Source: Candidatus Levyibacteriota bacterium (GTDB lineage Bacteria; Patescibacteriota; Microgenomatia; Levybacterales; UBA12049). Taken from it: 64,000 nucleotides of DNA. This document shows positions 1-64,000 of this stretch, piece after piece. Every line of letters starts with the position of its first letter. Position 1 is the first letter of the stretch. The notes below the pieces were generated by a model. That model searched no databases. It saw only the letters and a list, made by a program, of their open reading frames with translations, and was not told where the DNA came from. Where the stretch lies: the NCBI GenBank assembly GCA_052034235.1, contig JBPOIT010000012.1, positions 34,161-98,160 on the forward strand, in the 5' to 3' direction. The translations under genes and the position numbers were made by a program.

Positions 1-5
1 AAGGC

Positions 6-230
6 ATGGTAAACCCTGTTGAAATTATCGTACAAACACTTCAGGATCATATTAATTCCGATAATGCATTAGACGAGGCACATTCTCTGCTTGCTATGAG
101 AAGAGAACAGGGATTACGCCATCTGCTTGTCCCGTATGCAGAAGAACCTGATGATACGAATATCCGTACTGAAACAAACCGTTTACGAAAAACAAGGGTT
201 ATTAATCTTGCCGACAGTGGTTTCAATTAA
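6..230 (+). CDS. Possible 3' end of a gene starting upstream of the window (open from position 3 in this frame), or a spurious ORF overlapping the recJ terminus
   Basis: The frame is open from the window edge; I recognise no family and it overlaps the convergent recJ stop by 8 nt. Confidence 0.2.
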   Translation: MVNPVEIIVQTLQDHINSDNALDEAHSLLAMRREQGLRHLLVPYAEEPDDTNIRTETNRLRKTRVINLADSGFN

Positions 231-1899
231 TACGCAGCTTAATATCTCTAATCTTCAGTTGCAGCTTTGTATTTCCATTCCATGTATTTTCATCAAGCGT
301 GTAGGCAACATCTATTTTGTCACCGGTTTTTATATCACTTGCGAGCTCTCCCATGTTAAAGGCTATTGCTTCGAACGATTTCTTGTCTGATTTGAGCCAG
401 AGTTTGAGGTGAGTGTTTTCTTTGCCCATTACTCTGAAGTTTTCAATAGTGACTCCCCTGCTTGCAAATACTGGTTCTGGGTTTCCCATGCCAAACGGTG
501 CGAGCTGTTGGAGTGCGTCGTAAAGTTCTTGGTCCAAAACATCTAGCGGGACTTCACAATCGATTTTCAGTCTTCTTGTTAACGTATCACCGGTTAGTAA
601 TTTCTCGGCTTCTTTTTCTAAAAAAGCCTGCAGTGCTGGAAGTTTCGCAGTTTCAACAGTAAACCCAGCTGCCATCGGATGTCCACCGACATTTATCAAA
701 TGCTCACTCGCGCTTCTTAAAAATTCGATCATGTTAAATCCACTGACAGATCTGGCAGAGGCTTTACTTTCTTTCTCACCAATCGATAAAACAATTGCAG
801 GACGATAAAATTCTTCAACAAGTTTTCCGGCAACAAGTCCAATCACTCCTTGTGGATATTCTTCATGTCCAATGACTAACACATTTTTTAATATGGGCGC
901 TTTTCTTATCGCTTCTTTTGCATGATCTGCAGCTTTTCTCATGACATATTGCCGTTCTTTATTTGTCCCTTCTAACTGTTCTGCTAGCAGTTGCGCGCGT
1001 GTTATATTTTTTGTGCATAGAAGACGCAAACTATCCATTGCTGATTCGATCCGACCAGCAGCATTAAGTCTCGGCGCAATCACATAACCTATTTCATACA
1101 CGCTAAAAATATCCTTTTCTATTCCCGCCTGCTTATACAGTTCACGCAGACCGTGTCTTTTTGTTTGGGCTAATTTATCAAGTCCGTGTTTTACAATTGC
1201 TCGATTAGAACCGGTAAGCGGTACTAAATCTGCAACAGTTCCGAGTGCTGCCAGTTCAAGATGTAAATCTTCTTCAGCAGTATCTGGAACAAGTGTGTCA
1301 TGTTTGAATTCTTGAGATAAGAGGTACGCAACACCTGCACCGCAAAGATTGGTGGTATGCACAATTGCATATGCATCGGGAAGTTTTTCACCTATCGTAT
1401 GATGATCGGTAATAATAACATCAATACCTTTTTTATTGGCGAAATCGACAGCATCATTGGCAACAATTCCGTTATCAACAGTGATAATCAGTTTGGGATT
1501 TATTTTTGTTAACTCTTCGTTCTCAAGTGCCTTAGTCGAAAGTCCGTACCCTTCATCAATACGATTTGGAATAAATGGAATAACCGTTGCTCCCATACGA
1601 TGAAGTGTTTCCCACAAAATAGCACTGCCAGTTATACCGTCAACATCATAATCTCCAAAAACCACAATCTGTTCCTTGGTATCAATTGCTTTTCTGATTC
1701 GCTTGAGCGCTTTTGCAAGTTGTTTTTGATCAATCCCAACCGCTTCAGTCGTCACATCTTCAAGTCGAGGATTGAGAAAATTTTCAATATCTTTTTTACC
1801 AGTAAAGCCGCGGTTCTTCAAAAGTAATTGAATCAAAACGTCAACGTTGAATGTTGCAGTTTTTACTTTTAACTTATTAAGTGTTTCCCATTTCTTCAT
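223..1899 (-). CDS. recJ: Single-stranded-DNA-specific exonuclease RecJ (DHH/DHHA1 phosphoesterase)
   Basis: 558 aa with the DHH motif 'IDVIITDHHT', a DHHA1-like C-terminal region and a typical RecJ N-terminus and length. Confidence 0.88.
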   Translation of the reverse strand: MKKWETLNKLKVKTATFNVDVLIQLLLKNRGFTGKKDIENFLNPRLEDVTTEAVGIDQKQLAKALKRIRKAIDTKEQIVVFGDYDVDGITGSAILWETLHRMGATVIPFIPNRIDEGYGLSTKALENEELTKINPKLIITVDNGIVANDAVDFANKKGIDVIITDHHTIGEKLPDAYAIVHTTNLCGAGVAYLLSQEFKHDTLVPDTAEEDLHLELAALGTVADLVPLTGSNRAIVKHGLDKLAQTKRHGLRELYKQAGIEKDIFSVYEIGYVIAPRLNAAGRIESAMDSLRLLCTKNITRAQLLAEQLEGTNKERQYVMRKAADHAKEAIRKAPILKNVLVIGHEEYPQGVIGLVAGKLVEEFYRPAIVLSIGEKESKASARSVSGFNMIEFLRSASEHLINVGGHPMAAGFTVETAKLPALQAFLEKEAEKLLTGDTLTRRLKIDCEVPLDVLDQELYDALQQLAPFGMGNPEPVFASRGVTIENFRVMGKENTHLKLWLKSDKKSFEAIAFNMGELASDIKTGDKIDVAYTLDENTWNGNTKLQLKIRDIKLRIN

Positions 1900-1937
1900 A
1901 TATTTTTATCTAAAATGACGGCTGAGTTATTAAATTA

Positions 1938-1949
1938 TCTGATATACTA
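1938..1949 (+). promoter_or_regulatory. Extended -10 element (TGaTATACT) about 9 nt upstream of the cca ATG, suggesting a leaderless or near-leaderless transcript
   Basis: The TG-n-TATACT sequence sits at 1940-1948 and the ATG at 1958, with no Shine-Dalgarno sequence between them. Confidence 0.3.
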
Positions 1950-1957
1950 TACCATAT

Positions 1958-3322
1958 ATGCTAGACAAGATCCCAGATGACATAAGGCGTATCGCCCAAA
2001 AATTTATTGACAGCGGATTTGAAATATTTCTCGTCGGTGGATCTGTTCGTGATTTACTTGTCAGCCGCAATGTAAAAGATTGGGATTTTACAACCAATGC
2101 TACACCTGAAGAAATGTTAAAACTTTTTCCGGAAGGATTTTATGATAACGTTTTCGGCACGGTCGGTATTCCACTGAAACAACTTGAAGAAACTGAACAT
2201 GCAGGAATCGTTGAAGTGACAACCTATCGAACTGAAAAGGGCTATAAAGACAGACGCCATCCAGAATCGGTAGAATGGGGACAGACAATTGAGGAAGATC
2301 TTTCAAGACGAGATTTTACCATTAATGCAATGGCACTTGATATTTCTGCTCAAAAAGATCTTATTGATCCATATAATGGTCAGGAAGATTTAAAAAATAA
2401 TTTGATTAAAGCAGTTGGCGATGCGGATCTGCGGTTTAAGGAAGATGCACTTCGTTTGATGCGTGCAATTAGATTTGCAGCACAACTCGGATTTCAAATC
2501 GAAGAAAAAACGCTTGCTGCAATCACAAATGATGCAGCTCTTCTTTCGGAGATTGCCAAAGAGCGAGTACGTGATGAACTCATAAAGATACTGGCAAGTG
2601 ATTATCCATACGAGGGAATAATGCTTCTGAATAACACGGGTCTTCTTGCATTTATTTTGCCTGAATTGCTTGAAGGAATCGGTGTCTCCCAATCACGTCC
2701 TGGCAGACATCATAAAGACGATGTGTTTACACACAATGTCCTCTCACTTAAGTTTTGTACCTCAAGTGACCCAATTGTTCGTTTCGCAACACTTATCCAC
2801 GATGTTGGTAAACCAAGAGTAGCAAGTATTGATGACGAGGGTTATGTTATTTTTCATAATCATGAAATTGTCGGCTCTCGCATGGCATATGAAATTGCTG
2901 ACAGGTTGCGCTTTTCGAAAAAGGATCGTGGTAAGGTCGCAAAACTTATTCGCTGGCATATGTTTACTGTTGATGAACATATTACCGATAGCGCTGTCAG
3001 AAGATTTATCAGGAGAACTGGTGTTGAAAATGTAAAAGACATGATGGATTTAAGAGTTGGTGACCGACTAGGAGGTGGTACACAAACTGCCGAAAGTTGG
3101 AGGCTTAAATTATTTAAGAAACGTGTCGAAGAACAACTTGCACCAGAACCGTTCTCGATAAAAGATTTAGCGATAAACGGCAATGATGTTATGCAGGAAC
3201 TTCGTATTAAACCAAGTAGAAAAATTGGTGAAATTTTACAAAAACTTTTTGAAGAAGTTGATGAAGATTTAGAGAAGAATACGAAAGAATATTTACTTAA
3301 GAGAGTTAAGGAGATTCAATAA
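1958..3322 (+). CDS. cca: CCA-adding tRNA nucleotidyltransferase with HD domain
   Basis: The N-terminal 'LVGGSVRDLL' is the class II nucleotidyltransferase head, HD motifs ('HHKDD', 'LIHDVGK') lie in the middle, and the length is 454 aa. Confidence 0.85.
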   Translation: MLDKIPDDIRRIAQKFIDSGFEIFLVGGSVRDLLVSRNVKDWDFTTNATPEEMLKLFPEGFYDNVFGTVGIPLKQLEETEHAGIVEVTTYRTEKGYKDRRHPESVEWGQTIEEDLSRRDFTINAMALDISAQKDLIDPYNGQEDLKNNLIKAVGDADLRFKEDALRLMRAIRFAAQLGFQIEEKTLAAITNDAALLSEIAKERVRDELIKILASDYPYEGIMLLNNTGLLAFILPELLEGIGVSQSRPGRHHKDDVFTHNVLSLKFCTSSDPIVRFATLIHDVGKPRVASIDDEGYVIFHNHEIVGSRMAYEIADRLRFSKKDRGKVAKLIRWHMFTVDEHITDSAVRRFIRRTGVENVKDMMDLRVGDRLGGGTQTAESWRLKLFKKRVEEQLAPEPFSIKDLAINGNDVMQELRIKPSRKIGEILQKLFEEVDEDLEKNTKEYLLKRVKEIQ

Positions 3323-3324
3323 AC

Positions 3325-3750
3325 TTATTTTTTCTTCGCAGTAAGAACTGAGGCACAGAATGCACATCGTTTGGCTTCTTTTGGAACTTCACTCAAACAT
3401 TCAGGACATTTTTTCGTTGTTGGATCAAGTGTTTTCTGATTTTTCTGTGTTGCTGCAACCAATTTGTTCATTGGCGTGACAATGAAGAAGTAAACAACGG
3501 CTGCGTTGATAATGAAAGCGATTATGACATTGATAAAATCACCAACGAGAAATTTAGAATTGTTAAGAGTAAATGCAATTTGTGAAAAATCAGGTTGTCC
3601 ACCTATTGCAGCGATCAAAGGAGTAATAAGGTCTTTAACAAGTGCATTCACAACGGCTGTAAAAGAAGCACCGATTATGATACCAACTGCGAGGTCAACG
3701 GCGTTACCTTTAATGATAAATTGTTTAAAGCCCTGAATAGTTTCTTTCAT
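3325..3750 (-). CDS. mscL: Large-conductance mechanosensitive channel MscL with a C-terminal CxxC...CxxC zinc-ribbon extension
   Basis: The N-terminus 'FKQFIIKGNAVDLAVGIIIGASF' is canonical MscL TM1. The C-terminus 'CPECLSEVPKEAKRCAFCAS' has four Cys residues. Confidence 0.85.
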   Translation of the reverse strand: MKETIQGFKQFIIKGNAVDLAVGIIIGASFTAVVNALVKDLITPLIAAIGGQPDFSQIAFTLNNSKFLVGDFINVIIAFIINAAVVYFFIVTPMNKLVAATQKNQKTLDPTTKKCPECLSEVPKEAKRCAFCASVLTAKKK

Positions 3751-3826
3751 ATTTCAATTTGTATTATACCGTATTAAGCTCATCTGTCAATGATAAACTT
3801 CACTCATATCTGATATAATACGAGTT

Positions 3827-4279
3827 ATGACAAAACAAGCCTTACGAGACGAACTGAAACACGCGATGCTTTCGAAAAACACATCGAAAGTTTCTGCGAT
3901 CAGAATGGTCATATCAGCTCTCGGATACTACGAAATTGAAAAGGGCGGAGCTGGCTACGAAGCAACAGAAGAAGACGTGCAGGCTGTTGTCCAAAAAGAA
4001 GTGAAACAGCGACGTGACTCCATTGAACAATTTAAAGCAGCCGGACGTGATGAACTGGTTGAAAAAGAGGAAAAGGAATTAAAAATGCTCGAAGCCTATT
4101 TACCAGAACAAATGGGTGAAGAAGAAATTAAAAAACTCGTGAATGATGCGGTAGAAAAATCTGGTGCATCATCGCCTGCCGATATGGGCAAAGTCATGGG
4201 AGTTCTTATGCCTCACGTTAAAGGTAAAGCAGATGGCGGTTTGGTAAGTAAAATTGTCCGCGAAGCCCTCAGTAAATAA
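3827..4279 (+). CDS. GatB/YqeY domain protein
   Basis: 150 aa in a YqeY-like helical pattern ('LKHAMLSKNTSKVSAIRMVISAL'). Confidence 0.75.
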   Translation: MTKQALRDELKHAMLSKNTSKVSAIRMVISALGYYEIEKGGAGYEATEEDVQAVVQKEVKQRRDSIEQFKAAGRDELVEKEEKELKMLEAYLPEQMGEEEIKKLVNDAVEKSGASSPADMGKVMGVLMPHVKGKADGGLVSKIVREALSK

Positions 4280-4687
4280 TTATTTAAAAAACCCCTTCAA
4301 TTTCTGAACAAGTGATGTTTTTTGAGGCTGTACTTCAATAGATTGCGTCATTTGACCCTCCTTCACAGTTTGTCCTGTAATTTGCTCTAATTGTTCGGGA
4401 GTCACTTGCTCTCCATTTTGCGTCATAGTCATTATGTGCTGCATTTGCTCGGGTGTGACCTTAAGAGATTGTCCTTGTGCTGATGCAGCCTGCTGCATAA
4501 CACCGTTTTTAAACATATCCCGTATCGTCATATGCATAAGTTGATTTTGACTCGTTTTCGCAATCATTTCCTGAAGTTGCTGTGCATTTATATTCATTGC
4601 TTTCATCACAATCGTTTGAGCCTGGGGATTATTTTGTATAACTTCACCAAATGTTTTATCGAGGATGCCGTGCGGTTCATCAGCCAT
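4280..4687 (-). CDS. Hypothetical Gln-rich protein with internal 'VTPEQ(M/L)(Q/E)(H/Q)I' repeats; last gene of the secDF operon
   Basis: 135 aa, low complexity, no recognisable family. Its stop abuts the yqeY stop with zero spacer. Confidence 0.4.
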   Translation of the reverse strand: MADEPHGILDKTFGEVIQNNPQAQTIVMKAMNINAQQLQEMIAKTSQNQLMHMTIRDMFKNGVMQQAASAQGQSLKVTPEQMQHIMTMTQNGEQVTPEQLEQITGQTVKEGQMTQSIEVQPQKTSLVQKLKGFFK

Positions 4688-4699
4688 ATTCTTAGTATA

Positions 4700-5356
4700 T
4701 CATTTACGTTTTCTGCGCGCCTGTGGGAATGTATACAGTTTTTTTGCTTCTTCACGTGTTATTTTTTCAACGCTCATGATTGATGAGCCGAGAATTAAAA
4801 CACTCTCTGCTTCTTTGATTTTAGTAATTTTTGCCGTTTCTCTTTCAAATGAATAAGGATCAGAGAGTTCCAGTTCCTGAACATCATCATTAGGATCAAA
4901 CGAGGATCTTTTATATCTGCCAATATACGCACTTCCGTTTTGCAGCATTACCTTTACAACAGTTTGCGTCTGGACTTTAAAAAACGTATTCCAAAGTCTG
5001 CCAAATGGATACGACGCAACATTAAATACTTTTTCGTTTATAAAAAGGAAAAAACGGCTTTCGACAAGTTTGGCGAGTATAATTGCTAAAAGAACACTCA
5101 GCAGAATTTTTGTTGCCTCAAACCAGAGATTGGTAATTTCAATATGCTGCTGAAAAAGATAGTTAAACGCGGCAAAGATAAGTGCTGTTGTGTAGGTAAG
5201 AGCGACTGAAGCAATGACGCTTAATACGATAACGGTCAGGTCGGTTTTTCGTCTGTCAGGGATTTGATAATAGAATAATAAAACAGTTAATAACCCCGGG
5301 AGGAGGAAAAAAATGACATTTTGAAGATTTGCGACGTCGTAACCTAATGCTTCCAT
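4700..5356 (-). CDS. Hypothetical membrane protein (N-terminal TM helices, cytoplasmic C-terminal half, basic tail)
   Basis: 218 aa with hydrophobic segments; it sits in the operon 13 nt upstream of the next gene. Confidence 0.5.
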   Translation of the reverse strand: MEALGYDVANLQNVIFFLLPGLLTVLLFYYQIPDRRKTDLTVIVLSVIASVALTYTTALIFAAFNYLFQQHIEITNLWFEATKILLSVLLAIILAKLVESRFFLFINEKVFNVASYPFGRLWNTFFKVQTQTVVKVMLQNGSAYIGRYKRSSFDPNDDVQELELSDPYSFERETAKITKIKEAESVLILGSSIMSVEKITREEAKKLYTFPQARRKRK

Positions 5357-5359
5357 TTA

Positions 5360-5572
5360 CTATTTTTTCTTTCTGGAGGCAGGTTTTAGTTGAATATATT
5401 GTATCTGTCCACTTGGCATCGGAGTTCCCCATTTTCCTGAGGTAATTTTTCTTTCAGCTGGAGTCAGAGGGAATTCATAGTACCCGCCTTTAATTTGTAT
5501 TTTGGGCTCGATTGTATTTTTGGCTATACTCATACACCTATTATACCACGAGGAAACAATCAAACTGACCAC
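5360..5572 (-). CDS. Hypothetical small protein (70 aa, Lys-rich tail) immediately downstream of secF
   Basis: The ORF starts 6 nt after the secF stop. No family is recognised and the true start may be an internal Met. Confidence 0.3.
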   Translation of the reverse strand: MVSLIVSSWYNRCMSIAKNTIEPKIQIKGGYYEFPLTPAERKITSGKWGTPMPSGQIQYIQLKPASRKKK

Positions 5573-5577
5573 TCTTA

Positions 5578-6486
5578 CTATTTTCTTGCTTTACGTTTGG
5601 CATTGAGTTCCTGCCAGAGGACAAGAAGCGGTGCTGCATTGAAGATTGAGGAATACGTTCCACTGACAACTCCAATGATCATAGCAACGATAAACCATCT
5701 GATTGATTCTCCACCAAAGATAAGTAGGGTTAAAAGAACGAGAAAGGCAGTAAGTGACGTATTTAAGGAACGAACGAGTGTCTGAAGGATTGAATCATTT
5801 GCTATTTGCTCAAATGGTGCTTCGACATTTCGTTTCAAATTCTCACGGATTCTGTCAAAAACAACAATCGTATCATGAACTGAAAATCCAAGTCCTGTCA
5901 GAAGCGCTGTCACAAATAAACTATCGAGTTCAACTCCAGCAAAGTGTCCAAATAGCGAGAATAAACCGATAACAACTAATGCGTCATGAAGGAGTGCAAT
6001 AATTGCACACACACCAAATCTCCAACTACTGACCGGTTTTCTCACACCTCTAAATGACCAGGCAATGTAAAGGACAATAAGAAATGATGATATTGCTAAA
6101 GATTTCGCGGCATTGATTGTTGTCTCTTGGCCGATAATTGGTCCAATCGTCTCAAATCTTTCTTGTTTTACTGTAGTTGTCTTTGTTTTCAGTTCCTTAA
6201 GAAATGCAGCATTTTGTTTATCATCCATTGGTTTTGAACGGATGATAAGTTCTTTATCTGATTTTTGAATAGTTACAATTTCAACCTTTTGCTTTTCAAA
6301 CACATCCCTCACCTGTTCAACTGTTTGTTCATTAATTGTTTGAGGATAGAGAAGCGTCATTCGTGAACCACCGGTGAAATCGATTGAAAGTTTGAGACCC
6401 CAAAGTGCCAAGGAGATAAGCCCCGGGATAATAATCAGGAGTGAAAACGCAAAATACCAATTTTTCTTTCCAATAATATTTAACAT
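5578..6486 (-). CDS. secF: Protein translocase subunit SecF
   Basis: 302 aa with SecD/SecF-family TM topology and conserved motifs, adjacent to secD. Confidence 0.9.
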   Translation of the reverse strand: MLNIIGKKNWYFAFSLLIIIPGLISLALWGLKLSIDFTGGSRMTLLYPQTINEQTVEQVRDVFEKQKVEIVTIQKSDKELIIRSKPMDDKQNAAFLKELKTKTTTVKQERFETIGPIIGQETTINAAKSLAISSFLIVLYIAWSFRGVRKPVSSWRFGVCAIIALLHDALVVIGLFSLFGHFAGVELDSLFVTALLTGLGFSVHDTIVVFDRIRENLKRNVEAPFEQIANDSILQTLVRSLNTSLTAFLVLLTLLIFGGESIRWFIVAMIIGVVSGTYSSIFNAAPLLVLWQELNAKRKARK

Positions 6487-6489
6487 AGT

Positions 6490-7857
6490 TTAGTCTTTTT
6501 TATAAAACGCCTTTAATAAAACTCTAGTAACAAAAATGGCTGAGAACATAGAGATAAGTATACCTAATGCCAAGGTGAGAGCAAAGCCTCGAACAACACC
6601 TGTTCCAAAGTAAAACAATACTGCACTGGTAATTAAACTTGCAACGTTTGAGTCACGAATTGAGAGCCATGCTCTAGAAAAACCTAAATCTATTGCAGAA
6701 CTTCGTGATCTGCCTCTTCTGAGTTCTTCTTTTGTGCGCTCAAAAATAAGGATATTTGCATCAACAGCAATACCAACAGAAAGAATGAATCCTGCAATTC
6801 CAGCCAGTGTCAGTGTCACAGGGATGATCTTAAAGATCGCGAGTACAATCAGTGCATAAATTGTCAAAGCCAAACTGGCGATAAGCCCGAGTCTGCCGTA
6901 AAGCACTACCATGAAAACAACGATAACAAAAAAGCCTATTAATCCAGCAACCAAACTTTTTTCAACCGAGGCTTGACCGAGTGTTGCTCCGATACTTCGC
7001 TGCTCAAGAACTGAGAGTGAAACTGGGAGCGCACCGGCATTCAGCTGTACTTGCAGTGTTTTTGCCTCATCAGTTGTAAAGTTCCCACTAATTTCTCCTT
7101 GTCCTCCATAGATAGGACCGTTGACGACTGGTGCTGAAACCAACTGATCATCGAGCACAATTGCGAGCGGACGTCCGACATTTCGCTCAGTTATATCTCC
7201 AAATTTCTCGCCGCCTTCAGTTGTAAAGGTCAACTGCACAACAGGTTCTCCAGTCGTTGAATTAAACCCAACCACAGATTGTTTTAAATCTTCACCCGTC
7301 AAAGTTGTTTTCTTAGCATCAGGTCCAAGTGCAATTTGCAGATTGATTGGTACAGCAGATGTTGATGACAGTTTGGTTGGATCAATACCTGCTGAAGGAC
7401 TTGCTGTTTCTGGTATCTCCCAGAAAGATAATTTGGCTGTTTTTCCGACAAGCTGCACTGCCTGGTTTACATCAGTAATACCAGGAATTTCAACAATAAT
7501 ACGATAATCATTATTTATTTTTGACGTTTGGACGAGTGGTTCAGAAACGCCAAAGAAATTGATACGGCGTTCGATAACTTCTTTGGCTGAGTTTAACGCA
7601 TCTTCTCGCTGTCCTTGCGGAATATCCTGCATATCAGCTTTGAGCGTCACACTTGTACCTCCCTCAAGATCCAAACCTTTTCTGAAAGGCAATTCATGAT
7701 GCAGGTTAACTGCTTTGAATACAGGGTTGTTATTGATTGCAGGAATTTCTTGTTTGAAGAATGGAAGGTCAACTTTTATCGGTTGCGCAAGATTTATGGT
7801 CAGTGCTGCCAATGTGAGAAAAACAATGAAGACGAGCATCCAGTTTATTCGTTTCAT
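6490..7857 (-). CDS. secD: Protein translocase subunit SecD
   Basis: 455 aa with an N-terminal TM segment, a periplasmic domain and a C-terminal 6-TM SecDF core. Confidence 0.9.
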   Translation of the reverse strand: MKRINWMLVFIVFLTLAALTINLAQPIKVDLPFFKQEIPAINNNPVFKAVNLHHELPFRKGLDLEGGTSVTLKADMQDIPQGQREDALNSAKEVIERRINFFGVSEPLVQTSKINNDYRIIVEIPGITDVNQAVQLVGKTAKLSFWEIPETASPSAGIDPTKLSSTSAVPINLQIALGPDAKKTTLTGEDLKQSVVGFNSTTGEPVVQLTFTTEGGEKFGDITERNVGRPLAIVLDDQLVSAPVVNGPIYGGQGEISGNFTTDEAKTLQVQLNAGALPVSLSVLEQRSIGATLGQASVEKSLVAGLIGFFVIVVFMVVLYGRLGLIASLALTIYALIVLAIFKIIPVTLTLAGIAGFILSVGIAVDANILIFERTKEELRRGRSRSSAIDLGFSRAWLSIRDSNVASLITSAVLFYFGTGVVRGFALTLALGILISMFSAIFVTRVLLKAFYKKD

Positions 7858-8432
7858 GAAGTGAGCATAGCCTCCTCATCGCCAATAAGCATCACTCGTG
7901 ATCCCATAAGTATACCAGCCAAAAAAGGATCGTTACGCTGCTTTCTGAATTTGAATTCTTCCTCAGTCATAGCTGTGTAATTAATTTCAGTTCCAAGTCT
8001 CATCTCTTCGTTTCTTACCAAAACAGCTAGCTCAGGAAGCACAACGGTACCTACGATTATCAAATCAACATCTTCAGGAGATTCTTTTATTCGACGTGCA
8101 AATTTGCCTGAAAACATGGTGTATTTTATTTTTCCAAGTTTTACCTTGTTCTCAATAATTGCAGCACCGAGTCCGATGGTTTTGACGCCAATTCGAATGA
8201 GGTCAAAATAAAATGGATAATCTTTGGAAAGGGAATAATACACACGATTCGCACGAGGTTCTCTATTGAGAATGCCTTTTTTTTCAAGAAGAATCAGCTC
8301 ACGTCTGACTGCGTTTATTTCTTCTTCTGTCTTTCGCACGCATTCACGAACATGATACATCTCTCCGGGCTGAGTAAGAAATACGTGTAAAAGTTTAACG
8401 CGGGTTTTTGATGTAATAAGATCTGCAAACAT
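7854..8432 (-). CDS. Predicted winged-helix DNA-binding protein with uncharacterised C-terminal domain, translationally coupled to secD
   Basis: The N-terminal ~70 aa resemble a wHTH ('KLLHVFLTQPGEMYHVRECVRK...ILLEKKGIL'). The stop overlaps the secD start. Confidence 0.4.
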   Translation of the reverse strand: MFADLITSKTRVKLLHVFLTQPGEMYHVRECVRKTEEEINAVRRELILLEKKGILNREPRANRVYYSLSKDYPFYFDLIRIGVKTIGLGAAIIENKVKLGKIKYTMFSGKFARRIKESPEDVDLIIVGTVVLPELAVLVRNEEMRLGTEINYTAMTEEEFKFRKQRNDPFLAGILMGSRVMLIGDEEAMLTS

Positions 8433-8495
8433 AGCCCTAATAGAATCTTTGCCGATTATAGCAAAAATGTACTCAGTTTGAATAGAGGAAATACG

Positions 8496-9662
8496 CTACT
8501 TAACTGTTACGTCTGAGGCAGATGCTTTCAGGGTAAACCAGATATTTCCTTTATTAAACATTATTTCCTTGCCACTTTCGTCGTAAAGCATCGTTCTGCT
8601 TTCTCGATCAGCTTTTTTCCATGTACCATTTACTTCTTTTCCATCCATAAAGATTGAAGCCTTCCCAGTACCCTTTGTTCCATAGAGCATATGGAGATTA
8701 CCTTCGTAGCCATCGTTTGCTTGTGATTCTTTCATAAAAAGGACAACGACATTTTTAGCGGTAAGCTGTTTTTTTGTATTTCTGTCGAGATGAGCTTCTC
8801 CTCCATTTTCACGCTTGTAGAGGTTTTGTTCAGTATCATAAACCCAGTCAACAGCATACGCATCGTTATTCCATTCTATTCTGACATTTTGACTTGCAGG
8901 ACGACTACCTGCTGCGACGTCATCTTTAAATTTGTATGCTACGAAGTCTTTATCCCAAGAATCCCCATCTTTATCAACATCAGTTATTCCTCGTTCTTTG
9001 GCAACTTCCCATAATTTCGTTGTTACAGAGTACATCGTATGTTCTGTAGCTACTTCACGACCCAGGCGACTTTGATCTCTTCTGAATGTTGGGAACCCAA
9101 TTGAGAACTGGCTTAAGTCGTTATAACCATTCCAGCCGTAATCACCTATCTGTCCAAGTGCATTTGCAGGGCCTGGGGTATTTGCACCGCCTACATGTGT
9201 GTACAATGGGTAAGCACCGTATTCTGAAATATAATCAAGGTAATAGGTACGAGCAGATCGAACTGGCCCGACGATACCTGCATCCTGACAGTGAAAGACC
9301 AGGAGGAAACGAGTTATGCCCCCTTCTGCAACTGCTTCATAAACTGTATCTGCAAACGATAGTCCTGACTGTGGACGTGCATCAGTTGAGTTTTCAACCA
9401 TGACTCCAAGTGGTCTATGTTTTTCCCACCAAGCTTTTTGATCAGCAGGATACTTTACACCTGTAAGTGGACAGCTCTCAGTTTTTTCTCCTTCAAAAGT
9501 GAGTGCTTCGTAATCATTGGCTGTTTTGCCTGCAAGAGGATTTCCTTGTTTACCCCCGCTGAGGTTGAGCGCTGAGGATTGTTGCGAAAAGAGAAAGTAC
9601 GAAATGCCGGTTGTAGCAAGATAGACAACGAGTGCGATGATTATTTGGACAGGTTTACTCAT
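8496..9662 (-). CDS. Secreted/membrane-anchored DUF3048 (YerB-like) protein
   Basis: An N-terminal TM segment is followed by motifs 'RPLGVMVENSTDARPQSGLSFADTVYEAVAEGGITRF' and 'GPVRSARTYY', typical of DUF3048. Confidence 0.55.
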   Translation of the reverse strand: MSKPVQIIIALVVYLATTGISYFLFSQQSSALNLSGGKQGNPLAGKTANDYEALTFEGEKTESCPLTGVKYPADQKAWWEKHRPLGVMVENSTDARPQSGLSFADTVYEAVAEGGITRFLLVFHCQDAGIVGPVRSARTYYLDYISEYGAYPLYTHVGGANTPGPANALGQIGDYGWNGYNDLSQFSIGFPTFRRDQSRLGREVATEHTMYSVTTKLWEVAKERGITDVDKDGDSWDKDFVAYKFKDDVAAGSRPASQNVRIEWNNDAYAVDWVYDTEQNLYKRENGGEAHLDRNTKKQLTAKNVVVLFMKESQANDGYEGNLHMLYGTKGTGKASIFMDGKEVNGTWKKADRESRTMLYDESGKEIMFNKGNIWFTLKASASDVTVK

Positions 9663-9670
9663 TACTTATA

Positions 9671-10132
9671 TTAATGGATACTTTGCTCACGGGCAATTTG
9701 AAGAGAGCGTTTTTCCTCATCAGATAACTCATGATCAAGGCCCTTTCCTTTTTTAACCCGCTTTGCATACCATCTCGTTCCTGATCTTGAGTAGAGCGCT
9801 GTGATGACGACCCCGGTGTCTTGTGCATCTAAGAGCGCGAGTATAAAACTCTGATCCCCTCCAGTGTCTTTGAACGGATTAAACCGTAACAGACCGATCT
9901 TTTGGACGTGGAACTGTTGATGTTTTTCTATTGTATCACACCTGCTGATTAGTAGATCAATATCCTTTTTGGCAATCTGCAAACCTCTGGTCAAATTTGT
10001 CAGGACTTCTTCAAGTGTTTTTTTATTCGCTCCTTCGGTCAACATGTCGTAATGTCTCTTCATTCGGAAGAAATAGTAACTTAATGCTGCTAACCAAAGA
10101 GTAAGAATAATGATAATTATTGTTGTAAACAT
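9671..10132 (-). CDS. DUF4446 family protein
   Basis: An N-terminal TM segment and the motif 'RFNPFKDTGGDQSFILALLDAQDTGVVITALYSR' match the DUF4446 pattern. Confidence 0.55.
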   Translation of the reverse strand: MFTTIIIIILTLWLAALSYYFFRMKRHYDMLTEGANKKTLEEVLTNLTRGLQIAKKDIDLLISRCDTIEKHQQFHVQKIGLLRFNPFKDTGGDQSFILALLDAQDTGVVITALYSRSGTRWYAKRVKKGKGLDHELSDEEKRSLQIAREQSIH

Positions 10133-10199
10133 GTGCGTGGTTTCGTGTTATTTTCGACGTTTTTTTGCAATGCTGATCAGTCTGTACCATATTAGCCTC

Positions 10200-10227
10200 T
10201 TGACAGCCTCAGTGTCAATAGTGTAAT
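10200..10227 (+). promoter_or_regulatory. Candidate sigma70-like promoter TTGACA-N16-TGTAAT, 12 nt upstream of the ATG at 10240
   Basis: The -35 TTGACA is at 10200-10205 and the -10 TGTAAT at 10222-10227, with no SD before the ATG. Confidence 0.35.
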
Positions 10228-10239
10228 CTAGGCACACTC

Positions 10240-10527
10240 ATGCCTAAAAGGAAAAAGACACGTAAGCAAAAAACAATGGCGGATGTAAGGCGCCAAACGG
10301 ATCAAAACGTTACGTATACTACTGCCACTATTGAGCCAAAAACTCAATTGCCGCAGGAGCATGTAGCAATGACACAGCCACTTCATCAACCAGTCCGCCA
10401 AACAGTTCAGCGAAATATTATAACTGCTGATTATCATTACCTCGGGAGAGATCTTACGAAAACATTGGTATTAACTGGGATTATCATAATCATTCAGCTT
10501 GCACTTAAATTTGGAATCGGTATGTAA
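10240..10527 (+). CDS. Hypothetical small protein with a highly basic N-terminus and a C-terminal TM helix
   Basis: 95 aa, 'MPKRKKTRKQK...' followed by 'LVLTGIIIIIQLALKF'. It sits downstream of the candidate promoter. Confidence 0.35.
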   Translation: MPKRKKTRKQKTMADVRRQTDQNVTYTTATIEPKTQLPQEHVAMTQPLHQPVRQTVQRNIITADYHYLGRDLTKTLVLTGIIIIIQLALKFGIGM

Positions 10528-10637
10528 CAGAGGGCTTTGCCTCTTTAAAACAATACATACATTTTATGAGGAATAACGATTTAGCTATTGAAACCCCACT
10601 CCGTAAGTAATGCGGTGTGAAAGGAGGTGATTATATT

Positions 10638-10781
10638 ATGGCATCAATGTATTGTGTAAAATGTCGTGCTAAGAAAGAAGTTAGTGACCCAGAAAAGGTT
10701 ACTATGAAAAACGGAAAGCCAGCACTGAAGGCAAAATGTCCAGATTGTGGTACAGGTATGTACAAAATTGGCTCAAAATAA
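10638..10781 (+). CDS. Small zinc-ribbon protein (DUF5679-like, CxxC...CxxC), 47 aa; not in the supplied ORF track
   Basis: Translation is MASMYCVKCRAKKEVSDPEKVTMKNGKPALKAKCPDCGTGMYKIGSK. A strong SD AAGGAGGTGA lies 8 nt upstream and a terminator follows. Confidence 0.7.
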   Translation: MASMYCVKCRAKKEVSDPEKVTMKNGKPALKAKCPDCGTGMYKIGSK

Positions 10782-10835
10782 AACCGTTACTCTCCTTGAA
10801 GATATATAAAAAAACTTCAAGGAACACGATGAAAA

Positions 10836-10868
10836 AACCCCGCTGCAAGGCGGGGTTTTTCTTTTTTG
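10836..10868 (+). terminator. Rho-independent terminator (CCCCGC-TGCAAG-GCGGGG stem followed by a T-run)
   Basis: The sequence 'aaaccccgctgcaaggcggggtttttctttttt' sits directly after the DUF5679 gene. Confidence 0.75.
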
Positions 10869-10908
10869 CTTGACCTCTTTTCATGCAAATGAAACAATAA
10901 ATACAGCT

Positions 10909-12513
10909 ATGTTTCATGCAATCGTTAAAGCATTCAGAGCAGTAGACGCATTCTTAACCGTGTGTGAGAATTATACTGAGCAGCGGATATGGAACGGGAA
11001 ATTTATTTATGATTTGAAGTTTCTTACTGCGACAAAGAATCTCGAGCTGCAGGAAGTCTCAGAAAAGAAAACCAAAGCACTCCAGGCATCAAGTAGTTAT
11101 ATCGCATTCATAGCGCATCTTAAAAAGATTCAGGCATTCCTGCTGCGTCACCCGCTTCTTTCTGATCCGCTCATCTTGATAACTGAGAATCTGCGGTTTT
11201 GCAGTAAATATTTCGCACATTATCTCATTATCATCATCAGTGGACTTGCTTCTTCATATCTGCTTCTCATGACATTTCGCTTCGCTCCGGCTTCATTTGT
11301 GGGATTATCGCTGCCGCTACTTTATATAAACCATTTATTCCTTTCATGCTTTTTTATCTTTATTGAAAACAAAGAACAGGGAGCTCCCCTTTCACTTAGT
11401 GGCATATTCAGTAGTCTCAAACAATCGCTAGCCGCAAATACCTTTATTTTTCTGCTTCAGAATTCACTCCTTATTATTGCAGGAGTTTTTATTTTGAGTG
11501 TTTCTTATCTTATGAATATGTTCTTTTCCACACCGGAAACTATTTGGTATACGTCATTTTTCTATCTGCTGCCTATTGTGGCTGTCTGTTTGGTACTCGG
11601 AGTCATGTTATATTTTGCAGAAATCATTCTTGCCTTCTGTTATCCGTTTATCCTTCATGAGAAGAAAACTGCCCATCATGCGCTGAAGCAAAGTATACAT
11701 GCATTTCATACCAACCCGCGCTATTCACTCTATTTCTATCTTCTTCTAAGCCTCGTCTCAATACTCTTTCTCGTCAATATAACGACCAGGACATATGAAG
11801 GTGGATTTATTGTGGCAGCACTGTTTATCAGTCATGCATTTTTGTTTTTGGGTTTTATCGTGCGACGCAACTATTTTGAGAAGGAACAAGCACTTGCGCA
11901 TGAAGTCTTTTCAGAAAATTCATTTCAATTTACAAAGCTGGCGTTGATAATAGGCGTTTTTTCCTACTTTTCAGCAGGAGCACTTTTTGTAAAATTGCAG
12001 CCTGAAGTGCTCAACTATCTTGAAGATCTCCGTCCAACACTTGCAGAATCTTATCAGTATGCAACGTATACAAATAAAACGGCAGGATTTCGTATCAATT
12101 ATCCTCAGTCGTGGACGCTCTATACATGGAGTGAGACTTCAGCAAGTATCGTTACCAATGCCACTGGAACGACGGTAGGAAGTGTTAAAGTAAATGTTGA
12201 CGTACGAACAGTTGAAGATTCACCTTTTGAAGCATTTTATCTGGCAAACCCCGGACTCATCAATTATGATACCGAAACGGGAAATGCAGAAACAAAAATT
12301 TCAAATACAACGATCAACAAGCTCAACGCCGTTAAGTATATAGCTTTGAATAATGATACAGGCAAACTGGAATTCCAAACACATTATCTTATTAAAAACG
12401 GTGATGTCATCTACGATATCGCGCTCCTAACATACAAAAAAGAAACTGAAGAAGCATATATGGAAATTTATGAACTGATGGTTAAGAGTTTTACGATTCC
12501 GTCTCAAGAGTAG
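10909..12513 (+). CDS. Hypothetical polytopic membrane protein with a C-terminal extracytoplasmic domain
   Basis: A long hydrophobic core spans roughly 150-380 aa. I place the start at the first in-frame ATG (10909) rather than the TTG at 10870. Confidence 0.55.
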   Translation: MFHAIVKAFRAVDAFLTVCENYTEQRIWNGKFIYDLKFLTATKNLELQEVSEKKTKALQASSSYIAFIAHLKKIQAFLLRHPLLSDPLILITENLRFCSKYFAHYLIIIISGLASSYLLLMTFRFAPASFVGLSLPLLYINHLFLSCFFIFIENKEQGAPLSLSGIFSSLKQSLAANTFIFLLQNSLLIIAGVFILSVSYLMNMFFSTPETIWYTSFFYLLPIVAVCLVLGVMLYFAEIILAFCYPFILHEKKTAHHALKQSIHAFHTNPRYSLYFYLLLSLVSILFLVNITTRTYEGGFIVAALFISHAFLFLGFIVRRNYFEKEQALAHEVFSENSFQFTKLALIIGVFSYFSAGALFVKLQPEVLNYLEDLRPTLAESYQYATYTNKTAGFRINYPQSWTLYTWSETSASIVTNATGTTVGSVKVNVDVRTVEDSPFEAFYLANPGLINYDTETGNAETKISNTTINKLNAVKYIALNNDTGKLEFQTHYLIKNGDVIYDIALLTYKKETEEAYMEIYELMVKSFTIPSQE

Positions 12514-13039
12514 AAGGTCCAATAATGATATCTGGATTTGCCCGCCCGCGCTCGTCTGTATCCATTCCGTACCCTTCAAGCCATACATCAGGCAGTACAA
12601 ATCCTACGTATTCAGGTTCATACACGGCTTCACGTTTTGACGATTTGGAAATCAAGACACATGATTTGACAGATGCAGCTCCACGTTCTGTAAAGAGTTC
12701 TGCCAGATACCCCAAACTCACACCAGTGTCAAACACATCATCAACGAGTAAAATATGTTTGTCCTTTGGATCAAAATCAATATCATGAACAAGTTTAGGC
12801 TCTTTTGATGATTCAGTTCCCGTGACATAAGTGCGTAGTGTAATAAAACACAACCGTTGGTGTGTACAGTTCGCTTGGTACAACGCCCGTTCCAAATCAG
12901 CTGTAAAGACATGTGCTCCTTTGAGAATGCTGACGAGCATAAAGGGCTGCTTTTTATAATCTATGCTAATACGTGAAGCGAGCTCTTTCACTTTTTGGGC
13001 AATGTCTTCTGCTTTAACCAGTATTTTTTGCTCTGTCAT
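12491..13039 (-). CDS. hpt: Hypoxanthine(-guanine) phosphoribosyltransferase
   Basis: 182 aa with the PRPP-binding motif 'ILLVDDVFDTGVS'. Confidence 0.85.
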   Translation of the reverse strand: MTEQKILVKAEDIAQKVKELASRISIDYKKQPFMLVSILKGAHVFTADLERALYQANCTHQRLCFITLRTYVTGTESSKEPKLVHDIDFDPKDKHILLVDDVFDTGVSLGYLAELFTERGAASVKSCVLISKSSKREAVYEPEYVGFVLPDVWLEGYGMDTDERGRANPDIIIGPSTLETES

Positions 13040-14607
13040 GGGGTCTCTGTTCTTTCTGTGTAGGGAACGAGTTTAAACACTTTCACCACTGAAACATCTG
13101 ATTCTTTTATGATAGCCGCTCTTCCAAATGCTGCCACATCAAATAATGGATGGCCAAGCGGTTTGCAATGTATTTCTTCACAGACTACAAGAAGCTGCCC
13201 CGTGACAGTTTTACGCTGAGGATCGTTGATCGGATTATCAAGCTGCACAGGTTTATACCCCAGAATATCCAAATAATATCTGTAGGCATGATCTGAATTC
13301 CCACCAGAAATTAAAGCAAAATTATACGGTTTATCCTCGGTTTGTTTTATCACAAATTCTGCAATTTTTTTCACCTGATCACGCTGTCTATTGGGTTCAT
13401 TTTGAAATTTATGATGCGAAAGCAAAAAGCCAAACATACCTAAAAAGATAACCATACTTACCGTTATGCCGATAAAGTGCCGTTTTTTTGCAGTGCCAAT
13501 ATCATATATTCGGGAGAGCAAATTACCCGTCAGAAGAAACGGCAGCGGGAAAATAAACGTGAAAAGATAATCATAGACTTCCTTCTTATAAAAGCCGAAA
13601 AAGAATACGCCCAGAAAAAGCCACATCGCAAGAAGCATGGTGACAAATTTATTTTTGGTGAGAAACAGATACACAATTGAGGCAATTGCAATGACCATCG
13701 CGAGTAGTCCCCAGAATTGCAACGTAAGCAGTGGTACCTGCATAAATCTGTCAGGTGTTGGGAAGTCTACAAGAAGACGTGCAAAGATGCGGAAAAAGAC
13801 ATCGGAAATCGTTCCAAAAAAGGTGCCTCCTACTTCTGATTCTTTGGTTAAGGTATCGCCAAAAATGAATTTGCTAATTGCCCGAGTATTTTGAAATTCG
13901 TGACGGAATTCAAATGCGATAAATGGTGAAAAGCCAATCAAAAATCCGGCAAAAACAAACACATAATGTCTGAGTGTTTCAAGCACTTTTATTCTGGTAT
14001 TCATGAGCCACTCGGCAAAGAAGATATAGAAAAAGATACTAACGGCAAGAAAGAGCGAAAGATAATGCAGCTGCATACAAATTCCAAGTAAAAAGCCACT
14101 GAAAACGAAATACTTCCACGGTCGAGCAGAAGCAATGCCCTTAAAGACCATGTAAAGCGTCAGAAGTGAGAAAAACGGCAACACGTTAGGATTCCATGAC
14201 GAGTGTGAATAGTTAATAACTAGCGGAGAAACTGCGTAGAGTCCAGCCGCAAAAAGTCCAGCCCGTGTATCAAAAAACTTCTTTCCAACGAAATAGATAA
14301 GAAGTACAGCCGCTGTACTAAAAAGCGCAACCATGATTGCAGGTCCCACGGGATCAAGTTTAAAGAGCCACAGAAACGGCGTGATCATATAATAATACGC
14401 CGGTCCCATAAAGAAGTCTCCAGCCGAGGAACGAGGCCCCAGAAGTGTAAAATCGCCTTCAAGAATACTTTTGGCGACAAGGACATCTCTCCCCTCATCT
14501 CCGAGAAATGTCATATAGTCCGAAATTCGATAAAGCCGCATAAACGCAGCCAAAAGCAAAATCCCCCCCAACAAAACCCATGAAAGCTTCTTATTCATAA
14601 CAAACAA
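13036..14607 (-). CDS. GT-C family membrane glycosyltransferase (GT39/PMT- or ArnT-like, polyprenol-phosphate sugar dependent)
   Basis: 523 aa and polytopic. The first extracytoplasmic loop carries the 'R..ISDYMTFLGDEGRD' DE motif typical of the PMT_2/GT39/GT83 families. Confidence 0.72.
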   Translation of the reverse strand: MFVMNKKLSWVLLGGILLLAAFMRLYRISDYMTFLGDEGRDVLVAKSILEGDFTLLGPRSSAGDFFMGPAYYYMITPFLWLFKLDPVGPAIMVALFSTAAVLLIYFVGKKFFDTRAGLFAAGLYAVSPLVINYSHSSWNPNVLPFFSLLTLYMVFKGIASARPWKYFVFSGFLLGICMQLHYLSLFLAVSIFFYIFFAEWLMNTRIKVLETLRHYVFVFAGFLIGFSPFIAFEFRHEFQNTRAISKFIFGDTLTKESEVGGTFFGTISDVFFRIFARLLVDFPTPDRFMQVPLLTLQFWGLLAMVIAIASIVYLFLTKNKFVTMLLAMWLFLGVFFFGFYKKEVYDYLFTFIFPLPFLLTGNLLSRIYDIGTAKKRHFIGITVSMVIFLGMFGFLLSHHKFQNEPNRQRDQVKKIAEFVIKQTEDKPYNFALISGGNSDHAYRYYLDILGYKPVQLDNPINDPQRKTVTGQLLVVCEEIHCKPLGHPLFDVAAFGRAAIIKESDVSVVKVFKLVPYTERTETP

Positions 14608-14659
14608 CTACCACCCATTTTAATATAACTGTGGAGGATATACAATCGAAAGCGGTGTA

Positions 14660-17401
14660 CTAATACACGTATGCGGAGAGATCTGTTGTAGACCAGGTTG
14701 GACCTGTTGTCCAGTTGCTTGGTAGCGTTGTCAGATTTGTTTCTTGACTCCCAACACTTGTTCCACCAGATGCTTTATCTCTGAAGCGCACTATGCCGCG
14801 GTTTCTGGGACTGAGAACAGCAATCCAGTAGTTTGTTCCTTGTGTTATGGTTGTAGTCGGAAGCGTCAATATATTCCAACTGCCTTCTACTGTATTTGTG
14901 ATTTCAGCTTGCGAGAGAAGCGTTCCTGGGTTACCATTGTTGTCTGTATAGATACCCACCCGAACGCGAGTTGCAGCATTATCGTTATTGAGATAGAGAG
15001 CAATTGTATTTGCAGTACCTGATGTGAGAGCAGTGTACTTGAATGCTTCAGCTGAACCTGCACCGTTTGAGTCTTGATATGCTTCAAGTGTATCATTACC
15101 CACGAGTACTGTCGGGAGTGGTCCATCGGGGGTCATATTGACATACATTGAAAAGAGCTGATTTGTCATCGTCGGATTATTTGGAAAGCTTAATGGCCAG
15201 GCTCCAAAGTTTTGAGCATAATACGCTCCAATATTCTGCTCTGATGTTGTAATGTATAAATTATTCACATCATCACTTGAGGCGTTTGTGTTATACATTA
15301 ACCAATACGATGTTAGTGGACTAAAGGAGGCCGTAATGGGAAGTGTATTCCAGCTATTTGCTGTTAGCGTTCCTACAGTTGTTTCAGCAATCTTCGTTCC
15401 TGGCTTGCCATTTGCTTTGGTAGTATATATCGCCATTTGATACTCATTATTCGGTGAAGTATCTATATCTCCTACATACGCCGAGATACTCTCAACCGTT
15501 CCTCCAACAGGTCCTACAGTAAATTTTGTTCCGTTCATGACGTTCCGATTATGACTATCTTCAAATTCTCCGGGTGTCGGATAACCGATTGGTTGGGAAT
15601 ACTGCTTAATTCCGAAATGTACGGTTGTGTTTGCAGTCAGTGGAACTAAGACAGGATTGGTTGTTACCGCTGTATAGCCATTCGGCATCGTAAGTGTGAC
15701 GGTATAATTGCCGACTGGAAGAGCTGACAACTCATATGCTCCTGTTGTGTTTGTATTTACCGTTTGGCTTCCATCTCCTATAAGAATGACTTCAGCTCCC
15801 TCATATCCATTTTCTCCACTATCTTGAAATCCATTTTGGTTAATATCAACATACACACTTCCATTGATGACATACGTTGGGACAGATGTTGGAGTAGGTG
15901 TATCTGTCAGCGTTGGAGTTGGGGTATCCGTTGGTGAAGGGGTGGGCGTGTCTGTAGGGGTCGGTGTTGCTTGTAATTTCCATAGCTTCCATTCTTGCTC
16001 CCAGCCACAAGATTCGCAATTTGTACTAAATAATAACGAGTTATCAAATACGGTGTTTGGGGTGGGATAATTTGAACTGTTTCCTGGATTTAAATCTGCA
16101 ACAATTGAGGTTCCATTTGCAGTACCATCACTTTGCCAAATTTCAGTTCCATGCACACCATCATCTGCGCTGAAATAAATTGTAGTACCAAATACAATAG
16201 GTCTATTAAAATTAGGGAATGCATTATTTCCCGGATAGACATCTTTCACCATGCTGACTCCTGTACCATCAGTTTTCCAAAGTTCATAACCATGACTGTC
16301 ATCTCTAGCTGTAAAATACAAATTATTTCCCATAGAAGCAGTTACTTGAGGAATAGGCATTTGAAGCTGCGTTATTTGTACAGTCCCTGCTGCTGTACCA
16401 TCAGTTTTCCAAAGCGATGAACCTTGGCCATTACAATTGTTTACAAAAATGACATTATTATTTGAAAATCCTAGTACAAATGCAGCTGAATATTGAGTGC
16501 ATGGGTTGACATCAGCAACCATGGTTGTACCTGTTTCGGTTCCATCACTCTGCCACACTTCTTGTCCGTGTATTCCATCATTGGCTGTAAAGTATAATCG
16601 GTTATCGATGTCTTTTAACTCACTGTCACCTGTTGCTGAACCAAGCGTATTGAGGTTAATAAATGAATTCGCGCTGCCTGGATTAATATCCTGGACAATA
16701 TATGTGCCGGCCTCAGTTCCATCACTGCGCCATAATTCTTCGCCATTAATCGGGTCAGAACCGATAAAATACGCAACACCATTGAGTGTTGTCCCTGGAT
16801 TGTTGACTATCCGAACATCACTTATTTGATATGTGCCGGCCTCAGTTCCATCACTACGCCATAAATGAATTGAAGGATTACCGTTCGAACCCGTGTTTAC
16901 ATTAAATATAGTAGTATTGTTTATTGCAGTTAATAAAGGTTCGCCTGAGCTGATGCCTGCTGACGGATTAACAGCTGTAACCCGAACAGTCCCTTCAGAT
17001 GTACCGTCACTTTTCCAAAGTTGTTGTGTCCATCCGTCCGCGGTCATAAAAAAAAGCGTTCCATTGACGTCAGTCAATGAAACTGGTCCCTGAGTGCCAG
17101 GAAAAGATTTTACCATTGTGGTACCGGTCTCTGTTCCATCGCTCTTCCAAAGATTACATCCGGTTCCATCGTTCGCTCCAAAAAACACAAGATTGCCTGC
17201 ATGTACCACACCGAATTTAACGGCTGAGGGACATCGTGTAAGGGTTGGTGATATAGATGTAGTGGTTGCTGCAATCGTGACTGAAGTGGGAGTAACTAAA
17301 GAATAAATAATAGCAGCCAAAACTAAAGATAAAGTGCGAAATATAATCTTATTTTTTTTTATTCTGAATGCATTCATTACTGTAAAAAATAATAGTATCA
17401 T
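14660..17401 (-). CDS. Large secreted ELWxxDGT-repeat protein with a Pro/Thr linker, Cna-B/SdrD-B-like domain and two C-terminal ~150-aa beta-sandwich-like repeats
   Basis: A signal/TM N-terminus is followed by 8 copies of the '(E)LW(K/R/Q)(S/T)DGTxxGT' motif and the linker 'TPTPTDTPTPSPTDTPTPTLTDTPTPTSVPT'. A domain 'VDINQNGFQDSGENGYEGAEVIL...GAYELSALPVGNYTV' and duplicated C-terminal modules follow. Confidence 0.8.
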   Translation of the reverse strand: MILLFFTVMNAFRIKKNKIIFRTLSLVLAAIIYSLVTPTSVTIAATTTSISPTLTRCPSAVKFGVVHAGNLVFFGANDGTGCNLWKSDGTETGTTMVKSFPGTQGPVSLTDVNGTLFFMTADGWTQQLWKSDGTSEGTVRVTAVNPSAGISSGEPLLTAINNTTIFNVNTGSNGNPSIHLWRSDGTEAGTYQISDVRIVNNPGTTLNGVAYFIGSDPINGEELWRSDGTEAGTYIVQDINPGSANSFINLNTLGSATGDSELKDIDNRLYFTANDGIHGQEVWQSDGTETGTTMVADVNPCTQYSAAFVLGFSNNNVIFVNNCNGQGSSLWKTDGTAAGTVQITQLQMPIPQVTASMGNNLYFTARDDSHGYELWKTDGTGVSMVKDVYPGNNAFPNFNRPIVFGTTIYFSADDGVHGTEIWQSDGTANGTSIVADLNPGNSSNYPTPNTVFDNSLLFSTNCESCGWEQEWKLWKLQATPTPTDTPTPSPTDTPTPTLTDTPTPTSVPTYVINGSVYVDINQNGFQDSGENGYEGAEVILIGDGSQTVNTNTTGAYELSALPVGNYTVTLTMPNGYTAVTTNPVLVPLTANTTVHFGIKQYSQPIGYPTPGEFEDSHNRNVMNGTKFTVGPVGGTVESISAYVGDIDTSPNNEYQMAIYTTKANGKPGTKIAETTVGTLTANSWNTLPITASFSPLTSYWLMYNTNASSDDVNNLYITTSEQNIGAYYAQNFGAWPLSFPNNPTMTNQLFSMYVNMTPDGPLPTVLVGNDTLEAYQDSNGAGSAEAFKYTALTSGTANTIALYLNNDNAATRVRVGIYTDNNGNPGTLLSQAEITNTVEGSWNILTLPTTTITQGTNYWIAVLSPRNRGIVRFRDKASGGTSVGSQETNLTTLPSNWTTGPTWSTTDLSAYVY
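15900..15995 (-). repeat. Imperfect tandem DNA repeat encoding a (T/D/S)PTPT Pro/Thr linker
   Basis: The plus strand reads as iterated GGNGTNGG units (the antisense GVGV ORF 15864-16070 is an artefact of this). Confidence 0.6.
16066..17164 (-). repeat. Eight tandem ELWxxDGT protein repeats (coding)
   Basis: A ~45-aa periodicity of LWxSDGTxxGT motifs runs within the CDS 14660-17401. Confidence 0.6.
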
Positions 17402-17552
17402 TGATGACTTGCGTTGTAAAGATGACGCATTACATCATCTAAAATCTTGATGAACACTATTAGTTATCTCAGATAAAAAGACTTCTCTATATGAGCGAGG
17501 GTTAAGCCCAAACAAACTACTAGTTCTTAATAAAACTCCTACATGGCCAGGA

Positions 17553-17732
17553 ATGACCGGTAAGGAAGACTTAATAATCATCAACACTGAACTACTCCCT
17601 GTTCTTGGAGCGAAAGCTGAGGTTTATAATAATAAAATCGAAAAATTAAACAAAAATGAAAATTACCAATTAGCCATAAACCAAGATGGAGTTCTTATCT
17701 ACAGAAAAAAATCTTTTACCTTAAGCGAATAA
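17553..17732 (+). CDS. Unannotated 59-aa ORF in the 344-bp intergenic region (hypothetical; may be spurious)
   Basis: Translation is MTGKEDLIIINTELLPVLGAKAEVYNNKIEKLNKNENYQLAINQDGVLIYRKKSFTLSE. It is opposite in orientation to both flanking genes, with no SD. Confidence 0.2.
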   Translation: MTGKEDLIIINTELLPVLGAKAEVYNNKIEKLNKNENYQLAINQDGVLIYRKKSFTLSE

Positions 17733-17745
17733 CCAACCATTTACA

Positions 17746-19515
17746 CTAATTACCTTCTATAATAAATGTTCTCTTTTGTATATTCATTTTTATTGGTTCG
17801 TTGTTTTTAATGTTATTTACAAGAAAAGCGTTATGGGGATTTAGTTGATGGGCTTTATTTGCTGCATTAAGAGCTACCTGTTTATTGTTTTGTTTGTATT
17901 CTGAAAGTGCAAAGAGTAACCATAACTCTGAGTCATTTGGATAATCCTTTACTGCTGCGCGCATGAAATCTGTGGGGACGGGTGTATTTTCATAGAAAAT
18001 CATCATCGAAGCGTATCCTTTGTATGTATTGATTTGGTGTTTATGCGGATAAAAGGCGTTATATGATTTTGCCTTAAGTGCCTTTTCAAAATAGACTTTT
18101 GCTTCTTTTGGCTTTTCTGTTTCGGAATAGACAATTGCTAGATTGAGCAGATTAATTTCGTTCGGCCTAAAACTGATTGATTTCAGATAATGAATACGTG
18201 CTTGTTCATACCCTTTTCTACTTCCATATTCTGCACCCAAACTATTTTCTACAGCAAAATTATTTGATACCAGACTGTCTTGCGTGTGTAATATGATTCC
18301 GTTTTGCCAATCGGTGTTTCTGATCATCGTCCGTGTTCCAAATAATATCAGAACCATTATCGCAAATAGTACCGCAATGTGTTTAAGAGAAGGAAACCTC
18401 GTAAGTAAATATGTAGATGCAATGCCAAGCATCCCTAACATGCCGATCATTGTAAAATAAAACCATCGATCTCCAACTGTCATATCAAGAGGAAAAATGT
18501 TTGCATGGAAGAAAAGTCCTATGATAAACCATGTTAAAAAGAATAACCAGGGTTTAAAGTATTTATTCTCATTCTTGAATAAAAAGTTTGCAAACCCAAT
18601 TACCACACTGAAGAATACGGTATCTACTATCAGAGGGAATATAAATGTCTGAAAATCTATTGATGTGATTACCCAATGCTGCATATATGAAAGCTCCATT
18701 GGATAAAAAAAAGTCTTTACATAGTAAAAGAGTATAAGTGGAAGTGTCATAAATCGTTCCGCAAGAGTGGCATCAGCAATCGGCGCTAAAGGACGATCCG
18801 CTAGTCCTACCTGTCCGATAAAAAAACGTATACACAGATAAATTACAAAAGTTATCAGTGACCCTATGAAAAGTTTTGAAAAGTATTTTTTCTTAAATAG
18901 CCATGCATATAACACTGCGACGAAAATAAAAAGTATTCCTGTCTCCTTTGTGAGAAGTGTCAGAAAAAATGACACAAAAATAACAGCAAAGAGCTTATTG
19001 GTTACTTTTTCTTTTAATAAAAGAACGAGTGGGATTATGCCAAAGAGGAAGAAGATAGGATTCACAGATTGAGCAATATAAGAAACAGATTCCACATTCA
19101 TGGGATGAATGAGAAAAGCGACTGTTACAAAAAAGGCAATCCATGGTGTTAAAAATTTGCGAAAGAAAATGTAAACAAATCCAACACAAACAATATGAAG
19201 CAGTATCTGCACAAAATGATAGAAAAATGCATTCGTTGTAAACATCGAATAAAGCAGTGAGAAATACGCAGCGGGAACTGGACGATATTGCCCAACCGTA
19301 TTAAATGCATTAACCCCAAACCATGAACCTACATTTACTATATGTGTTTGAAGATTATTAATAATATAAAGCTTATCGTCAGCAACAAACTCATTGAAAA
19401 GCATGTTGGCAAATACAACAAGTCCAATTACGAGAATCAGATGCAAAGCTTTAAAGGTTGTTAGCGGAACAAAGAGGCTCTTCAAAGAAAATTCATCCTC
19501 ATTACTCTGCGGCAT
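17746..19515 (-). CDS. TMTC-like GT-C membrane glycosyltransferase (DUF1736-type 'FV.DD' motif) with C-terminal TPR repeats
   Basis: 589 aa. The first loop carries 'NEFVADDKLYIINN', about 10 TM helices follow, and the C-terminal ~170 aa are TPR-like ('YEQARIHYLKSISFRPNE', 'YFEKALKAKSYNAF', 'ALNAANKAHQLNPHNA'). Confidence 0.65.
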   Translation of the reverse strand: MPQSNEDEFSLKSLFVPLTTFKALHLILVIGLVVFANMLFNEFVADDKLYIINNLQTHIVNVGSWFGVNAFNTVGQYRPVPAAYFSLLYSMFTTNAFFYHFVQILLHIVCVGFVYIFFRKFLTPWIAFFVTVAFLIHPMNVESVSYIAQSVNPIFFLFGIIPLVLLLKEKVTNKLFAVIFVSFFLTLLTKETGILFIFVAVLYAWLFKKKYFSKLFIGSLITFVIYLCIRFFIGQVGLADRPLAPIADATLAERFMTLPLILFYYVKTFFYPMELSYMQHWVITSIDFQTFIFPLIVDTVFFSVVIGFANFLFKNENKYFKPWLFFLTWFIIGLFFHANIFPLDMTVGDRWFYFTMIGMLGMLGIASTYLLTRFPSLKHIAVLFAIMVLILFGTRTMIRNTDWQNGIILHTQDSLVSNNFAVENSLGAEYGSRKGYEQARIHYLKSISFRPNEINLLNLAIVYSETEKPKEAKVYFEKALKAKSYNAFYPHKHQINTYKGYASMMIFYENTPVPTDFMRAAVKDYPNDSELWLLFALSEYKQNNKQVALNAANKAHQLNPHNAFLVNNIKNNEPIKMNIQKRTFIIEGN

Positions 19516-19564
19516 AGACCTATTCTATATAAAAAAGGTGTGTATATAAACAGTGGGGGTTAGG

Positions 19565-20749
19565 TTAGGCTTCTACGGCGTGTTTGTCTTTTATGTAGTG
19601 GGTTTTCCAGATTATTTTGTTGTAGATGAAATAGTTAAACGGCAGGACGATAAAGAGGATGGTTGGGAAAAGGATGACCAGAGATGTGAGTATCGAATGA
19701 CCGAGGATGTCGACTCTTGGACCGTAGAAATGGACTGCTAAATAGGTCATGAGTGCCTGAAGGCCGATTGAGAGAATTGATGTAAAATTAAATTTGAAAA
19801 GTCTTCTCAGAAAACTCCCCTTCTCCTTTATGTGTTTTGTATCCTTAAACGTCCAGACATTGTTCAGTAAAAAGTTTGAAAGAATGGCAGTTTCTGCACC
19901 GAGTAGGGTCGCGACAAACTGCATGTGTTCAAGCCCGAGAAAACGAATGGAAAGATACGTCGTAATAAACTGAACAATAAAACCTGTGCCACCAACAAAC
20001 AGAAACTTCACAAAACGCTTTTTTTCCTCAAGCCGGAGTCTCACGACAACGTAAAGTGAATCAAATAAATCTTTCGAGGTAATTTTACTTGACCCTTCTG
20101 TTCGTTCATAAAATTTAATTGGCACCTCTTTCACTTTGGCGTGCATACTCATGACATCATGCAGGATGTGCAGCTTGTATGCATAATATTTTGAATAGAG
20201 ATTTTCAAGATCAACACGGCGAAGGAATGATGATTTTGTTAACTTAAACCCTGAAGTCATATCATGAACTGACATTCTGCCCCACACAAGCCTCGTAAAC
20301 AAACTTCCGGCAACGTAACTCAAAAACTTTCGATGAAGCCCCCACTCTTTGGGGATACTCCCGCCTTTAACGTAACGACTGCCGATGACACAATCTGCGC
20401 CCGAGTCCAACGCCTCAATGAGTCTTGGGATATCATTTGGATCATGTTGAAAGTCTGCATCAAATTCAACAATAGCATCTGCTCCAAGTTCGTTCATCGC
20501 ATACCTCATCGCTCGAGCATATGCAGCTCCCAAACCCTCTTTATTTCCCTCAAGTAAATGGAGATTTTTGTGGTCTTTGGCAAAGTGTTTGATGACATCT
20601 GCAGTTCCGTCAGGAGACTTATCATCTGCAACGAGGATGTGCATTTCATGGTTTTTAATCTTTGGAAAAACTTCATCCTCAAGCGTAGGAATCATCTTCT
20701 CCATGTTCACTTTTTCGTTGTAAGTTGGTAATATTACGACTATTTTCAT
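19565..20749 (-). CDS. GT2 polyprenol-phosphate sugar synthase (Dpm1/ArnC-like) fused to a C-terminal GtrA-like membrane domain
   Basis: 'IVVILPTYNEKVNMEKM...VADDKSPDGT' is the GT2 DPM1-like head and 'FVKFLFVGGTGFIVQF...' is a GtrA-like 4-TM tail. Confidence 0.75.
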   Translation of the reverse strand: MKIVVILPTYNEKVNMEKMIPTLEDEVFPKIKNHEMHILVADDKSPDGTADVIKHFAKDHKNLHLLEGNKEGLGAAYARAMRYAMNELGADAIVEFDADFQHDPNDIPRLIEALDSGADCVIGSRYVKGGSIPKEWGLHRKFLSYVAGSLFTRLVWGRMSVHDMTSGFKLTKSSFLRRVDLENLYSKYYAYKLHILHDVMSMHAKVKEVPIKFYERTEGSSKITSKDLFDSLYVVVRLRLEEKKRFVKFLFVGGTGFIVQFITTYLSIRFLGLEHMQFVATLLGAETAILSNFLLNNVWTFKDTKHIKEKGSFLRRLFKFNFTSILSIGLQALMTYLAVHFYGPRVDILGHSILTSLVILFPTILFIVLPFNYFIYNKIIWKTHYIKDKHAVEA

Positions 20750-21711
20750 AATGCTCTGACGTATTCAATCGTTTTTTGCAGGCCTTCTTCGAGCGAATGC
20801 GTTGGTGCCCACTGGAGCAGCGTTTGTGCTTTTGTAATATCTGGCTTTCGTTTCAGCGGATCATCTTCTGGAAGCTTTTCGTTCATGACAATCTCACTTG
20901 AAGAATTTGTCAGCTGTTTTACCAGTTTAGCATATTCAAGAACTGTGCGTTCTTCCGGAACACCTAAATTGATAATTTCCCCCCGGGCTTTTTCATAAAA
21001 CATAAGCCTCATTAACCCTTCTACTAAATCATCAACATAACAAAGCGATCGTGTTTGAGAGCCATCGCCGAAGACAGTAATTGGCTGATTTGAGAGCGCT
21101 TCTGTTATGAAATTAATTATCATTCTTTGATCTTCGCGAAGCATTCGTGGACCATAGGTATTAAAAATTCTGGCGATTCGCACATTCACATTCTTTTCCC
21201 TCCCAAAGTATGCAGTAATAGTCTCTCCAAAGCGTTTTGCTTCGTCATAGACAGAGCGTGGACCTGTCGTTGAGACATTACCGCGGTATTCTTCCTTCTG
21301 AGGATGCTCAAGCGGATCTCCGTACGTTTCAGACGTGGATGCAAACAAAAAGGAGGCACTATCTCTTTCAGCAAGTTTTAACAGTTCAAGTGTTCCGACG
21401 GTATTAACCATCATTGTTTCCATAGGAAGTGCGTGATAACTGATTGGGCTATGATGATTTGGCGATGCAGGTGAGGCAAGATGAAAAATTGCATTAATCT
21501 GTGGCAGTCTGTCTGCAACCATATCAAGAGGTTTTGTCACATCATGTTCTATAAAATGAAGCTGAGGATTATCAAACAGTTGAATGAGGTTTTCTTTTTT
21601 TCCTGTGAGCAGATTATCTATGCAAAAGACGTCATGTTTGTCTTGAATTAAGCGCGCGCAAAGATGCGAACCTATAAAACCAGCCCCACCGGCGACAACA
21701 ATATTGGCCAT
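20746..21711 (-). CDS. UDP-glucuronate decarboxylase (UDP-xylose synthase)-like NAD-dependent epimerase/dehydratase
   Basis: The motifs 'IVVAGGAGFIGSHLCARL', 'CIDNLLTGKKEN' and YxxxK ('YDEAKRF') match the UXS1 pattern, and the gene is adjacent to ugd. Confidence 0.7.
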   Translation of the reverse strand: MANIVVAGGAGFIGSHLCARLIQDKHDVFCIDNLLTGKKENLIQLFDNPQLHFIEHDVTKPLDMVADRLPQINAIFHLASPASPNHHSPISYHALPMETMMVNTVGTLELLKLAERDSASFLFASTSETYGDPLEHPQKEEYRGNVSTTGPRSVYDEAKRFGETITAYFGREKNVNVRIARIFNTYGPRMLREDQRMIINFITEALSNQPITVFGDGSQTRSLCYVDDLVEGLMRLMFYEKARGEIINLGVPEERTVLEYAKLVKQLTNSSSEIVMNEKLPEDDPLKRKPDITKAQTLLQWAPTHSLEEGLQKTIEYVRAL

Positions 21712-21761
21712 GGTTGTATGATACTAAACTTGAGGCTTTAATGGAAGAGTGAGTATAAAAA

Positions 21762-22733
21762 CTATCTATTTACCTTTTCGCGTTTGAGGTCTGATTTGAC
21801 CATCATTTCGACAAGTTCTTTGAAGCTTGTTTTTGGTTCCCAGCCAAGTTCATTTTTGGCTTTACTATAGTCACCAATGAGATAATCAACTTCTGCAGGT
21901 CTTATGAATTTAGGCTGGTCTGAGATAACGTACTCTTCCCAGTTCGTAATTCCTGCTGCTTTGAAAGCAAGTTTGGTAAATTCTTCAACAGAATGTGTTT
22001 CACCCGTTGAGATGACATAATCTTCTGGTTTTTCCTGCTGCAGCATCAGCCACATCGCTTCAACATAATCACCTGAGAAACCCCAGTCCCGCTTCGCTGA
22101 CATGTTACCTAGTTCTAATTTCTTTTGCTTGCCAAGCTTAATGCGTGCAACTGCGTTGGTAATCTTGCGAGTGACAAATTCAATACCTCGTCGTGGAGAT
22201 TCATGGTTGAATAAGATACCAGAGCATGCAAACATATCGTAACTTTCACGGTAGTTTAATGTGATGTAGTGACCGTATACTTTGGCAACACCGTATGGAC
22301 TTCGTGGATAAAAACGTGTTGTTTCTTTTTGAGGCGTTTCTGTCACTTTACCAAACATCTCAGAACTTGATGCTTGATAGAATTTGATTCGTGGATTAAC
22401 CTTTCTGATTGCTTCGAGAACTCGTGTAACACCAAGTGCTGTAAATTCGCCTGTGAGAACTGGCTGATCAAAAGAAGTTTGGACAAAAGACATAGCAGCG
22501 AGGTTATAGACCTCATCCGGCTCAGCGACTTCAATTGCTTGTGTCATTGAGGATGAATCAAGCAGATCCGCTGATAATAATTCAACATCATGTTGAATAT
22601 GACTGATATTTTCGATATTTGGTGTACTTAAACGTCTGACGGTACCAAAAACTTTATATCCTTTTTTAAGTAAAAGTTCTGCCAAATATGATCCGTCTTG
22701 TCCTGTGATTCCTGTAATAAGTGCTCGTTTCAT
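21762..22733 (-). CDS. gmd: GDP-mannose 4,6-dehydratase
   Basis: '[27 protein letters not shown]' is the canonical Gmd N-terminus; the length is 323 aa. Confidence 0.9.
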
Positions 22734-22750
22734 AATGTTATTTACCTATT

Positions 22751-23695
22751 CTAAACGATCTTTCGCCAATAGTCCAGTATGTCTTGTAATGTCTGTTCAA
22801 ACGGAATTTCAGGTTTCCATCCTGTGAGGTTTTGGAACTTCGTGCTGTCACAAACAATCTCCGGAACATCAATCGGACGAAATCTTTCAGGGTCAGGTCT
22901 GACTTCAATTTTTGCTGTTGAGAATGAAAGGAGTGTTTGCAGCATGTCATCAATCCTTCGAGAAATACCTGAACCAATGTTATACACATCCCCCTTCTCA
23001 CCTTTTTCAACAACGAGCTGGTATGCTTTTACCATATCCCGCACGTCTGTAAAATCACGCTTGGCTTCCAGATTCCCCACAAATAAGACGGGATTATTTT
23101 TTCCTTTTTCAATTTCAGCAATTTGTTTGGCAAATGATGATAAAACAAATGATTCCTTTTGGCCTGGTCCAATATGATTAAACGGTCTTACTCTCACAAT
23201 ATTCATTCTATAAGCCAAGCGGTATTGTAAACCCAAATAGTCCTGCGCTATTTTGGAAACAGCATACGGATTTACCGGACGAAGGTCTGTTGTTTCATCA
23301 ATTGGTAAATCTTCAGGTCGTATGACACCATACACTTCTGCTGTTGAAACGACAAGCACTCTGGTTTGAACAAGTTCAAATTTTCTGAGGGCTTCGAGGA
23401 TAGTTAATTCGCTCATGATATTATTGGTAATCGTTTCGGCAGGAGCTTTGAAACTTTCAGCAGCAGATGGAAGCCCAGCTAAATGATAAATAGCATCAGG
23501 TTTGTAGGTTTGGATCAGTGTATCAACAGCTTCCTGATCAAGCAGATTTACTTTTTCAAGCTGAACTCCACTTGGAAAGTCTCCGTGATCCGAACGATGT
23601 GTACCGATGATTTCAAACGCATTTTGGGAAAGTAAATTATTGGTGAGGTGTTTGCCAACAAAGCCTGTGGCGCCGGTAATGAGAATTCTTTTCAT
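22751..23695 (-). CDS. NAD-dependent sugar epimerase/reductase, GDP-6-deoxy-D-mannose reductase (Rmd)-like by context
   Basis: It has the SDR Rossmann motif 'ILITGATGFVGKHL', the YxxxK motif 'YAVSKIAQ', and sits immediately downstream of gmd. Confidence 0.55.
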   Translation of the reverse strand: MKRILITGATGFVGKHLTNNLLSQNAFEIIGTHRSDHGDFPSGVQLEKVNLLDQEAVDTLIQTYKPDAIYHLAGLPSAAESFKAPAETITNNIMSELTILEALRKFELVQTRVLVVSTAEVYGVIRPEDLPIDETTDLRPVNPYAVSKIAQDYLGLQYRLAYRMNIVRVRPFNHIGPGQKESFVLSSFAKQIAEIEKGKNNPVLFVGNLEAKRDFTDVRDMVKAYQLVVEKGEKGDVYNIGSGISRRIDDMLQTLLSFSTAKIEVRPDPERFRPIDVPEIVCDSTKFQNLTGWKPEIPFEQTLQDILDYWRKIV

Positions 23696-25024
23696 TTATC
23701 GTCCTACTCCAACATAGGTGAAACCAAGCGCTTTTGCTTTTTCAGGCTCGTAAATATTTCGTCCGTCAATCAGATATGGTGTTTTAAGCAGTGTCTTTAT
23801 CTTCACAAGATCAAGCTGTTTAAATTCGTTCCATTCAGTCACGACGATAAGTAAATCTGCATCTTTTGCAGCTGCATAGGCATCGTTTACAAAGTGTACA
23901 TTATTTTCATCCTTCAAAATTCTCTTCCCGTTTTCAAGAGCTATTGGATCAAAACTCTTTATTTTTGCGCCCAATCCAAGAAGCTCACGGATAATAATAA
24001 CCGAAGGAGCATCTCTCATGTCATCAGTATCAGGTTTAAAGGAAAGCCCCAAAACACCAATTGTCTTGCCATTCATATCTTCACCCAAGAGCTTCTTTGC
24101 TTTTTTAACAATACCCATTATCGCATCTTTATTTACCTGTTCAACTTCTTTTAAGATGCCAAAGTTGTAGCCGTAGTCATTTGCGATCGCGATAAGCGCT
24201 TTAACATCTTTCGGAAAACAACTCCCCCCGTACCCTGCTCCTGGATTGAGAAATGCTGTTCCAATTCGCTTATCCATACCCATTGCTTCAAGCACATCAA
24301 TACCGTTGGCACCTGTCAGTTCTGAAAGTTGCGCGATTGCGTTGGCAAATGAAATCTTTACTGAAAGAAACGCATTGGATGCGTACTTCACCATTTCTGC
24401 CGTCTCAATGTTGCATAGGAATAATCCTCCTTCACGACTTTCTCCTTTTATCGTTGTCATGAGGGGTTTGTGTAGTTCGACAAGTTTTTCTTCCGCTTTT
24501 TTGGATTCGGTACCGATAACAATTCTATCTGGATATCTTGTATCTGATATTGCTTGTCCTTCTCGTAAAAACTCTGGAACAGATGCAATATCAAACTGCG
24601 CATCTTCTGGCTTTACCTTGGTCATGAGTTCCTTTACTTTACGATTTGTTCCAACAGGTACGGTACTTTTAACATTCACCACTGTGTAACCATTGAGATG
24701 TTTTCCGACTTGCTCAGCAACTTCATAGACTACTCTTAGGTCTGCTTCACCTGTTGGTTTTGGAGGTGTACCCACTGCGATAAACACAACATCGGATTCT
24801 TTAACTGCTGGTGAATAATCAAGCGTAAACAAAAGTCTGCCTGCATCTACATTGCGTTTAACAAGTTCTTCAAGACCAGGTTCATAAATTGGAATGATGC
24901 CTTTTTTGAGGTTATTTACTTTTTCAGGCGTGTGTCCGATTACCCAAACAGTATTGCCGAGGTCTGCAAAAACCGCTGCTGATACCAAACCTACATAACC
25001 ATGTCCTACAAATGTAATTGTCAT
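23696..25024 (-). CDS. ugd: UDP-glucose 6-dehydrogenase
   Basis: The N-terminus 'ITFVGHGYVGLVSAAVFA', the catalytic-Cys region 'GGSCFPKD' and the 442-aa length match the UDP-glucose/GDP-mannose dehydrogenase family. Confidence 0.8.
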   Translation of the reverse strand: MTITFVGHGYVGLVSAAVFADLGNTVWVIGHTPEKVNNLKKGIIPIYEPGLEELVKRNVDAGRLLFTLDYSPAVKESDVVFIAVGTPPKPTGEADLRVVYEVAEQVGKHLNGYTVVNVKSTVPVGTNRKVKELMTKVKPEDAQFDIASVPEFLREGQAISDTRYPDRIVIGTESKKAEEKLVELHKPLMTTIKGESREGGLFLCNIETAEMVKYASNAFLSVKISFANAIAQLSELTGANGIDVLEAMGMDKRIGTAFLNPGAGYGGSCFPKDVKALIAIANDYGYNFGILKEVEQVNKDAIMGIVKKAKKLLGEDMNGKTIGVLGLSFKPDTDDMRDAPSVIIIRELLGLGAKIKSFDPIALENGKRILKDENNVHFVNDAYAAAKDADLLIVVTEWNEFKQLDLVKIKTLLKTPYLIDGRNIYEPEKAKALGFTYVGVGR

Positions 25025-25040
25025 AAAAATTTTTGAGGTT

Positions 25041-25922
25041 TTATTCCTTGGCTTTAAATTCTCTTAGGGATTCCTCAAAACCCTTCATACTGACTCCAAG
25101 GTTTTTTATTTTATCATTATTTAATGTTAAATTAAATGGCCTCTGTGCACGATCTTTAAAGAATTCGTCACGGGTCGTCTTGCTGATAAGGCTCTTATCA
25201 TAACCGAAGATCTCAGCAATCGCAAGTGCAGCAGCGTAAGGTGTCAAACTTTGACTCCCCACCACATGATAGATGCCACGTGCGTCAGCTTCAATAAGTT
25301 TTCCAAGAGCGAGCGCTATGTCATCAAGATAGGTCGGTGTCATAAGATGATCGGTGACACCGGCAATTGGAAGACCTGCTGCGAGTCTGTCTTTCATCGC
25401 ATGATAAAAGTCTTTTTTCTGAGCAAACGGTTGCTCTTGAAATGGATACGCTATGCGGACGATGAGATACGGAATACCTGCATTTCTCACAACCTCTTCA
25501 CCGTCAAATTTTGTCTGGGCATACCAATCGATAGGATTAGGTTTGTCGTCTTCTTTATAACCGCTGCCTTCAGGAAGGGAGCCGTCAAAAACAAAATCAG
25601 TTGAAATATAGATAATCTTTTTATTTGAAACCTTTGCTGCTTCAACCACATTTTTTGTGCCTAAGACATTTATTTTATAAGCAGCACCTTCTTCTCCAAG
25701 CGGCTTATCTTTTTCGCAGCCATCAACATCTGCTTTAGCAGCTAAATGTAAAACCCAGCCGTGTTCAGTATCATCTCTGATTGCAGAAAGGGTTGAAGCA
25801 TCAGTGATGTCAGCGCCTGTCTCAAGACTCAAATTGTCAAAAGAATAGTGTGGCAAAAGTGCAACAATACGTGACCCCACAAGCCCTGTAATGCCAATAC
25901 CAAATATGTTTGTTTTATTCAT
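25041..25922 (-). CDS. rfbD: dTDP-4-dehydrorhamnose reductase
   Basis: RmlD substrate-binding pattern 'NPIDWYAQTKFDGEEVV'; 293 aa; within the rml cluster. Confidence 0.7.
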   Translation of the reverse strand: MNKTNIFGIGITGLVGSRIVALLPHYSFDNLSLETGADITDASTLSAIRDDTEHGWVLHLAAKADVDGCEKDKPLGEEGAAYKINVLGTKNVVEAAKVSNKKIIYISTDFVFDGSLPEGSGYKEDDKPNPIDWYAQTKFDGEEVVRNAGIPYLIVRIAYPFQEQPFAQKKDFYHAMKDRLAAGLPIAGVTDHLMTPTYLDDIALALGKLIEADARGIYHVVGSQSLTPYAAALAIAEIFGYDKSLISKTTRDEFFKDRAQRPFNLTLNNDKIKNLGVSMKGFEESLREFKAKE

Positions 25923-25924
25923 AG

Positions 25925-26476
25925 TTATATCTTACCTTCTCGCTGTAGTTTATCATAGAGCAACAGAGCAGCAACATGGAGTGAAACAAACATTTCTCCA
26001 GATTGTACTTTTGCCAATACTTGTTCAAACGGTAGTTTGAGAACTTCAATTTCCTCATCATCGTCAAGCTCCGTGTTACCCTCTGTTATACCTGTTGCAA
26101 CGAACACATAGTTTTTGGAATTCATGTTCGCTGAAAGTTCCCATGTCGCAAGTAATTTCCACTTTTGAGCAGTTAACCCAGTTTCCTCTTTTAATTCTCT
26201 CTTTGCTGATTCCAAAGGATCAGTGTCATTCTCAATGTTTCCTGCAACAAGCTCAATCAGTTCTTTCCCAAACGCATCCCTGTACTGTTTTTCAAGATAC
26301 AATTCACCATTTTCAGTGAAAGGCAAAATGGTAACAACTGAATTTCTTTCAATAAAATCTTTGGTGAATGTTTTTCCCTTGCGCTTTATTACTTTTCGCT
26401 TTAGCCTAAAATACTTTGCTTCATAGACTGTTTCTTCAGAAAGCAGTTCCGATTTATTTTCCGTATTGTCTGTCAT
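25925..26476 (-). CDS. NUDIX hydrolase (nucleotide-sugar or ADP-ribose pyrophosphatase-like)
   Basis: The Nudix box is 'GNIENDTDPLESAKRELKEETGL'. I chose the start at 26476 (MTDNTENK...), which overlaps the rmlB 3' end by 23 nt. Confidence 0.75.
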   Translation of the reverse strand: MTDNTENKSELLSEETVYEAKYFRLKRKVIKRKGKTFTKDFIERNSVVTILPFTENGELYLEKQYRDAFGKELIELVAGNIENDTDPLESAKRELKEETGLTAQKWKLLATWELSANMNSKNYVFVATGITEGNTELDDDEEIEVLKLPFEQVLAKVQSGEMFVSLHVAALLLYDKLQREGKI

Positions 26477-27464
26477 AATACTCCTTATACTCACCTGATT
26501 TGACCCGCTGCCACCAATCTGTATTTTCTTTGTACCATGCAACTGTTTTCTCCAAGTATTCATCAAAATTATGCTGAGGCTCCCAACCGAGTTCTTTTTT
26601 TATCTTGGACCAATCAACATCATAACGTCTGTCATGGCCGGGTCTGTCTTTGACATATTCAATAAAACTTTCATCCTTGCCTAGGAGTTTGAGCAGCTTT
26701 TTTGCAATTTCGATATTTGGATAGAGTTCAGTCATACCACCAACCAAATACGTTTCACCTATTTTCCCTTTTTGCAAAACCGCATCAATCGCCCGTGCAT
26801 GGTCATCAACATACAACCAATCTCTGACGTACAAACCATCACCGTATACCGGGATTTTTTTACCTTCAAGGACATTGGTAATAGCAAGCGGAATGAATTT
26901 TTCCGGAAACATATATGGGCCGAAATTATTGGAACAATTGGTTATGGTGATAGGAAGACCATAGGTAGTATAGTAGGCACGTACTAAATGATCAGACCCA
27001 GCTTTACTTGCAGCGTAAGGACTTCGGGGATTATAACTCGTTTTTTCATTAAATTTATTTGGGTCTTCAAGTGAAAGTGCTCCAAAAACTTCATCCGTTG
27101 AGACATGGTGAAAACGCTGTATATTATTTTTCAAAGCTGCATCAAGGAGTACTTGTGTGCCGACGACATTGGTGGTGACAAAAACTGCTGGACCTGTTAT
27201 CGAGCGGTCGACATGTGTTTCTGCGGCGAAATGAACAACAGTATCTATTCCCTGCATTGCGTTATTGACAGTCTCAACATCTGTGATATCACCTTGGATA
27301 AACGAATATTTGGGATTACTTTCGACGGTGCTGAGATTTTCCAGATTACCCGCATACGTCAATTTGTCAAAGTTGATAATGCTGTCATCCGGATGATTTT
27401 TGAGCCAATAGAGGATAAAATTAGAGCCGATAAACCCCGCTCCGCCGGTCACTAGTAATTTCAT
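26454..27464 (-). CDS. rfbB: dTDP-glucose 4,6-dehydratase
   Basis: Motifs 'LLVTGGAGFIGSNFI' and 'YAASKAGSDHLVRAY' in a 336-aa protein. Confidence 0.9.
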   Translation of the reverse strand: MKLLVTGGAGFIGSNFILYWLKNHPDDSIINFDKLTYAGNLENLSTVESNPKYSFIQGDITDVETVNNAMQGIDTVVHFAAETHVDRSITGPAVFVTTNVVGTQVLLDAALKNNIQRFHHVSTDEVFGALSLEDPNKFNEKTSYNPRSPYAASKAGSDHLVRAYYTTYGLPITITNCSNNFGPYMFPEKFIPLAITNVLEGKKIPVYGDGLYVRDWLYVDDHARAIDAVLQKGKIGETYLVGGMTELYPNIEIAKKLLKLLGKDESFIEYVKDRPGHDRRYDVDWSKIKKELGWEPQHNFDEYLEKTVAWYKENTDWWQRVKSGEYKEYYDRQYGK

Positions 27465-27471
27465 TCACTAA

Positions 27472-27915
27472 TTATTTTACGACACCTTGTTCAAGTTCTT
27501 CTTGTGAATATTCAACTTGTTCGTCTTTAAGCGTAGGATCATAGGCTGGATCTGGATAGTTAATAAGCCATGCTTCTTCCGTGCCTATATTTTCAAGTCC
27601 AGTAGCAGCATTTTTTGGAATAAACATTCTTTGAGGTTCTGCAGCGTCAAGGATCGTTTCTGTCTTTTCCCAAGCAGTTCCGTTATGCTCATAGGTCGTA
27701 ATTTTCATCTTTCCCTTGAGTGCTACGTATCGAGCTGCACGAACTCTGTGGAGATGATAACCTTTGAATGCACCGGGAAGAGCAGCAGTGAGATATACTT
27801 CAGTTTTCTCGTTGGTGTCTTTATCTTTGTAGAGTTCAATCAAATGACCATTCACATTTTTTGAATGATCATATGTTGTTACTTCCTTAGCGGGTTCAAC
27901 CCGAACAGTTGACAT
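27472..27915 (-). CDS. Cupin-fold dTDP-sugar epimerase/isomerase (RmlC- or FdtA/WxcM-like)
   Basis: 147-aa cupin with the metal/active-site-like motif 'KGYHLHR', placed between rmlB and rmlA. Confidence 0.5.
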   Translation of the reverse strand: MSTVRVEPAKEVTTYDHSKNVNGHLIELYKDKDTNEKTEVYLTAALPGAFKGYHLHRVRAARYVALKGKMKITTYEHNGTAWEKTETILDAAEPQRMFIPKNAATGLENIGTEEAWLINYPDPAYDPTLKDEQVEYSQEELEQGVVK

Positions 27916-27974
27916 TGTATCTTAATATATTACTTGCAAACAAGTTTTTTCGCAATATGGAAATTACTATTCCC

Positions 27975-28718
27975 CTAAAGCTCAATGGCTTTTGTCTCAG
28001 TTTTTTTCACCTTCCAATAACTGTTGGTTTCAAAAAGACTGTCAAACGTCCCTGCATCACTCCAAAATCCATCAAGATTTGCCCAACTTAACTTACCCGA
28101 TTCGATATATATATTATTGACATCAGTTATTTCCAGCTGACCTCTTTCTGAAGGTTCAAGCTTTTTAATGTAACTGAAGACTTTTTCGTCATAGATATAA
28201 AGTCCTGTTACCGCCATATCACTTTTGGGATGTTTTGGTTTTTCTTCAATACCTACTACTTTATTTGAATCTTCTTTATCAAACTCGGCAACACCGAATC
28301 TATATGGATCACGAACTTTTTTGAGGAAAACCACAGAGCCGTCTTTAAAATCTTGTACTGTTTGTGAAATATCTGCGTCCGTTGTGTTGTCCCCTAAAAT
28401 AACGGCAATCGGTCCGCCGTCGGCAAAGTCTTCAGCAAGCGCCAGTGCGTCTGCAATACCTCCATCAGGTTTTTCTTGATAGGAATATTCTAAATGCGTT
28501 ACTCCAAGTTCTTTGCCGTTTTTAAGCACTCCTAGAAAATCTCCAACATGAGGACCACTGGTAACGAGCATGATATCTGTGATGCCTGCTTTAACGAGGG
28601 TTGAAATAGGATAATAAATCATGGGCATGTCATACACAGGAAGCAAATGCTTGTTGGTGACATGTGTAAGAGGATATAATCTTGTTCCGAGTCCGCCTGC
28701 TAAAACAACGCCTTTCAT
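27975..28718 (-). CDS. rfbA: Glucose-1-phosphate thymidylyltransferase-like sugar nucleotidyltransferase (short form)
   Basis: 'VVLAGGLGTRLYPLTHVTNKHLLPVYDMPMIYYPI' is the RmlA signature; 247 aa with no C-terminal extension. Confidence 0.8.
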   Translation of the reverse strand: MKGVVLAGGLGTRLYPLTHVTNKHLLPVYDMPMIYYPISTLVKAGITDIMLVTSGPHVGDFLGVLKNGKELGVTHLEYSYQEKPDGGIADALALAEDFADGGPIAVILGDNTTDADISQTVQDFKDGSVVFLKKVRDPYRFGVAEFDKEDSNKVVGIEEKPKHPKSDMAVTGLYIYDEKVFSYIKKLEPSERGQLEITDVNNIYIESGKLSWANLDGFWSDAGTFDSLFETNSYWKVKKTETKAIEL

Positions 28719-28775
28719 GTTATTGTCCTGATATTATACTATACAAATTACAAAATCAACTCTCTAAATGAGGAG

Positions 28776-29711
28776 TTATTTTTGCACTTTTAACTTAGCT
28801 AGTGCACGTTTGTGCAGTATATCTATGCCTTTATAAATTGTCTTTTGTACAAACGCAGGATACGTTTCACTATAGTTCTTTTTGAAAAAAATTCTCATAG
28901 CTTCAAATCTGGCAGCTTGTACTCGTTTTTTACCTTCAAGATTTGCGGTTGTTATATTTTGTGATTTTTTCTTTATACCGCTTGAAGCACCGCCAATATG
29001 CATAATACTTACTTCACCAACATAATAAATTTTGTAGCCGAGTTTTCTTATGTCATAACAGAACTGCAGATCTTCACCATAAAAGAAATAATCTTCATCC
29101 CACCATCCTATTTTCTCTCCAATTTCTCTTCTAACCAGGAGAAATGCACCTTCTACTGCATCCACTTCATGTGTTGTCCGCATATCCTTCCACCCCTGCG
29201 TGTACCCGGCAAATAATCGACTTTTAGGAAATACCCGCTGCAAACCTGAAAAGTAGGCAAACGCATTCCAGGGAGTTGGGAAACCCCGATGCGAATTAAA
29301 ATCCATCTCACCATCTTTATTAATAAGCTTACAAGACGAAGCACCCGCTTCTTTATGTGCATCCATAAATTCGACCATGTACGTGAGGGTTTTGGGATAA
29401 ACAATTGTGTCGGGATTCAGAAAAAGTATATATCTCCCGGTTGCATAAGGGAGACCTTTGTTATTGCCTGCTGCAAAACCAATATTGCCGCCATTATCAA
29501 TGGGCTGAAAGACTTTAATTTTTGTGTGTTTTTTGTATCCTTCAAATGCAGCAAATGAGCCGTCTGTTGATGCGTTGTCTGTAACGATAACCTCATAATT
29601 TCCTGATGCAACTTCCTTTGGATAATGTTCTTCGATAGAACGAATAGCATCAAGGGTAATCTCTTTTGTATTGTAGGACAGGATGATGATTGATAAATCA
29701 GCTTGCTGCAT
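28776..29711 (-). CDS. Glycosyltransferase family 2
   Basis: 'LSIIILSYNTKEITLDAIRSI', the DxD-like 'VTDNASTDGS' and the 311-aa length fit GT2. Confidence 0.8.
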   Translation of the reverse strand: MQQADLSIIILSYNTKEITLDAIRSIEEHYPKEVASGNYEVIVTDNASTDGSFAAFEGYKKHTKIKVFQPIDNGGNIGFAAGNNKGLPYATGRYILFLNPDTIVYPKTLTYMVEFMDAHKEAGASSCKLINKDGEMDFNSHRGFPTPWNAFAYFSGLQRVFPKSRLFAGYTQGWKDMRTTHEVDAVEGAFLLVRREIGEKIGWWDEDYFFYGEDLQFCYDIRKLGYKIYYVGEVSIMHIGGASSGIKKKSQNITTANLEGKKRVQAARFEAMRIFFKKNYSETYPAFVQKTIYKGIDILHKRALAKLKVQK

Positions 29712-29714
29712 ACG

Positions 29715-30044
29715 TTATAGAACAAAATACGTGATTGCGAAACCGAAGAGGCCGAAGATTGCATACTCAGCAGCTATTTTTACTGTAAGTGAATGGTGAA
29801 TAAATTGATGCAAGATAGACCAAAAGAAATATATTCCTGTGAGAAGTAAGACAATCATTAACTGCATTGATCTATCTGCTGAAGCAAGAAACACTAACAC
29901 CAAACCAGTTACTTGTAGCACAGCAAGCGCTGCATAATACCAGATATGTTTTCGAATTTTTGCTTGAAAAGTTAAATGCTCCACTAGAGTAATTATATAC
30001 CTTATCCTGCAACTGAAACAACCTGAAGTATTACTGTGATACAA
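29715..30044 (-). CDS. Hypothetical small membrane protein (2-3 TM helices), possibly GtrA-like
   Basis: It is hydrophobic and sits between GT2 genes, but the start is uncertain. Confidence 0.3.
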   Translation of the reverse strand: MYHSNTSGCFSCRIRYIITLVEHLTFQAKIRKHIWYYAALAVLQVTGLVLVFLASADRSMQLMIVLLLTGIYFFWSILHQFIHHSLTVKIAAEYAIFGLFGFAITYFVL

Positions 30045-30052
30045 TAAAGACG

Positions 30053-30973
30053 ATGAAGAATGTTGCTGTCGTTACCGTTAATTACAATACTGCAGAGGAC
30101 ACTAAATCGTTCATTGAGTCCTTCGAGAAACTGAATACCCAGGGTCTCACCATGCAAATCATTATCGTTGATAATGGTTCAAAAGAAATATTTACACTTC
30201 CCGAAAAAGCGAAAAAAGAATCATTAACACTCATACGATCAGAGGAAAATACAGGGTTTTCGGGAGGGTTTAACATTGGTATCAAAGAAGCACTCGGCAA
30301 AGGTGTCGACTACGTGCTTATCGTTAACAACGACACGCTTATGCAGAGGGATATGGTTTTGGAATTACTTGAAGTTCTTAATAGTAAACCGGAAATCGGT
30401 GTCACCGCACCTAAGATTTACTTCTCAAAAGGTCATGAATTCCATAAAGACAGATATAAAAAAGAAGATTTGGGAAAAGTGTTTTGGTTTGCGGGCGGAT
30501 ATACTGATTGGAATAACGTCCAAAGTATCCATCGCGGTGTTGACGAAGTTGACCATGGACAATATGACACAGTTGAGAAAATTGCATTTGCTTCAGGCTG
30601 CTGCATGATGTTTAAACGGGAAGTACTCGAAAAAGTAGGATTTTTTGACGACAGATATTTTCTTTATTACGAAGATGCCGATCTCAATGAACGCATCAAC
30701 CGAGCAGGTTACGACGTCTACTACGTCCCTACAGCCGTACTGACACACGTCAATGCTGCATCATCCGGTGGTGCAGGCAATGTTTTGCAGGATTATTTCA
30801 TTACACGTAACAAAATGCTCTTCGGAATGACATATGCACCACTTCGCACAAGAGCAGCTCTTATCAGAGAAAGTATCAGACTTCTCAGAACTGGAAGGCC
30901 TTTTCAGAAAAAAGCCATACGAGATTATTATTTGAGGAAATTTAATAAAGGAACGTTTTTTGATACCCGCTAA
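30053..30973 (+). CDS. Glycosyltransferase family 2
   Basis: 'VAVVTVNYNTAEDTKSFIES' and 'IVDNGSKE' fit GT2. Confidence 0.8.
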   Translation: MKNVAVVTVNYNTAEDTKSFIESFEKLNTQGLTMQIIIVDNGSKEIFTLPEKAKKESLTLIRSEENTGFSGGFNIGIKEALGKGVDYVLIVNNDTLMQRDMVLELLEVLNSKPEIGVTAPKIYFSKGHEFHKDRYKKEDLGKVFWFAGGYTDWNNVQSIHRGVDEVDHGQYDTVEKIAFASGCCMMFKREVLEKVGFFDDRYFLYYEDADLNERINRAGYDVYYVPTAVLTHVNAASSGGAGNVLQDYFITRNKMLFGMTYAPLRTRAALIRESIRLLRTGRPFQKKAIRDYYLRKFNKGTFFDTR

Positions 30974-31851
30974 ATCCCGTCCAGCGCTTTTTGATATGTC
31001 TCCATAAGGTATGCATTTTTAGTCATGTTACCGATTGTCAGTAATAAATTGGCTTTTATAACAAGCATGCTTTTCATAATCGCATATTCTCTTTTTGAAC
31101 GATGTTTTTGATAAAAATATAAAAGATTTTTGTAGATATTAACAATAGCAAATGTTTTATTTGAACTCCCCTGATCTTTATGCAAAACAAATGCATTTGG
31201 GAAGAAATAAACCGCATATCCTGATTGAGACGCGCGGTAACAAAGCTCCATATCTTCAATATACATAAATATCTTTTCATCAAATCCGCCGAGTCTTTTA
31301 AAGACTTCTTTTCGAATCAGCAGCATACCACCCTTTACCCAATCAACTTTTTTGACCTGTTTTGGACTTTTATCAAGTAAGCCTAACTTATGACCTCCAA
31401 TCAGCAAAAGAAATGCAGGCCAAAGTGTATAAAACGTTCCGGCACAGGGTTGAAGTGTCCCATCAAAATTTTTCATCTGACCCCCCAAAATCGAAGCCTC
31501 ACTATGTGTTGCGAGGAAATGAGCCATTTCAAAAATACTTTTGTCTTTTACGACTGTATCGTTATTGAGAAAGAGAATATATTCACCAATTGAGGCTTGT
31601 GCGCCTTTATTACATCCAGCAGCAAAACCTGCATTGGAATCATTGGCTATCACCTGCACGTTTTTATACTGTTTCGTTGTTATTTCCTGATTTAACACGT
31701 CAACTGAATCATCCTGAGAATCATTGTCAACAATAATGAGTTCAATTTTATCCTGAGCGAATTCCTGAGCAAATTGCTCAAAAAGCGACGTCATGCACGC
31801 AAGCGTCAATTCTTTCTTTTTATAATTGAGTGTCACTATCGAAATAACCAT
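30970..31851 (-). CDS. Glycosyltransferase family 2
   Basis: 'ISIVTLNYKKKELTLACMTSL', 'IVDNDSQDDS' and 'MYIEDMELCYR' fit GT2. Confidence 0.8.
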   Translation of the reverse strand: MVISIVTLNYKKKELTLACMTSLFEQFAQEFAQDKIELIIVDNDSQDDSVDVLNQEITTKQYKNVQVIANDSNAGFAAGCNKGAQASIGEYILFLNNDTVVKDKSIFEMAHFLATHSEASILGGQMKNFDGTLQPCAGTFYTLWPAFLLLIGGHKLGLLDKSPKQVKKVDWVKGGMLLIRKEVFKRLGGFDEKIFMYIEDMELCYRASQSGYAVYFFPNAFVLHKDQGSSNKTFAIVNIYKNLLYFYQKHRSKREYAIMKSMLVIKANLLLTIGNMTKNAYLMETYQKALDGI

Positions 31852-31857
31852 AAAGTG

Positions 31858-32781
31858 TTAGAGGACATGTCCCCGCTGAAGGATCATTATCGCAAATAGT
31901 ATCATCAGTAAAAAGGCTATATGGTCAGTATTATGAGCAACAAGCCTCGCAATCTTTTTGCGTTCAATAATGACTGCATCAAGAAGAAGTACCATGATAA
32001 GTAGCCCGATGATACCATAGGCAATCTGTTGGGTGAACTTTTCACTGTTCACAAGCGGCTCTGTTGTTAAACCTGCGGCGTTTGCCTGAGCGATTGGTAT
32101 CGGCTGATTTGGAACATCCTCTTCAACAACAGCCGGGACACCTGAATTAGACGCACTTGCATCAGCAATTTGCTGTCCATCTGAACTTGACTCAGTTCCA
32201 AACATTTCAACAACCAGTACTGTCTCTGAGCCAGTCAGACTCCCTGTTGAGATAGCAAATCCAATGTCTGAGTAATTTGGCGACATGATATTCTCACGAT
32301 GCGTCGGGCTTGCCATCCAGGCTTCAACAACTTCAGGAGCTGTGGTAAAACCGCGAGCTAAATTTTCACCTGCGTATAGATATTCATACCCTGCACCTCT
32401 TATGAAATACCACGGAGTCGTTCCATCAGGCCCAATATGCGCCCAGAAATTTTTAGCAAACATATATTTTGCCTTGGCTGCAGCTGCCGTTTCGAGTTCT
32501 GTATTCATCGTTAAAGCCTTAAGCCCTTTTTCCGCACGTTTTTTATTGGTGAGTTCAAGTAATTCTTCTTTAGAGATATTTGCTGTTATGCCAAGAACTG
32601 AAGGGTAGGTCGATTGAACGGATTTTAGGAAAAACGTCGAGGTAATAATAAGTAAAATTAGAACAAGAAGTGTCTGTTCATGCAGTAAACGTGGCCTATG
32701 GTTATTGGATTCATGAGGCACCAAATAATGCCGTATGTGGTGCAGGAAATGTTTCATACTCGATTTAGTATAGCATCTCAT
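31858..32781 (-). CDS. CAP (SCP/PR-1/YkwD-like) domain protein with N-terminal TM anchor and C-terminal TM helix
   Basis: The CAP-like core 'HIGPDGTTPWYFIRGAGYEYLYAGENLARGF...AWMASPTHRENIM' is flanked by hydrophobic N- and C-termini. Confidence 0.7.
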   Translation of the reverse strand: MRCYTKSSMKHFLHHIRHYLVPHESNNHRPRLLHEQTLLVLILLIITSTFFLKSVQSTYPSVLGITANISKEELLELTNKKRAEKGLKALTMNTELETAAAAKAKYMFAKNFWAHIGPDGTTPWYFIRGAGYEYLYAGENLARGFTTAPEVVEAWMASPTHRENIMSPNYSDIGFAISTGSLTGSETVLVVEMFGTESSSDGQQIADASASNSGVPAVVEEDVPNQPIPIAQANAAGLTTEPLVNSEKFTQQIAYGIIGLLIMVLLLDAVIIERKKIARLVAHNTDHIAFLLMILFAIMILQRGHVL

Positions 32782-32834
32782 GAATATCTTTTAATATAGT
32801 AAGATGCAAACACGAGTGGTTTCACATAAGCTTT

Positions 32835-33170
32835 TTATTGATATACCGCATCAACCTGTTCACCAACTTTTTTGCCGTTTACGGGGACTTTGAGAAGAAA
32901 TCCAAGTGTGTTGGCAATGGTGATTCCAACACGAAGCCCGGTAAATGATCCTGGACCAGGATATACCTCAATTCCAGTAAGATCTTTTAAGGTCAAATTA
33001 TGTTCCTCAAGTAACGCTTCAGCCATGGGCAGTACGACTTGGGCTTTTCTATGATCAGGAATTTGTTTTTTTATAAACTCCTTCTCATCAAGCTTTAAAC
33101 TAACAATGATTTCTTTATTGTTGGAGGTATCTATATAAATAATCTTTTCTTTGCTATGTTCTTCTTTCAT
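32835..33170 (-). CDS. tsaB: tRNA threonylcarbamoyladenosine biosynthesis protein TsaB, truncated single-domain form (112 aa)
   Basis: Motifs 'IIYIDTSNNKEIIVSL' and 'GIEVYPGPGSFTGLRVGITIANTLGF'. I placed the ATG at 33170, which overlaps the TGA of tsaC (ATGA). Confidence 0.65.
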   Translation of the reverse strand: MKEEHSKEKIIYIDTSNNKEIIVSLKLDEKEFIKKQIPDHRKAQVVLPMAEALLEEHNLTLKDLTGIEVYPGPGSFTGLRVGITIANTLGFLLKVPVNGKKVGEQVDAVYQ

Positions 33171-33748
33171 AATTTTATTGTTACTGATCCTTGACGTAGC
33201 ACGTTCCATGGAGTGACAGTGCAGTCAATAACTGTTGAGGCAAGTTTTGTATGGCATTCACCAGGGACAACATAATCGACTAACTTTGTCAGTTCAGGGT
33301 TGAGATCTTCAAACTCGTAAGGTGTTTTCTCTCCACTGAAGTTTGCAGAAGGTCCAAGTAAAGGAACACCAACACCGCTTATAAGCTCTAGTGTCGTCAA
33401 ATGATCAGGCACTCGCACACCAAGAGTCGTTGTCCCTCCACGAATAAGGTTTGAGACATTCTGAATTTTGCTTTGTAGAACAATTGTTAACCCACCAGGC
33501 CAATATGGTTTGACTAATTTATCAACGACGTCTTCCGGCACTGTTTCAAGATAAGGTTCAGCCATATTTAAACTGGAGATAAGTACTGAGGTCGCCTGCG
33601 ACTCTGGCCGTTTCCTGATAGAAAACAAACGCTTTACAGCTTTTTCATCATCCATCCGACAGCCGATACCAAAAGCGGTATCTGTTGGGAAAATAACTAT
33701 CCCTCCTGCCTTAAGTACCTTAATAGCTTGTTGAATATCATCTTTCAT
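33167..33748 (-). CDS. tsaC: L-threonylcarbamoyladenylate synthase (YrdC/Sua5 domain)
   Basis: 'GGIVIFPTDTAFGIGC' and 'GGTTTLGVRVPDH' in a 193-aa protein. Confidence 0.85.
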   Translation of the reverse strand: MKDDIQQAIKVLKAGGIVIFPTDTAFGIGCRMDDEKAVKRLFSIRKRPESQATSVLISSLNMAEPYLETVPEDVVDKLVKPYWPGGLTIVLQSKIQNVSNLIRGGTTTLGVRVPDHLTTLELISGVGVPLLGPSANFSGEKTPYEFEDLNPELTKLVDYVVPGECHTKLASTVIDCTVTPWNVLRQGSVTIKL

Positions 33749-33750
33749 CG

Positions 33751-34206
33751 TTATTTAAAAATAATTCTTCTCTGATCATCTTTGAGATACTCAAACTCAA
33801 TAGAGATAGTCTTTTTCGGGAGATGATGATCAATTTTCTCCGGCCACTCTATAACGACAATATTCTCAGGGTCGTTTATTATCTCAAGCAACCCTAATCC
33901 TTCAACATCTTTTTCAGTTTCAACACGATACAAATCGACATGGTAAAAATGCCCATATGTTCTCATAATAATAAACGTTGGAGATATAATTTTTTTCTCA
34001 ATCCCTAACCCTCTAGCCAAACCTTGCACAAAGGTTGTTTTCCCTGAGCCTAAATCACCATGCAGTGCAAGGACTGACCCTTTTTTAAGATTTTTGGCAT
34101 AATCAAAAGCCAGTGTTTGGGTTTCTTCAAAACTATTGGTAAGAATTCTTTTTTCTGTCATTTTTGTTTCAAGTTGATTAAAGCATTTTTCGCTTTTTAA
34201 TGACAA
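33751..34206 (-). CDS. tsaE: tRNA t6A biosynthesis ATPase TsaE (YjeE)
   Basis: Walker A 'LHGDLGSGKTTFVQGLARGLGI' in a 151-aa protein. Confidence 0.85.
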   Translation of the reverse strand: MSLKSEKCFNQLETKMTEKRILTNSFEETQTLAFDYAKNLKKGSVLALHGDLGSGKTTFVQGLARGLGIEKKIISPTFIIMRTYGHFYHVDLYRVETEKDVEGLGLLEIINDPENIVVIEWPEKIDHHLPKKTISIEFEYLKDDQRRIIFK

Positions 34207-35035
34207 CTAGTATACCACAGGCGATACAAAAAACTGTGCCTGAGACCAAAATAAGATACGGCGGAGCTACTGCGCTTTTAACCATAACCGTTTCTTTAGG
34301 CTTTTGCGAAAGAGTAGCTTTTAATTTTGTCGTTGCAGATCTTGATGAAACCCCAAGAATTGCTGTTGGTATGCTACTTATTTGAGGAAGCTTAGCTGAT
34401 ATCTGCGGTGATTTTATCTTTTTTACGCTGCTCTCTCCTTCGATTTTAACAGTTGAGGGTTTTGGCGTTGGAAGTTTTGTCGGTGTCGGGATTTTTGTAG
34501 GGGTAGGCGTTCTCGTTGGTGTTGGCTCTTTCACAGGTGTTGGTGTATTTTCAGGTATAGCTGTGGGTATTGGAGCGAGTATCGAATTTGTATTGGTTGC
34601 CGATTTTGAAGGATTTTGAAACACAACCCATGCTGAGCCCCCGTTATTTTGTCTTCCTGCGCTTTGTCCTGTTTGCGGAGCTGGTAAATTTTCAGAACTT
34701 CCATATGCGATTTCATCATGGATGTTGGCTTCATCTGCTTTTGAAACAAGCTTTATGATATCTTTACTGTTATTAAGCTTTGATCCCCACTCAAATGCGA
34801 CGTATCCTCCGGGCTCTATCTGTCCACTGAGATCTAGTTTATTTGTGGCAGAACTATCCCGAAAGCTGTACACATCGAGAATTACGATTTCTGCAGCGTC
34901 ATTGTAAAGTTCAATCCAGTCATCGGAACCACTTGAGTAAAATTCATTTATCCAGATCTTGGCCGATGCTTCAGTTGGCAAAGAAAAAAACACAAACAGC
35001 AAGACACAAAGAATAGGCAGAAAATTCTTAAACAT
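34178..35035 (-). CDS. Secreted lamin-tail-domain (LTD) protein with a Pro/Thr linker and C-terminal TM anchor
   Basis: A signal peptide is followed by the LTD signature 'IWINEFYSSGSDDWIELYN' and the PT-rich linker 'TPTPVKEPTPTRTPTPTKIPTPTKLPTPKPS'. The C-terminus is the TM segment 'YLILVSGTVFCIACGILVVIKKRK'. Confidence 0.65.
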   Translation of the reverse strand: MFKNFLPILCVLLFVFFSLPTEASAKIWINEFYSSGSDDWIELYNDAAEIVILDVYSFRDSSATNKLDLSGQIEPGGYVAFEWGSKLNNSKDIIKLVSKADEANIHDEIAYGSSENLPAPQTGQSAGRQNNGGSAWVVFQNPSKSATNTNSILAPIPTAIPENTPTPVKEPTPTRTPTPTKIPTPTKLPTPKPSTVKIEGESSVKKIKSPQISAKLPQISSIPTAILGVSSRSATTKLKATLSQKPKETVMVKSAVAPPYLILVSGTVFCIACGILVVIKKRKML

Positions 35036-35104
35036 GTATATATTTATCTAATAATATAATAGTAGCAAAGTTAGGGAAAATAATAAATAACTTTCATTGG
35101 ATAA

Positions 35105-36310
35105 CTAGTAGTTAATATGGAGATAAAGGGTATTGAGGCCTAAATCGGGATGTACAACTTTTACGTAACGTAAACGGCAGCCATTTCCTCCTGTGTAACT
35201 TCCCTGATACAACGTTCCAGGCTTGACTGCTTTGACTTCAAATGATGACCCAATAATATCAATGCCGTTATGAAAGCTGTAAATTTGTCCGACATAAGAA
35301 TTTCTGACTGCCCACGTGCTGCCATAACCTTGTGTCATTTTAATTGGACCACTAATCGGCCATTCCCAATCACCTGAAGGATTAAATGGATCACCATCAC
35401 TGCTTCCACATGAAGAACCAGAACAATTTTCAGAGTCTATTCCTTTGAGATACCCAAAGGGATTTGCAGTGCTTCCTGATTTATTGACAATAAAATGTAA
35501 ATGCGCTCCTCCTGAATTACAGGAAGGTCCAGGAATAACACTTGCAATTCGTTCTCCCTGTGCAACTTGGCGTACTTGCGTTTCATTTCCCCCACCAGCA
35601 ACGATGTTTTGGATAGCTTCATATTCCGCACGCGCGTTTGCTAACAATTGCTGATAATTCTTTTCCTGACCTTTTGTATCTGCGAGTAACTTTTCCTTAT
35701 TTTTTTTGTCACTATCAAGCTGTTTCGTGTATTCTTCAAGCTGCACTTTTAGTGCTTCAATTTTTATCTTTTTCGTTTCGAGAATATTTTTTTGATTTTC
35801 ATAATCATTTTTCGCCTGCTGGGTATCATAAAGTAAACGTTTGTCATGTGCCTGGACAACTTTTATGTAATTAATTCGTGAAATAACTTCACCGATGTCA
35901 TCTGACGTCAAAATCAGTTGTAATGGATCAACATTCCCTGTTTTATAGGTAGCAACAATTCTGTTTATGAGCACCTTGCTCACATTATCAAGCGAACCTT
36001 CGAGGTTGGTCATTCTTTTGGAAGCAGAATCTATATCAAGTGTAATATCAGTGATTTCTTGTTGCGTCGCGTTCATTCGATACTCAGTAAGTGTAATTTG
36101 ATTATCCATCACTCCTATTTGTGAAGCGAGTGAATTTCCTTGGTTACGAAGTTCAGTTACCTTACTTTCAAGTTCCTGAATTTTACCCTGGAGTTCACTT
36201 AATTTTGAAGGACTATTTGTTTGCGCGAAGACAGCGACACTGTAGAAACCAAAAAGTAATACAAGTGTACAGAAGAAGAGTATAAATGATTTTTTTTGAA
36301 CTCGGATCAT
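35105..36310 (-). CDS. M23 family metallopeptidase with N-terminal coiled-coil region
   Basis: The C-terminal 'FHNGIDIIGS' and 'HLHFIV' motifs mark the M23 domain and the N-terminus is a long heptad-rich region. Confidence 0.75.
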   Translation of the reverse strand: MIRVQKKSFILFFCTLVLLFGFYSVAVFAQTNSPSKLSELQGKIQELESKVTELRNQGNSLASQIGVMDNQITLTEYRMNATQQEITDITLDIDSASKRMTNLEGSLDNVSKVLINRIVATYKTGNVDPLQLILTSDDIGEVISRINYIKVVQAHDKRLLYDTQQAKNDYENQKNILETKKIKIEALKVQLEEYTKQLDSDKKNKEKLLADTKGQEKNYQQLLANARAEYEAIQNIVAGGGNETQVRQVAQGERIASVIPGPSCNSGGAHLHFIVNKSGSTANPFGYLKGIDSENCSGSSCGSSDGDPFNPSGDWEWPISGPIKMTQGYGSTWAVRNSYVGQIYSFHNGIDIIGSSFEVKAVKPGTLYQGSYTGGNGCRLRYVKVVHPDLGLNTLYLHINY

Positions 36311-36400
36311 AGGCAGAGCCGCATTGTAGCGGGTTCCATTTTACTACACCTGGTGGATAATACCAACCGTTTAAGCAAAATACCAGTTGTAATGCGTAGT

Positions 36401-37315
36401 TTACTTAAGATAACGAAGGACTGCAAGCGAGCTGGCAAGCATTCCAAGAATGATTGCGATAATAAGCTCAACTGCCAACAGTTCAACCAGAAAGAGTGGA
36501 TTGACAGGTACAAGTGGAATTCCTTTTTGGAATGATTCAATAGCAGGCGTCGCATAAAGAAGCGCACCTGATGCAATAAGCCAGCCCAATACTGTTCCGC
36601 CTATTCCATACAAAACGCCTTCCAGAATAAACGGTTTTCTAATATACCAATTGGTAGCAGAAAGTAATTTCATAATTTCAATTTCATCACGTTTTTGGGA
36701 AACCTTAAAGCCGATCACTGTCATCATAATGAAGACAGAGACCATGGCAAGCACAATGATAAGGATAAATCCTACCATACGAACGCCATTGGTAAGTGAC
36801 GTTAATGTGGATACAACATCTTCAAGGTAAATAACTGTCTCAATATAAGGCGATGCCTTGAGTGATTCTGAAATCGGTTTAAGATCTTCAATTTGATAAG
36901 TTGAGACCTCAATCGATTCAGGCAAAATACTTTCACTGACAAACTCTCGAAGCAGTGGATCGTCTTTGTTCTGCTCGTTATACAGTTTTACTGCATCTTG
37001 CTTGGAAACAAATTTGACACTCGCAACTTTCCCTGTTGCCACAAGTGATTGTTGTACTGCGGTGATATCTTGTTCTGATGCTTCTTCTTTAAAGAAAGCA
37101 ACAACTTGCGGTTTGGATTCAAAATATTGAATAGCGACTGATGAACCAAAAACAATAAATGCGAATACGGAAATGGCAACAATGGTCAGCATCATAATAA
37201 AAATTGAAGCCATAGCCTGATAGGGCGTTCTACGGATATGTTTCATGGTTGTTTTAACTGCACTCATATTACTTGGCTTTTTCCTCCTTTTTTTCACGCG
37301 CTGCGCCTGGGGCAA
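36401..37315 (-). CDS. ftsX: Cell division permease FtsX
   Basis: It has a 4-TM topology with a large extracytoplasmic loop and is adjacent to ftsE. Confidence 0.8.
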   Translation of the reverse strand: MPQAQRVKKRRKKPSNMSAVKTTMKHIRRTPYQAMASIFIMMLTIVAISVFAFIVFGSSVAIQYFESKPQVVAFFKEEASEQDITAVQQSLVATGKVASVKFVSKQDAVKLYNEQNKDDPLLREFVSESILPESIEVSTYQIEDLKPISESLKASPYIETVIYLEDVVSTLTSLTNGVRMVGFILIIVLAMVSVFIMMTVIGFKVSQKRDEIEIMKLLSATNWYIRKPFILEGVLYGIGGTVLGWLIASGALLYATPAIESFQKGIPLVPVNPLFLVELLAVELIIAIILGMLASSLAVLRYLK

Positions 37316-37979
37316 CAGGTGTTTCGTCTTTCACTAATTTTCCTTTCTCAAGTCCGATAACACGTTTTAATAAGCTGTTCACAATATCTGTATTATGTGT
37401 CGCCATAATAACTGTCGTTCCGGCTTTATTAATATCCTGAAGAAGTTTTACAATTTCCCAAGAGGTTGTATTATCCAAATTACCTGTCGGCTCATCTGCA
37501 AGCAAAATCTCAGGAGAAAAAGCGAGTGCTCTCGCAATAGCTGCACGCTGCAACTCTCCACCTGAAAGTTGTACTGGAAATTTATCACGGTGTTCTAAAA
37601 TGCCAACTTGCCCAAGGAGTTCTTCAACACGACGCTCTATCTCTTCATGGGGTGTGTTAAATACTTCAAGCGGAAAAGCGATATTTTCGTAAATAGTCCT
37701 GTCTCTAAATAATTTAAGATCCTGAAAAACAACTCCTATACTTTTTCTTAAATGCGGGACTCTTTTGTCAGGAAGATTGACTAAATCCCATTCACCGATA
37801 TGAATCGACCCATCTGTTGGTACCATATCACGAATTAAGAGACGGAAGAGTGTTGTTTTTCCAGAACCAGAAGGTCCCACAATAAAGACGAAATCGCCTC
37901 GCTCTATTGAAAAACTCACATCCTCAAGCGCGGCATTTCCTATCCCGAATTTTTTGGTTACATTTTGAAGACGAATCAT
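37269..37979 (-). CDS. ftsE: Cell division ATP-binding protein FtsE
   Basis: It carries the ABC motifs 'GPSGSGKTTL', 'LSGGELQRAAIARAL' and 'ILLADEPTGNLD'. Confidence 0.9.
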   Translation of the reverse strand: MIRLQNVTKKFGIGNAALEDVSFSIERGDFVFIVGPSGSGKTTLFRLLIRDMVPTDGSIHIGEWDLVNLPDKRVPHLRKSIGVVFQDLKLFRDRTIYENIAFPLEVFNTPHEEIERRVEELLGQVGILEHRDKFPVQLSGGELQRAAIARALAFSPEILLADEPTGNLDNTTSWEIVKLLQDINKAGTTVIMATHNTDIVNSLLKRVIGLEKGKLVKDETPVAPGAAREKKEEKAK

Positions 37980-38476
37980 AATACCTCAACTTTACCGACA
38001 TCCATTAACCACCCAGCGTGTTGCGCGGTTTGCGTAGCACCCCATACTTTGACCTTTTTCCCTACAAATTCTGACAAATCAACTGTTGATGAAGTCATGT
38101 AGACATTTTGACTTTCTCCACCTGGACGAACGAGATGATATTGGCCTTCTCCTTCAATTCCTCCTTTTTCAACAGTTCCATCAGCTGTGTCTTTAAAAGC
38201 ACTTGTATCAGTAACACCATAGGTTTTACCTTTTTCAACTGAACTCACTTTTGGAAGAGGGATTATTTGTTTACCAGAGCCTGCTGAAATCTGGCTTAAA
38301 CCAAATCCAGTGCTAACTCCCAAAACCGCAACACCCAACAAGAGTGCTATCAGCTTTGTGGGAAATGATGACGATGTTGTTGTCTCAGTAAAGCTGTGCA
38401 TAACTGGCGCATTGGCAGGACTGCTTTTCGGAGCTGAACTCGTCGCGTTACTTGTAGGGACAGGTTTATTCTCCAT
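37976..38476 (-). CDS. Hypothetical membrane-anchored secreted protein, first gene of the ftsEX operon
   Basis: A Ser/Thr/Pro-rich N-terminus precedes one TM segment. The stop overlaps the ftsE start. Confidence 0.45.
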   Translation of the reverse strand: MENKPVPTSNATSSAPKSSPANAPVMHSFTETTTSSSFPTKLIALLLGVAVLGVSTGFGLSQISAGSGKQIIPLPKVSSVEKGKTYGVTDTSAFKDTADGTVEKGGIEGEGQYHLVRPGGESQNVYMTSSTVDLSEFVGKKVKVWGATQTAQHAGWLMDVGKVEVL

Positions 38477-38606
38477 AGCACAGGTATCCTAACCTAAAGG
38501 ATAAAGGTCAAGTTTAGTAAAGCATATTTTTTGCCTTTTGGCAACTCTTGACAAGCATGGTACTATATTGTAGAGTTCTCATTGCTCAACACTTGATTAA
38601 ACTATC

Positions 38607-39260
38607 ATGTTTGGTATTCAGAAGTTAGACTTACTTATCGGCTTTTACATCACCTGTGTGCTTCTTTCCGAACTAATGGGAGCAAAAACCGTACCTCTTT
38701 TTTCGATTGGATCATTTAATGTTAACGGCACAGTGTCTCTGCTTGTACTCCCTCTTATTTACTCGATAAACGACGTCGTTGTTGAAGTCTACGGTAAAGA
38801 ACGCGCAAAAAGCTTAATCAGAACAAGCCTTGTGATGATCTTTTTTATCCTCATTTACGCACTCATTGCGACATCCTTGCCGCCAAGCACCAGGTTTAAA
38901 CCAACCGAGGCTGCATACGATACAATCTTTGGCTTATCAGCAAGGTTTGCGGCAGCAAGTCTCATTGCTTTCATCGTCAGTGAGTTTCTTGATGTGTACA
39001 TATTCTCCAAAGTTCGACAAAAACTCGGAAAAGGAAAACTATGGCTCAGAACAAACGTCTCAAATTTTGTTTCCCAATTTATAGATGTCGCGATCTTTAT
39101 GATTTTGGCATTCTATGCATTTGACCTGTCTGCTGCTGAAAACTTCAGCTTTATTGCAGGAATCGCTATCCCCTATTATCTGCTGAGATGTTTTATGTCT
39201 GTTATTGAAACACCTTTTGTTTATGTCGGCGTAAAGTGGTTAAAAAAAGAAAATAAATGA
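38607..39260 (+). CDS. COG1738/YhhQ-family transporter (7-deazapurine queuosine-precursor transporter family)
   Basis: Motifs 'LVLPLIYSINDVVVEVYGKERAKSLI' and 'ASLIAFIVSEFLDVYIFSKVRQ' align with E. coli YhhQ ('FIFLATDLTVRIFGAPLARRII', 'ASFMAYALGQILDVHVFNRLRQ'). Confidence 0.8.
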   Translation: MFGIQKLDLLIGFYITCVLLSELMGAKTVPLFSIGSFNVNGTVSLLVLPLIYSINDVVVEVYGKERAKSLIRTSLVMIFFILIYALIATSLPPSTRFKPTEAAYDTIFGLSARFAAASLIAFIVSEFLDVYIFSKVRQKLGKGKLWLRTNVSNFVSQFIDVAIFMILAFYAFDLSAAENFSFIAGIAIPYYLLRCFMSVIETPFVYVGVKWLKKENK

Positions 39261-39781
39261 AAGTAATCTTGCTTTATGTTTCCTCTATCGATGGGAAAAT
39301 AACCAAATGGGGACAAAAACGTATCCATTTATGGACATCTCCTGAAGATGCCACGTATTTCCGCAGCACTGTTGAAAAAAAGAAACTTCTTGTCATGGGC
39401 AGCAGCACCTTTGATACGGTACACCCTCAACCTGAAAAAGGTATTTTACGTCTGGTTGTCACAAGAAACCCTGAGACATATAAATCATATGCTGTGCCAG
39501 GCCAATTGGAATTTATAAATAGTACACCGACAAAACTTGTTGAAAAACTTACCAATGAAGGTTATAAAGAAATGCTTCTCGTGAGTGGAAAAACGTTATC
39601 AACTGAATTCCTCAAGAAAAAACTTGTTGATGAATTATGGCTCACAATCGAGCCAAAAATATTTGGAAACGGTGACGGAATGGTTCATGATGAAAAACTG
39701 GACATTCAATTAAAAGTAGTAACAGTGCAGAAATTGAATGCTAACGGAACACTTCTAGTAAAATATAAAATTGAACGATGA
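39257..39781 (+). CDS. RibD C-terminal domain / dihydrofolate-reductase-family NADPH reductase
   Basis: 'MKVILLYVSSIDGKITKWGQ...' and 'LLVMGSSTFDTV' fit the PF01872-like pattern. An ATGA overlap joins it to the upstream gene. Confidence 0.75.
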   Translation: MKVILLYVSSIDGKITKWGQKRIHLWTSPEDATYFRSTVEKKKLLVMGSSTFDTVHPQPEKGILRLVVTRNPETYKSYAVPGQLEFINSTPTKLVEKLTNEGYKEMLLVSGKTLSTEFLKKKLVDELWLTIEPKIFGNGDGMVHDEKLDIQLKVVTVQKLNANGTLLVKYKIER

Positions 39782-40542
39782 TTGTTACAGCTTACAAAAC
39801 ACATAAAATTCAACCCGGAGAAAAAATAGAGGCTATCCTTGATCGGTACTTACCAACACTTGAAGAAAACAGTATTGTTGCTATCGCCTCAAAAATTGTA
39901 GGAATCTGCGAAGGTCGCGTTGTGAAAATTGTTTCTGAAGACAATAAAGACGAACAAAAAACTGAACTCGCAATGACAGAGGCAGATTTTTATTTGCCCC
40001 GCGAATTTAATCAATACGGGTTTATGATCACTATTAACAGAAATGTCATGGTCGCCTCAGCAGGTATTGACGAATCAAATAGCGACGGAGCATTTTCATT
40101 ATGGCCGAAGGATCCACAACTGAGTGCAAACACTATTCACGAATACTTATGCCGTAAACATAATAAAACGCATATCGGTGTCATTCTGACTGACAGTAAA
40201 CTCACGCCGCTCAGATGGGGTGTCACTGGCATTGCGATTGCATACAGCGGCTTTTCGGCACTCAATAGTTATATTGGCAAACCAGATATTTTTGGCAGAC
40301 CAATGAAGGCAGAACAAGCAAACATTGCAGATTCTATCGCAACAGCCGCAGTTGTAGAAATGGGAGAAGGCGATGAGCAACAACCTTTAGCTGTCATCAC
40401 TGATGCAAAATTCGTCAATTTTCAAGAGAGAAACCCCACTCTAGAAGAATTACAAAGTCTTAACATCAATCTGGAAGATGACGTGTATGCATCACTCCTT
40501 ACATCAGTGGCCTGGAAAAAAGGAACAAAAACAAGAGAATAA
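39778..40542 (+). CDS. CofE-like gamma-glutamyl ligase (F420-0:gamma-glutamyl ligase family)
   Basis: 'IVAIASKIVGICEGRVV', 'ASAGIDESNSDG', 'IGVILTDSKLTPLRWGVTGIAIAYSG' and 'IADSIATAAVVEMGEGDEQQPLAVI' match the CofE pattern. An ATGA overlap joins it to the upstream gene. Confidence 0.75.
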   Translation: MIVTAYKTHKIQPGEKIEAILDRYLPTLEENSIVAIASKIVGICEGRVVKIVSEDNKDEQKTELAMTEADFYLPREFNQYGFMITINRNVMVASAGIDESNSDGAFSLWPKDPQLSANTIHEYLCRKHNKTHIGVILTDSKLTPLRWGVTGIAIAYSGFSALNSYIGKPDIFGRPMKAEQANIADSIATAAVVEMGEGDEQQPLAVITDAKFVNFQERNPTLEELQSLNINLEDDVYASLLTSVAWKKGTKTRE

Positions 40543-40544
40543 GC

Positions 40545-41051
40545 CTATTCTGCCTGGGTATCTGATGAGGTTGCTGGGGCACAACTAAATGCGGTTACTG
40601 CTTGATTACTTGACTTTTTATCCTCCAAAATCAGCACATTCCCTTGTCCTTCCGGATTGTTGGCACAAAATGCCTGAGGAACACTTAATTGCACGACAAC
40701 AGAGCCATTTGGTGCGATTGTTCCGTAACCACCTTCTGTTATTGAAGCGCCATCAAGACCGGTAATAACTGATGACCAATCCAAGGGATCGGATTTAGGA
40801 TTGGTAATTTTTATATCGCAGAAATAATTTTCTCCAACAAGGTTACAGCCCTGACTTGGACCGACAGCAGCAGATTCAACCGTTTCAGCTTCTTTTGGTA
40901 AATCAAGACTGTGTGCAGGAGGTGCAGTTTGCCGCGTTGCAAAGACATAAAGACCGACACCACTACATATTAAAAGGATACTAATAACAAACAGCCAGTG
41001 TTTTTTTACTGTAGAAACTTTCTTGGATTTGGTACTTTTTACTTTTGCCAT
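40545..41051 (-). CDS. Hypothetical membrane-anchored secreted protein
   Basis: Basic N-terminus 'MAKVKSTKSKK', one TM segment and a Cys-containing extracytoplasmic domain. I chose the internal Met start. Confidence 0.45.
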   Translation of the reverse strand: MAKVKSTKSKKVSTVKKHWLFVISILLICSGVGLYVFATRQTAPPAHSLDLPKEAETVESAAVGPSQGCNLVGENYFCDIKITNPKSDPLDWSSVITGLDGASITEGGYGTIAPNGSVVVQLSVPQAFCANNPEGQGNVLILEDKKSSNQAVTAFSCAPATSSDTQAE

Positions 41052-41128
41052 AAAATACTCTCTCCTATGAGGATAAATAGTTTTCATATGACTTGTCAAT
41101 CAGGATTTTTAAAATGAAGCTAATGACT

Positions 41129-42133
41129 TTAGAGTGTTCGGAGTTCTTCTTGAATAAACATATCTATTTCCCCATCTAACACGCCACCTGTATTACTTGT
41201 TTCGACATTTGTTCGTAAGTCTTTTACCATTTGGTATGGATGGAGAACATACGAGCGGATTTGGTTTCCCCAACCTGGAGTTTTATAGCCGCCCTTGAGC
41301 ACAGCTTCTTCTTTTTTACGTTCTTCTTCTTTTATCGCCCAGAGTTTGGCGCGAAGCAATTTCATTGCGAAATCACGATTTTGAACTTGAGATCTCTCGA
41401 CTGAAGTTGTAACAACAATTCCTGAAGGTTTATGTTTAATGCGAACTGCGGTTGAAACTTTATTCACATTTTGTCCACCATGACCCCCAGAACGGAATGC
41501 TTCAAATTCGATGTCGTCGTCTCTGATTTCAACAGTATTATCCTGATCAAGCTCAGGAAGCACTTCAAGCATAGCAAACGACGTCTGGCGAAGCTTATCA
41601 GCATTAAAAGGAGATTGGCGGACTAAGCGATGAACTCCAGCCTCGTGTTTTAAATTACCATACGCATATTTTCCCTGAACCGCAAGCGTGATACTTTTAA
41701 GTCCTGCTTCTTCACCAGGGGTTTGCTCAATTGTTTCATAAGACCAGCCCTTTTTTTCAAAATATCTTGTGTACATGCGAAAGAGCATTTCTGCCCAATC
41801 CATCGCTTCGGTACCGCCTTGTCCTGAATGAATTGCCAGAATTGCATTTGACTTATCATTGGGGCCTGAATAAAACATGAGCGTTTCGAGTTTTTTAAGT
41901 AATTGTGCTGCTTCGCCAAGTTCACCTTCTTCAACCCACATTTGCAAAAGCTCTATTTCATCAACCTCTTTTTGCAAATCAGACATTTCCTTCATTTTCT
42001 GAGCTGCAGTCTGATGATCATCCCAAAATCCTGCTTGCATTGATTCTGCTTCCAACTCTCGTATCTTTTTTTTATTTTGGTCGACATTCACACGCTCAAC
42101 CAATTTCTGTACTCTAGTTTTAACATCATCCAT
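41129..42133 (-). CDS. prfB: Peptide chain release factor 2 (no programmed +1 frameshift evident)
   Basis: It has the GGQ motif 'SGGHGGQNVNKVSTAV' and the SPF tripeptide 'RQSPFNA'. The ORF is continuous over 334 aa. Confidence 0.85.
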   Translation of the reverse strand: MDDVKTRVQKLVERVNVDQNKKKIRELEAESMQAGFWDDHQTAAQKMKEMSDLQKEVDEIELLQMWVEEGELGEAAQLLKKLETLMFYSGPNDKSNAILAIHSGQGGTEAMDWAEMLFRMYTRYFEKKGWSYETIEQTPGEEAGLKSITLAVQGKYAYGNLKHEAGVHRLVRQSPFNADKLRQTSFAMLEVLPELDQDNTVEIRDDDIEFEAFRSGGHGGQNVNKVSTAVRIKHKPSGIVVTTSVERSQVQNRDFAMKLLRAKLWAIKEEERKKEEAVLKGGYKTPGWGNQIRSYVLHPYQMVKDLRTNVETSNTGGVLDGEIDMFIQEELRTL

Positions 42134-42139
42134 ACTTTT

Positions 42140-42496
42140 TTACTCCTTATCGTTCACCGATTGTAACACATGATCAGCCTGCTCTTTTATAAACTCATGC
42201 ACAAATTGAATGTCATTGGGGATTTTTTGCACACGTGAGACTGTCTCGACAACATCACCAAGGGTAATTTCCAAAGCTTGCTTTTGAATGTTTGCAATGT
42301 GCCCTAAAACGTCAGAACCTATTTTATCGGTAATCTCTTCTGCCCGATTACTACTTGCTCCAAGCACGTCAGACTGCAGATTAAACGTCGCAAAGAGATT
42401 ATTTTTTACCGGCTCAGCATAACGCGACAGCATAAAAACACTCCCAAATATAATGAGTATGAGAAAAATATTTTTCAGGACAGCAAATTTACCCAT
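42140..42496 (-). CDS. Hypothetical small protein with N-terminal TM helix
   Basis: 118 aa, located 6 nt upstream of prfB on the same strand. Confidence 0.4.
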   Translation of the reverse strand: MGKFAVLKNIFLILIIFGSVFMLSRYAEPVKNNLFATFNLQSDVLGASSNRAEEITDKIGSDVLGHIANIQKQALEITLGDVVETVSRVQKIPNDIQFVHEFIKEQADHVLQSVNDKE

Positions 42497-42527
42497 TTCG
42501 CATATTATACCTCATCCAATCTCAAGC

Positions 42528-42557
42528 TTGACACCCGCATAAGAAATAGCTTATAAT
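42528..42557 (+). promoter_or_regulatory. Candidate sigma70-like promoter TTGACA-N18-TATAAT ending 5 nt before the purF ATG (leaderless-type start)
   Basis: The -35 TTGACA is at 42528-42533, the -10 TATAAT at 42552-42557 and the ATG at 42563, with no SD. Confidence 0.45.
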
Positions 42558-42562
42558 TTATT

Positions 42563-44689
42563 ATGAACTTCCATTACACGAAAGAGAAGTGCGGTGTAGT
42601 TGGAGTATGGACCATTGAAAAAGATGCTCCCTATCTAGCACGCCGCGGAATAATTTCCCTCCAACATCGCGGCCAAGAAGGCGCAGGACTCAGCGTGTTA
42701 ACCCCCCAAAAAGACATTGTTACCCATAAAGGCATGGGACTCATCCCTAACGTATTAACTGAAGAAGCAATGACTCAATTAGGATCAAGTAATTTTGCAA
42801 TTGCCCAAAATAGATACGGCACATCAGGAAGCGGCAATGTCAAAAATGCCCAGCCTATAGAGCGAAAGCATGGAGACCTACAAATGTCACTCGGACATAA
42901 CGGAAATATCCCAGATGACCTCCCACTCCTCCGCAAAAAAGCAGGCGACCACAGTAAACAAATCAGCGACACATCACTCATGGCAACACTCATTATGAAA
43001 GAACGCATGACCAGCGACAGTTGGGAAGAAGCGCTCGTTAAAGTTTTGCCAATGTTCAAAGGAGCGTTTTGCAATATCATTCTCACCAATGAACCATCTA
43101 TCTATGCAATGCGCGATCCTTTCGGCATTCGCCCATTATGTTTGGGCAAATTTGAAGACGGTTGGATAATAGCATCAGAATCTGTGTCTCTGGATTCAAC
43201 TGGAGCAGAATTTGTCAGAGATATTATGCCAGGTGAAATAATTAAAATCGATGCCAAGGGTAAGCTCACTTCATTCTTTTATGGAGAACCCAAAAAAGCG
43301 CAACATTGTATCTTCGAATACATTTATTTTGCCAGGCCTGACAGTTTCTTAAATGGAAGACGCGTTAGAGCGGGACGTGAAGAGTCGGGAAGACTGCTCG
43401 CAAAACGAATTCGCGAAAAAGGACTCAAACCAGATGTCGTTATTCCAACATTTGACTCCGGATATGCTGCTGCAAAAGGCTGTGCTGAAGAACTTGGTAT
43501 CCCAATGGTCGATGCAATCACAACAAGCCATTATGTTGGCAGAACCTTTATTCAACCGGGACAATCAAATCGCATCGCTGCGGTAAACGGCAAACACAAT
43601 ATCGTTCCTGATGAAGTGTATGGAAAAAAGATTGTAATTGTTGATGATTCAGCAGTCAGACTCACAACAAGTACACGACTTGCCAGAGGATTTCGTGAAG
43701 CAGGTGTTGCAGAAATATACATGGGCTTTGCCAGTCCTCCAGTTGTCGAACAATGTGATTTAGGGATTGATATGCGGACAAAAAAAGAGTTGCCGGCAGC
43801 CAAATTTATCAAAATGCCATTTGAAAAAATTGAAAAGAAAGTTGCAGAACACGTTGATGCAGACGCAGTCGTCTATCTTCCAATCGAAGAAACCGCTCAA
43901 GCATTTGGCGGTGTCAAAGAAGATTACTACTACTTCCCCTTCGGTGGACCTCATCCAATAAGAGGAATACAGCCAGTCTTTCCTAAAATGAAAAAGCAAC
44001 TCAGTGATAAACCAAAAATTGCAATCTTTATTTCAGGCAAAGGAACTTTTTTGCCAGATATCTTTGAATCAATTAAAAAAAGAGAAATGCATGCCGAGAT
44101 AGTAGATGTTATTTGTAATAAGCCCGATGCTCTTGGACTCGAAAAAGCTAAAAAGTATAACGCTCAAACGACCGTACTTCCCTATGTTAATAAATTTAAA
44201 GATAAAACATTACGAGAGACTTACGATAAAAACCTGATAGCACATCTTAAAAAAGTTAAACCTGATATCATACTCTTATCTGGCTGGCAAATGATTTTAA
44301 GTGAAGCATTTTTGAATGCAGCTCAAGAAATGGAAATCCCTGTTATCAATCACCACCCAGGGCTTCTGACAAGTGATACTTCAGAAGAAGTCGCAACTTC
44401 CAGAGGAAGTATTCCTGTTCTTAGAGGTGGAAGTGTTTGGAAAGATGCTTTTGAAAAGAAACTTCCTGTTTCAGGTATTACCGTGCATCAAGTCTTACCT
44501 GGTGATGGATTTGATGTCGGACCAGTTATTCTTAAAGGAGAAGTACGGATAAAAAAGGATGATACGTTTGAAAGTTGGAGAAAAAAAATGGATGAAATAG
44601 AACATCTCCTCCTGCCTGCAGCACTCAAACGGGTACTGCATGTTATGAAATCAGGAATTGATACCAGTCATGGTAAATATCCCTGGTAG
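42563..44689 (+). CDS. purF: Amidophosphoribosyltransferase fused to a C-terminal GAR formyltransferase (PurF-PurN fusion)
   Basis: The N-terminus has a 9-aa propeptide then 'CGVVGVW' (Ntn Cys) and the PRTase motif 'IVIVDDSAVRLTTS'. The C-terminal ~230 aa, from about 44009, read 'KPKIAIFISGKG', 'VINHHPGLL' and 'GITVHQVLPGDGFDVGPVI' (PurN Asn/His/Asp triad). Confidence 0.85.
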   Translation: MNFHYTKEKCGVVGVWTIEKDAPYLARRGIISLQHRGQEGAGLSVLTPQKDIVTHKGMGLIPNVLTEEAMTQLGSSNFAIAQNRYGTSGSGNVKNAQPIERKHGDLQMSLGHNGNIPDDLPLLRKKAGDHSKQISDTSLMATLIMKERMTSDSWEEALVKVLPMFKGAFCNIILTNEPSIYAMRDPFGIRPLCLGKFEDGWIIASESVSLDSTGAEFVRDIMPGEIIKIDAKGKLTSFFYGEPKKAQHCIFEYIYFARPDSFLNGRRVRAGREESGRLLAKRIREKGLKPDVVIPTFDSGYAAAKGCAEELGIPMVDAITTSHYVGRTFIQPGQSNRIAAVNGKHNIVPDEVYGKKIVIVDDSAVRLTTSTRLARGFREAGVAEIYMGFASPPVVEQCDLGIDMRTKKELPAAKFIKMPFEKIEKKVAEHVDADAVVYLPIEETAQAFGGVKEDYYYFPFGGPHPIRGIQPVFPKMKKQLSDKPKIAIFISGKGTFLPDIFESIKKREMHAEIVDVICNKPDALGLEKAKKYNAQTTVLPYVNKFKDKTLRETYDKNLIAHLKKVKPDIILLSGWQMILSEAFLNAAQEMEIPVINHHPGLLTSDTSEEVATSRGSIPVLRGGSVWKDAFEKKLPVSGITVHQVLPGDGFDVGPVILKGEVRIKKDDTFESWRKKMDEIEHLLLPAALKRVLHVMKSGIDTSHGKYPW

Positions 44690-44706
44690 ATTATAAAATA
44701 GGTATT

Positions 44707-45981
44707 ATGGATAAAAAGAATGTGTTAATCATCGCATCTGGAGGCCGTGAACATGCTCTCGGCTGGAAACTTAAACAATCCGAAAAGGTGGGTAAGATTT
44801 ATTTCGCACCGGGAAATGCCGGCACCGCCAAAATTGGTATTAACACAGATATCGCAGCGCTTGATTTTGCCTCACAAATCGAATTTGCAAAAACTCACGA
44901 TATTGCACTCACCATTGCAGGCCCTGATGATATTTTGGCAGCTGGAGTTGTTGATGCATTTCAAAATGCCGGACTGAAAATTTTTGGTCCTTCAAAAGCT
45001 GCTGCACAAATTGAAGCATCAAAGGCATTTGCAAAAGACCTTATGCAAACAGAAGGTATCCCAACCGCAAAATACCAAACGTTTACTGATGCAGAAAAAG
45101 CAAAAGCATATATCAAAGAACAAGGAGCACCGATTGTTATTAAGGCAAGCGGCTTGGCACTTGGCAAAGGTGTTGTTGTAGCAATGACTCTTGAAGAAGC
45201 TGAGAAAGCAATTGAAGATGCAATGGTTACAAAAGTATTCGGAGATGCAGGATCTGAAGTTGTCATTGAAGAATTTCTACAGGGTCCTGAAGTTTCGATT
45301 CACGCCTTTTCAGACGGAGAAAACGTAGCACTCTACCCAGCTTCTCGTGATCATAAACCAATTTTCGAAGACAACAAAGGCCCCAACACAGGTGGCATGG
45401 GAACTATTGCTCCACTTCCTGAGATCTCCTCTGAGCAACTTGAAACTATAAAAAAGACAATTGTACTTCCGGCAATTGAAGGTATGAAGAAAAGAGGTAT
45501 ACCATTTGTTGGTACACTTTACCCCGGGCTTATGATGACAAAGGACGGTCCAAAAGTTATTGAATTTAATTGCAGATTTGGTGATCCAGAATTTGAATCA
45601 TACATGCGGCTTCTTAAAACAGATATCTATGACATTTTGGTCGCTTGTGTTGACGGAACACTTGCAGATCTTACGATTGAATGGCACGATCAATTCGCTT
45701 GCTGTATCATACTTGCATCAGCTGGCTATCCTGCTAGTTCACAAAAAGGTATTGCTATACAAGGACTCGAAACTGTATCTGGAGATGTTGTTGTTTTCCA
45801 TTTGGGAACCAAACAGGACGGCGAAAATATCGTCACAAATGGCGGGAGAGTTATTGGCGTAACCGCTGTTGGTAACACACTTGATGAAGCACTTGATAAA
45901 GCATATAGTGCAATTGGAGAGAACGGCATTCATTTTGAGGGAATGCAATATAGAAAAGATATAGGAAGGGTTACTGTATAA
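44707..45981 (+). CDS. purD: Phosphoribosylamine--glycine ligase
   Basis: 'VLIIASGGREHALGWKL' and 'FAPGNAG' in a 424-aa ATP-grasp protein. Confidence 0.9.
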   Translation: MDKKNVLIIASGGREHALGWKLKQSEKVGKIYFAPGNAGTAKIGINTDIAALDFASQIEFAKTHDIALTIAGPDDILAAGVVDAFQNAGLKIFGPSKAAAQIEASKAFAKDLMQTEGIPTAKYQTFTDAEKAKAYIKEQGAPIVIKASGLALGKGVVVAMTLEEAEKAIEDAMVTKVFGDAGSEVVIEEFLQGPEVSIHAFSDGENVALYPASRDHKPIFEDNKGPNTGGMGTIAPLPEISSEQLETIKKTIVLPAIEGMKKRGIPFVGTLYPGLMMTKDGPKVIEFNCRFGDPEFESYMRLLKTDIYDILVACVDGTLADLTIEWHDQFACCIILASAGYPASSQKGIAIQGLETVSGDVVVFHLGTKQDGENIVTNGGRVIGVTAVGNTLDEALDKAYSAIGENGIHFEGMQYRKDIGRVTV

Positions 45982-45982
45982 G

Positions 45983-48958
45983 ATGACGACACGGATAGAA
46001 ATTGGCGCAACTGTTTTTGATACGAGAGCTGCCGCGCGAGTTAAAAAGTTTCAATCACTCGGCTACAAACAGATCTCAACTCTTTGGATTTTCGATGTCT
46101 ATACTATCGATAAGAATTTTACTCAGACGCAACTTGAAGACATCGCTTCAAGACTTGCAAATCCTCTGACCCAAAACTTCGCCATTGTAAATGGTTCAAC
46201 AAAACCTGCCACAAAGAAATTCGCCTTTGCTATAGAAATTGGTTTTCTCCCGGGCGTTACCGATAATGTTGCCCATACAACAAAGGAGATAATTGAAGAC
46301 GGATTAAAAACAAAATTCGCCGAAACTGAAGGCGTCTACACTTCACAAGTCACATTTGTTGACGGCAAACTAACAGCCGAGGAGGCAGATCAAATTGCAG
46401 CATCACTTTATAATCCACTGATTCAAAGAGCTCATGTCAAAACATATGCTCAATTTATAAAAGACAACGGCATGGATGTTATTGTTCCACAGGTAAAACT
46501 TTCTGCAAAACCAAATATCTCTGATGTAAATCTGAATGTCTCAGATGAAGAACTTACTGTTATCGGTAAACAAGGAATAGCAAATGCAGATGGAACAAGA
46601 CGCGGACCACTCGCGCTTGACTTAACGTACATGAAAACCATTCAAGCATATTTCAAAAAGCTGGGACGAAATCCTACTGATATTGAAATTGAATCAATAG
46701 GCCAAACGTGGTCTGAGCATTGCAAACACACAATTTTTGCAGATCCACTTGATGAATTGAAAGACGGATTATTTAAGACATATATTAAAGGTGCTACTGA
46801 GTTGATACGAAAGAAAAAATCTGCCAAAGGCGGATCCGGTGATTTTTGTATTTCTGTTTTTACTGATAACTCAGGAGGTATTGCACTTGATGAGACATAC
46901 ATGGTGACACATAAAGTCGAAACACATAACAGTCCGTCAGCACTTGATCCATTTGGCGGTGCAATTACTGGTATCGTCGGCGTGAATCGTGACACCATCG
47001 GATTTGGAATGGGCGCAAAACCTGTTGCGAATTTTTACGGTTATTGCTTTGCAGATCCTCGAGTTGATATCCCGCTTTTTAGAGATCAAAAACTCACAAA
47101 TAAAATGCTCTCGTCGTCAAGAATTATGAACGGTGTTATTGATGGTGTGAATGCAGGAGGTAACCAATCAGGAATTCCAACGCCGTTGGGTTTTGTTTAT
47201 TTTGATGAACGTTATCGCGGGAAACCACTTGTCATTGTTGGAACAGTTGGACTCATACCACGAAAAATAAAAACAAAACTATCACATGTTAAAAAAGCGA
47301 AACCCGGTGATTTAATAGTTATAATCGGCGGACGTGTTGGAAAAGACGGCATCCATGGTGCAACGTTTTCATCAGAGGCGCTTGATAGTGGAAGTCCAGC
47401 AGCAGCGGTCCAAATCGGCGATCCGATTACACAGAAAAAATTAAGTGATGCAATCGTAAAAGAAGCGCGCGACATGCTTTTATATAACAGCATAACTGAT
47501 AATGGCGCCGGTGGACTTTCCTGCTCTGTCGCCGAAATGGCTAAAGAATCAGGTGGAGCAAAAGTCGAACTTGAAAAAGTACCACTGAAATATCCTGGAC
47601 TTGATCCTTGGGAAATTTGGGTTTCGGAATCACAAGAACGAATGACATTGGCAATACCAAAAACCAAATGGAAGAAGTTTTTAGAACTCATGACACGACG
47701 AGGAGTCGAAGCAACAGTTATTGGTGAATTTACAAAAACAGAAAAATGCGTTGTCACCTTTAACGGCAAAACAATTATGGATATGGATATGACATTTCTT
47801 CATGACGGTCTACCTGCTAAACAATTAACAACAACCTATGTCAAACCACTTTTTGAAGAGACATCTGTACCCGAAGAAAAATCATTAACAAACTCTCTGA
47901 GTGAAATGCTAAGCAGATTAAATATCACCAGTTTTGAATTTATATCACAACAATATGATCACATTGTCCAAGGGAATGCGGTTCTCGGGCCACTCCAGGG
48001 AAGAGGACGTGTGAATGCTGAAACAGCAGTTATTCGTCCAGTTCTTGATTCAAATAAAGGTGTTGTTCTGTCTCAAGCACTCTACCCTACGTACTCTGAA
48101 ATTGATCCATATAATATGTCTGCCAGTGCAATTGATAGTGCAATCAGACAGGCAGTTGCAGCAGGCGCTGACCCCGACAAACTGGCACTGCTTGATAACT
48201 TCTGCTGGTGCAGCAGCAACGATCCTGAAAGACTAGGCCAGTTAAAACTAGCTGTCAAAGCATGTTTCGATTATGCAGTTGCATACGGTACTCCATATAT
48301 TTCCGGCAAAGATAGTATGTTTAATGACTTTAAAGGGTATGATGAAAATGGAAAACCAATCGCTATTTCAATCCCGCCAACACTTCTTATTTCAAGTATT
48401 GGTGTTATACCCGACATTACAAAAGTCGTGTCACTCGATGCAAAAGTTCCTGGCGATTTAGTGTATATTCTCGGTGAAACATTTGAAGAACTCGCAGGGT
48501 CAGAATATTTCCAGTTGAAAAATGCGATAAGTAACGCAGTACCCAAAGTTGATCCGCGAAAAAATAAACTTATGTATGATGCATTTTATCAAGCAGTCCA
48601 AAAAAATCTCATCGCATCAAGTATCAGTATTGGACGGGGTGGTATTGCAACAGCTCTTGCCAAAAAAGCAATCGGCGGACAACTGGGACTTTCAGTAAGT
48701 CTACAAAATTTACCAGGACAAATAAGTCGTGATGATTTTGCACTCTATTCTGAAAGCCAAGGAAGAATACTTGTAACTATTGCAAAAGAAAAGAAAACCG
48801 CATTTGAAAAAGCTTTTGCTGGAATGAGTTTTCTACAGATTGGAAGTGTAACCAAAGAGCAACTAGTAGCTGTTAAAGGATTAGGTGGAATTGAAATAAT
48901 AAATCTCGATCTAAAAAAAGCAACTGATTCATATAGAAAAACATTTAAGGATTATTAA
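45983..48958 (+). CDS. purL: FGAM synthase large subunit with two N-terminal PurS-like modules (PurS-PurS-PurL fusion)
   Basis: 991 aa. Residues 1-80 and ~85-170 each look like PurS ('GATVFDTRAAARVKKFQSLGY...'). The remainder is the PurL AIRS/AIRS_C duplication ('GGAITGIVGVNRD', 'SGKDSMFN'). Confidence 0.85.
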   Translation: MTTRIEIGATVFDTRAAARVKKFQSLGYKQISTLWIFDVYTIDKNFTQTQLEDIASRLANPLTQNFAIVNGSTKPATKKFAFAIEIGFLPGVTDNVAHTTKEIIEDGLKTKFAETEGVYTSQVTFVDGKLTAEEADQIAASLYNPLIQRAHVKTYAQFIKDNGMDVIVPQVKLSAKPNISDVNLNVSDEELTVIGKQGIANADGTRRGPLALDLTYMKTIQAYFKKLGRNPTDIEIESIGQTWSEHCKHTIFADPLDELKDGLFKTYIKGATELIRKKKSAKGGSGDFCISVFTDNSGGIALDETYMVTHKVETHNSPSALDPFGGAITGIVGVNRDTIGFGMGAKPVANFYGYCFADPRVDIPLFRDQKLTNKMLSSSRIMNGVIDGVNAGGNQSGIPTPLGFVYFDERYRGKPLVIVGTVGLIPRKIKTKLSHVKKAKPGDLIVIIGGRVGKDGIHGATFSSEALDSGSPAAAVQIGDPITQKKLSDAIVKEARDMLLYNSITDNGAGGLSCSVAEMAKESGGAKVELEKVPLKYPGLDPWEIWVSESQERMTLAIPKTKWKKFLELMTRRGVEATVIGEFTKTEKCVVTFNGKTIMDMDMTFLHDGLPAKQLTTTYVKPLFEETSVPEEKSLTNSLSEMLSRLNITSFEFISQQYDHIVQGNAVLGPLQGRGRVNAETAVIRPVLDSNKGVVLSQALYPTYSEIDPYNMSASAIDSAIRQAVAAGADPDKLALLDNFCWCSSNDPERLGQLKLAVKACFDYAVAYGTPYISGKDSMFNDFKGYDENGKPIAISIPPTLLISSIGVIPDITKVVSLDAKVPGDLVYILGETFEELAGSEYFQLKNAISNAVPKVDPRKNKLMYDAFYQAVQKNLIASSISIGRGGIATALAKKAIGGQLGLSVSLQNLPGQISRDDFALYSESQGRILVTIAKEKKTAFEKAFAGMSFLQIGSVTKEQLVAVKGLGGIEIINLDLKKATDSYRKTFKDY

Positions 48959-48960
48959 GT

Positions 48961-49764
48961 ATGAAAATAAAACCAAAAGCACTTATATTTTCAGGATACG
49001 GATTAAATTCAGAAGAAGAAACAGCTTATGGATTTGAAATGGCTGGAGCAACTGCTGACATTGTACATATCAATGATGTCATCGACGGCACATACAAACT
49101 AAAAAATTATCAGATCCTTTCGTTTCCCGGTGGATTCGCATACGGTGATGATACTGGTTCAGGAAATGCGTATGCCAATAAAATAAAAAATCATCTTTGG
49201 GAAGAAGTTAAAACGTTTATAGAAAGAGACACATTGGTAATCGGTATCTGTAACGGTTGCCAGATTGTTAATAATTTAGGCCTCGTTCCGGCATTTGAAA
49301 AACAGTATGGAGAGCGTCAGGTTGCCTTGCAGCATAATGAATCAGCTCGTCTTGTGTGCAGATGGATTGACATGAAAGTAACAGCCAAAACACCATGGCT
49401 TACCGGTATTGAAACACTTTCGCTACCAATTGCTCATGGAGAAGGAAAATTCTATACCTCCACAGAAAACTTAAAAAAACTTCATGCTAATAAACAAATT
49501 GCACTTCAGTATGTCACAGGTCCTATGAGTACTTATCTGGATTTACCTGCAAATCCTAACGGTGCAATTGATGATATCGCTGGTATAATTGATGAGACTG
49601 GTAAAATATTAGGACTTATGCCGCATCCAGAACGAGGCATGTTCTTTAGTCAAATGCCAAATTGGCCGGTACAAAAAGAAGAACTCTTAAGACAGAATAA
49701 AAAACTGCCAAAAGAGGGACCGGGTTTGCAACTGCTTAAGAATGCTGTACAATACTTTAGCTGA
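48961..49764 (+). CDS. purQ: FGAM synthase glutamine amidotransferase subunit
   Basis: 'ALIFSGYGLNSEEE', the catalytic 'GICNGCQ' and 'HPER' in a 267-aa protein. Confidence 0.9.
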   Translation: MKIKPKALIFSGYGLNSEEETAYGFEMAGATADIVHINDVIDGTYKLKNYQILSFPGGFAYGDDTGSGNAYANKIKNHLWEEVKTFIERDTLVIGICNGCQIVNNLGLVPAFEKQYGERQVALQHNESARLVCRWIDMKVTAKTPWLTGIETLSLPIAHGEGKFYTSTENLKKLHANKQIALQYVTGPMSTYLDLPANPNGAIDDIAGIIDETGKILGLMPHPERGMFFSQMPNWPVQKEELLRQNKKLPKEGPGLQLLKNAVQYFS

Positions 49765-49766
49765 AT

Positions 49767-50792
49767 ATGAATAATAAAAAGTATACAATCGCAACACTTG
49801 GAAGTCATTCATCTTTGCAAATATTAAAAGGCGCTAAAGATGAAGGTTTTCAAACGCTTATTATTTCAACACCTGAAACTGAAGCATTTTATAAAACATT
49901 TCCGTTTATTGATGAACATATAATTATTCCAAAATTTTCAGAATTTTCAACGATTGAAAAAACACTCATTGAAAAAAATGTGATTGTTATCCCCCATGGT
50001 TCGTTTGTTGCATACCTCGGCTCAGAAAAAAATAAAACAATGAAAGCTATGTATTTCGGAAATAAAAGTGTTCTTGATTGGGAAGAAGACAGACAAAAGC
50101 AACGAGAATGGTTAACAGAAGCAAAGATAAATGTGCCGGAGCAGTTTGACTTAAGCGATGAAAAGAAAAGACCAATTCAATATCCAATTATTGTTAAGTC
50201 ATATGGAGCAGCTGGTGGCAAAGGATATTTCTACGCCAGAGACCGAAAAGACTTCGACGCAAAAATGGAAACGTTTGGAAAGAAAAAATATGTTATTCAG
50301 GAATACATAATCGGCGTTCCACTGTATGTCCATTTCTTTTATTCACCACTTACTGACAAACTTGAAATTATGAGTATGGATAAAAGGTACGAAACAAACG
50401 TCGACTCACTTGGTAGAATTCCACTTGAAGGACAAAAAGGACTTGTTATCGAACCTTCATATGTCGTTGTTGGTAACAGTAGTCTTGTTCTCCGTGAAGG
50501 GATGCTGACAGAAGCTTACAATATGGGCAGACGAGTAATCGATGCCTCAAAAAAACTTATCGACAAACGCGGCATGTTCGGCCCATTCTGCGTGGAAACA
50601 ATCATCACACCAGACCAGCGATTCTATGTCATGGAAATTTCCTGTAGAATTGTTGCAGGAACCAATCTCTTTACCTATGGATCTCCCTATTCATGGCTCT
50701 ATTATGATGAACCAATGAGTACAGGACGAAGAATCGCCAGAGAAATAAAAAATGCTATTGCTGATAATACCCTGCCCCAAGTATTAGACTGA
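49767..50792 (+). CDS. purP: 5-formaminoimidazole-4-carboxamide ribonucleotide (FAICAR) synthetase, archaeal-type formate-dependent PurP
   Basis: 'IATLGSHSSLQILKGAKDEGF', 'HGSFVAYLG', 'YFGN', 'HFFYSPL', 'MDKRYETN' and 'MGRRVIDASKKL...MFGPFCVE' closely track the M. jannaschii PurP family (DUF1246/DUF1297). Confidence 0.85.
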   Translation: MNNKKYTIATLGSHSSLQILKGAKDEGFQTLIISTPETEAFYKTFPFIDEHIIIPKFSEFSTIEKTLIEKNVIVIPHGSFVAYLGSEKNKTMKAMYFGNKSVLDWEEDRQKQREWLTEAKINVPEQFDLSDEKKRPIQYPIIVKSYGAAGGKGYFYARDRKDFDAKMETFGKKKYVIQEYIIGVPLYVHFFYSPLTDKLEIMSMDKRYETNVDSLGRIPLEGQKGLVIEPSYVVVGNSSLVLREGMLTEAYNMGRRVIDASKKLIDKRGMFGPFCVETIITPDQRFYVMEISCRIVAGTNLFTYGSPYSWLYYDEPMSTGRRIAREIKNAIADNTLPQVLD

Positions 50793-50793
50793 C

Positions 50794-52341
50794 ATGACAA
50801 ATAGTAAAACAACACATAAAACATCATACGCACTCATCAGTGTTTTTGACAAAGCAGGAATTCTCGACTTAGCAAAAACATTTGTAGAGAAGAATATTAA
50901 AATAATTTCAACCGGTGGTACTGCTAAATACCTTAAAGAAAATAACATTGACATAATCCCCATTGAAGATATAACCAAAATGCCTGAGAGTTTTGATGGA
51001 AGAATGAAGACAATCAGTTTTGAAATCGCATCAGGAATACTCTATGACAGACACAACACGTCGCATCAAGAACAAGCAGAAAAATTACAAACTCCTCACA
51101 TCGATTATATCGTTTGCAATTTTTATGATTTCTGGAAAAAACCAGGGATTGAAATGATTGATGTCGGCGGCCCAACAATGGTTCGTGCAGCTGCAAAAAA
51201 TTATCAAAGCGTCACAGTGCTGGTAAACCCTGACGACTACAGTGTCGTTATAGAAGAAATTAAAACCAAAGGACAACCAAGTGAAGAACTTCGTAAAGTA
51301 CTCGCAGGAACAGCTTTTTCCTACGTTGCAGAATATGACGCACTGATTGCAAATTATTTTCAAAAAGACGTCGATAGTGCAGATTGGTTCATTTCACTGC
51401 GAAACGGTAAGCGCCTGCGTTACGGAGAAAATCCTCATCAACAGGGCGAATTTTTTAAAGATCTTGAAGATACAGATGCGCTCGGACTTGGCAATTATGA
51501 AATGCTCCAGGGAAAAGAAATTTCATACAGCAATTATCTCGATTTAGACGGCGGTCTTCAGGCACTTTCCTGTATCGGACAAGAAAAACCAGCATGTGTT
51601 ATCTTAAAACACACCAACCCATGCGGCGCTGCACTTGGGAAAGATTTGAAAGACGCATTTCATAAAGCATGGTTTGAAGGAGATCCACTTGCTGCATTTG
51701 GTGGCATCATTTTCTTTAACAGACCTGTTGATGGAAAACTTGCAGAATATATGTTGGCTGATCGAAAGTTTTTTGAAATCATCGCCGCACCTGAATTTAC
51801 AAAAGAAGCACGAGATTTATTTAAAATAAAACCCAATTTGCGTCTTCTAGAAAACAAAGCACTGAGTAAACCTCAATTAGAGCCATATAGAGAAATTAAA
51901 AGAGTTCGGGGAGGATTTCTTGTACAAGACACTGATGTCAAAGTTCTTGATAAAAAAGCATTAAATGTTGTGACAAAGAAAAAACCAACCTCATCACAAA
52001 TTGAAGATATGCTTTTTGCCTGGGAAATCTCACGGGTTAGTAAATCAAATTGTGTGGTTGCTGTAAAAGACGGAGTGCTTCTCGCATCGGGAGTTGGACA
52101 ACAAGATAGAAAGCGCTGTTGTGAATTATGTGTTAGTAAAGCCCTTAAACCATTAACTGGAGCTGTCGCAGCAACCGACGGCTTTTTTCCTTTCAGAGAT
52201 GGACCTGATGTCTTGATCAAAGCGGGAGTGACTGCCATAATTCAACCAGGCGGCTCAATTAGAGATCAGGAAACAATTGACGCCTGTAACGAAGCAGGAA
52301 TAACCATGATCATGACAGGTGTCAGAGCATTTAAACATTAA
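50794..52341 (+). CDS. purH: Bifunctional AICAR transformylase / IMP cyclohydrolase
   Basis: 515 aa. The MGS-like N-terminus is 'ALISVFDKAGILDLAKTFVEKNIKIISTGGTAKYL' and the AICARFT domain carries 'VVAVKDGVLLASGVGQQDR'. Confidence 0.85.
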   Translation: MTNSKTTHKTSYALISVFDKAGILDLAKTFVEKNIKIISTGGTAKYLKENNIDIIPIEDITKMPESFDGRMKTISFEIASGILYDRHNTSHQEQAEKLQTPHIDYIVCNFYDFWKKPGIEMIDVGGPTMVRAAAKNYQSVTVLVNPDDYSVVIEEIKTKGQPSEELRKVLAGTAFSYVAEYDALIANYFQKDVDSADWFISLRNGKRLRYGENPHQQGEFFKDLEDTDALGLGNYEMLQGKEISYSNYLDLDGGLQALSCIGQEKPACVILKHTNPCGAALGKDLKDAFHKAWFEGDPLAAFGGIIFFNRPVDGKLAEYMLADRKFFEIIAAPEFTKEARDLFKIKPNLRLLENKALSKPQLEPYREIKRVRGGFLVQDTDVKVLDKKALNVVTKKKPTSSQIEDMLFAWEISRVSKSNCVVAVKDGVLLASGVGQQDRKRCCELCVSKALKPLTGAVAATDGFFPFRDGPDVLIKAGVTAIIQPGGSIRDQETIDACNEAGITMIMTGVRAFKH

Positions 52342-53432
52342 TGGATACAAAGCAAATTACCATAGCAACACTCGGAAGTCATTCAGCACTTGAGGTATGT
52401 CGAGGGGCAAAGGATGAAGGATTTAAAAATGTCGTTGTCTGCCAAAAAGGTCGTGAGGCAACTTATGCCAAATATTACAAAACAAACGGCTCAACAGGTT
52501 GTGTTGATGATGTCATCCTCGTTGATTCATTTAAAGATGTCTTAAAACCGGAAATCCAAAAACAGCTCATCGACCGCAACAGTATATTTATCCCCAATAG
52601 ATCTTTTGAAGTGTATATCAATGACTACAACGCAATTGAAAATGATTTTAAAGTCAAAATGTACGGCAATAAAAAAATTCTTCGAATTGAAGAACGAGGT
52701 TTCAAACCAAACCAATATGATCTTTTAGATGCAGCACGCATTCGTTATCCAAAACAATTTTCAGATCCAAAAGACATTGATTGTGTCTGTCTTGTAAAAG
52801 TGCTTGAACAAGAAAGAGGATTTGAAAGAGCATTTTTTATCGTTGATAGTTTTGAAGATTTCAAAAAACAAACTGATGAAAAAATCAGTAAAGGTATTTT
52901 CACTGAGGAACAATTAGGTAAAGCAGTTATAGAAGAATTCATCGTTGGTGTTCAAGTTAATTTTAATTATTACTATTCCCCGATTCATGATCGTTTGGAA
53001 CTGCTTGGAACTGATACCAGACGACAAACAAATTTTGAAGGCATAACCAAACTTCCTGTTGTGTATCAGGAAGAAGTACTCAAAAAAATGTCAATCAAAT
53101 ATGAAGAAGCAAGTCATACAGCTGTGACAGTTCTTGAATCACTGCTTGAACCGGTTTTTGAAATCGGTGAACGATTTGTAAAAGCATCAAAAGAACTTTC
53201 CTCACCTGGCGTCATCGGTCCATTTGCACTGCAATCATTTATCATCCCCGGTCCTCCAAAAAAAGATATCGTCGTCATCGATGTCTCGCCTCGCTATCCA
53301 GGATCTCCAGGCATTACGGCAACACCTTACAGCGGTTATCTTTTTGGAAAGTCGGTCAATGTCGGAAAGCGCATTGCTATGGAAATCAAAGAAGCAGTAG
53401 AATTAAAGAGACTTGATGAAATAATTTCATAA
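52341..53432 (+). CDS. Second, more divergent PurP-family ATP-grasp paralogue
   Basis: The N-terminus 'ITIATLGSHSALEVCRGAKDEGF' and C-terminus 'IGPFALQSFI', 'GKRIAMEIKEA' mark the PurP family. The middle is more divergent than in the 49767 copy. Confidence 0.75.
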   Translation: MDTKQITIATLGSHSALEVCRGAKDEGFKNVVVCQKGREATYAKYYKTNGSTGCVDDVILVDSFKDVLKPEIQKQLIDRNSIFIPNRSFEVYINDYNAIENDFKVKMYGNKKILRIEERGFKPNQYDLLDAARIRYPKQFSDPKDIDCVCLVKVLEQERGFERAFFIVDSFEDFKKQTDEKISKGIFTEEQLGKAVIEEFIVGVQVNFNYYYSPIHDRLELLGTDTRRQTNFEGITKLPVVYQEEVLKKMSIKYEEASHTAVTVLESLLEPVFEIGERFVKASKELSSPGVIGPFALQSFIIPGPPKKDIVVIDVSPRYPGSPGITATPYSGYLFGKSVNVGKRIAMEIKEAVELKRLDEIIS

Positions 53433-53433
53433 T

Positions 53434-54828
53434 ATGAGTGACCAAAAATTACCTTTTTCAGAACTAACAGCAATCTCGCCACTTGATGGACGTTATCGGT
53501 CACGTGTTGAAGAACTCGCACCCGTTGTCTCGGAATATGCCCTCATCAAATTTCGCATGGAAATCGAAATTACATATTTACTCGCACTATCTGAAGCAGA
53601 GGTGACACGACCATTTACTGATGATGAAAAACAATTGCTCCAAACAATTCTTAACGACACTAGTTTTGAAAGTATTGAAAAAGTAAAAGAAACAGAGAAC
53701 CAAACACGACATGACGTTAAAGCAATGGAGAGAACGCTTCGTTCATTACTTGAAAACACCTCACTTAAAGATCAAATTGAAATGATTCATATCGGACTCA
53801 CATCCGAGGATATTAATAATATCGCTTATCGATTGATACTCACACGCGGAACAGCTGTTGTTTTACATACCCTTGAAGAACTGATTGATGAGTTGGTAAC
53901 TCGTTCAAAAGAGTTCCGCTCAGTTCCCATGCTTGCCCGAACGCATGGACAACCAGCAGTCCCAACAACAGTCGGGAAAGAACTTTCAACCTTTGCAATT
54001 CGTCTTAATAGACAAGTGAGAAAATTACAAAAGCAAAAACTAACAGGAAAGTTAAACGGTGCGGTTGGTAGTTTTAATGCCTTACAATATGTCTTCCCTA
54101 AAACAGACTGGCCAGCATTTTCTGAAAAGTTTATTTCATCGTTTGGACTAACTCCAAATCTTTTTACAACACAAATAAATCAATATGATGATGTTATCGA
54201 GTATCTACAAATCATCCATAGAATTAACGGCATACTGATCGATTTTAATCAGGACATGTGGAGATATATCAGTGATGAATGGTTTGTCCAGGTTGCGAAA
54301 AAAGGAGAAGTCGGATCATCAACAATGCCGCAAAAAGTTAATCCAATTGATTTTGAAAATGCTGAAGGAAACTTGGGAATTGCTAATGGCATTATCGAAT
54401 CAATGTCCAGAAAACTGGTTATTTCAAGACTGCAAAGAGATTTATCAGACAGTACAACCATTAGAAACTACGGATCAATTCTTGCGTATGGGCTCGTAGG
54501 ATATAAAAGTATTCTAACCGGACTTGGACGAGTAAATCCAAATGTTGAAAAAATCTCACAGGAATTAAACAAAGAATGGGCCATTTTAGGTGAAGGTGTT
54601 CAAACACTTTTACGAAAAGTAGGAGTTGAAGATCCATATTCACTCATTTCATCTTTAACACGTGGTGAGAAAGTTGATGCAAAGCAGTGGACAGAGTGGG
54701 TTAAAAATCTTCCGGTTGCTGATGAAACAAAAACAATCTTACAAAATCTGACGCCCGAAACATATATCGGTTTGGCTCCAGAACTTACTGATAAAGCACT
54801 TGCAGAGATTGAAGAATCGAGAAAATAA
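53434..54828 (+). CDS. purB: Adenylosuccinate lyase
   Basis: It has the fumarate-lyase signature 'GSSTMPQKVNPIDFENAEGN' and is 464 aa. Confidence 0.9.
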   Translation: MSDQKLPFSELTAISPLDGRYRSRVEELAPVVSEYALIKFRMEIEITYLLALSEAEVTRPFTDDEKQLLQTILNDTSFESIEKVKETENQTRHDVKAMERTLRSLLENTSLKDQIEMIHIGLTSEDINNIAYRLILTRGTAVVLHTLEELIDELVTRSKEFRSVPMLARTHGQPAVPTTVGKELSTFAIRLNRQVRKLQKQKLTGKLNGAVGSFNALQYVFPKTDWPAFSEKFISSFGLTPNLFTTQINQYDDVIEYLQIIHRINGILIDFNQDMWRYISDEWFVQVAKKGEVGSSTMPQKVNPIDFENAEGNLGIANGIIESMSRKLVISRLQRDLSDSTTIRNYGSILAYGLVGYKSILTGLGRVNPNVEKISQELNKEWAILGEGVQTLLRKVGVEDPYSLISSLTRGEKVDAKQWTEWVKNLPVADETKTILQNLTPETYIGLAPELTDKALAEIEESRK

Positions 54829-55959
54829 GTGATGAAAAATCGAATTGGCATTGTTGGCGGTGGACAATTAGGAATAATGTTAACAGATGCTGCAAAAAAA
54901 TTAGGTTTTTCTGTCACCGTCATCGACCCCACTCCAAATAGCCCAGCAGGACAAGTTGCAGATCAACAAATCACAGCGCATTTTACTGATGAAAATGCAA
55001 TTAGAAAACTTGGCGAAGAATCTGACTTTTTAACATTTGAAATTGAGCTGGCCAACGCAAAAATCCTTGATGAACTTTCAGAACAAGGTTTGCAAATAAA
55101 TCCCTCTGCAAAAACATTAACGCTTATTAAAGATAAATTGGAACAAAAGAAATTTCTCCGCAAAAACGGAATTCCTGTTACTGATTTTGTAGGAGTCGAA
55201 ACCATAGATGACATAATTATTGCCGGACGTGAATTTGGCTATCCGTTTTTACTTAAAGCGCGTTTTGACGCATACGACGGAAGGGGCAATGCGCTCGTAA
55301 AAGAAGAAGCTCAAATTCAAGATGCATTTAATGGATTAGGAGGTAAATATTTATACGTAGAAAAATTTGTACCATTCATGAAAGAATTGGCTATAAATGT
55401 CGCTCGTAACAATAAAAATGAAATACTTTCTTATCCAGTTGTAGAAACCGTCCACAAAAATAATATCTGTCATATTGTTACAGCACCTGCACCCGTAAAT
55501 GATCTTGTAAAAGAACAAGCTAAAAAGTTTGGCGAAGAAACAATGAAACACCTGGGGGGTGCAGGGGTATTTGGAATTGAAATGTTTTTAACGGAAGAAG
55601 GAAATGTACTACTAAACGAAATCGCACCACGTGTTCATAATTCAGGACATTACACAATTGAAGCATGTCAAACATCACAATTTGAACAACATATACGCGC
55701 AGTAACCGGCATGCCCCTCGGATCAACTGAAATGATTGTTCCGGCAGCGGTGATGATCAATATTCTCGGCGAACGAAATGGAAAAGCAGAACCAAAAGGT
55801 ATTCAAGAAGCAGAAGCTATCACTGGTGTGAAAGTGCATATCTATGGTAAAATGGAAACACGAATTGAACGTAAAATGGGTCATCTGACAGCAGTCGCTG
55901 ATACTGTGGAAGAAGCAATGCAAAACGCTAAAAAAGCACGAGATCTAATAACTATATGA
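54829..55959 (+). CDS. purK: N5-carboxyaminoimidazole ribonucleotide synthase (ATP-grasp)
   Basis: '[29 protein letters not shown]' plus the ATP-grasp core. It is upstream of, and overlaps by 4 nt, purE. Confidence 0.8.
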
Positions 55960-56480
55960 GCAAAATTATTGTAGGAATTATCATGGGATCAGATAGCGAT
56001 TTGCCTGTTATGCAGGATGCAGCGACGATGCTTACAGAATTTGGCATCACGTCCGAAGTTACAATCGTTTCTGCACATAGAACACCAGATAGAATGTATG
56101 AATATGCAAAAGATGCAGAAGCACGCGGAATGAAAGTAATCATTGCAGGAGCTGGCGGTTCAGCACATTTACCAGGAATGGTTGCGTCCCTTACTTCCCT
56201 TCCCGTCATCGGCGTCCCGATCAAAACAAAATCACTTGACGGACTTGATTCATTACTCTCAATAGTCCAAATGCCCCCCGGAATTCCCGTTGCAACTGTT
56301 GCCGTAAACGGCGCAAAAAATGCAGGCCTACTTGCTGCAAGAATTATTGGTCTTTCACATGAAGAAATCTCAGACAAAGTAAAAGTCTATCAAAAAGAAT
56401 TAGAAACGTCAGTTCTAGAGAAAGTCGATAAACTTGCAGATAATGGTTTTAAAAACTATCTCCTAGAGATGAAGAAATAA
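55956..56480 (+). CDS. purE: N5-CAIR mutase
   Basis: '[16 protein letters not shown]', '[17 protein letters not shown]' and 'PVIGVPI' in a 174-aa protein. Confidence 0.9.
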
Positions 56481-56482
56481 TT

Positions 56483-57457
56483 ATGATTAGATCGCAGACA
56501 ATCCTTTCCGCACTGCCTCACGTACTTAAAACTATCGACCTACCAAACCTCGGAAAAAAATATCAGGGAAAAGTTCGTGATTTTTATTTATCTGGTGATA
56601 AACGGGTCACAATTACAACAGATAGACAATCTGCATTTGATCTCGTCCTTGGACACATTCCGTTTAAAGGAGCAGTACTTAATCAATTAGCTGCATTTTG
56701 GTTTGAAAAAACCAAACATATTGTTCCCAATCATGTCATCAGTGTCCCTGACCCAAATGTCCTTGTTTCCAAACAATGTAAAAACTTTCCAATAGAAATA
56801 GTCGTTCGGGGATACCTCACCGGGGTTGCCAATACATCAATTTGGTATTCATACGAAAAAGGTGAACGAACAATTTATGGTATGGAATTTCCGGATGGAA
56901 TGCATAAAAATCAAAAATTACCAATACCAATTATCACACCAACAACACATCCAGAAGCAGGCAGTGATAAACATGATGAACGGTTAACTCGGGATGAAAT
57001 TATCAATCAAAAAATTGTTGACCCAAAACTCTACGAGCGGGCTGAACAGGCGGCTTTGAAATTATTTGATTTCGGCAGTAAATGGTGTCTCAAACACGGA
57101 CTGATTCTTGTTGATACAAAATATGAATTTGGATTATATAACGGAGAACTAACACTTATTGATGAAATCCATACACCTGACAGTTCTCGCTTTTGGATTG
57201 CAGATACGTACGAGAAAAGAATCGCCAAAGGTTTGGAGCCAGAAAATTATGACAAGGAGTTTATTAGACTGTGGTACACAAAACGTGTAAATCCGTACAA
57301 AGATAAAATTCCCCCAATGACTGAAGATCTCATCGTACAAGTTGCTAAACGTTATATTGGCGCATATGAAAAACTCACTGAGAAAAAATTCAAACCGTTT
57401 CAGTATCCAATTGAAACCCGCATCAAACAAAACCTCAAAAAAGCTGCTATCATATAA
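56483..57457 (+). CDS. purC: SAICAR synthetase (long, eukaryote/yeast-like form)
   Basis: 324 aa carrying 'YQGKVRDFY', 'TTDRQSAFD' and 'ILVDTKYEFG'. Confidence 0.85.
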   Translation: MIRSQTILSALPHVLKTIDLPNLGKKYQGKVRDFYLSGDKRVTITTDRQSAFDLVLGHIPFKGAVLNQLAAFWFEKTKHIVPNHVISVPDPNVLVSKQCKNFPIEIVVRGYLTGVANTSIWYSYEKGERTIYGMEFPDGMHKNQKLPIPIITPTTHPEAGSDKHDERLTRDEIINQKIVDPKLYERAEQAALKLFDFGSKWCLKHGLILVDTKYEFGLYNGELTLIDEIHTPDSSRFWIADTYEKRIAKGLEPENYDKEFIRLWYTKRVNPYKDKIPPMTEDLIVQVAKRYIGAYEKLTEKKFKPFQYPIETRIKQNLKKAAII

Positions 57458-57462
57458 TTCTT

Positions 57463-58314
57463 ATGCTACTCCCCGCTTGGCTTCTTTTTGCGATTTTACA
57501 AGGTTTGACATCAAACGCATTTAATTTTTTCAGCAGGTATATCCTCAGAGGAAATGATGACGGGACTGCTTTTGCATGGCTTATGCAACTTATCCGTTTT
57601 ACCTTTTTTATTGTCTATGCAATACTTTTTGATTGGAGACTCGTTATCAGTTTTGAATCGATAGCAACCCTTCTCGTACTCGGCATTACCGAAACAATTG
57701 GCATATATTTCTATATGAAAATGCATACCCATAGCGAACTTTCAATCTCGACCATTCTCTCACGAACAAGAATGCTTTGGGTTCCGCTTTTTGCATTTTT
57801 GATAATTGGTGAGATTCTCAAACCAATTGAATATCTTGGCATTGCAATTCTTTTTATAGGAGTTTCAATAGTGAGTTCTCCGAAGAAAATGTTCGTTGAT
57901 AAAGGAGCACTCTATGCAAATGCATCATCTGTTGTTATAGCTCTTAATATTGTCATTTATAAGCTTTCAATGTCTTATGCTTCGGATCCAATAATACTTG
58001 CAGCTCTTGGTTTTCCGTCAATATTTATTCTTCCATTTTTTATGAGAAATGCGAGAAAAAGAATTGCTATAAATATCAAAGCAAGTCTGGGAATAAAACT
58101 TTTGGCAATCGGTTTTAATATTATTTCAATGTTCTTTTTTGCACTCGCCATGCAAACAGGAGAAGCAAGTAAAGTAAACGCCGTCTATCAGGGGATGCTT
58201 GTGTTCGCGGTCGTTGCAGGAATTGTATTTCTTAATGAACGAAAAGACATTCCGAAGAAAATTATCGGTACAGCGGTAACTGTTATAGGAGTTGTTTTGT
58301 TAAGCTTATATTAA
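57463..58314 (+). CDS. DMT-superfamily (EamA-like) 10-TM transporter, paralogue 1
   Basis: 283 aa and polytopic, about 40% identical to the adjacent gene ('NAFNFFSRYILRGNDDGTAFAWL' vs 'NAFNFFTRFVLKGDDDPIAYAWL'). Confidence 0.65.
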   Translation: MLLPAWLLFAILQGLTSNAFNFFSRYILRGNDDGTAFAWLMQLIRFTFFIVYAILFDWRLVISFESIATLLVLGITETIGIYFYMKMHTHSELSISTILSRTRMLWVPLFAFLIIGEILKPIEYLGIAILFIGVSIVSSPKKMFVDKGALYANASSVVIALNIVIYKLSMSYASDPIILAALGFPSIFILPFFMRNARKRIAINIKASLGIKLLAIGFNIISMFFFALAMQTGEASKVNAVYQGMLVFAVVAGIVFLNERKDIPKKIIGTAVTVIGVVLLSLY

Positions 58315-58316
58315 CT

Positions 58317-59168
58317 ATGTTTATCTTTACTTCTTGGTTCATTTTGGCGGCACTTGCAGGCTTTGCGTCAAACGCGTTTAACTTCTTTACACGTTTTGTT
58401 CTCAAGGGCGATGATGACCCAATAGCTTATGCTTGGCTATATGAAACAGTAAGATTTTTTGTTTTTGCAGTGCTCGCAATTTTTGATTATCGGCTTATTA
58501 TTACACCTCAATCAATTTTCTTTTTACTCGGTATTGGCGTTGCTGAATGGATTTCTATGTATTTTTACATGAAGATGCATTCATATACGCACTTGTCCAT
58601 TTCAACTATTGTTTCGAGGACACGGTTGATTTGGGTGGCAATTCTCGCAATTGTTATTGTTGGAGAAAGTCTCATAATGCATGAGTTTTTGGGAATTATT
58701 ATTATCTTTTTGGGACTCAGTATTGTTGTCTCACCAAAAAAACTTACCACAGATAAAGGATTAATTTATGCAAATCTTGCAGCATTTTTAATTGCCATTG
58801 ATATTATTTTTATCAAATTAGCTCTCCCCTATGCATCAAATTCAGTCATCAATGCTGCGATGTCACTTCCAGGTATGCTTTTGTTTCCTCTTTTTATGAA
58901 ACATCCTGTCAAACGAATTGCGCCCACATTAAAACGTAATTTTCGAATTAAAATGGTGGCAATTGGTTTTAATTGTCTAAGTGTGTTCCTGTTTGCACTT
59001 GCCATACGACTTGGAGACACAAGTAAAGTAACAGCAATTTATCAAAGCATGATGGTCGTATCAGTTATCACTGGTATCATTTTTCTTAACGAGCGAAAAG
59101 ACATTGGGAAAAAACTTATCGGCACTGTCGTCACACTTTTCGGTGTAGTACTCTTAACTGTACTCTAA
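58317..59168 (+). CDS. DMT-superfamily (EamA-like) transporter, paralogue 2 (tandem duplicate)
   Basis: See paralogue 1; it has the same length (283 aa) and a 2-nt intergenic gap. Confidence 0.65.
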   Translation: MFIFTSWFILAALAGFASNAFNFFTRFVLKGDDDPIAYAWLYETVRFFVFAVLAIFDYRLIITPQSIFFLLGIGVAEWISMYFYMKMHSYTHLSISTIVSRTRLIWVAILAIVIVGESLIMHEFLGIIIIFLGLSIVVSPKKLTTDKGLIYANLAAFLIAIDIIFIKLALPYASNSVINAAMSLPGMLLFPLFMKHPVKRIAPTLKRNFRIKMVAIGFNCLSVFLFALAIRLGDTSKVTAIYQSMMVVSVITGIIFLNERKDIGKKLIGTVVTLFGVVLLTVL

Positions 59169-59211
59169 TAGCTAAAAATGCTATAATATAAGCTAGTTTA
59201 GACACGCTGTT

Positions 59212-60321
59212 ATGGCTATTAAAAAAATCACCTATTCAGAAGTCGGAGACAATTACGACACAAAAGATCCTATTAAAATCCACGCACAAAAGGCTGCAGC
59301 ACTTACTGGTAAAAATCTGATGACACATGGTTTTGAAGAACTTTCTGATTCTCGCGGTGAATCAGCTTATGTCTGGAAACAGGGAAGTGTTTATATGGCA
59401 GCAGTTGCCGAACAATTGGGTACCAAAAATCTAGTCGCTGATGAAACACGAAAAATAACTGGTAAAACATATTACGATATTATTGCAAAAGACACCGTCG
59501 CAACGATCATCAATGATCTGACAACAGTTGGTGCACAACCGCTTGTAATTCACGCATACTGGGCAATCGAAAACAATGACTGGCTTGCTGATGAAGAACG
59601 TATGACTGATCTTATCAATGGATGGAAACAGGCATGTGATTTAGCAGGAGCATCATGGGGTGGCGGTGAAACACCTACGCTTAAAGGAATTATTACGCCA
59701 AATACCGTCGCGTTAGGCGGATCAGCAATTGGACTTATCTCAAAGAAAAAGCGCTATCTCCGCGATAAAAATATCAAAGACGGAGACCAGATTCTTTTTC
59801 TCAAAAGTAACGGTATTAATGCCAACGGTCTTTCTCTCTCAAGAGCTGTTGCAAAAAACCTCCCGAAGGGCTATGCTACCAAACTTTCAACTGGTGAAAT
59901 ATACGGCGAAGCGATTTTAACTCCCACCAACATTTACGCCAAACTTATCCAGGATCTTTTGGATAACGACATAGAACTTCATTATATTTCAAATATCACG
60001 GGACATGGCCTCCGAAAACTTATGCGTGCAAGACAAAATTTCACCTACGTGGTAGAAAAACTGTTTGATCCACAGGAATTATTCAACTTCATGCAAAAAC
60101 ATGCCAACCTCAGCGACTATGAGATGTATGACGAATTTAATATGGGACAAGATTATGCACTCATCTTACCTGAGAAAGATATTAAAAAAGCACAAGCAAT
60201 TGTAAAAAAACACAAATTTGAAAGCCTCCACGCAGGACATGTCGAAAAAGGCCCACGACAAGTCATCCTCAAATCGAAAAACATATCCTTCGAAGGAGAA
60301 CGCCTCCAAGTCCGCATTTAA
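59212..60321 (+). CDS. purM: AIR synthase-family protein, most likely phosphoribosylformylglycinamidine cyclo-ligase PurM (divergent)
   Basis: PurM-like blocks 'KDTVATIINDLTTVGAQPL' (cf. IGIDLVAMCVNDL..GAEPL), 'GGGETPTLKG' (GGETAEMPG), 'SNGINANGLSLSR' and 'NITGHG'. It is the only step-5 candidate in the pur cluster. Confidence 0.6.
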   Translation: MAIKKITYSEVGDNYDTKDPIKIHAQKAAALTGKNLMTHGFEELSDSRGESAYVWKQGSVYMAAVAEQLGTKNLVADETRKITGKTYYDIIAKDTVATIINDLTTVGAQPLVIHAYWAIENNDWLADEERMTDLINGWKQACDLAGASWGGGETPTLKGIITPNTVALGGSAIGLISKKKRYLRDKNIKDGDQILFLKSNGINANGLSLSRAVAKNLPKGYATKLSTGEIYGEAILTPTNIYAKLIQDLLDNDIELHYISNITGHGLRKLMRARQNFTYVVEKLFDPQELFNFMQKHANLSDYEMYDEFNMGQDYALILPEKDIKKAQAIVKKHKFESLHAGHVEKGPRQVILKSKNISFEGERLQVRI

Positions 60322-60528
60322 CCCTACCAATTATTGTATGAATTATGTAAGAAGATTTTATTTTCTTGTGTGATGTGGATCACAGTGGTGAGAAAATATT
60401 TTGAAAAGGTTGATAAATCAACGCAAAGTGCACACATTTTGATAACATTAAATCCATATTAAAAGAAATACATCATTGACAGAATTGTAAGAAGCCGGTA
60501 AGCTTAAATCAAGCGGAACAAGTACCAA

Positions 60529-62388
60529 TTGTACCGCTGTTATTCTTGTTTCTGCATTTATAAAAACATGGTGAAAATTGTCGGAATCGCACAAAAAGAT
60601 AAAGAATTTTTCCTCTATTTCTCTTATACAAAAGGGCCGCATAGTTATTTCAAAGGAATTCCAAGCCGTGACGGATTTAAATTTGACGGACCAGCCAAAT
60701 ATATCATCGTCACTGATGAAAAAAAACGCGAAGAAAAGAAACACGAATGGAAAAACCTGCGCGTAGCGAAAGACAAAGAATCCTTCTTTATTACCTATAG
60801 ACCAGATGGAAAAACATTACCTTTAAATACTGCTAGCTCAGGAGATTTGATCAGGTGGAAAAAGAAAGGCAAAATAGATGACGTAAAAGAAGTTGGAGCA
60901 CTTGTACCTGATTTTAAATTTAAAAACAAACATGTCTTGTATTTTGGAGAGAAAGTTATTAAAGCGGCATTCTCAGGAGATCTGAATACATGGAAAGTAC
61001 AAGATGAACCCATACTAACACCACGTAGTGACTTTTTTGATGATGGAGATTTGGAAGTTGGTAATGCATTTGAAGTCCATGGACATATCATGCTTGTCTA
61101 TTACGTCAAGAAAAAAGTAAAGGGTAAGCCACGTTTCCAAGTTGGTGTTTGTTTCCTTGATAAAAAAGATCCCACTAAAGTTACATGGCGTGCACATAAG
61201 CCGCTTTGGGAACAACCAGAAGAATTTCATAACGACAACCTCAAGCCACTGGGTGTAGCAGCAACAGACAATGAAGTCATTCTCTATTGGATAGTCGGTG
61301 AACATAATGTCTATGCTGTTTCATGTCCGTTGCCAGGACACCATGTGGATTTAAAAGATAAATTCCATGAGACGATTATCAAAAAGTTTGGACACAACCC
61401 AATTCTTACACCAAACACGGATAACAAATGGGAATCTCGGGCGACATTTAACAGTGCAGCGGTATATGAAGACGGCCGTGTTCATTTCTTATACAGAGCA
61501 CTTGGCGATACTGATTTGTCTGTTTTGGGTTACGCGACAAGTAAAGACGGCTTCACAATTGATGAACGATCAGACGAACCATGTTATTTCCCGCGCGAGC
61601 CATTTGAAACGCCTGGTGGACACAGGTTTGGAAAATTTGCAGATCACTTTGCATCCGGAGGCGGTTATGGCGGCATTGAAGACCCACGTATTACAAGAGT
61701 CGGTGATGAGATGGTTTTGACCTATGTCGCGTTTGATGGAGCAAATCCTCCACGCGCTGCTATGAGTACAATAAAGGTTGATGATTTCCTCAAACGAAAA
61801 TGGGATCAATGGACACAAGCCAAGCTCATCTCAGCACCTGGCATGGTAAACAAAAGTGCTGTTGCCTTCCCTGAGAAGATAAACGGTAAATATGTGATGC
61901 TTCATAGAGTGTATCCAAATATTCTGATCGACTATCTTGATGATCTGAAATTCGATAAATATCTCCAAGGTCATCATTTTATCCCACCAAGAAAGAGATT
62001 CTGGGATAGTAAAAAAGTAGGAGCAGGCGCTCCTCCAATGCGTACTAAAGACGGATGGCTGTTGATTTATCAATCAGTTGGTTATCAGGATCCAGGCAGA
62101 TACAAGATTGGTGCAATGATGCTTGATATCAATAATCCAAGCAAAGTGCTCTACCGCTCAAGAAAACCAATTATTGCGCCAGACGAACCATACGAAAATA
62201 ATGGCTTTAAAGCTGGCGTTGTTTATCCATGTGGCGCCGTTATCAAAGATGAGAATTTATTTGTTTATTATGGCGGTGCTGATTCATTCCTTTGCGGCGC
62301 ATCACAAAATCTTGATAAATTCCTCTATCAGCTCAAAAATGATCAAGAGCCTACCATGAAACGAGTTTTTGTACCCTCTTTGAACTAA
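60529..62388 (+). CDS. GH130-like (DUF377) beta-propeller glycoside hydrolase/phosphorylase-family protein with an extra N-terminal domain
   Basis: The C-terminal half has 'HNPILTPN', 'FNSAAVYEDGRVHFLYRALG', 'GGIEDPRITRVGDEMVLTYVAFDG' and 'GWLLIYQSVG'. The start may be the Met at 60571. Confidence 0.65.
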   Translation: MYRCYSCFCIYKNMVKIVGIAQKDKEFFLYFSYTKGPHSYFKGIPSRDGFKFDGPAKYIIVTDEKKREEKKHEWKNLRVAKDKESFFITYRPDGKTLPLNTASSGDLIRWKKKGKIDDVKEVGALVPDFKFKNKHVLYFGEKVIKAAFSGDLNTWKVQDEPILTPRSDFFDDGDLEVGNAFEVHGHIMLVYYVKKKVKGKPRFQVGVCFLDKKDPTKVTWRAHKPLWEQPEEFHNDNLKPLGVAATDNEVILYWIVGEHNVYAVSCPLPGHHVDLKDKFHETIIKKFGHNPILTPNTDNKWESRATFNSAAVYEDGRVHFLYRALGDTDLSVLGYATSKDGFTIDERSDEPCYFPREPFETPGGHRFGKFADHFASGGGYGGIEDPRITRVGDEMVLTYVAFDGANPPRAAMSTIKVDDFLKRKWDQWTQAKLISAPGMVNKSAVAFPEKINGKYVMLHRVYPNILIDYLDDLKFDKYLQGHHFIPPRKRFWDSKKVGAGAPPMRTKDGWLLIYQSVGYQDPGRYKIGAMMLDINNPSKVLYRSRKPIIAPDEPYENNGFKAGVVYPCGAVIKDENLFVYYGGADSFLCGASQNLDKFLYQLKNDQEPTMKRVFVPSLN

Positions 62389-62455
62389 GATTGTAGAAAC
62401 TAGAATAGGCTTGTGGTACTTGTGATTTTCAATAGACACGTGATACCATTAATAT

Positions 62456-64000
62456 ATGGTTAAGCTTCAGCGCCATCCTAATAATCCAATACTTTCTCCT
62501 CTTCCTGATTTAGCCTGGGAACATGACGGTGCCTTTAATGGAAGTGTTGTCGAACATGACGGTGTATTTCACATGGTTTATAGAGCTCTCTCTTCCACAA
62601 AAAAACAAGCAGGTATTGATATGCGTGTTTCAACAGTTGGCTATGCAGAAAGCAGCGATGGCGTTCAATTTGGTACACACAAACAACTCATAGTGCCCAC
62701 TGAAGACTGGGAACTTTTTGGGGTTGAAGATCCACGTATAACGTATTTTGAAGGTTCGTATTATATATTTTATACAGCATTATCGGTCTATCCTTTTAGC
62801 GCCTACGGGATTAAAACCGCAGTCGCCAAAACAACAGATTTCAAAACATTTGAAAAACACCCAGTTTCAACCTTTAACGCAAAAGCAATGGCACTTTTTC
62901 CTGAAAGAATAAACGGTAAAATTGCCGCTCTCATAACGATTAATACTGATATGCCGCCAGCAAAAATTTGCTTGGCACTTTTTGACCATGAAGAAGATAT
63001 ATGGTCACATCATTATTGGGAAGACTGGTATGAAAATGCCAACGAACACACATTGCATTTATTGAGAGATATGACTGATCAGATAGAACTAGGTTCTACT
63101 CCTGTCAAAACCAAAGACGGATGGCTGGTTATCTATTCCTATATAGGAAACTATATGTCAAACAACAAACACTTTGGCATTGAAGCAGTACTACTTGATT
63201 TGGATGATCCTCGAAAAATAATTGGTAGAACTGAATACTCACTCATTTCACCTGAGAAAGATTATGAACTTTATGGTGATGTACCGAACGTTATTTTTCC
63301 ATCAGGAGCTCTTATTAATGGCAATCAATTGCATGTCTATTATGGTGCAGCAGATACACGAGTAGGACTCGCAACATGTAACATAAATGAACTGCTGAAC
63401 GAACTGACTGTGAACAAACCTGTCGTTAAACCAAATATTGCGTCCCCTCATAAATTCACACGTTTTCCAGGAAATCCGATCCTAGAGCCAATACTTGAGC
63501 TGCCGTGGCAAGCACAAGCAGTTTTCAATCCTGCAACAATTTACGAGGATGGAAAAATACATATTCTTTACCGAGCTCAATCAATGGATGGAACATCAGT
63601 CATGGGGTATGCAGTAAGTAAAGACGGCTTACATATAGACGAAAATCTTGATTACCCTATTTATACTCCAAGAGAACCCTTTGAACAAAAATTACATCAG
63701 ATTGGAAATTCTGGATGTGAAGATCCCAGAATTACAAAAATCGGTGATAGAATTTATATGACCTACACCGCTTACGATGGCAAAACACCACCGAGAGTGG
63801 CTCTGACATCGATTGCTATCACAGACTTTTTAAACAGAGACTGGCATTGGGATCGACCGAAATTGATATCGCCAGCTGGCGTTGATGATAAAGATGCCTG
63901 TATCGTACAAGGTAAAAAAGAAGGCACATATCTCGCATTCCATAGACTCAGTGATGCAATTTGGCTACAGGTAAGTAATACGCTTGATTTTTCTGAACAA
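62456..64000 (+). CDS. Tandem multi-domain GH130-like (DUF377) protein, 3' end outside the window
   Basis: The frame is open from ATG 62456 to the window edge (>514 aa). It has two full GH130-like units ('HPNNPILSP...GVEDPRITYFEGSYYIFYTA' and 'FPGNPILEP...GCEDPRITKIGDRIYMTYTAYDG'). It is not in the supplied ORF track. Confidence 0.65.
   Translation, partial: MVKLQRHPNNPILSPLPDLAWEHDGAFNGSVVEHDGVFHMVYRALSSTKKQAGIDMRVSTVGYAESSDGVQFGTHKQLIVPTEDWELFGVEDPRITYFEGSYYIFYTALSVYPFSAYGIKTAVAKTTDFKTFEKHPVSTFNAKAMALFPERINGKIAALITINTDMPPAKICLALFDHEEDIWSHHYWEDWYENANEHTLHLLRDMTDQIELGSTPVKTKDGWLVIYSYIGNYMSNNKHFGIEAVLLDLDDPRKIIGRTEYSLISPEKDYELYGDVPNVIFPSGALINGNQLHVYYGAADTRVGLATCNINELLNELTVNKPVVKPNIASPHKFTRFPGNPILEPILELPWQAQAVFNPATIYEDGKIHILYRAQSMDGTSVMGYAVSKDGLHIDENLDYPIYTPREPFEQKLHQIGNSGCEDPRITKIGDRIYMTYTAYDGKTPPRVALTSIAITDFLNRDWHWDRPKLISPAGVDDKDACIVQGKKEGTYLAFHRLSDAIWLQVSNTLDFSEQ

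What the first reader, a model, noticed from the sequence alone, without database searches (positions are those of the whole stretch)
42563..44689. PurF-PurN fusion: purine steps 1 and 3 in one polypeptide while step 2 (PurD) remains separate
The ORF is 708 aa. Residues 1-~475 are a complete glutamine PRPP amidotransferase with propeptide, Ntn-Cys 'CGVVGVW' and a PRTase loop. Residues ~478-708 are a GAR transformylase-like domain that retains the Asn-His ('VINHHPGLL') and Asp ('GDGFDVGP') catalytic triad, with a ~35-residue insertion. Fusing non-consecutive steps is unusual, since the common fusions are PurD-PurM-PurN or PurN-PurH arrangements, and would bracket the labile phosphoribosylamine intermediate. 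The frame is continuous in the sequence shown, so it is not an obvious assembly join.
Basis: seen in the sequence. Interest (0 to 1): 0.6.

Follow-up and report, generated by a model that had tools for sequence, protein, structure and literature searches.

The report
Fused PurF–PurN purine enzyme
This is a real, conserved gene in which the first and third enzymes of purine synthesis are joined into one protein because their genes were already neighbours in this bacterial group; it is a modestly interesting, apparently undescribed variant whose rarer relatives fuse all three first steps and could help test whether the unstable first intermediate is handed directly between enzymes.

Summary
Window 42563..44689 (+) is one uninterrupted 708-aa ORF: a PurF half (Ntn-glutaminase plus PRTase, residues 10-467), an ordered 17-residue linker, and a PurN-type formyltransferase domain (485-708). 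It is not an assembly artefact. At least 140 public proteins share the architecture (33-100% identity), including one on a 1.14-Mb contig with the same gene neighbourhood, and the catalytic residues of both halves are invariant in all or all but one of them. The fusion heads a complete pur operon that has no other GAR transformylase. The "non-consecutive steps" puzzle has a simple answer: Microgenomates relatives with a stand-alone PurF have the gene order purF-purN-purD, so the fusion merges two adjacent genes. It arose at least three separate times. Rare relatives carry PurF-PurD-PurN (pathway order) and PurF-PurD fusions, which supports a functional step-1/2/3 unit. The window's clade has also lost two of the four Fe-S ligands. 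No paper describing the architecture was found. Bifunctionality is well supported; channelling is inferred. Interest is moderate.

The parts
42528..42557 (+). Perfect sigma-70-type promoter (TTGACA, 18 nt, TATAAT). The ATG lies 6 nt after the -10 box, so the operon mRNA is probably leaderless.
   Evidence: 12 of 12 consensus matches; the other sites in the region are 9/12, at chance level.
42563..44689 (+). purF-N: the 708-aa fused amidophosphoribosyltransferase / GAR transformylase ORF, stop codon included.
42563..42589 (+). Putative 9-residue propeptide preceding the N-terminal nucleophile Cys10.
   Evidence: Cys10 is present in 139 of 140 family members, with a gap in the last. The preceding extension varies in length across the family. 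Cleavage itself is inferred from B. subtilis-type PurF.
42590..43282 (+). Ntn glutamine amidotransferase domain of PurF (about residues 10-240). C10, N113, G114 and D136 are invariant.
43283..43963 (+). PRTase domain of PurF (about residues 241-467). D361, D362 and S363 are invariant. The flexible loop 322-344 is disordered in the model. Fe-S ligand positions are C249, C398, Y456 and P459, so two of four ligands are lost.
43964..44014 (+). Inter-domain linker, residues 468-484 (IQPVFPKMKKQLSDKP...). It is ordered in the model (pLDDT 84-95). It occupies the position of the purF C-terminal tail plus the purF-purN intergenic spacer in relatives.
44015..44686 (+). PurN-type formyltransferase domain, residues 485-708. 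S491, G494, N596, H598, H642, D651 and E680 (E. coli S8, G11, N106, H108, H137, D144, E173) are each kept in 138-139 of the 140 family members.
44369..44413 (+). 15-residue insertion in the loop after HPGLL (residues 603-617). T612, S613 and G615 are conserved. It is predicted to be a β-hairpin.
44707..45981 (+). purD (GAR synthetase, step 2), 17 nt downstream of the fusion's stop codon.
45983..49764 (+). purL with a fused PurS-like N-terminus (991 aa), followed by purQ. Together these provide step 4.
49767..60321 (+). Rest of the operon: PurP-like gene, purH, second PurP-like gene, purB, purK, purE, purC, two EamA transporters and purM. It contains no second purN and no purT.
38607..40542 (+). 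Upstream trio: Vut_1-family transporter, DHFR-like reductase and a CofE-family 'putative folate metabolism gamma-glutamate ligase'. This is a likely folate salvage and polyglutamylation module. The same trio is conserved next to the fusion in a 59%-identical relative.

Best explanation
The gene encodes one bifunctional polypeptide. Its N-terminal PurF half makes phosphoribosylamine (PRA) from PRPP and glutamine (step 1). Its C-terminal PurN-type domain formylates GAR with 10-formyl-tetrahydrofolate (step 3). It arose when two already adjacent genes merged. In this bacterial group the ancestral operon order is purF-purN-purD, and loss of the purF stop codon turned the short spacer into a 17-residue ordered linker. 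The fusion is transcribed from a strong promoter at the head of a complete pur operon, with purD (step 2) translated from the next cistron 17 nt downstream. Shown here: the architecture, the conservation of both catalytic sets, the origin from adjacent genes, the recurrence of the fusion, and the lack of any other GAR transformylase in the operon. Inferred: both activities, use of folate, and the idea that the fusion guarantees 1:1 stoichiometry and gives PurD a docking platform so that unstable PRA and then GAR pass between nearby sites.
For: The closest solved structures by sequence and by fold are PurF for the N-half (1ao0: 268 bits, target TM 0.86) and PurN for the C-half (3p9x: 72 bits; 3auf and 3p9x: target TM 0.79-0.84). 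In 140 fusion proteins spanning 33-100% identity, C10, N113, G114, D136, D361 and D362 (PurF) are invariant, and the equivalents of E. coli PurN N106, H108, D144, H137 and E173 are each kept in 138-139 of 140 (numbering verified against 1c2t). The AlphaFold model has pTM 0.89 and mean pLDDT 87, with an ordered linker. No other formyltransferase or purT is present in the 64-kb window, and every other pathway step is encoded in the operon. Folate-related genes lie next to it, and purH passes its NCBIfam cutoff (570 bits against 402). folD sits inside the operon of a relative. Stand-alone relatives show purF-purN-purD, with a 46-nt gap in one and an 11-nt overlap in the other. The P0276-type fusion is 58% (PurF) and 64% (PurN) identical to stand-alone Roizmanbacteria proteins but only 38% and 34% identical to the window's halves, so it is an independent fusion. 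PurF-PurD-PurN and PurF-PurD fusions exist in relatives.
Against: Both halves fall below NCBIfam equivalog cutoffs (purF 331 against 350; PurN 118 against 150). The window's subclade has Phe at the position of E. coli Asn13 in the GxGSN loop, where 113 of 140 family members keep Asn. The canonical PurN 'MR' of the AGFMRIL strand is QM here. A 15-residue insertion sits in the loop next to the active site. No enzymatic data exist. The rest of the genome could not be searched for a second purN or purT.
Confidence: 0.8

Rival explanations
1. The C-terminal domain is a formyltransferase-fold module that no longer makes FGAR. It might act as a folate-sensing or regulatory appendage of PurF, or formylate a different acceptor or use a different donor. 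Step 3 would then be done by another enzyme, for example one of the two PurP-like formate-dependent ATP-grasp ligases in the operon.
For: The PurN score is below the equivalog cutoff. N13 is replaced by Phe, R90 is lost, and there is a loop insertion. The operon has two PurP-like paralogs, and Brown et al. 2011 (PMC3261824) say the function of 'cluster II' PurP-like proteins is undemonstrated.
Against: The Asn-His-Asp triad, H137 and E173 are each kept in 138-139 of 140 proteins over deep divergence, which is hard to explain without catalysis. PurN is by far the best-scoring family for the domain. Stand-alone orthologs sit exactly at the purN position between purF and purD. Fusion-bearing operons without PurP-like genes in the stretch read (L011) still have no other GAR transformylase there.
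Confidence: 0.12
2. The fusion is evolutionarily neutral: an accidental stop-codon loss between adjacent genes that was tolerated. Both activities are retained, but there is no kinetic or structural coupling and no PurD docking.
For: Adjacency of purF and purN fully explains why these two steps are joined. E. coli PurF and PurD never gave a stable complex (review PMC10912719).
Against: The fusion is retained across a clade whose members have diverged to about 33% identity. It arose independently at least three times. The linker is ordered and the whole-protein pTM is 0.89, which suggests a fixed domain arrangement. Relatives also fuse PurD.
Confidence: 0.35
3. The long ORF is an assembly or frameshift artefact that joins separate purF and purN genes.
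For: The junction DNA contains A4-A5 runs. A related long-read contig shows neighbouring genes split by apparent frameshifts.
Against: The identical protein is present in a second assembly. At least 140 homologs from NCBI, JGI, ENA and Logan have the same continuous architecture with an alignable linker.
Confidence: 0.01

Closest known systems
B. subtilis-type glutamine PRPP amidotransferase (PurF; PDB 1ao0, 1gph)
   Same: Same two-domain fold (target TM 0.86). It shares the Ntn Cys preceded by a propeptide, the HNGN oxyanion motif, the DDS PRPP motif and the flexible PRTase loop.
   Different: It carries an extra C-terminal PurN domain. Two of the four [4Fe-4S] Cys ligands are replaced (Y456, P459) in the window's clade, whereas deep-branching fusion members keep CxxC. 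It scores just under the TIGR01134 cutoff.
E. coli / Bacillus PurN GAR transformylase (PDB 1c2t, 3p9x, 3auf)
   Same: Same fold (target TM 0.79-0.84). It shares the Asn106-His108-Asp144 triad, His137, Glu173 and the SGxG phosphate loop.
   Different: It is fused behind PurF. It has a 15-residue β-hairpin insertion after HPGLL, Trp in place of Phe/Tyr88, no Arg90, and Phe in place of Asn13 in this subclade. It scores below the TIGR00639 cutoff.
Eukaryotic trifunctional GART (PurD-PurM-PurN) and haloarchaeal PurN-PurH1 fusion
   Same: These are natural fusions that place PurN in one polypeptide with other purine enzymes, including non-consecutive steps (GART covers steps 2, 5 and 3) (PMC3261824; PMC10912719).
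   Different: The partners differ. None of the described fusions includes PurF. Here step 1 is joined to step 3 and PurD is left separate.
[quoted passage not shown] 1998 docking model), as summarised in PMC10912719
   Same: It concerns the same chemical problem, handing the labile PRA from step 1 to step 2. The fusions found here (PurF-PurN plus adjacent PurD, PurF-PurD, PurF-PurD-PurN) are what one would expect if such coupling matters.
   Different: In E. coli the proteins are separate and no stable complex was ever detected. Here the association is covalent for PurF and PurN, and only in rare relatives for PurD.

Membership tests
PurF (glutamine PRPP amidotransferase, TIGR01134 / class II Ntn amidotransferase plus type I PRTase) | N-terminal nucleophile Cys exposed after removal of Met or a propeptide | tested here: met
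   Cys10 aligns to Cys1 of mature B. subtilis and E. coli PurF. It is present in 139 of 140 family members, with a gap in the last. Propeptide cleavage was not tested.
PurF (glutamine PRPP amidotransferase, TIGR01134 / class II Ntn amidotransferase plus type I PRTase) | Glutaminase oxyanion and catalytic motifs (HNGN, SDT) and the PRTase PRPP motif (VDDS..R.TT) | tested here: met
   N113, G114, D136, D361, D362, S363 and R366 are invariant. The Gly of the canonical VRGTT is Leu367 in 98 of 140 members.
PurF (glutamine PRPP amidotransferase, TIGR01134 / class II Ntn amidotransferase plus type I PRTase) | Score at or above the NCBIfam equivalog cutoff | tested here: not met
   331.2 bits against a cutoff of 350. 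This is a narrow miss. The Pfam domain cutoffs are passed.
PurF (glutamine PRPP amidotransferase, TIGR01134 / class II Ntn amidotransferase plus type I PRTase) | Two-domain PurF fold | tested here: met
   Foldseek target TM is 0.86 to 1ao0 and 0.81-0.85 to E. coli PurF.
B. subtilis-type (Fe-S) PurF subclass | Four Cys ligands of the [4Fe-4S] cluster | tested here: not met
   C249 and C398 are present. The C-terminal CxxC positions are Y456 and P459.
PurN (folate-dependent GAR transformylase, TIGR00639 / Formyl_trans_N) | Asn-His-Asp catalytic triad (E. coli N106, H108, D144) | tested here: met
   N596, H598 and D651, each present in 139 of 140 members.
PurN (folate-dependent GAR transformylase, TIGR00639 / Formyl_trans_N) | GAR phosphate loop SGxGSN and Glu173 | tested here: inconclusive
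   S491, G494, T495 and E680 are kept. The Asn13 position is Phe in the window and Asn in 113 of 140 family members. The role assigned to Asn13 comes from memory, not from a test here.
PurN (folate-dependent GAR transformylase, TIGR00639 / Formyl_trans_N) | Folate-binding strand (AGFMRIL) and loop 140-146 | tested here: inconclusive
   LSGWQMIL replaces LAGFMRIL, so Arg90 is lost, while the D144/G146/P147 region is conserved. Folate contacts in this strand are largely through the backbone (own knowledge). Binding was not testable here.
PurN (folate-dependent GAR transformylase, TIGR00639 / Formyl_trans_N) | Score at or above the NCBIfam equivalog cutoff | tested here: not met
   117.6 bits (122.6 for the domain alone) against a cutoff of 150.1. 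Pfam Formyl_trans_N is passed at 101 bits against 26.1.
PurN (folate-dependent GAR transformylase, TIGR00639 / Formyl_trans_N) | Genomic role: the only GAR transformylase candidate in a pur operon | tested here: met
   There is no other Formyl_trans_N or PurT in the window. Stand-alone orthologs lie between purF and purD. The whole genome was not available.
PurN (folate-dependent GAR transformylase, TIGR00639 / Formyl_trans_N) | GAR transformylase activity with 10-formyl-THF | not testable with these tools
   This needs an enzyme assay or genetic complementation.

The most novel reading that the evidence does not exclude
The PurF-PurN polypeptide is the core of a bacterial mini-purinosome. Its fixed two-domain architecture, possibly including the conserved β-hairpin insertion, would dock the separately encoded PurD so that PRA and then GAR pass between three clustered active sites. 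The rare PurF-PurD-PurN and PurF-PurD fusions in relatives would be the covalent version of the same assembly. That would give the first structurally tractable natural system for the PRA-channelling hypothesis, which has stood since 1995.
Probability: 0.3. Interest if true: 0.65.

Novelty: new variant of a known kind. Interest (0 to 1): 0.42.

Why it matters
Both enzymes are textbook, and the fusion has a mundane origin in adjacent genes, so this is not a new kind of system. Three things still make it useful. (1) The architecture is common in public metagenomes but is annotated only as 'amidophosphoribosyltransferase', 'formyltransferase family protein' or 'hypothetical protein'. Pathway reconstructions for CPR/Microgenomates genomes can therefore score purN or purF as missing. 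(2) PurF has repeatedly been fused with PurN, with PurD, or with both. This is Rosetta-stone evidence that the first three purine steps work as a physical unit in these bacteria, and it offers natural constructs for testing PRA channelling, where E. coli work never captured a stable PurF-PurD complex. (3) Many CPR bacteria are reported to lack complete de novo nucleotide synthesis, yet this one carries a complete, compact pur operon next to a probable folate-salvage module.

Tried and rejected
The genome-contig scan with the single protein returned only unrelated stand-alone PurFs at 37% identity, because its exact-peptide patterns were too specific. This cost the only scan of that collection, so the species-level distribution could not be mapped. 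The afdb50 fold library was unavailable, so UniProt/AFDB occurrences and organisms were not obtained. An Rfam scan of the whole window at gathering thresholds gave no hits, so there is no known riboswitch or leader RNA upstream. Four literature searches and four papers gave no description of a PurF-PurN fusion, though absence from this library does not prove it is unpublished. An internal start for a separate PurN was considered and rejected: Met476 is not conserved and there is no internal promoter above chance. The idea that the insertion is a fusion-specific interface element was weakened, because the stand-alone PurNs of relatives carry insertions at the same site. The Pfam survey of the other ORFs of 150 aa or more in the window found no folD, fhs or glyA. 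Source names such as 'Acidoferrales', 'Xanthomonadales' and 'Limnocylindrales' on three TPA MAG proteins were not taken as evidence of a wide phylogenetic range, since binning errors are likely; this was not verified. Model coordinates are not exposed by the tools, so the inter-domain interface and active-site distances could not be measured.
Full report
OBSERVATION. Window 42563..44689 (+) is one 708-codon ORF with no internal stop. Pfam places GATase_6/7 at residues 75-210, Pribosyltran at 275-381 and Formyl_trans_N at 485-688 (101 bits, E 8e-29). NCBIfam gives purF (TIGR01134) 331 bits over residues 10-449 and PurN (TIGR00639) 118 bits over 485-693. PurN scores well above PurU (56 bits) and Fmt (29 bits). 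Both top scores lie under the curated equivalog cutoffs of 350 and 150, so both halves are divergent. Against solved structures, the N-half matches B. subtilis PurF best (1ao0, 268 bits), and every C-half match with E ≤ 1e-5 is a PurN (3p9x 72 bits; E. coli 1c2t 58 bits). Its 'about 35-residue insertion' is really a 15-residue block (603-617, TSDTSEEVATSRGSI) after HPGLL plus three small insertions, about 24 extra residues against the Pfam model.

NOT AN ARTEFACT. The identical protein, followed by purD, was also assembled from Logan run SRR34217540. Whether that run is independent of the window's source is unknown. A search of 5.8 billion proteins returned 120 listed clusters that all span both halves (54-100% identity, lengths 652-757 aa), some on contigs of 0.5-1.1 Mb. 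An exhaustive search of 50%-identity representatives found about 20 distinct full-length fusion representatives down to about 33% identity, before ordinary stand-alone PurFs of about 470 aa take over. Source names are sparse. Four members are 'Candidatus Roizmanbacteria', and the sources annotate the proteins only as hypothetical protein, formyltransferase family protein or amidophosphoribosyltransferase.

CATALYTIC COMPETENCE. I aligned 140 fusion proteins. C10, N113, G114, D136, D361 and D362 of the PurF half are invariant, apart from one gap at C10. In the PurN half, S491, G494, N596, H598, H642, D651 and E680 are each kept in 138-139 of 140 sequences. They correspond to E. coli S8, G11, N106, H108, H137, D144 and E173, with numbering checked against PDB 1c2t. 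Three deviations argue for caution. The window's subclade has Phe496 where E. coli has Asn13 and where 113 of 140 family members keep Asn. The canonical AGFMRIL strand reads SGWQMIL. The loop after HPGLL carries the insertion. That insertion has conserved residues (T612 and S613 in 133 of 140, G615 in 139 of 140).

STRUCTURE. An AlphaFold2 model built from a 64-sequence alignment has mean pLDDT 87 and pTM 0.89. Only residues 1-8 and the known PRTase flexible loop (322-344) are disordered. The linker is ordered (pLDDT 84-95), and the insertion forms a confident β-hairpin (strands 609-613 and 615-618). Foldseek matches the halves separately to PurF (target TM 0.86) and PurN (0.79-0.84). No listed PDB match covers both halves; the highest query TM is 0.58.

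CONTEXT. A perfect sigma-70 consensus promoter (TTGACA, 18 nt, TATAAT; 42528-42557) ends 6 nt before the ATG, so the transcript is probably leaderless. The operon runs purF-N, purD (17 nt downstream), purL with a PurS-like N-terminus, purQ, a PurP-like gene, purH, a second PurP-like gene, purB, purK, purE, purC, two EamA transporters and purM. All ten steps to IMP are therefore covered, and the fused C-domain is the only candidate for step 3. tblastn with E. coli PurN hits only 44015-44617, and no purT is present. The other ORFs of 150 aa or more that were scanned encode housekeeping and envelope functions. Upstream lie a Vut_1-family transporter, a DHFR-like reductase and a CofE-family protein whose best NCBIfam match is 'putative folate metabolism gamma-glutamate ligase'. 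That fits a folate-salvaging organism. The same trio, followed by prfB, purF-N and purD, is conserved in a 59%-identical relative on a 1.14-Mb contig.

WHY STEPS 1 AND 3. Two Microgenomates relatives with a stand-alone PurF (P0321 from Candidatus Roizmanbacteria, and P0399 on a 746-kb contig) have the operon order purF, purN, purD, purL, purQ, purP, purP'. Their purN is a separate gene, 46 nt after purF in one case and overlapping it by 11 nt in the other. The window's fusion is therefore the merger of two adjacent cistrons. The 17-residue linker sits where the purF tail and the spacer lie in those relatives. One of these operons also contains folD.

RECURRENCE. A second small fusion group (P0276 type) is 58% (PurF) and 64% (PurN) identical to the stand-alone Roizmanbacteria PurF and PurN, but only 38% and 34% identical to the window's halves. 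It is nested among hundreds of stand-alone PurFs. In a rough NJ tree of PurF domains, the window-type fusions form one near-exclusive clade, while the P0276, P0141, P0143 and P0161 types scatter among stand-alone PurFs. The loop insertion is not a by-product of fusion. The stand-alone PurN of L017 has the same insertion type as P0276, and the stand-alone PurN of L018 resembles the PurN domain of the triple fusion.

RELATED FUSIONS. Two proteins (P0367, 1212 aa; P0381, 1188 aa) come from three samples and each heads a pur operon. They are PurF-PurD-PurN fusions in pathway order. Further rare architectures are PurF-PurD (P0406, P0408), PurF-PfkB-PurD (P0407) and PurF-PurN-PfkB-PurD (P0405). These are Rosetta-stone indications that steps 1-3 act together. 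They rest on few sequences and were not checked further.

MECHANISM. The best-supported reading (confidence about 0.8) is a bifunctional PurF/PurN enzyme created by fusing neighbouring genes, with both halves active and the PurN half folate-dependent. The idea that the fusion also scaffolds PurD and channels PRA and GAR is an inference (about 0.3). The evidence for it is long retention, independent recurrence, a rigid predicted architecture and the PurD-containing fusions. The evidence against it is the sufficiency of the adjacency explanation and the failure to find a stable PurF-PurD complex in E. coli (review PMC10912719).

COMPARISON AND NOVELTY. The described purine fusions found in the papers read are PurD-PurM-PurN (GART), PurE-PurC, PurH, large PurL and the haloarchaeal PurN-PurH1 (PMC3261824; PMC10912719). 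No paper in the searchable library mentions a PurF-PurN fusion. The sequences are public but unrecognised. I rate this a new variant of a known kind, of moderate interest. It is useful for annotating CPR purine metabolism, and it is a natural handle on the PRA-channelling question.

SIDE OBSERVATION. The PurF half belongs to the propeptide-bearing B. subtilis/plant type, but Tyr456 and Pro459 replace the C-terminal CxxC Fe-S ligands. Deep-branching fusion members keep CxxC, so the loss is derived within the window's clade.

Noticed in passing
window 42528-42565: A perfect 12/12 sigma-70 consensus promoter (TTGACA, 18 nt, TATAAT) ends 6 nt before the purF-N ATG, and no Shine-Dalgarno sequence is evident. 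The whole pur operon mRNA is probably leaderless.
   Followed up: partly
window 43928-43939 (residues 456-459); also residues 249 and 398: The PurF half keeps only two of the four [4Fe-4S] Cys ligand positions (C249, C398; Y456 and P459 replace CxxC). Deep-branching fusion relatives (for example P0125-P0138) keep all four. The cluster therefore seems to have been lost within the window's clade while an N-terminal propeptide is retained.
   Followed up: partly
L014 8001-11567, L015 1571-5137, L016 1004-4642: PurF-PurD-PurN triple fusions (1188 and 1212 aa) in pathway order, found in three metagenome samples. Each heads a pur operon. Only two 90%-identity clusters were found.
   Followed up: partly
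proteins P0405-P0408: Other rare architectures: PurF-PurD (about 870 aa), PurF-PfkB kinase-PurD (1214 aa) and PurF-PurN-PfkB-PurD (1411 aa). The role of the PfkB domain and the source organisms are unknown.
   Followed up: no
window 45983-48958: purL is 991 aa. It has an N-terminal region of about 200 residues that matches PurS only weakly (NF005019, 44 bits) and a FGAR-AT linker, but no glutaminase domain; purQ is separate. It is a PurS-PurL fusion, intermediate between small and large PurL. Lengths of 951-991 aa recur in relatives, and one relative (L013) has a full large PurL of 1283 aa.
   Followed up: partly
window 49767-53432: Two PurP-like (DUF1246/DUF1297) formate-dependent ATP-grasp ligase paralogs flank a full-length bifunctional purH. 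Both are below their NCBIfam cutoffs. The organism may thus have both formate-dependent and folate-dependent AICAR formylation, or the second paralog may do something else. The pair recurs in relatives (L009, L017, L018).
   Followed up: no
window 38607-40542: A transporter (Vut_1 / queuosine-precursor transporter family), a DHFR-like RibD_C protein and a CofE-family 'putative folate metabolism gamma-glutamate ligase' form a conserved trio beside the pur operon, also seen in L009. This is a candidate folate salvage module in which the transporter may carry a pterin or folate rather than preQ.
   Followed up: partly
window 44048-44050 (residue 496): The GAR phosphate-loop position equivalent to E. 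coli Asn13 is Phe in the window and 14 relatives and Tyr in 9 others, while 113 of 140 family members keep Asn. The consequence for GAR binding is unknown.
   Followed up: partly
window 57463-59168: Two tandem EamA-family transporter genes sit inside the pur operon, between purC and purM. Their substrate is unknown.
   Followed up: no
L009 12363-16352: In the 1.14-Mb relative contig, purD and purL are each called as two or three pieces (193+148 aa and 217+771 aa). These look like frameshift errors of that assembly rather than real gene splits.
   Followed up: no
L011 1506-3077: A CBASS-like pair (a SMODS/CD-NTase gene plus a Cap15-type effector) lies about 5 kb upstream of the P0276-type fusion gene in GCA_040961635.1.
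   Followed up: no

Follow-up and report, generated by a model that had tools for sequence, protein, structure and literature searches.

Surveys published in 2011, 2014 and 2019 have treated the PurP family of ATP-grasp proteins as archaea-only. FAICAR synthesis (EC 6.3.4.23) has been demonstrated for MJ0136 of Methanocaldococcus jannaschii and for no protein of clusters Ib or II (PMC3261824, PMC6486802). In archaea, clusters Ib and II always co-occur (PMC3261824). PF1517, of cluster Ib, binds ATP and AICAR with no detected FAICAR-synthetase activity, PF0421, of cluster II, is inactive alone in vitro, and many archaea have no candidate for step 9 of purine synthesis other than the pair; a heterohexamer has been proposed for it (PMC3261824, PMC6486802). 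Zhang et al., as cited in PMC6486802, have speculated that PurP II uses another formyl source and that PurP III has a distinct function or none. Cluster II is recognized by a longer, glycine-poor loop and by His258; in MJ0136 the residue at this position, Asn258, contacts the AICAR carboxamide, and the formyl-contacting residues His27 and Arg314 are 100% conserved in PurP (PMC3261824). None of 1,266 complete bacterial genomes contained PurP, which occurs across four archaeal phyla; this distribution fits a duplication in an ancestor of archaea (PMC6486802).

The window analyzed here, a stretch of 64,000 nucleotides, contains a complete Ib/II pair in a bacterial purine operon. The host is a CPR bacterium of the Microgenomates/Levybacteria type whose de novo purine operon is complete; it is taken as bacterial because prfB adjoins the operon and because the nearest genomes carry the labels Levybacteria, Roizmanbacteria, Daviesbacteria or Patescibacteria. 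The 14 genes of the operon are ordered purF-purN fusion, purD, purS-purL fusion, purQ, P1, purH, P2, purB, purK, purE, purC, two EamA transporter genes and purM (Table 1), and GC content is uniform across the region at 0.37–0.40. A perfect match to the sigma-70 consensus lies ahead of the operon at 42528–42557, and promoter-like and terminator-like counts inside it were not above those of shuffles. The initial annotation, which placed two PurP-family genes on either side of a full-length bifunctional purH, is borne out by open reading frames at exactly those coordinates and by Pfam and NF002049 matches. The three tightly packed genes had also been described as joined by stop/start overlaps. 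Both junction sequences are as given, and the one between purH and P2 (TAATG, 52339–52343) is a true 1-nt overlap, whereas that between P1 and purH (GAC-TGA-C-ATG, 50790–50796) is a 1-nt spacer.

Table 1. Coordinates of the purine operon and of the features discussed, in positions of the window.
Feature	Coordinates	Strand	Basis or remark
Surrounding pur operon	42563..60321	+	gaps ≤43 nt
PurN-like (folate-dependent GAR formyltransferase) domain of PurF-PurN fusion	43997..44689	+	TIGR00639, PDB matches
P1, PurP-family ATP-grasp protein, cluster Ib (PurP II, PF1517 type), 341 aa	49767..50792	+	Pfam, PDB match, residues, tree
P1 glycine-rich P-loop GAAGGKG, aa 147-153, cluster I length	50205..50225	+	aligns with MJ0136 GARGGRG
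P1 Asn237 (= MJ0136 Asn258), cluster I hallmark	50475..50477	+	alignment
purH, bifunctional: N-terminal IMP cyclohydrolase, C-terminal folate-dependent AICAR formyltransferase, 515 aa	50794..52341	+	
P2, PurP-family protein, cluster II (PurP III), 363 aa	52341..53432	+	Pfam, residues, tree
P2 glycine-poor extended loop LEQERGFERAFF, aa 155-166, in place of P-loop, +2 residues	52803..52838	+	alignment
P2 His259 (= MJ0136 position 258); His is cluster II hallmark	53115..53117	+	alignment; PMC3261824
PurK, separate gene	54829-55959		438 bits

Both flanking proteins belong to the PurP family. The Pfam domains DUF1246 and DUF1297 (gathering cut-offs 25 and 23.8 bits) matched P1 with 143 bits (4.3e-42) and 220 bits (2.5e-65) and P2 with 143 bits (7.4e-42) and 195 bits (1e-57), and the PDB matches of both were PurP structures only. 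Pfam, NCBIfam and PDB comparisons place them in PurP and not in another ATP-grasp family such as PurT or PurK; P1 gave marginal matches to purK models (29 bits, cut-off 318), and P2 gave none. Alignment also showed that 14 of 14 family-invariant positions, including His27, Lys156, Glu200 and Arg314, are kept in both proteins, so that the invariant ATP-grasp and substrate-contact residues proposed as a check on the assignment are present in P1 and P2 alike. The two are 31% identical to each other. Assignment to the archaeal paralogue groups Ib and II, made from residues and phylogeny with the discriminating criteria published in PMC3261824, is clear for both.

P1 carries the cluster I residue at 12 of 12 discriminating positions, with HGS94, a GG(K)G loop, Asn258, Glu310 and VAGTN in MJ0136 numbering. 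Within the (K/R)GG(K/R)G consensus it retains GG-K-G and has Ala for the first basic residue, a replacement common to P1 and archaeal cluster I representatives such as the Nitrosocosmicus-type P0290. The position of Ser266, an AICAR phosphate contact, is Gly in the P1 of the window. The top PDB match was PF1517 (2r84, 1.4e-99; 52% identity), ahead of MJ0136 (1e-81; 43% identity), and the best score against the NCBIfam equivalog models for formate--phosphoribosylaminoimidazolecarboxamide ligase was 379 bits, below all cut-offs (580 for that model). P1 was thus rejected as an MJ0136 orthologue (cluster Ia), being nearer to PF1517, in a different subclade and below the equivalog cut-offs. The description of the two proteins as a consensus copy and a locally diverged one is not borne out: P1 falls in paralogue group Ib.

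At all 12 of the discriminating positions P2 carries the residue typical of cluster II, with NRS94, an ERAFF loop longer by two residues, His258, Asp310 and PGSPG in MJ0136 numbering; its loop reads VKVLEQERGFERAFFI against VKFPGARGGRGYFI in MJ0136. It is 41% identical to MJ0136 and 47% identical to cluster II proteins of a Bathyarchaeota MAG and of an archaeal locus (L012), and its best score against the NCBIfam equivalog models was 289 bits (cut-off 556). The divergent central region first noticed in P2 is real, comprising the longer glycine-poor loop, His258 and Asp310 in place of Glu310, but it is the signature of cluster II rather than a peculiarity of this genome, and the ER(A/G)FF motif is kept in nearly all cluster II representatives. 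In the CPR P2 sequences examined, the position of Arg264 (MJ0136) is Leu. Since it lacks a glycine-rich ATP loop and has Leu at this position, P2 may be non-catalytic. The 12 cluster-specific substitutions take in ligand-contact position 258, and several adjoin contact residues (93, 310, 316–319).

The pair is conserved across hundreds of CPR relatives and occurs in a few other bacteria. Carriers include Levybacteria, Roizmanbacteria, Daviesbacteria, other Patescibacteria and at least two further bacterial lineages; loci L010 (70% GC), L013 and L014 are examples of pairs in other bacterial lineages. Both genes co-occur in a pur context in all 12 bacterial loci where both are covered, and cluster II accompanies cluster Ib in the window and in every locus covering both (L001–L009, L010, L012, L013, L015–L017). 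Identity of P1 and P2 is 73–79% in close relatives and 60–67% in distant CPR loci, where purD, purL, purQ and purH fall to 33–63%; P1 and P2 are the most conserved part of the operon and, on these sequence comparisons, are under strong purifying selection. Gene order is more variable. In some lineages purH lies between P1 and P2, and elsewhere the order is P1-P2-purH or P1-P2 with no purH nearby. At locus L016, P1-P2 lies between purQ and purB and no purH was seen in the 19-kb locus read, which fits a pair that covers step 9. In public annotation P1-type proteins are called PurP and P2-type proteins only DUF1297 protein.

A neighbor-joining tree with bootstrap supported cluster I (100%), the CPR P1 clade together with L006 and L010 (99%) and the CPR P2 clade (100%). 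In both clusters the bacterial clades nest inside archaeal diversity, and their named neighbors are archaeal (Pyrococcus, Nitrosocosmicus, Heimdallarchaeota, Diapherotrites, Bathyarchaeota and Aenigmarchaeota), which fits the archaeal-to-bacterial transfer that a phylogeny had been suggested to reveal. CPR P1 grouped with PF1517 and P0311 at 68%. With deep nodes this weak (7–68%), the tree does not prove which lineage was the donor or which way the transfer ran.

PurH is intact. It matched NCBIfam NF002049 over its full length with 570 bits (cut-off 402) and contains the Pfam domains MGS and AICARFT_IMPCHas. The motifs GRMKT, CNFY, IDVGG..AAKN and KHTNPCG, which we take to be the catalytic motifs of ATIC/PurH, align with the PurH structures of M. 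tuberculosis and C. jejuni. Conservation in relatives is 70–75% for the AICARFT half and 63–71% for the IMPCH half, and the AICARFT half is not relaxed. With PurH intact, the PurP pair is formally redundant. Upstream, the PurN-like domain of the PurF-PurN fusion scored 117.6 bits against TIGR00639, below the cut-off of 150, and matched PurN structures in the PDB down to 5e-19; it has an insertion of roughly 15 aa and an intact Asn-x-His...Asp catalytic triad (N-H-H-P and Asp aligned). No PurT and no formate source is visible within the window. A folate-salvage-type cluster lies near the pur operon, and the organism appears to salvage folate rather than synthesize it. With a PurN-type step 3 and no PurT in the window, the proposal that IMP could be made with or without 10-formyl-THF lacks support; at most, step 9 could become folate-independent.

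Overall, the locus is best explained, with somewhat better than even confidence, as an archaeal two-paralogue PurP module in a CPR pur operon, in which a jointly acting pair works with the cyclohydrolase of PurH. An ancestor of these CPR lineages would have acquired the pair from archaea, once per paralogue and probably both at the same time. P1 and P2 would work together, most likely as a hetero-oligomer of the kind speculated for archaeal PurP II/III, converting AICAR to FAICAR with formate and ATP, and ring closure would then be carried out by the IMP cyclohydrolase half of PurH. The equally conserved AICARFT half would provide a parallel route needing 10-formyl-THF. On balance, step 9 would draw less on formyl-folate, in a pathway that is still not folate-free because step 3 remains PurN-type. 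The position of purH between the PurP genes would be a lineage-specific rearrangement of the Levybacteria type and not a design principle. A more specific form of this reading is put forward tentatively: P1 and P2 may be obligate partners in a hetero-oligomeric FAICAR synthetase that depends on formate and ATP, in which the Ib subunit is catalytic, the conserved ER(A/G)FF loop and His258 of the cluster II subunit reshape or complete the active site, and FAICAR is passed on to the cyclohydrolase part of PurH. In that case, the bacterial operons would account for the inactivity of PF1517 and PF0421 alone and for the role of the widespread archaeal Ib/II pairs, and would explain how a folate-scavenging CPR bacterium economizes on formyl-folate.

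Among the alternatives, the one that survives best, although rather unlikely, is that PurH performs steps 9 and 10 and that the pair serves another formyl donor or acceptor, a regulatory or scaffold role, or includes P2 as a pseudo-enzyme modulating P1 or PurH. PurH is intact and under selection in both domains, the cluster-specific substitutions affect position 258 and neighbors of contact residues, and the lack of observed FAICAR-synthetase activity in any Ib or II protein and the speculation of Zhang et al. on PurP II/III (as cited in PMC6486802) point the same way. However, the pair is the only step 9 candidate in many archaea (PMC3261824, PMC6486802) and stands without purH in the L016 locus as read, and its rank as the most conserved part of the operon is hard to square with an accessory role. 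It is improbable that P1 and P2 are two independent formate/ATP-dependent PurP enzymes, the first canonical and the second diverged recently in this lineage towards an altered substrate or regulatory function, giving a fully folate-independent IMP route beside PurH. Both are genuine family members in the operon, the catalytic residues His27 and Arg314 are retained in each, and a folate-salvage-type cluster is nearby; against this, the divergence of P2 is an ancient signature shared with archaeal cluster II sequences and not a local innovation, P1 is of a type inactive alone in vitro, and the pathway as seen still needs 10-formyl-THF at step 3.

A vertical origin of the pair in these bacteria, from a pre-LUCA or early bacterial ancestor, or a transfer from bacteria to archaea, is slightly less probable still. 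The bacterial clades are deep and monophyletic (99–100%), their attachment points are weakly supported, and further bacterial lineages hold pairs (L010, L013, L014); yet the survey of complete genomes (PMC6486802) found none in bacteria against four archaeal phyla, the bacterial clades lie inside archaeal diversity in the neighbor-joining tree of both clusters, and the family is small, with about 612 representatives at 50% identity. Mis-assembly or mis-binning of archaeal genes into a bacterial contig, a concern given the wrong taxon labels of several MAG records ('Gammaproteobacteria', 'Limnocylindrales', 'Methylomirabilota'), is effectively refuted because the arrangement recurs in 10 or more independent assemblies, one of which is a closed 1.14-Mb chromosome, and is also contradicted by the uniform GC and by the linkage to bacterial pur genes on one strand by 1–2 nt gaps or a 1-nt overlap.

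The Ib/II pair itself is known from archaea; what is new is the bacterial host. PurP had been put forward as characteristic of archaea, a view that no longer stands, since a complete Ib and II pair is embedded in bacterial pur operons. The low-GC, presumably mesophilic operon, with both genes and purH adjacent, may suit co-expression and complementation better than the archaeal pairs. The locus also gives an example of a CPR lineage whose de novo purine operon is complete, compact and strongly conserved, whereas nucleotide synthesis is reported as missing in metabolic reconstructions of other Patescibacteria (PMC11809585).

Compared with MJ0136 (cluster Ia, PurP I, PDB 2r7k), P1 and P2 share the fold family and His27, Lys156, Glu200 and Arg314, and P1 further agrees with it in Asn258, in Glu310 and in having a glycine-rich loop of equal length. 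MJ0136 is single-copy, works alone and partners PurO, and neither P1 nor P2 groups with it. In the Archaeoglobus type, a PurP pair and a stand-alone PurH2, PurP is likewise combined with a PurH-type cyclohydrolase fold and not with PurO, and the division of labor is the one proposed here, with P1/P2 on one side and the N-terminal PurH half on the other, whereas the cyclohydrolase of the window remains fused to an apparently functional AICARFT domain. Methanosarcinales (PMC3261824) also combine a full-length bifunctional PurH and PurN with a PurP-like pair, and which enzyme performs step 9 is the same question there; those archaea use folates and archaeal analogues, and in the window the three genes are consecutive in one operon. 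The closest likeness is to the archaeal Ib and II pairs of P. furiosus (PF1517 and PF0421), Sulfolobales and Pyrobaculum, which have the same hallmark residues, the same strict co-occurrence and the same adjacency or linkage to pur genes. The pair described here differs from them in its CPR host, in an otherwise bacterial pur operon with purH between the two genes, and in lineage details: position 264 is Leu in CPR P2, the P-loop of CPR P1 has Ala at its first position, and position 266 is Gly in the P1 of the window.

The genes P1 and P2, which flank purH in the window, both encode proteins with the two Pfam domains of the PurP family (DUF1246, about 143 bits in each; DUF1297, 220 bits in P1 and 195 bits in P2). 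The gene between them encodes a full-length bifunctional PurH that scores above the cut-off of its model. The initial annotation had placed these three ORFs at exactly the same coordinates, and its assignment of their families holds. It had also described stop/start overlaps at both junctions; the PurH/P2 junction is an overlap (TAATG, 1 nt), and the P1/PurH junction (GAC-TGA-C-ATG) has a 1-nt spacer instead. The possibility that P1 or P2 is a PurT or PurK protein is ruled out by NCBIfam profile scores, which reject membership for both.

Features of the window that bear on the PurP pair
Feature	Positions	Strand	Description
Three genes upstream of prfB	38607-40542		co-directional; YhhQ-family transporter, RibD_C/DHFR-like reductase, CofE-like ligase
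Sigma-70 consensus	42528-42557		TTGACA-18 nt-TATAAT, 12/12; ends 5 nt before the ATG (42563) of the purF-purN fusion
pur operon	42563-60321	+	14 genes, P1-purH-P2 inside
purF-purN fusion	42563-44689		purF and PurN-like domain in one 708-aa ORF
purS-purL fusion	45983-48958		PurL of 991 aa with N-terminal PurS-like extension; residues 3-69 match a PurS-type model
P1	49767-50792	+	341 aa; PurP family, DUF1246 + DUF1297
VLREG of P1	50487-50501		aa 241-245; Gly at the MJ0136 Ser266 position
PurH	50794-52341	+	515 aa; NF002049, 570 bits against a cut-off of 402
P2	52341-53432	+	363 aa; PurP family, DUF1246 + DUF1297
EamA/DMT-family transporters	57463-59168		two tandem genes between purC and purM

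The operon has the order purF-purN fusion, purD, purS-purL fusion, purQ, P1, purH, P2, purB, purK, purE, purC, two EamA transporters and purM, with all intergenic gaps at or below 43 nt. The gene directly upstream is prfB, and since a release factor 2 gene adjoins the operon the host is a bacterium. If the sigma-70 consensus is used as the promoter, the mRNA of the operon would have little or no leader. Promoter-like and terminator-like sites within the operon are no more numerous than in shuffled sequence, and Rfam and tRNA scans found no RNA element or riboswitch in the window or upstream of the operon. The purF-purN fusion is also present in the comparison locus L017, a purN-purD fusion is found in L015, and the genes are separate in L016; gene fusions seem to be frequent in these CPR pur operons. 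The PurN-like domain of the window is divergent, and about 15 extra residues follow directly on its catalytic N-H-H-P motif. A separate observation is a purD-purL fusion of 1409 aa in L017 (3970-8199). One copy of the EamA gene is present in each of L004, L005 and L017 and none in L001-L003; a purine, folate or formate-related substrate for these transporters is only a guess.

Brown et al. (2011; PMC3261824) and Cruz et al. (2019; PMC6486802) have divided the archaeal PurP-like proteins into the groups Ia (PurP I), Ib (PurP II) and II (PurP III). Both papers report cluster Ia, e.g., MJ0136, as the sole enzyme with demonstrated FAICAR-synthetase activity, no detectable activity for clusters Ib, e.g., PF1517, and II, e.g., PF0421, when assayed alone, and Ib and II always together in the same genomes. 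Cluster I is distinguished by the P-loop (K/R)GG(K/R)G and Asn258 and cluster II by His258 and a glycine-poor loop longer by two residues, with His27 and Arg314 conserved in both (PMC3261824). P1, P2 and relatives from the fetched loci were aligned with 63 full-length family representatives and with MJ0136 and PF1517, whose sequences were rebuilt from PDB alignments with numbering intact; the residue roles are quoted second-hand from PMC3261824 and PMC6486802. P1 and P2, respectively, have HGS and NRS at MJ0136 positions 92-94, Asn and His at 258, Glu and Asp at 310, and segments of the VAGTN and PGSPG type at 315-320, with Arg at 314 in both. The P-loop is GAAGGKG in P1 and LEQERGFERAFF, two residues longer, in P2. 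Across the family, 12 positions differ between the clusters and reach 80% conservation or more inside each of them; P1 has the cluster I residue in 12/12 and P2 the cluster II residue in 12/12. In this alignment with MJ0136 and PF1517, a check that the initial annotation had proposed, each paralogue keeps all 14 near-invariant positions of the family (His27, Gly40, Tyr55, Gly114, Glu122, Pro140, Lys156, Glu200, Gly204, Arg228, Glu265, Gly289, Gly292 and Arg314). P1 shares 52% identity with PF1517 and 43% with MJ0136; for P2 the figures are 47% with cluster II proteins of archaea and 41% with MJ0136. Both are far under every NCBIfam equivalog cut-off. On the basis of hallmark residues, identities and the tree, P1 is classified by sequence as cluster Ib and P2 as cluster II. 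In public annotation the P1 type is named formate--phosphoribosylaminoimidazolecarboxamide ligase and the P2 type only DUF1297 protein.

The initial annotation had noted a divergent central region in P2. Judged from its cluster II residues it is an old, family-wide signature of cluster II that did not arise in this genome, and decay is ruled out by the ER(A/G)FF motif in the replacement loop, a motif conserved in cluster II of archaea and bacteria alike. In the alignment, all CPR P2 examined have Leu at the MJ0136 Arg264 position, and the first P-loop position is Ala in CPR P1. MJ0136 Ser266 contacts the AICAR phosphate (PMC3261824 / PMC6486802); CPR P1 sequences carry Ser, Ala or Gly there, so the position is unusually free in this clade.

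Of the 1.84 billion clusters covered by an exhaustive representative search, only about 612 matched the PurP family (E <= 0.001). The best 120 matches per paralogue were 66-100% identical, and the named ones among them were all labelled bacterial, mostly CPR taxa; many of the matches to P1 and to P2 agree in the length of their longest contig. The closest genomes (P2 75-79% identical), one of them a closed chromosome of 1.14 Mb, bear the labels Candidatus Levybacteria or Levyibacteriota, and named homologues further out are labelled Roizmanbacteria, Daviesbacteria, Microgenomates and 'Patescibacteria group'. The window accordingly belongs to a CPR bacterium of the Microgenomates type. The domain of origin of the nearest representatives was deduced from gene context. 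The same operon was also seen in several records with plainly discordant taxon labels.

The order P1-purH-P2 occurs in the window, L001-L005, L008, L009 and L017; its recurrence across independent assemblies rules out an assembly artefact. In L001 a 214-aa gene of the histidine-phosphatase superfamily (9360-10004; PF00300, 3e-41) lies between purH and P2; the window does not have it, and in L004, L008 and L009 it is inferred only from gaps of about 640 nt at the same place. The order is P1-P2-purH in L006 and L015 (Daviesbacteria) and cluster II followed directly by cluster I in L007 (Bathyarchaeota) and L012 (archaeal context). In the groundwater CPR contig L016 (7915-10122) P1 and P2 stand directly between purQ and purB, in the series purF, purN, purD, purL, purQ, P1, P2, purB, purE, purC, and purH was not found anywhere in the 19 kb read. 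Pairs are also present in other bacterial contexts, namely L010 (70% GC, with a bacterial single-chain GuaA) and L013, and L014 (bacterial SecY) has only a cluster II gene on a 7-kb contig. In L013 a canonical bacterial purH (707 bits, NF002049) and genes of both PurP types fit into 8 kb (3484-11254), interspersed with opposite-strand genes.

A neighbour-joining tree (Kimura distances, 100 bootstraps) recovered cluster I (100%), CPR P1 with L006 and L010 (99%) and CPR P2 (100%). The CPR P1 clade, with L006 and L010, joined PF1517 at 68%, and the closest sister group to CPR P2 contained the cluster II protein of L013, at only 50%. The named neighbours of the bacterial clades are archaeal (Nitrosocosmicus, Heimdallarchaeota, Diapherotrites, Aenigmarchaeota, Bathyarchaeota and Pyrococcus), and Cruz et al. 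have reported PurP to be absent from 1,266 complete bacterial genomes (PMC6486802); together these favour acquisition of the pair from archaea. The neighbours fit the archaeal-to-bacterial transfer for which a phylogeny had been proposed; with deep nodes this weak (7-68%) the tree does not point to a donor lineage. The cluster I protein of L010, 61% identical to P1 of the window, clusters with the CPR sequences, a hint of transfer between CPR and a high-GC bacterium.

The pur operon of L010 (5332-9143), seen also in L011, has a cluster I gene, a 383-aa ORF and a cluster II gene, and the locus lacks purH. The ORF matches nothing in Pfam, NCBIfam or the PDB and is probably secreted, since it starts with a signal-peptide-like, alanine-rich segment; on both counts it was dropped as a candidate for the missing IMP cyclohydrolase. 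An adjacent 154-aa ORF at the place of purS has no family match either.

Conservation in the operon is highest for P1 and P2, with 73-79% identity in close relatives, in which purH has 67-73% and the PurN domain 47-61%. In distant CPR loci P1 and P2 are 60-67% identical, and purD, purL, purQ and purH fall to 33-63%. Motifs are kept in both PurH domains, and the AICARFT half (70-75% conserved) is at least equal to the IMPCH half (63-71%). On the strength of these identities and the kept residues, relaxed selection and pseudogenisation are rejected both for P2 and for the AICARFT domain. The PurP pair does not look dispensable, nor does the folate-dependent activity.

The best-supported reading, which we infer from strict co-occurrence in archaea and bacteria, adjacency or near-adjacency, tight spacing, very similar conservation and the inactivity of the archaeal proteins alone, is that P1 and P2 act together, in line with a published speculation on a heterohexamer of the archaeal pair (PMC3261824, PMC6486802). 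P1 and P2 would jointly catalyse the formate- and ATP-dependent formylation of AICAR, the cyclohydrolase domain of PurH would then complete IMP, and a folate-dependent route would run in parallel through the AICARFT domain of PurH. Chief among the rival readings is that PurH does both steps and the PurP pair has another purine-linked function. If purH is missing from the whole L016 genome, the pair must cover step 9 (AICAR to FAICAR) there.

Folate independence would be limited to step 9 at most. The initial annotation had proposed IMP synthesis with or without 10-formyl-THF, and this is unsupported because step 3 (GAR formylation) is PurN-type and no PurT was found in the window. The PurN-like domain keeps Asn-x-His and Asp and scores under the equivalog cut-off, and no PurT, PurO, Fhs, FolD or pyruvate formate-lyase/formate-producing enzyme was found among window ORFs of at least 150 aa. 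Judging by the genes found, de novo purine synthesis still needs 10-formyl-THF at step 3. The genes upstream of prfB resemble a salvage-type folate cluster, presumably akin to the non-canonical folate salvage/polyglutamylation genes of intracellular bacteria. The YhhQ-family transporter is of the queuosine-precursor type, and the CofE-like 'putative folate metabolism gamma-glutamate ligase' reaches 266 bits on TIGR04132, under the cut-off of 350.

Three surveys have reported PurP as restricted to archaea (2011, PMC3261824; 2014; 2019, PMC6486802), and a PurP pair in bacteria was not found described in the literature searched. The CPR pairs correct the view of PurP as an archaeal signature, and the CPR operon is a tractable system for the unsolved function of Ib and II. 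The new part is the bacterial (CPR) host, and the gene pair itself is already known: the coexistence of full PurH, PurN and two PurP-like genes has been described in Methanosarcinales, and for Archaeoglobi the combination of a PurP pair with a cyclohydrolase of the PurH type (PMC3261824).

Follow-up and report, generated by a model that had tools for sequence, protein, structure and literature searches.

Adjacent genes of fused GH130 propellers in a Levyibacteriota genome: a probable cytoplasmic beta-1,2-mannoside phosphorolysis module with one unit predicted to be non-phosphorolytic

At the end of the window, the whole stretch of 64,000 nucleotides of a Candidatus Levyibacteriota bacterium (uncultured, ultra-small, of the CPR/Microgenomates) that was analysed, two adjacent genes on the + strand, A and B, each encode two fused GH130 (PF04041) five-bladed propellers. 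The features of the locus are as follows.

60568..62388, + strand: gene A, 606 amino acids plus stop; a degenerate GH130 propeller, then a GH130 catalytic unit (PF04041 E 3.9e-53)
60568..61371, + strand: unit A_N (aa 1-268), a GH130-like five-bladed propeller, predicted to be catalytically dead
61372..62385, + strand: unit A_C (aa 269-606), GH130 unit of the beta-1,2 type; Gln replaces His at the phosphate site, and a Gly-rich insertion is invariant
61648..61674, + strand: FASGGGYGG loop of A_C, directly preceding the IEDPR catalytic motif; inserted with respect to Teth514_1788/1789
62389..62455, + strand: spacer between A and B, 67 nt
62456..64000, + strand: gene B, of which the window, ending within it, holds the first 515 of 643 codons
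62456..63421, + strand: unit B_N (aa 1-322), a GH130 unit whose sugar and proton-donor site is intact and whose phosphate pocket seems rebuilt
63431..64000, + strand: linker, then unit B_C, visible for aa 326-515 and ending at aa 643 beyond the window; by its residues of the canonical beta-1,2-mannoside phosphorylase type

A preliminary description of this DNA had placed two neighbouring same-strand GH130 genes here, in agreement with the PF04041 scores of A_C (154.9 bits), B_N (178.1 bits) and B_C (206.4 bits; curated cut-off 26 bits). The G.EDPRIT hallmark that it had pointed out is present three times, as GIEDPRIT in A_C, GVEDPRIT in B_N and GCEDPRIT in B_C (Glu-Asp at 61678-61683, 62726-62731 and 63719-63724). 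Its gene models had to be revised. The first gene had been read as 619 aa from TTG 60529; a start at ATG 60568 and a protein of 606 aa are supported instead, both by the gene callers on 10 contigs and by about 120 homologues, which are 602-632 aa long and conserved at the N-terminus. Following its suggestion to extend the contig, the complete gene B (643 aa) was obtained from metagenome contigs 99.6-99.8% identical to the window (L001:11889-13820). The two complete units ascribed to the second gene are indeed found in this full-length protein, while the window holds only aa 326-515 of the second unit (aa 326-643). Instead of up to three propellers, there are exactly two per gene. The start of gene B at 62456 sets the spacer to 62389-62455, and no terminator-like site was found on the + strand of these 67 nt. 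Full-length B was predicted with a pLDDT of 93.7 and a pTM of 0.85 in an AF2 model that matches 9FJ8 at TMt 0.89; for A_N and B, the fold evidence consists of such models and not of experimental structures.

Residue positions were mapped by HMMER alignments to 9FJ8, 7FIP, 1VKD and 4UDK and by MAFFT, counted in 121 relatives of A and 118 relatives of B, and given roles after PMC7660257, PMC4599007, PMC4264767 and PMC10913872, with Asp104 of UhgbMP and Asp92 of Teth514_1788 as reference for the catalytic Asp. The Asn and Asp of the GH130 -1 subsite and the catalytic Asp are found in A_C (N295/D372/D572), B_N (N28/D92/D300) and B_C (N358/D423/D623) and are invariant in the 118-121 relatives, so that the catalytic Asp is kept in three of the four units. 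The suspicion that the propellers might be non-catalytic applies to A_N only. Glu beside the catalytic Asp together with Lys at the Arg150-equivalent position is a mark of beta-1,2 specificity (PMC7660257, PMC4599007). This +1 subsite pair is invariant as E371/K429 in A_C, E91/K143 in B_N and E422/K479 in B_C and predicts a beta-1,2 linkage for all three; beta-mannosides, the substrates proposed before, are a likely class. On the NCBIfam model NF052550, the single units scored 55 (A_N), 230 (A_C), 193 (B_N) and 268 bits (B_C) and the whole proteins 279 and 300 bits, and neither any unit nor either whole protein reached the equivalog cut-off of 450 bits.

The supposed extra N-terminal domain of the first gene is not a foreign domain, as A_N turned out to be a degenerate GH130 propeller. 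A_N alone had no match in Pfam, but matched the GH130-derived model NF052550 at E 7.6e-15 and, by blastp, A_C and B_C at about 1e-7. Its AF2 model (pLDDT 90.7, pTM 0.89) is all-beta, and the top 34 Foldseek matches in the PDB are all GH130 (E 1e-13, TMq about 0.74). Where EDPR is expected, A_N carries KNLRV (60751-60765), and none of the catalytic, phosphate and +1 positions is conserved among the 121 relatives. Mean column conservation is 0.60 in A_N, with 14 invariant positions, versus 0.81 in A_C. Used alone as a query, A_N retrieved 392 clusters (50% identity) at E<=1e-10.

For B_C, the residues amount to the full signature of a beta-1,2-mannoside phosphorylase. N358, R373, E422, D423, K479, R497, Y563, G566 and D623 are kept in 118/118 relatives and H554 in 117/118; of the four units, B_C alone has equivalents of both phosphate ligands Arg168 (R497) and His231 (H554). 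It scored 267.8 bits on NF052550, matched 7FIP (E 8.7e-60) and 9FJ8 (E 3.1e-59) in the PDB, and superposed on 9FJ8 in Foldseek at TMt 0.89 and rmsd 2.1. The closest PDB match of A_C is also 9FJ8 (Teth514_1788, E 5.6e-55), and its best NCBIfam model, that for beta-1,2-mannobiose phosphorylase, scored 230 bits, under the cut-off of 450. Judged by its residues, A_C has the same full signature except for Gln in place of the phosphate-binding His: N295, R310, E371, D372, K429, R447 (the Arg168 equivalent), Y512 and D572 are kept in 121/121 relatives, and position 502, equivalent to His231, is Q in 117 and H in 4 of them. This change could impair phosphate binding. Within the FASGGGYGG loop, G364-G369 are invariant in 25 diverse relatives; by analogy, the loop may act as the "lid" whose position it occupies in other GH130 enzymes (PMC12814180).

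In B_N, the residues expected to hold the sugar and the proton donor are intact (N28, R43, E91, D92, K143 and D300 in 118/118 relatives), and three of the four phosphate ligands are missing (Arg>Thr161, His>Ser228, Tyr>Phe240). T161 (62936-62938) is found at the Arg168-equivalent position in 117/118 relatives, with the register of this position shifted by three residues in one HMMER alignment, that to 9FJ8. S228 (63137-63139) at the His231-equivalent position is likewise kept in 117/118, F240 (63173-63175) instead of the conserved Tyr in 118/118, and E243 (63182-63184) instead of an invariant Gly in 117/118. T164-D165 (62945-62950), part of a conserved TDxPP loop, are kept in 118/118, and the AF2 model shows a helical insertion at aa 179-198. 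By sequence, D165 and E243 lie in or beside the former phosphate pocket; hydrolase PDB entries gave no alignment to the B_N pocket region at E<=1 that would match them to Glu227/Glu268 of the hydrolase BT3780. The invariance of the substituted positions points to strict selection on a new pocket rather than decay. B_N is predicted not to be a phosphorylase. B_N scored 193 bits on the phosphorylase model versus 92 bits on the GH130 hydrolase model NF058598 (cut-off 550); this greater nearness to phosphorylases, and a missing signal peptide, unlike in known hydrolases, speak against a hydrolase role. Taken together, the four copies appear to have diverged into one standard phosphorylase, one near-standard, one with a rebuilt pocket and one dead unit. 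The earlier idea of a multi-specific enzyme would fit these differing active-site signatures, in that each protein could have several activities.

In sequence and fold, A_C, B_N and B_C are matched best by the GH130_6 enzymes of Thermoanaerobacter sp. X-514, Teth514_1788 (1,2-beta-oligomannan phosphorylase, 9FJ8) and Teth514_1789 (beta-1,2-mannobiose phosphorylase, 7FIP), at E 1e-44 to 1e-60, 33-39% identity and TMt 0.87-0.90. They share the Glu-Asp motif and the Lys specificity residue with the three units and the Arg, His and Tyr of the phosphate site with B_C, have no signal peptide, and are likewise encoded by two adjacent genes, whose products differ in chain-length preference (PMC4264767). 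In contrast to the two-propeller fusions A and B, they have one propeller each in about 300 aa and dimerise non-covalently, and the A-B module has one apparently dead unit, one without the phosphate site and one with Gln for His. Their cluster includes an ABC transporter, GH5, a guanylyltransferase and GT4, and no such neighbours are conserved at A-B. The GH130_3 beta-1,2-mannosidases BT3780 and BACOVA_03624 resemble B_N in keeping the catalytic Asp, the neighbouring Glu and the Lys, in missing the basic phosphate ligands and in having carboxylates in the pocket. They differ in being secreted and monomeric and in using the Glu227/Glu268 pair, which in BT3780 faces C1 as the catalytic base (PMC4599007). 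The substitutions in B_N (Thr, Ser, Phe, and Glu at the Gly position) would be a solution independent of these hydrolases. A third comparison is with the GT108 enzymes MTP1-7 of Leishmania and dual-activity GH130 enzymes such as Uhgb_MS, which have the same five-bladed fold and reaction geometry and act on beta-1,2-mannans. In GT108, paralogues have split into phosphorylases and non-phosphorolytic members via changes in the phosphate site, though as separate proteins and not as fusions. Their likeness to B is at the level of the fold only (Foldseek E about 2e-9, 12-15% identity, TMt about 0.6), and phmmer searches of the units against PDB sequences did not match GT108 chains.

The order A_N-A_C-B_N-B_C is kept in 60/63 informative genome loci, in Levy-, Gottesman-, Woese-, Shapiro- and Roizman-bacteria and others, and A and B homologues carry consecutive NCBI locus tags. 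Rare natural single chains combine A_C, B_N and B_C (P0027, 1110 aa; P0038, 996 aa). The kept order, the consecutive tags and these fusions suggest that A and B are functionally coupled. In the related loci, the pair has no other conserved neighbour, including a transporter, phosphomannomutase or guanylyltransferase. Glycogen synthase and alpha-glucan phosphorylase genes lie directly downstream here and in 7/69 loci. A gmd gene in the same window, scoring above its curated cut-off, is consistent with use of GDP-mannose by the genome, and the sole nucleotidyltransferase seen in the window is RmlA-like.

The explanation we favour, to which we give a somewhat better than even chance, is that the gene pair serves Microgenomates-type CPR bacteria as a cytoplasmic module for the phosphorolysis of beta-1,2-mannosides, in which one unit is non-phosphorolytic. 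B_C would be a standard inverting beta-1,2-mannoside phosphorylase releasing alpha-mannose-1-phosphate, with Asp423 as proton donor via an O3 relay and the phosphate held by Lys479, Arg497, His554 and Tyr563. A_C may be a second unit of this type, with Gln for His and a longer Gly-rich loop over the pocket, and its chain-length or acceptor preference is probably different, as in the Teth514_1788/1789 pair. B_N would bind the same kind of sugar and keep the proton donor without holding phosphate; most likely it would use water, with Glu243 and perhaps Asp165 activating it, or some other nucleophile that is not phosphate. A_N may be a dead propeller retained as a structural partner. Each protein would then be a pseudo-dimer, covalently joining propellers of a kind that normally function as homo-oligomers. 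The mannose-1-phosphate could pass to GDP-mannose or glycolysis with no ATP spent. Speaking against this module, the units stay below the NF052550 equivalog cut-off, the closest assayed relative is at 39% identity, we know of no natural beta-1,2-mannoside source for these organisms, and the pair has no conserved transporter, phosphomannomutase or guanylyltransferase beside it.

Both the gene boundary and the cellular location bear on this explanation. The same strand, the short spacer of 67 nt and the natural fusions of A_C, B_N and B_C units elsewhere could hint at one gene broken by a sequencing or assembly error at 62389-62455, as the preliminary description had considered. There is practically no chance of this: six independent assemblies, made from different samples, share the TAA stop and an identical spacer, the reading frames of A and B differ and several stops fall within the spacer, separate A and B ORFs are kept in 65/65 related loci, and homologue lengths cluster tightly at about 606 aa (A) and about 643 aa (B). 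The assemblies and the loci rule the split out. As to location, known GH130 hydrolases are secreted and CPR bacteria live attached to hosts, which would suit secreted or surface glycanases that break down host or environmental mannan outside the cell. We consider this very improbable. A search for signal peptides, proposed earlier, found neither a signal peptide nor a hydrophobic leader or transmembrane stretch at the N-termini of A and B (MVKIVGIAQKDKEF and MVKLQRHPNNPIL), two units have three or all four phosphate ligands, fitting the use of cytoplasmic phosphate, and A and B are therefore predicted to be cytoplasmic; the authors of the Microgenomates Ch65 genome came to the same conclusion for its two GH130 enzymes (PMC7143001).

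The role of B_N leaves more room for alternatives. Possibly only the C-terminal units are catalytic and B_N, like A_N, is a lectin-like holder of beta-1,2-mannoside chains or an obligatory pseudo-dimer half. The loss of three of four phosphate ligands, the lack of a Glu pair that demonstrably matches the one of BT3780 in position and the dead unit tolerated by the sister protein A are in line with this, the sugar-contacting residues would stay conserved in a binding module too, and the modelled pTM of 0.85 suggests a fixed two-propeller body. We nevertheless regard it as rather unlikely, as B_N is conserved as well as B_C (mean column conservation 0.77 vs 0.75; 97 vs 86 invariant positions), far better than the truly dead A_N, and its pocket is not relaxed, with T161, T164, D165, S228, F240 and E243 kept in 117-118 of 118 relatives. 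A module that builds and breaks down an internal beta-1,2-mannan reserve, like the mannogen of Leishmania, with B_N or A_C as a GDP-mannose-dependent beta-1,2-mannosyltransferase and B_C mobilising the polymer, seems decidedly unlikely. Beta-1,2-specific GH130 enzymes including Teth514_1788 have GDP-mannose mannosyltransferase activity (PMC12814180), the related GT108 family, whose structures are fold relatives of B, includes strict transferases without the phosphate-binding Arg (PMC10913872, PMC12814180), and both proteins are predicted to be cytoplasmic and are highly conserved in organisms with very few glycoside hydrolases (PMC7143001); gmd and the downstream glycogen genes would also fit. 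However, the strict transferases of GT108 retain a basic residue, His, at the Arg position where B_N has Thr (PMC10913872), and for Uhgb_MS the proposed diphosphate ligands are Lys, Arg and Arg (PMC12814180), so that Thr, Ser and Phe in B_N would make a poor GDP-mannose site. Moreover, beta-1,2-mannan is not reported in CPR bacteria, and the link to glycogen genes is seen in a minority of loci only. It is a long shot that B_N represents a new GH130 catalytic type, retaining the machinery for mannose and the proton relay but working with a nucleophile or donor other than phosphate, and that it cycles an internal mannogen-like beta-1,2-mannan reserve together with A_C and B_C. If true, such a reserve would add a storage polymer that is not known from bacteria, and would account for the retention of the module at 60-70% identity across candidate phyla in organisms with almost no glycoside hydrolases.

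GH130 enzymes are almost always single-domain and are used as tools for beta-mannoside synthesis, and what determines phosphorylase, hydrolase or transferase chemistry is actively studied for GH130 and GT108. The four fused or adjacent propellers may offer a natural series for this question, from a standard phosphorylase through a His>Gln variant and a phosphate-less variant to a dead scaffold. Microgenomates have tiny genomes with very few glycoside hydrolases; the favoured phosphorolysis module would point to an unrecognised cytoplasmic beta-mannoside metabolism in this group. We found no description of the tandem units, their residues, their taxonomic home or the A-B gene pair in the literature, and a Foldseek search with full-length B found no tandem GH130 structure in the PDB (TMq at most 0.42). 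The GH130-GH130 combination of A and B is known as a database tally alone, recorded once in CAZy among 6 multimodular of 1592 CAZy/gut GH130 entries, more than 99% being monomodular (PMC7660257). The earlier remark that tandem fusion is uncommon therefore holds for those data but not for this lineage, in which both tandem proteins form large families with homologues at 57-84% identity.

The two adjacent GH130 genes near the 3' end of the window, A and B, are genuine and not an artefact, and they are more structured than the preliminary description had seen. Their layout is as follows:

60568 (ATG) to 62386-62388 (TAA), same strand as B: gene A, 606 aa
Between TAA 62386-62388 and ATG 62456: spacer of 67 nt
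62456 (ATG) onward: gene B, which leaves the window at codon 515

The mechanical ORF list started gene A at TTG 60529, while gene calls on ten contigs used the ATG. The latter is supported by the homologues of A (~120, 602-632 aa), in which the N-terminus M-[IV]-[KR]-x-x-G is conserved. The window matches six metagenome contigs of differing sample origin at 99.6-99.8% identity across 6.5-13.4 kb, and extension along these contigs gives the complete B (643 aa), followed by a convergent CorA gene. The suggestion that A and B are one gene split by a sequencing error is rejected, as the same stop and spacer occur in six assemblies, the reading frame changes from A to B with several stops in between, and every related locus keeps a pair of ORFs with these lengths. 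A and B were each found as an ORF of its own in 65/65 loci where both occur, the six assemblies of the window locus included. The window holds no GH130 sequence besides A and B; in the promoter and terminator scan no signal exceeded shuffled expectation, and Rfam and tRNA scans of the window gave no matches, leaving it without an rRNA marker for taxonomy.

In Pfam, PF04041 (Glyco_hydro_130) gave one match in A (aa 289-586) and two in B. Per unit, it scored 154.9 bits in the C-terminal propeller of A (A_C, aa 269-606), 178.1 bits in the N-terminal propeller of B (B_N, aa 1-325) and 206.4 bits in its C-terminal propeller (B_C, aa 326-643), all above the cut-off of 26 bits. A Pfam match is absent from the first 268 residues of A (A_N). 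This region matched the NCBIfam beta-1,2-mannobiose phosphorylase model (E 7.6e-15, profile positions 65-258 of 296) and, by blastp, A_C and B_C at ~1e-7. Its AlphaFold2 model, built with 25 relatives as input (pLDDT 90.7, pTM 0.89), has 18 strands, and the best 34 Foldseek matches in the PDB were GH130 only (E ~1e-13, TMq ~0.74, 13-22% identity), with GH43 arabinanases next and far behind. The extra N-terminal domain described earlier for A is hence present, but it is itself a degenerate GH130 propeller, a decayed copy of the fold. Together, these searches and models yield exactly two GH130 propellers per gene. The adjacency of two GH130 genes was borne out and their reading as candidate beta-mannoside enzymes is partly supported, while the count of up to three units each was wrong. 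The AlphaFold2 model of the whole of B (pLDDT 93.7, pTM 0.85), uncertain only in the linker at ~aa 321-335, points to a fixed two-propeller body. Foldseek found no PDB chain spanning both halves of B (TMq <=0.42); the best single-unit match was Teth514_1788 (TMt 0.89, rmsd 2.1 Å).

The reference enzyme UhgbMP has Asp104 as its proton donor, a phosphate site with Arg168 and His231, and a +1 subsite made up of Arg59, Tyr103, Arg150 and Asp304; a Glu/Lys pair at positions 103 and 150 (UhgbMP numbering) is the mark of beta-1,2 specificity (PMC7660257; PMC4599007). The -1 mannose of Teth514_1788 is bound by Asn28, Asp92 and Asp281 (PMC4264767), and in the related family GT108 phosphate is contacted by one Lys, one Arg, one His and one Tyr (PMC10913872). 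Positions were mapped using HMMER alignments to 9FJ8, 7FIP, 1VKD and 4UDK and a MAFFT alignment, and residues were counted in full-length relatives, 118 of B and 121 of A. In B_C, residues Asn358, Arg373, Glu422, Asp423, Lys479, Arg497, Tyr563 and Asp623 occur in 118/118 relatives and His554 in 117/118, which is a complete signature of the beta-1,2 phosphorylase type. A_C has the equivalent residues in 121/121 relatives except for the His, whose place is taken by Gln502 (Gln in 117, His in 4), and it carries an invariant FASGGGYGG insertion immediately before the Glu-Asp motif, where a lid loop limits chain length in other GH130 enzymes (PMC12814180). None of the mapped catalytic, phosphate or +1 positions is conserved in A_N. 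The catalytic Asp is accordingly present in A_C, B_N and B_C and missing from A_N, while the phosphate-binding Arg, His and Tyr are all found in B_C, are found in A_C with Gln502 in place of His, and are lost in B_N and A_N.

B_N retains Asn28, Arg43, Glu91, Asp92, Lys143 and Asp300 in 118/118 relatives, with an altered phosphate pocket. The equivalents of Arg168 and His231 are Thr161 and Ser228 (each 117/118), Phe240 stands at the conserved Tyr position (118/118), and Glu243 (117 Glu, 1 Asp) is found where phosphorylase-type units have an invariant Gly. Thr161 was assigned from the alignments to 1VKD and 4UDK together with the model's strand register. Against 9FJ8, HMMER instead places the position three residues away, at Thr164/Asp165; neither register contains an Arg. 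Past Thr161 the hairpin is longer and forms a conserved N-T-D-x-P-P-A-K loop with invariant Thr164, Asp165 and Pro168, in the place of loop L2, a segment tied to donor choice (PMC12814180). In the AlphaFold2 model this loop is followed by a helical insertion (aa 179-198).

Judged by its conservation, B_N is not decaying: mean column conservation and number of invariant positions are 0.77 and 97, compared with 0.75 and 86 in B_C, and the corresponding values are 0.60 and 14 in A_N versus 0.81 and 137 in A_C. The residues replacing the phosphate ligands are fixed, which speaks for a pocket that has acquired another function over one that was abandoned. B_N scored 193 bits against the NCBIfam phosphorylase model versus 92 against the BT3780 mannosidase model. 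In PDB searches aimed at aligning B_N with the hydrolases BT3780 and BACOVA_03624, to see whether it shares their Glu pair, the best five alignments were always phosphorylases, and a query with its pocket region gave no sequence match to the hydrolase structures. If B_N is a hydrolase, it would have arisen independently of the Bacteroides enzymes.

A and B have very many full-length relatives (57-84% identity), the named ones being from Patescibacteria, Levyibacteriota or Saccharimonadales, and the NCBI locus tags of their homologues are consecutive. A one-genome-per-species scan returned 68 loci, from Levy-, Gottesman-, Woese-, Curtiss-, Shapiro- and Roizmanbacteria, Paceibacterota and some evidently mislabelled bins. 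Complete genomes also carry the pair, CP066686.1 and OZ246394.1 being examples. Many public MAG records with this Patescibacteria-type module (L013, L014, L018, L022 and others) bear the titles 'uncultured Gammaproteobacteria', 'Methanoperedens', 'Sulfotelmatobacter' or 'Methylomirabilota', apparently as placeholders or through mis-binning, which makes titles unreliable as taxonomy here. Of 63 loci with contig sequence beyond A, 60 keep the order A_N-A_C-B_N-B_C on a single strand. At E<=1e-3, a profile search with A_N only retrieved 916 clusters (50% identity), a number that falls to 392 at E<=1e-10 and to 119 at E<=1e-30; most are proteins 600-650 aa long that begin with A_N. The relatives P0027 (1110 aa) and P0038 (996 aa) each combine A_C-like, B_N-like and B_C-like units in unchanged order on a single chain, which independently supports the units working together. 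The first unit of both retains the His, and P0027 has an A_N remnant at its N-terminus. At one related locus, L068, a lone B_N-like gene (3493-4446, opposite strand, 37% identical) lies ~6 kb off the pair.

Inspection of the N-termini of A and B revealed neither a signal peptide nor a transmembrane stretch, so the phosphate used would be cytoplasmic. B_C is predicted to catalyse inverting phosphorolysis of beta-1,2-mannosides to alpha-mannose-1-phosphate, and A_C a similar reaction with another chain-length or acceptor preference, a split that recalls the adjacent pair Teth514_1788/1789 (PMC4264767). B_N would bind the same sugar type with water or another non-phosphate nucleophile, Glu243 being the best candidate for its catalytic base, while A_N would serve as a structural partner. 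GH130 enzymes are usually homo-oligomers, Teth514_1788 being dimeric (PMC12814180), which makes it plausible that each fusion is a covalent pseudo-dimer, one half of which would be free to decay (A) or to switch chemistry (B). Mannose-1-phosphate would have an obvious use, since the gmd gene at 21762-22733, above the curated cut-off, shows that this genome uses GDP-mannose.

The pair belongs to a well-understood enzyme family whose fold, mechanism and residue rules are already established; its function here is predicted from sequence. Single-module enzymes make up >99% of predicted GH130 phosphorylases according to PMC7660257, in which six of 1592 CAZy GH130 entries are multimodular, a tandem combination among them; this is the one record of a GH130-GH130 tandem in the literature searched. 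That literature yielded no description of the four-unit module, the dead unit or the Thr/Ser/Phe/Glu pocket. A Microgenomates genome is described with "two enzymes of family GH130" lacking signal peptides, among five glycoside hydrolases in total (PMC7143001).

Clustering of the neighbours (996 ORFs, 69 loci) gave no family besides A and B in >16 loci and no conserved neighbour that reveals a pathway, the recurrent families being housekeeping. The surroundings comprise, with L001 a near-identical metagenome contig:

14660-17401, minus strand: 913-aa ELWxxDGT-repeat protein (at least 4 repeats; TIGR04534, E 6.5e-103)
19565-32781, minus strand: large sugar-nucleotide/glycosyltransferase cluster
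49767-50792 and 52341-53432: archaeal-type PurP genes (DUF1246/DUF1297), in a purine-synthesis operon (49767-60321)
57463-59168: tandem EamA-family transporter paralogues, 283 aa each, between purC and the purM-like gene of the purine operon
L001:14994-18303, minus strand: alpha-glucan phosphorylase (PF00343) and GT5/GT4 glycogen-synthase-like gene, downstream of the window

The glucan genes come after the pair and CorA, and the same two families are near the pair in 7/69 loci; together they may form a loose storage-carbohydrate grouping. Close to the pair are also a related EamA gene (8/69 loci), a CarS-like gene (15/69) and an inositol-1-phosphate synthase-like gene (9/69).

In the purine operon the two PurP genes precede purH, purB, purK, purE, purC and a purM-like gene. 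Past the window, L001:13833-21821 encodes an archaeal-type PEP carboxylase (PEPcase_2), a CarS-like protein (CDP-archaeol synthase family) and a DAGK-type lipid kinase. An archaeal origin, raised by the nearby PurP, PEPcase_2 and CarS-like genes, was rejected: the named homologues are from Patescibacteria, and the window holds bacterial SecDF, FtsX, M23 peptidase and TsaE.

A 589-aa ORF adjoining the ELWxxDGT-repeat gene (17746-19515) had no match in NCBIfam. The sugar-nucleotide cluster encodes an RmlA-like nucleotidyltransferase (below cut-off), dTDP-glucose 4,6-dehydratase, an RmlD-like reductase, UDP-glucose 6-dehydrogenase, the GDP-mannose 4,6-dehydratase of the gmd gene, more epimerase/dehydratase paralogues and a NUDIX protein, as well as three GT2 genes and one GT2-GtrA fusion.
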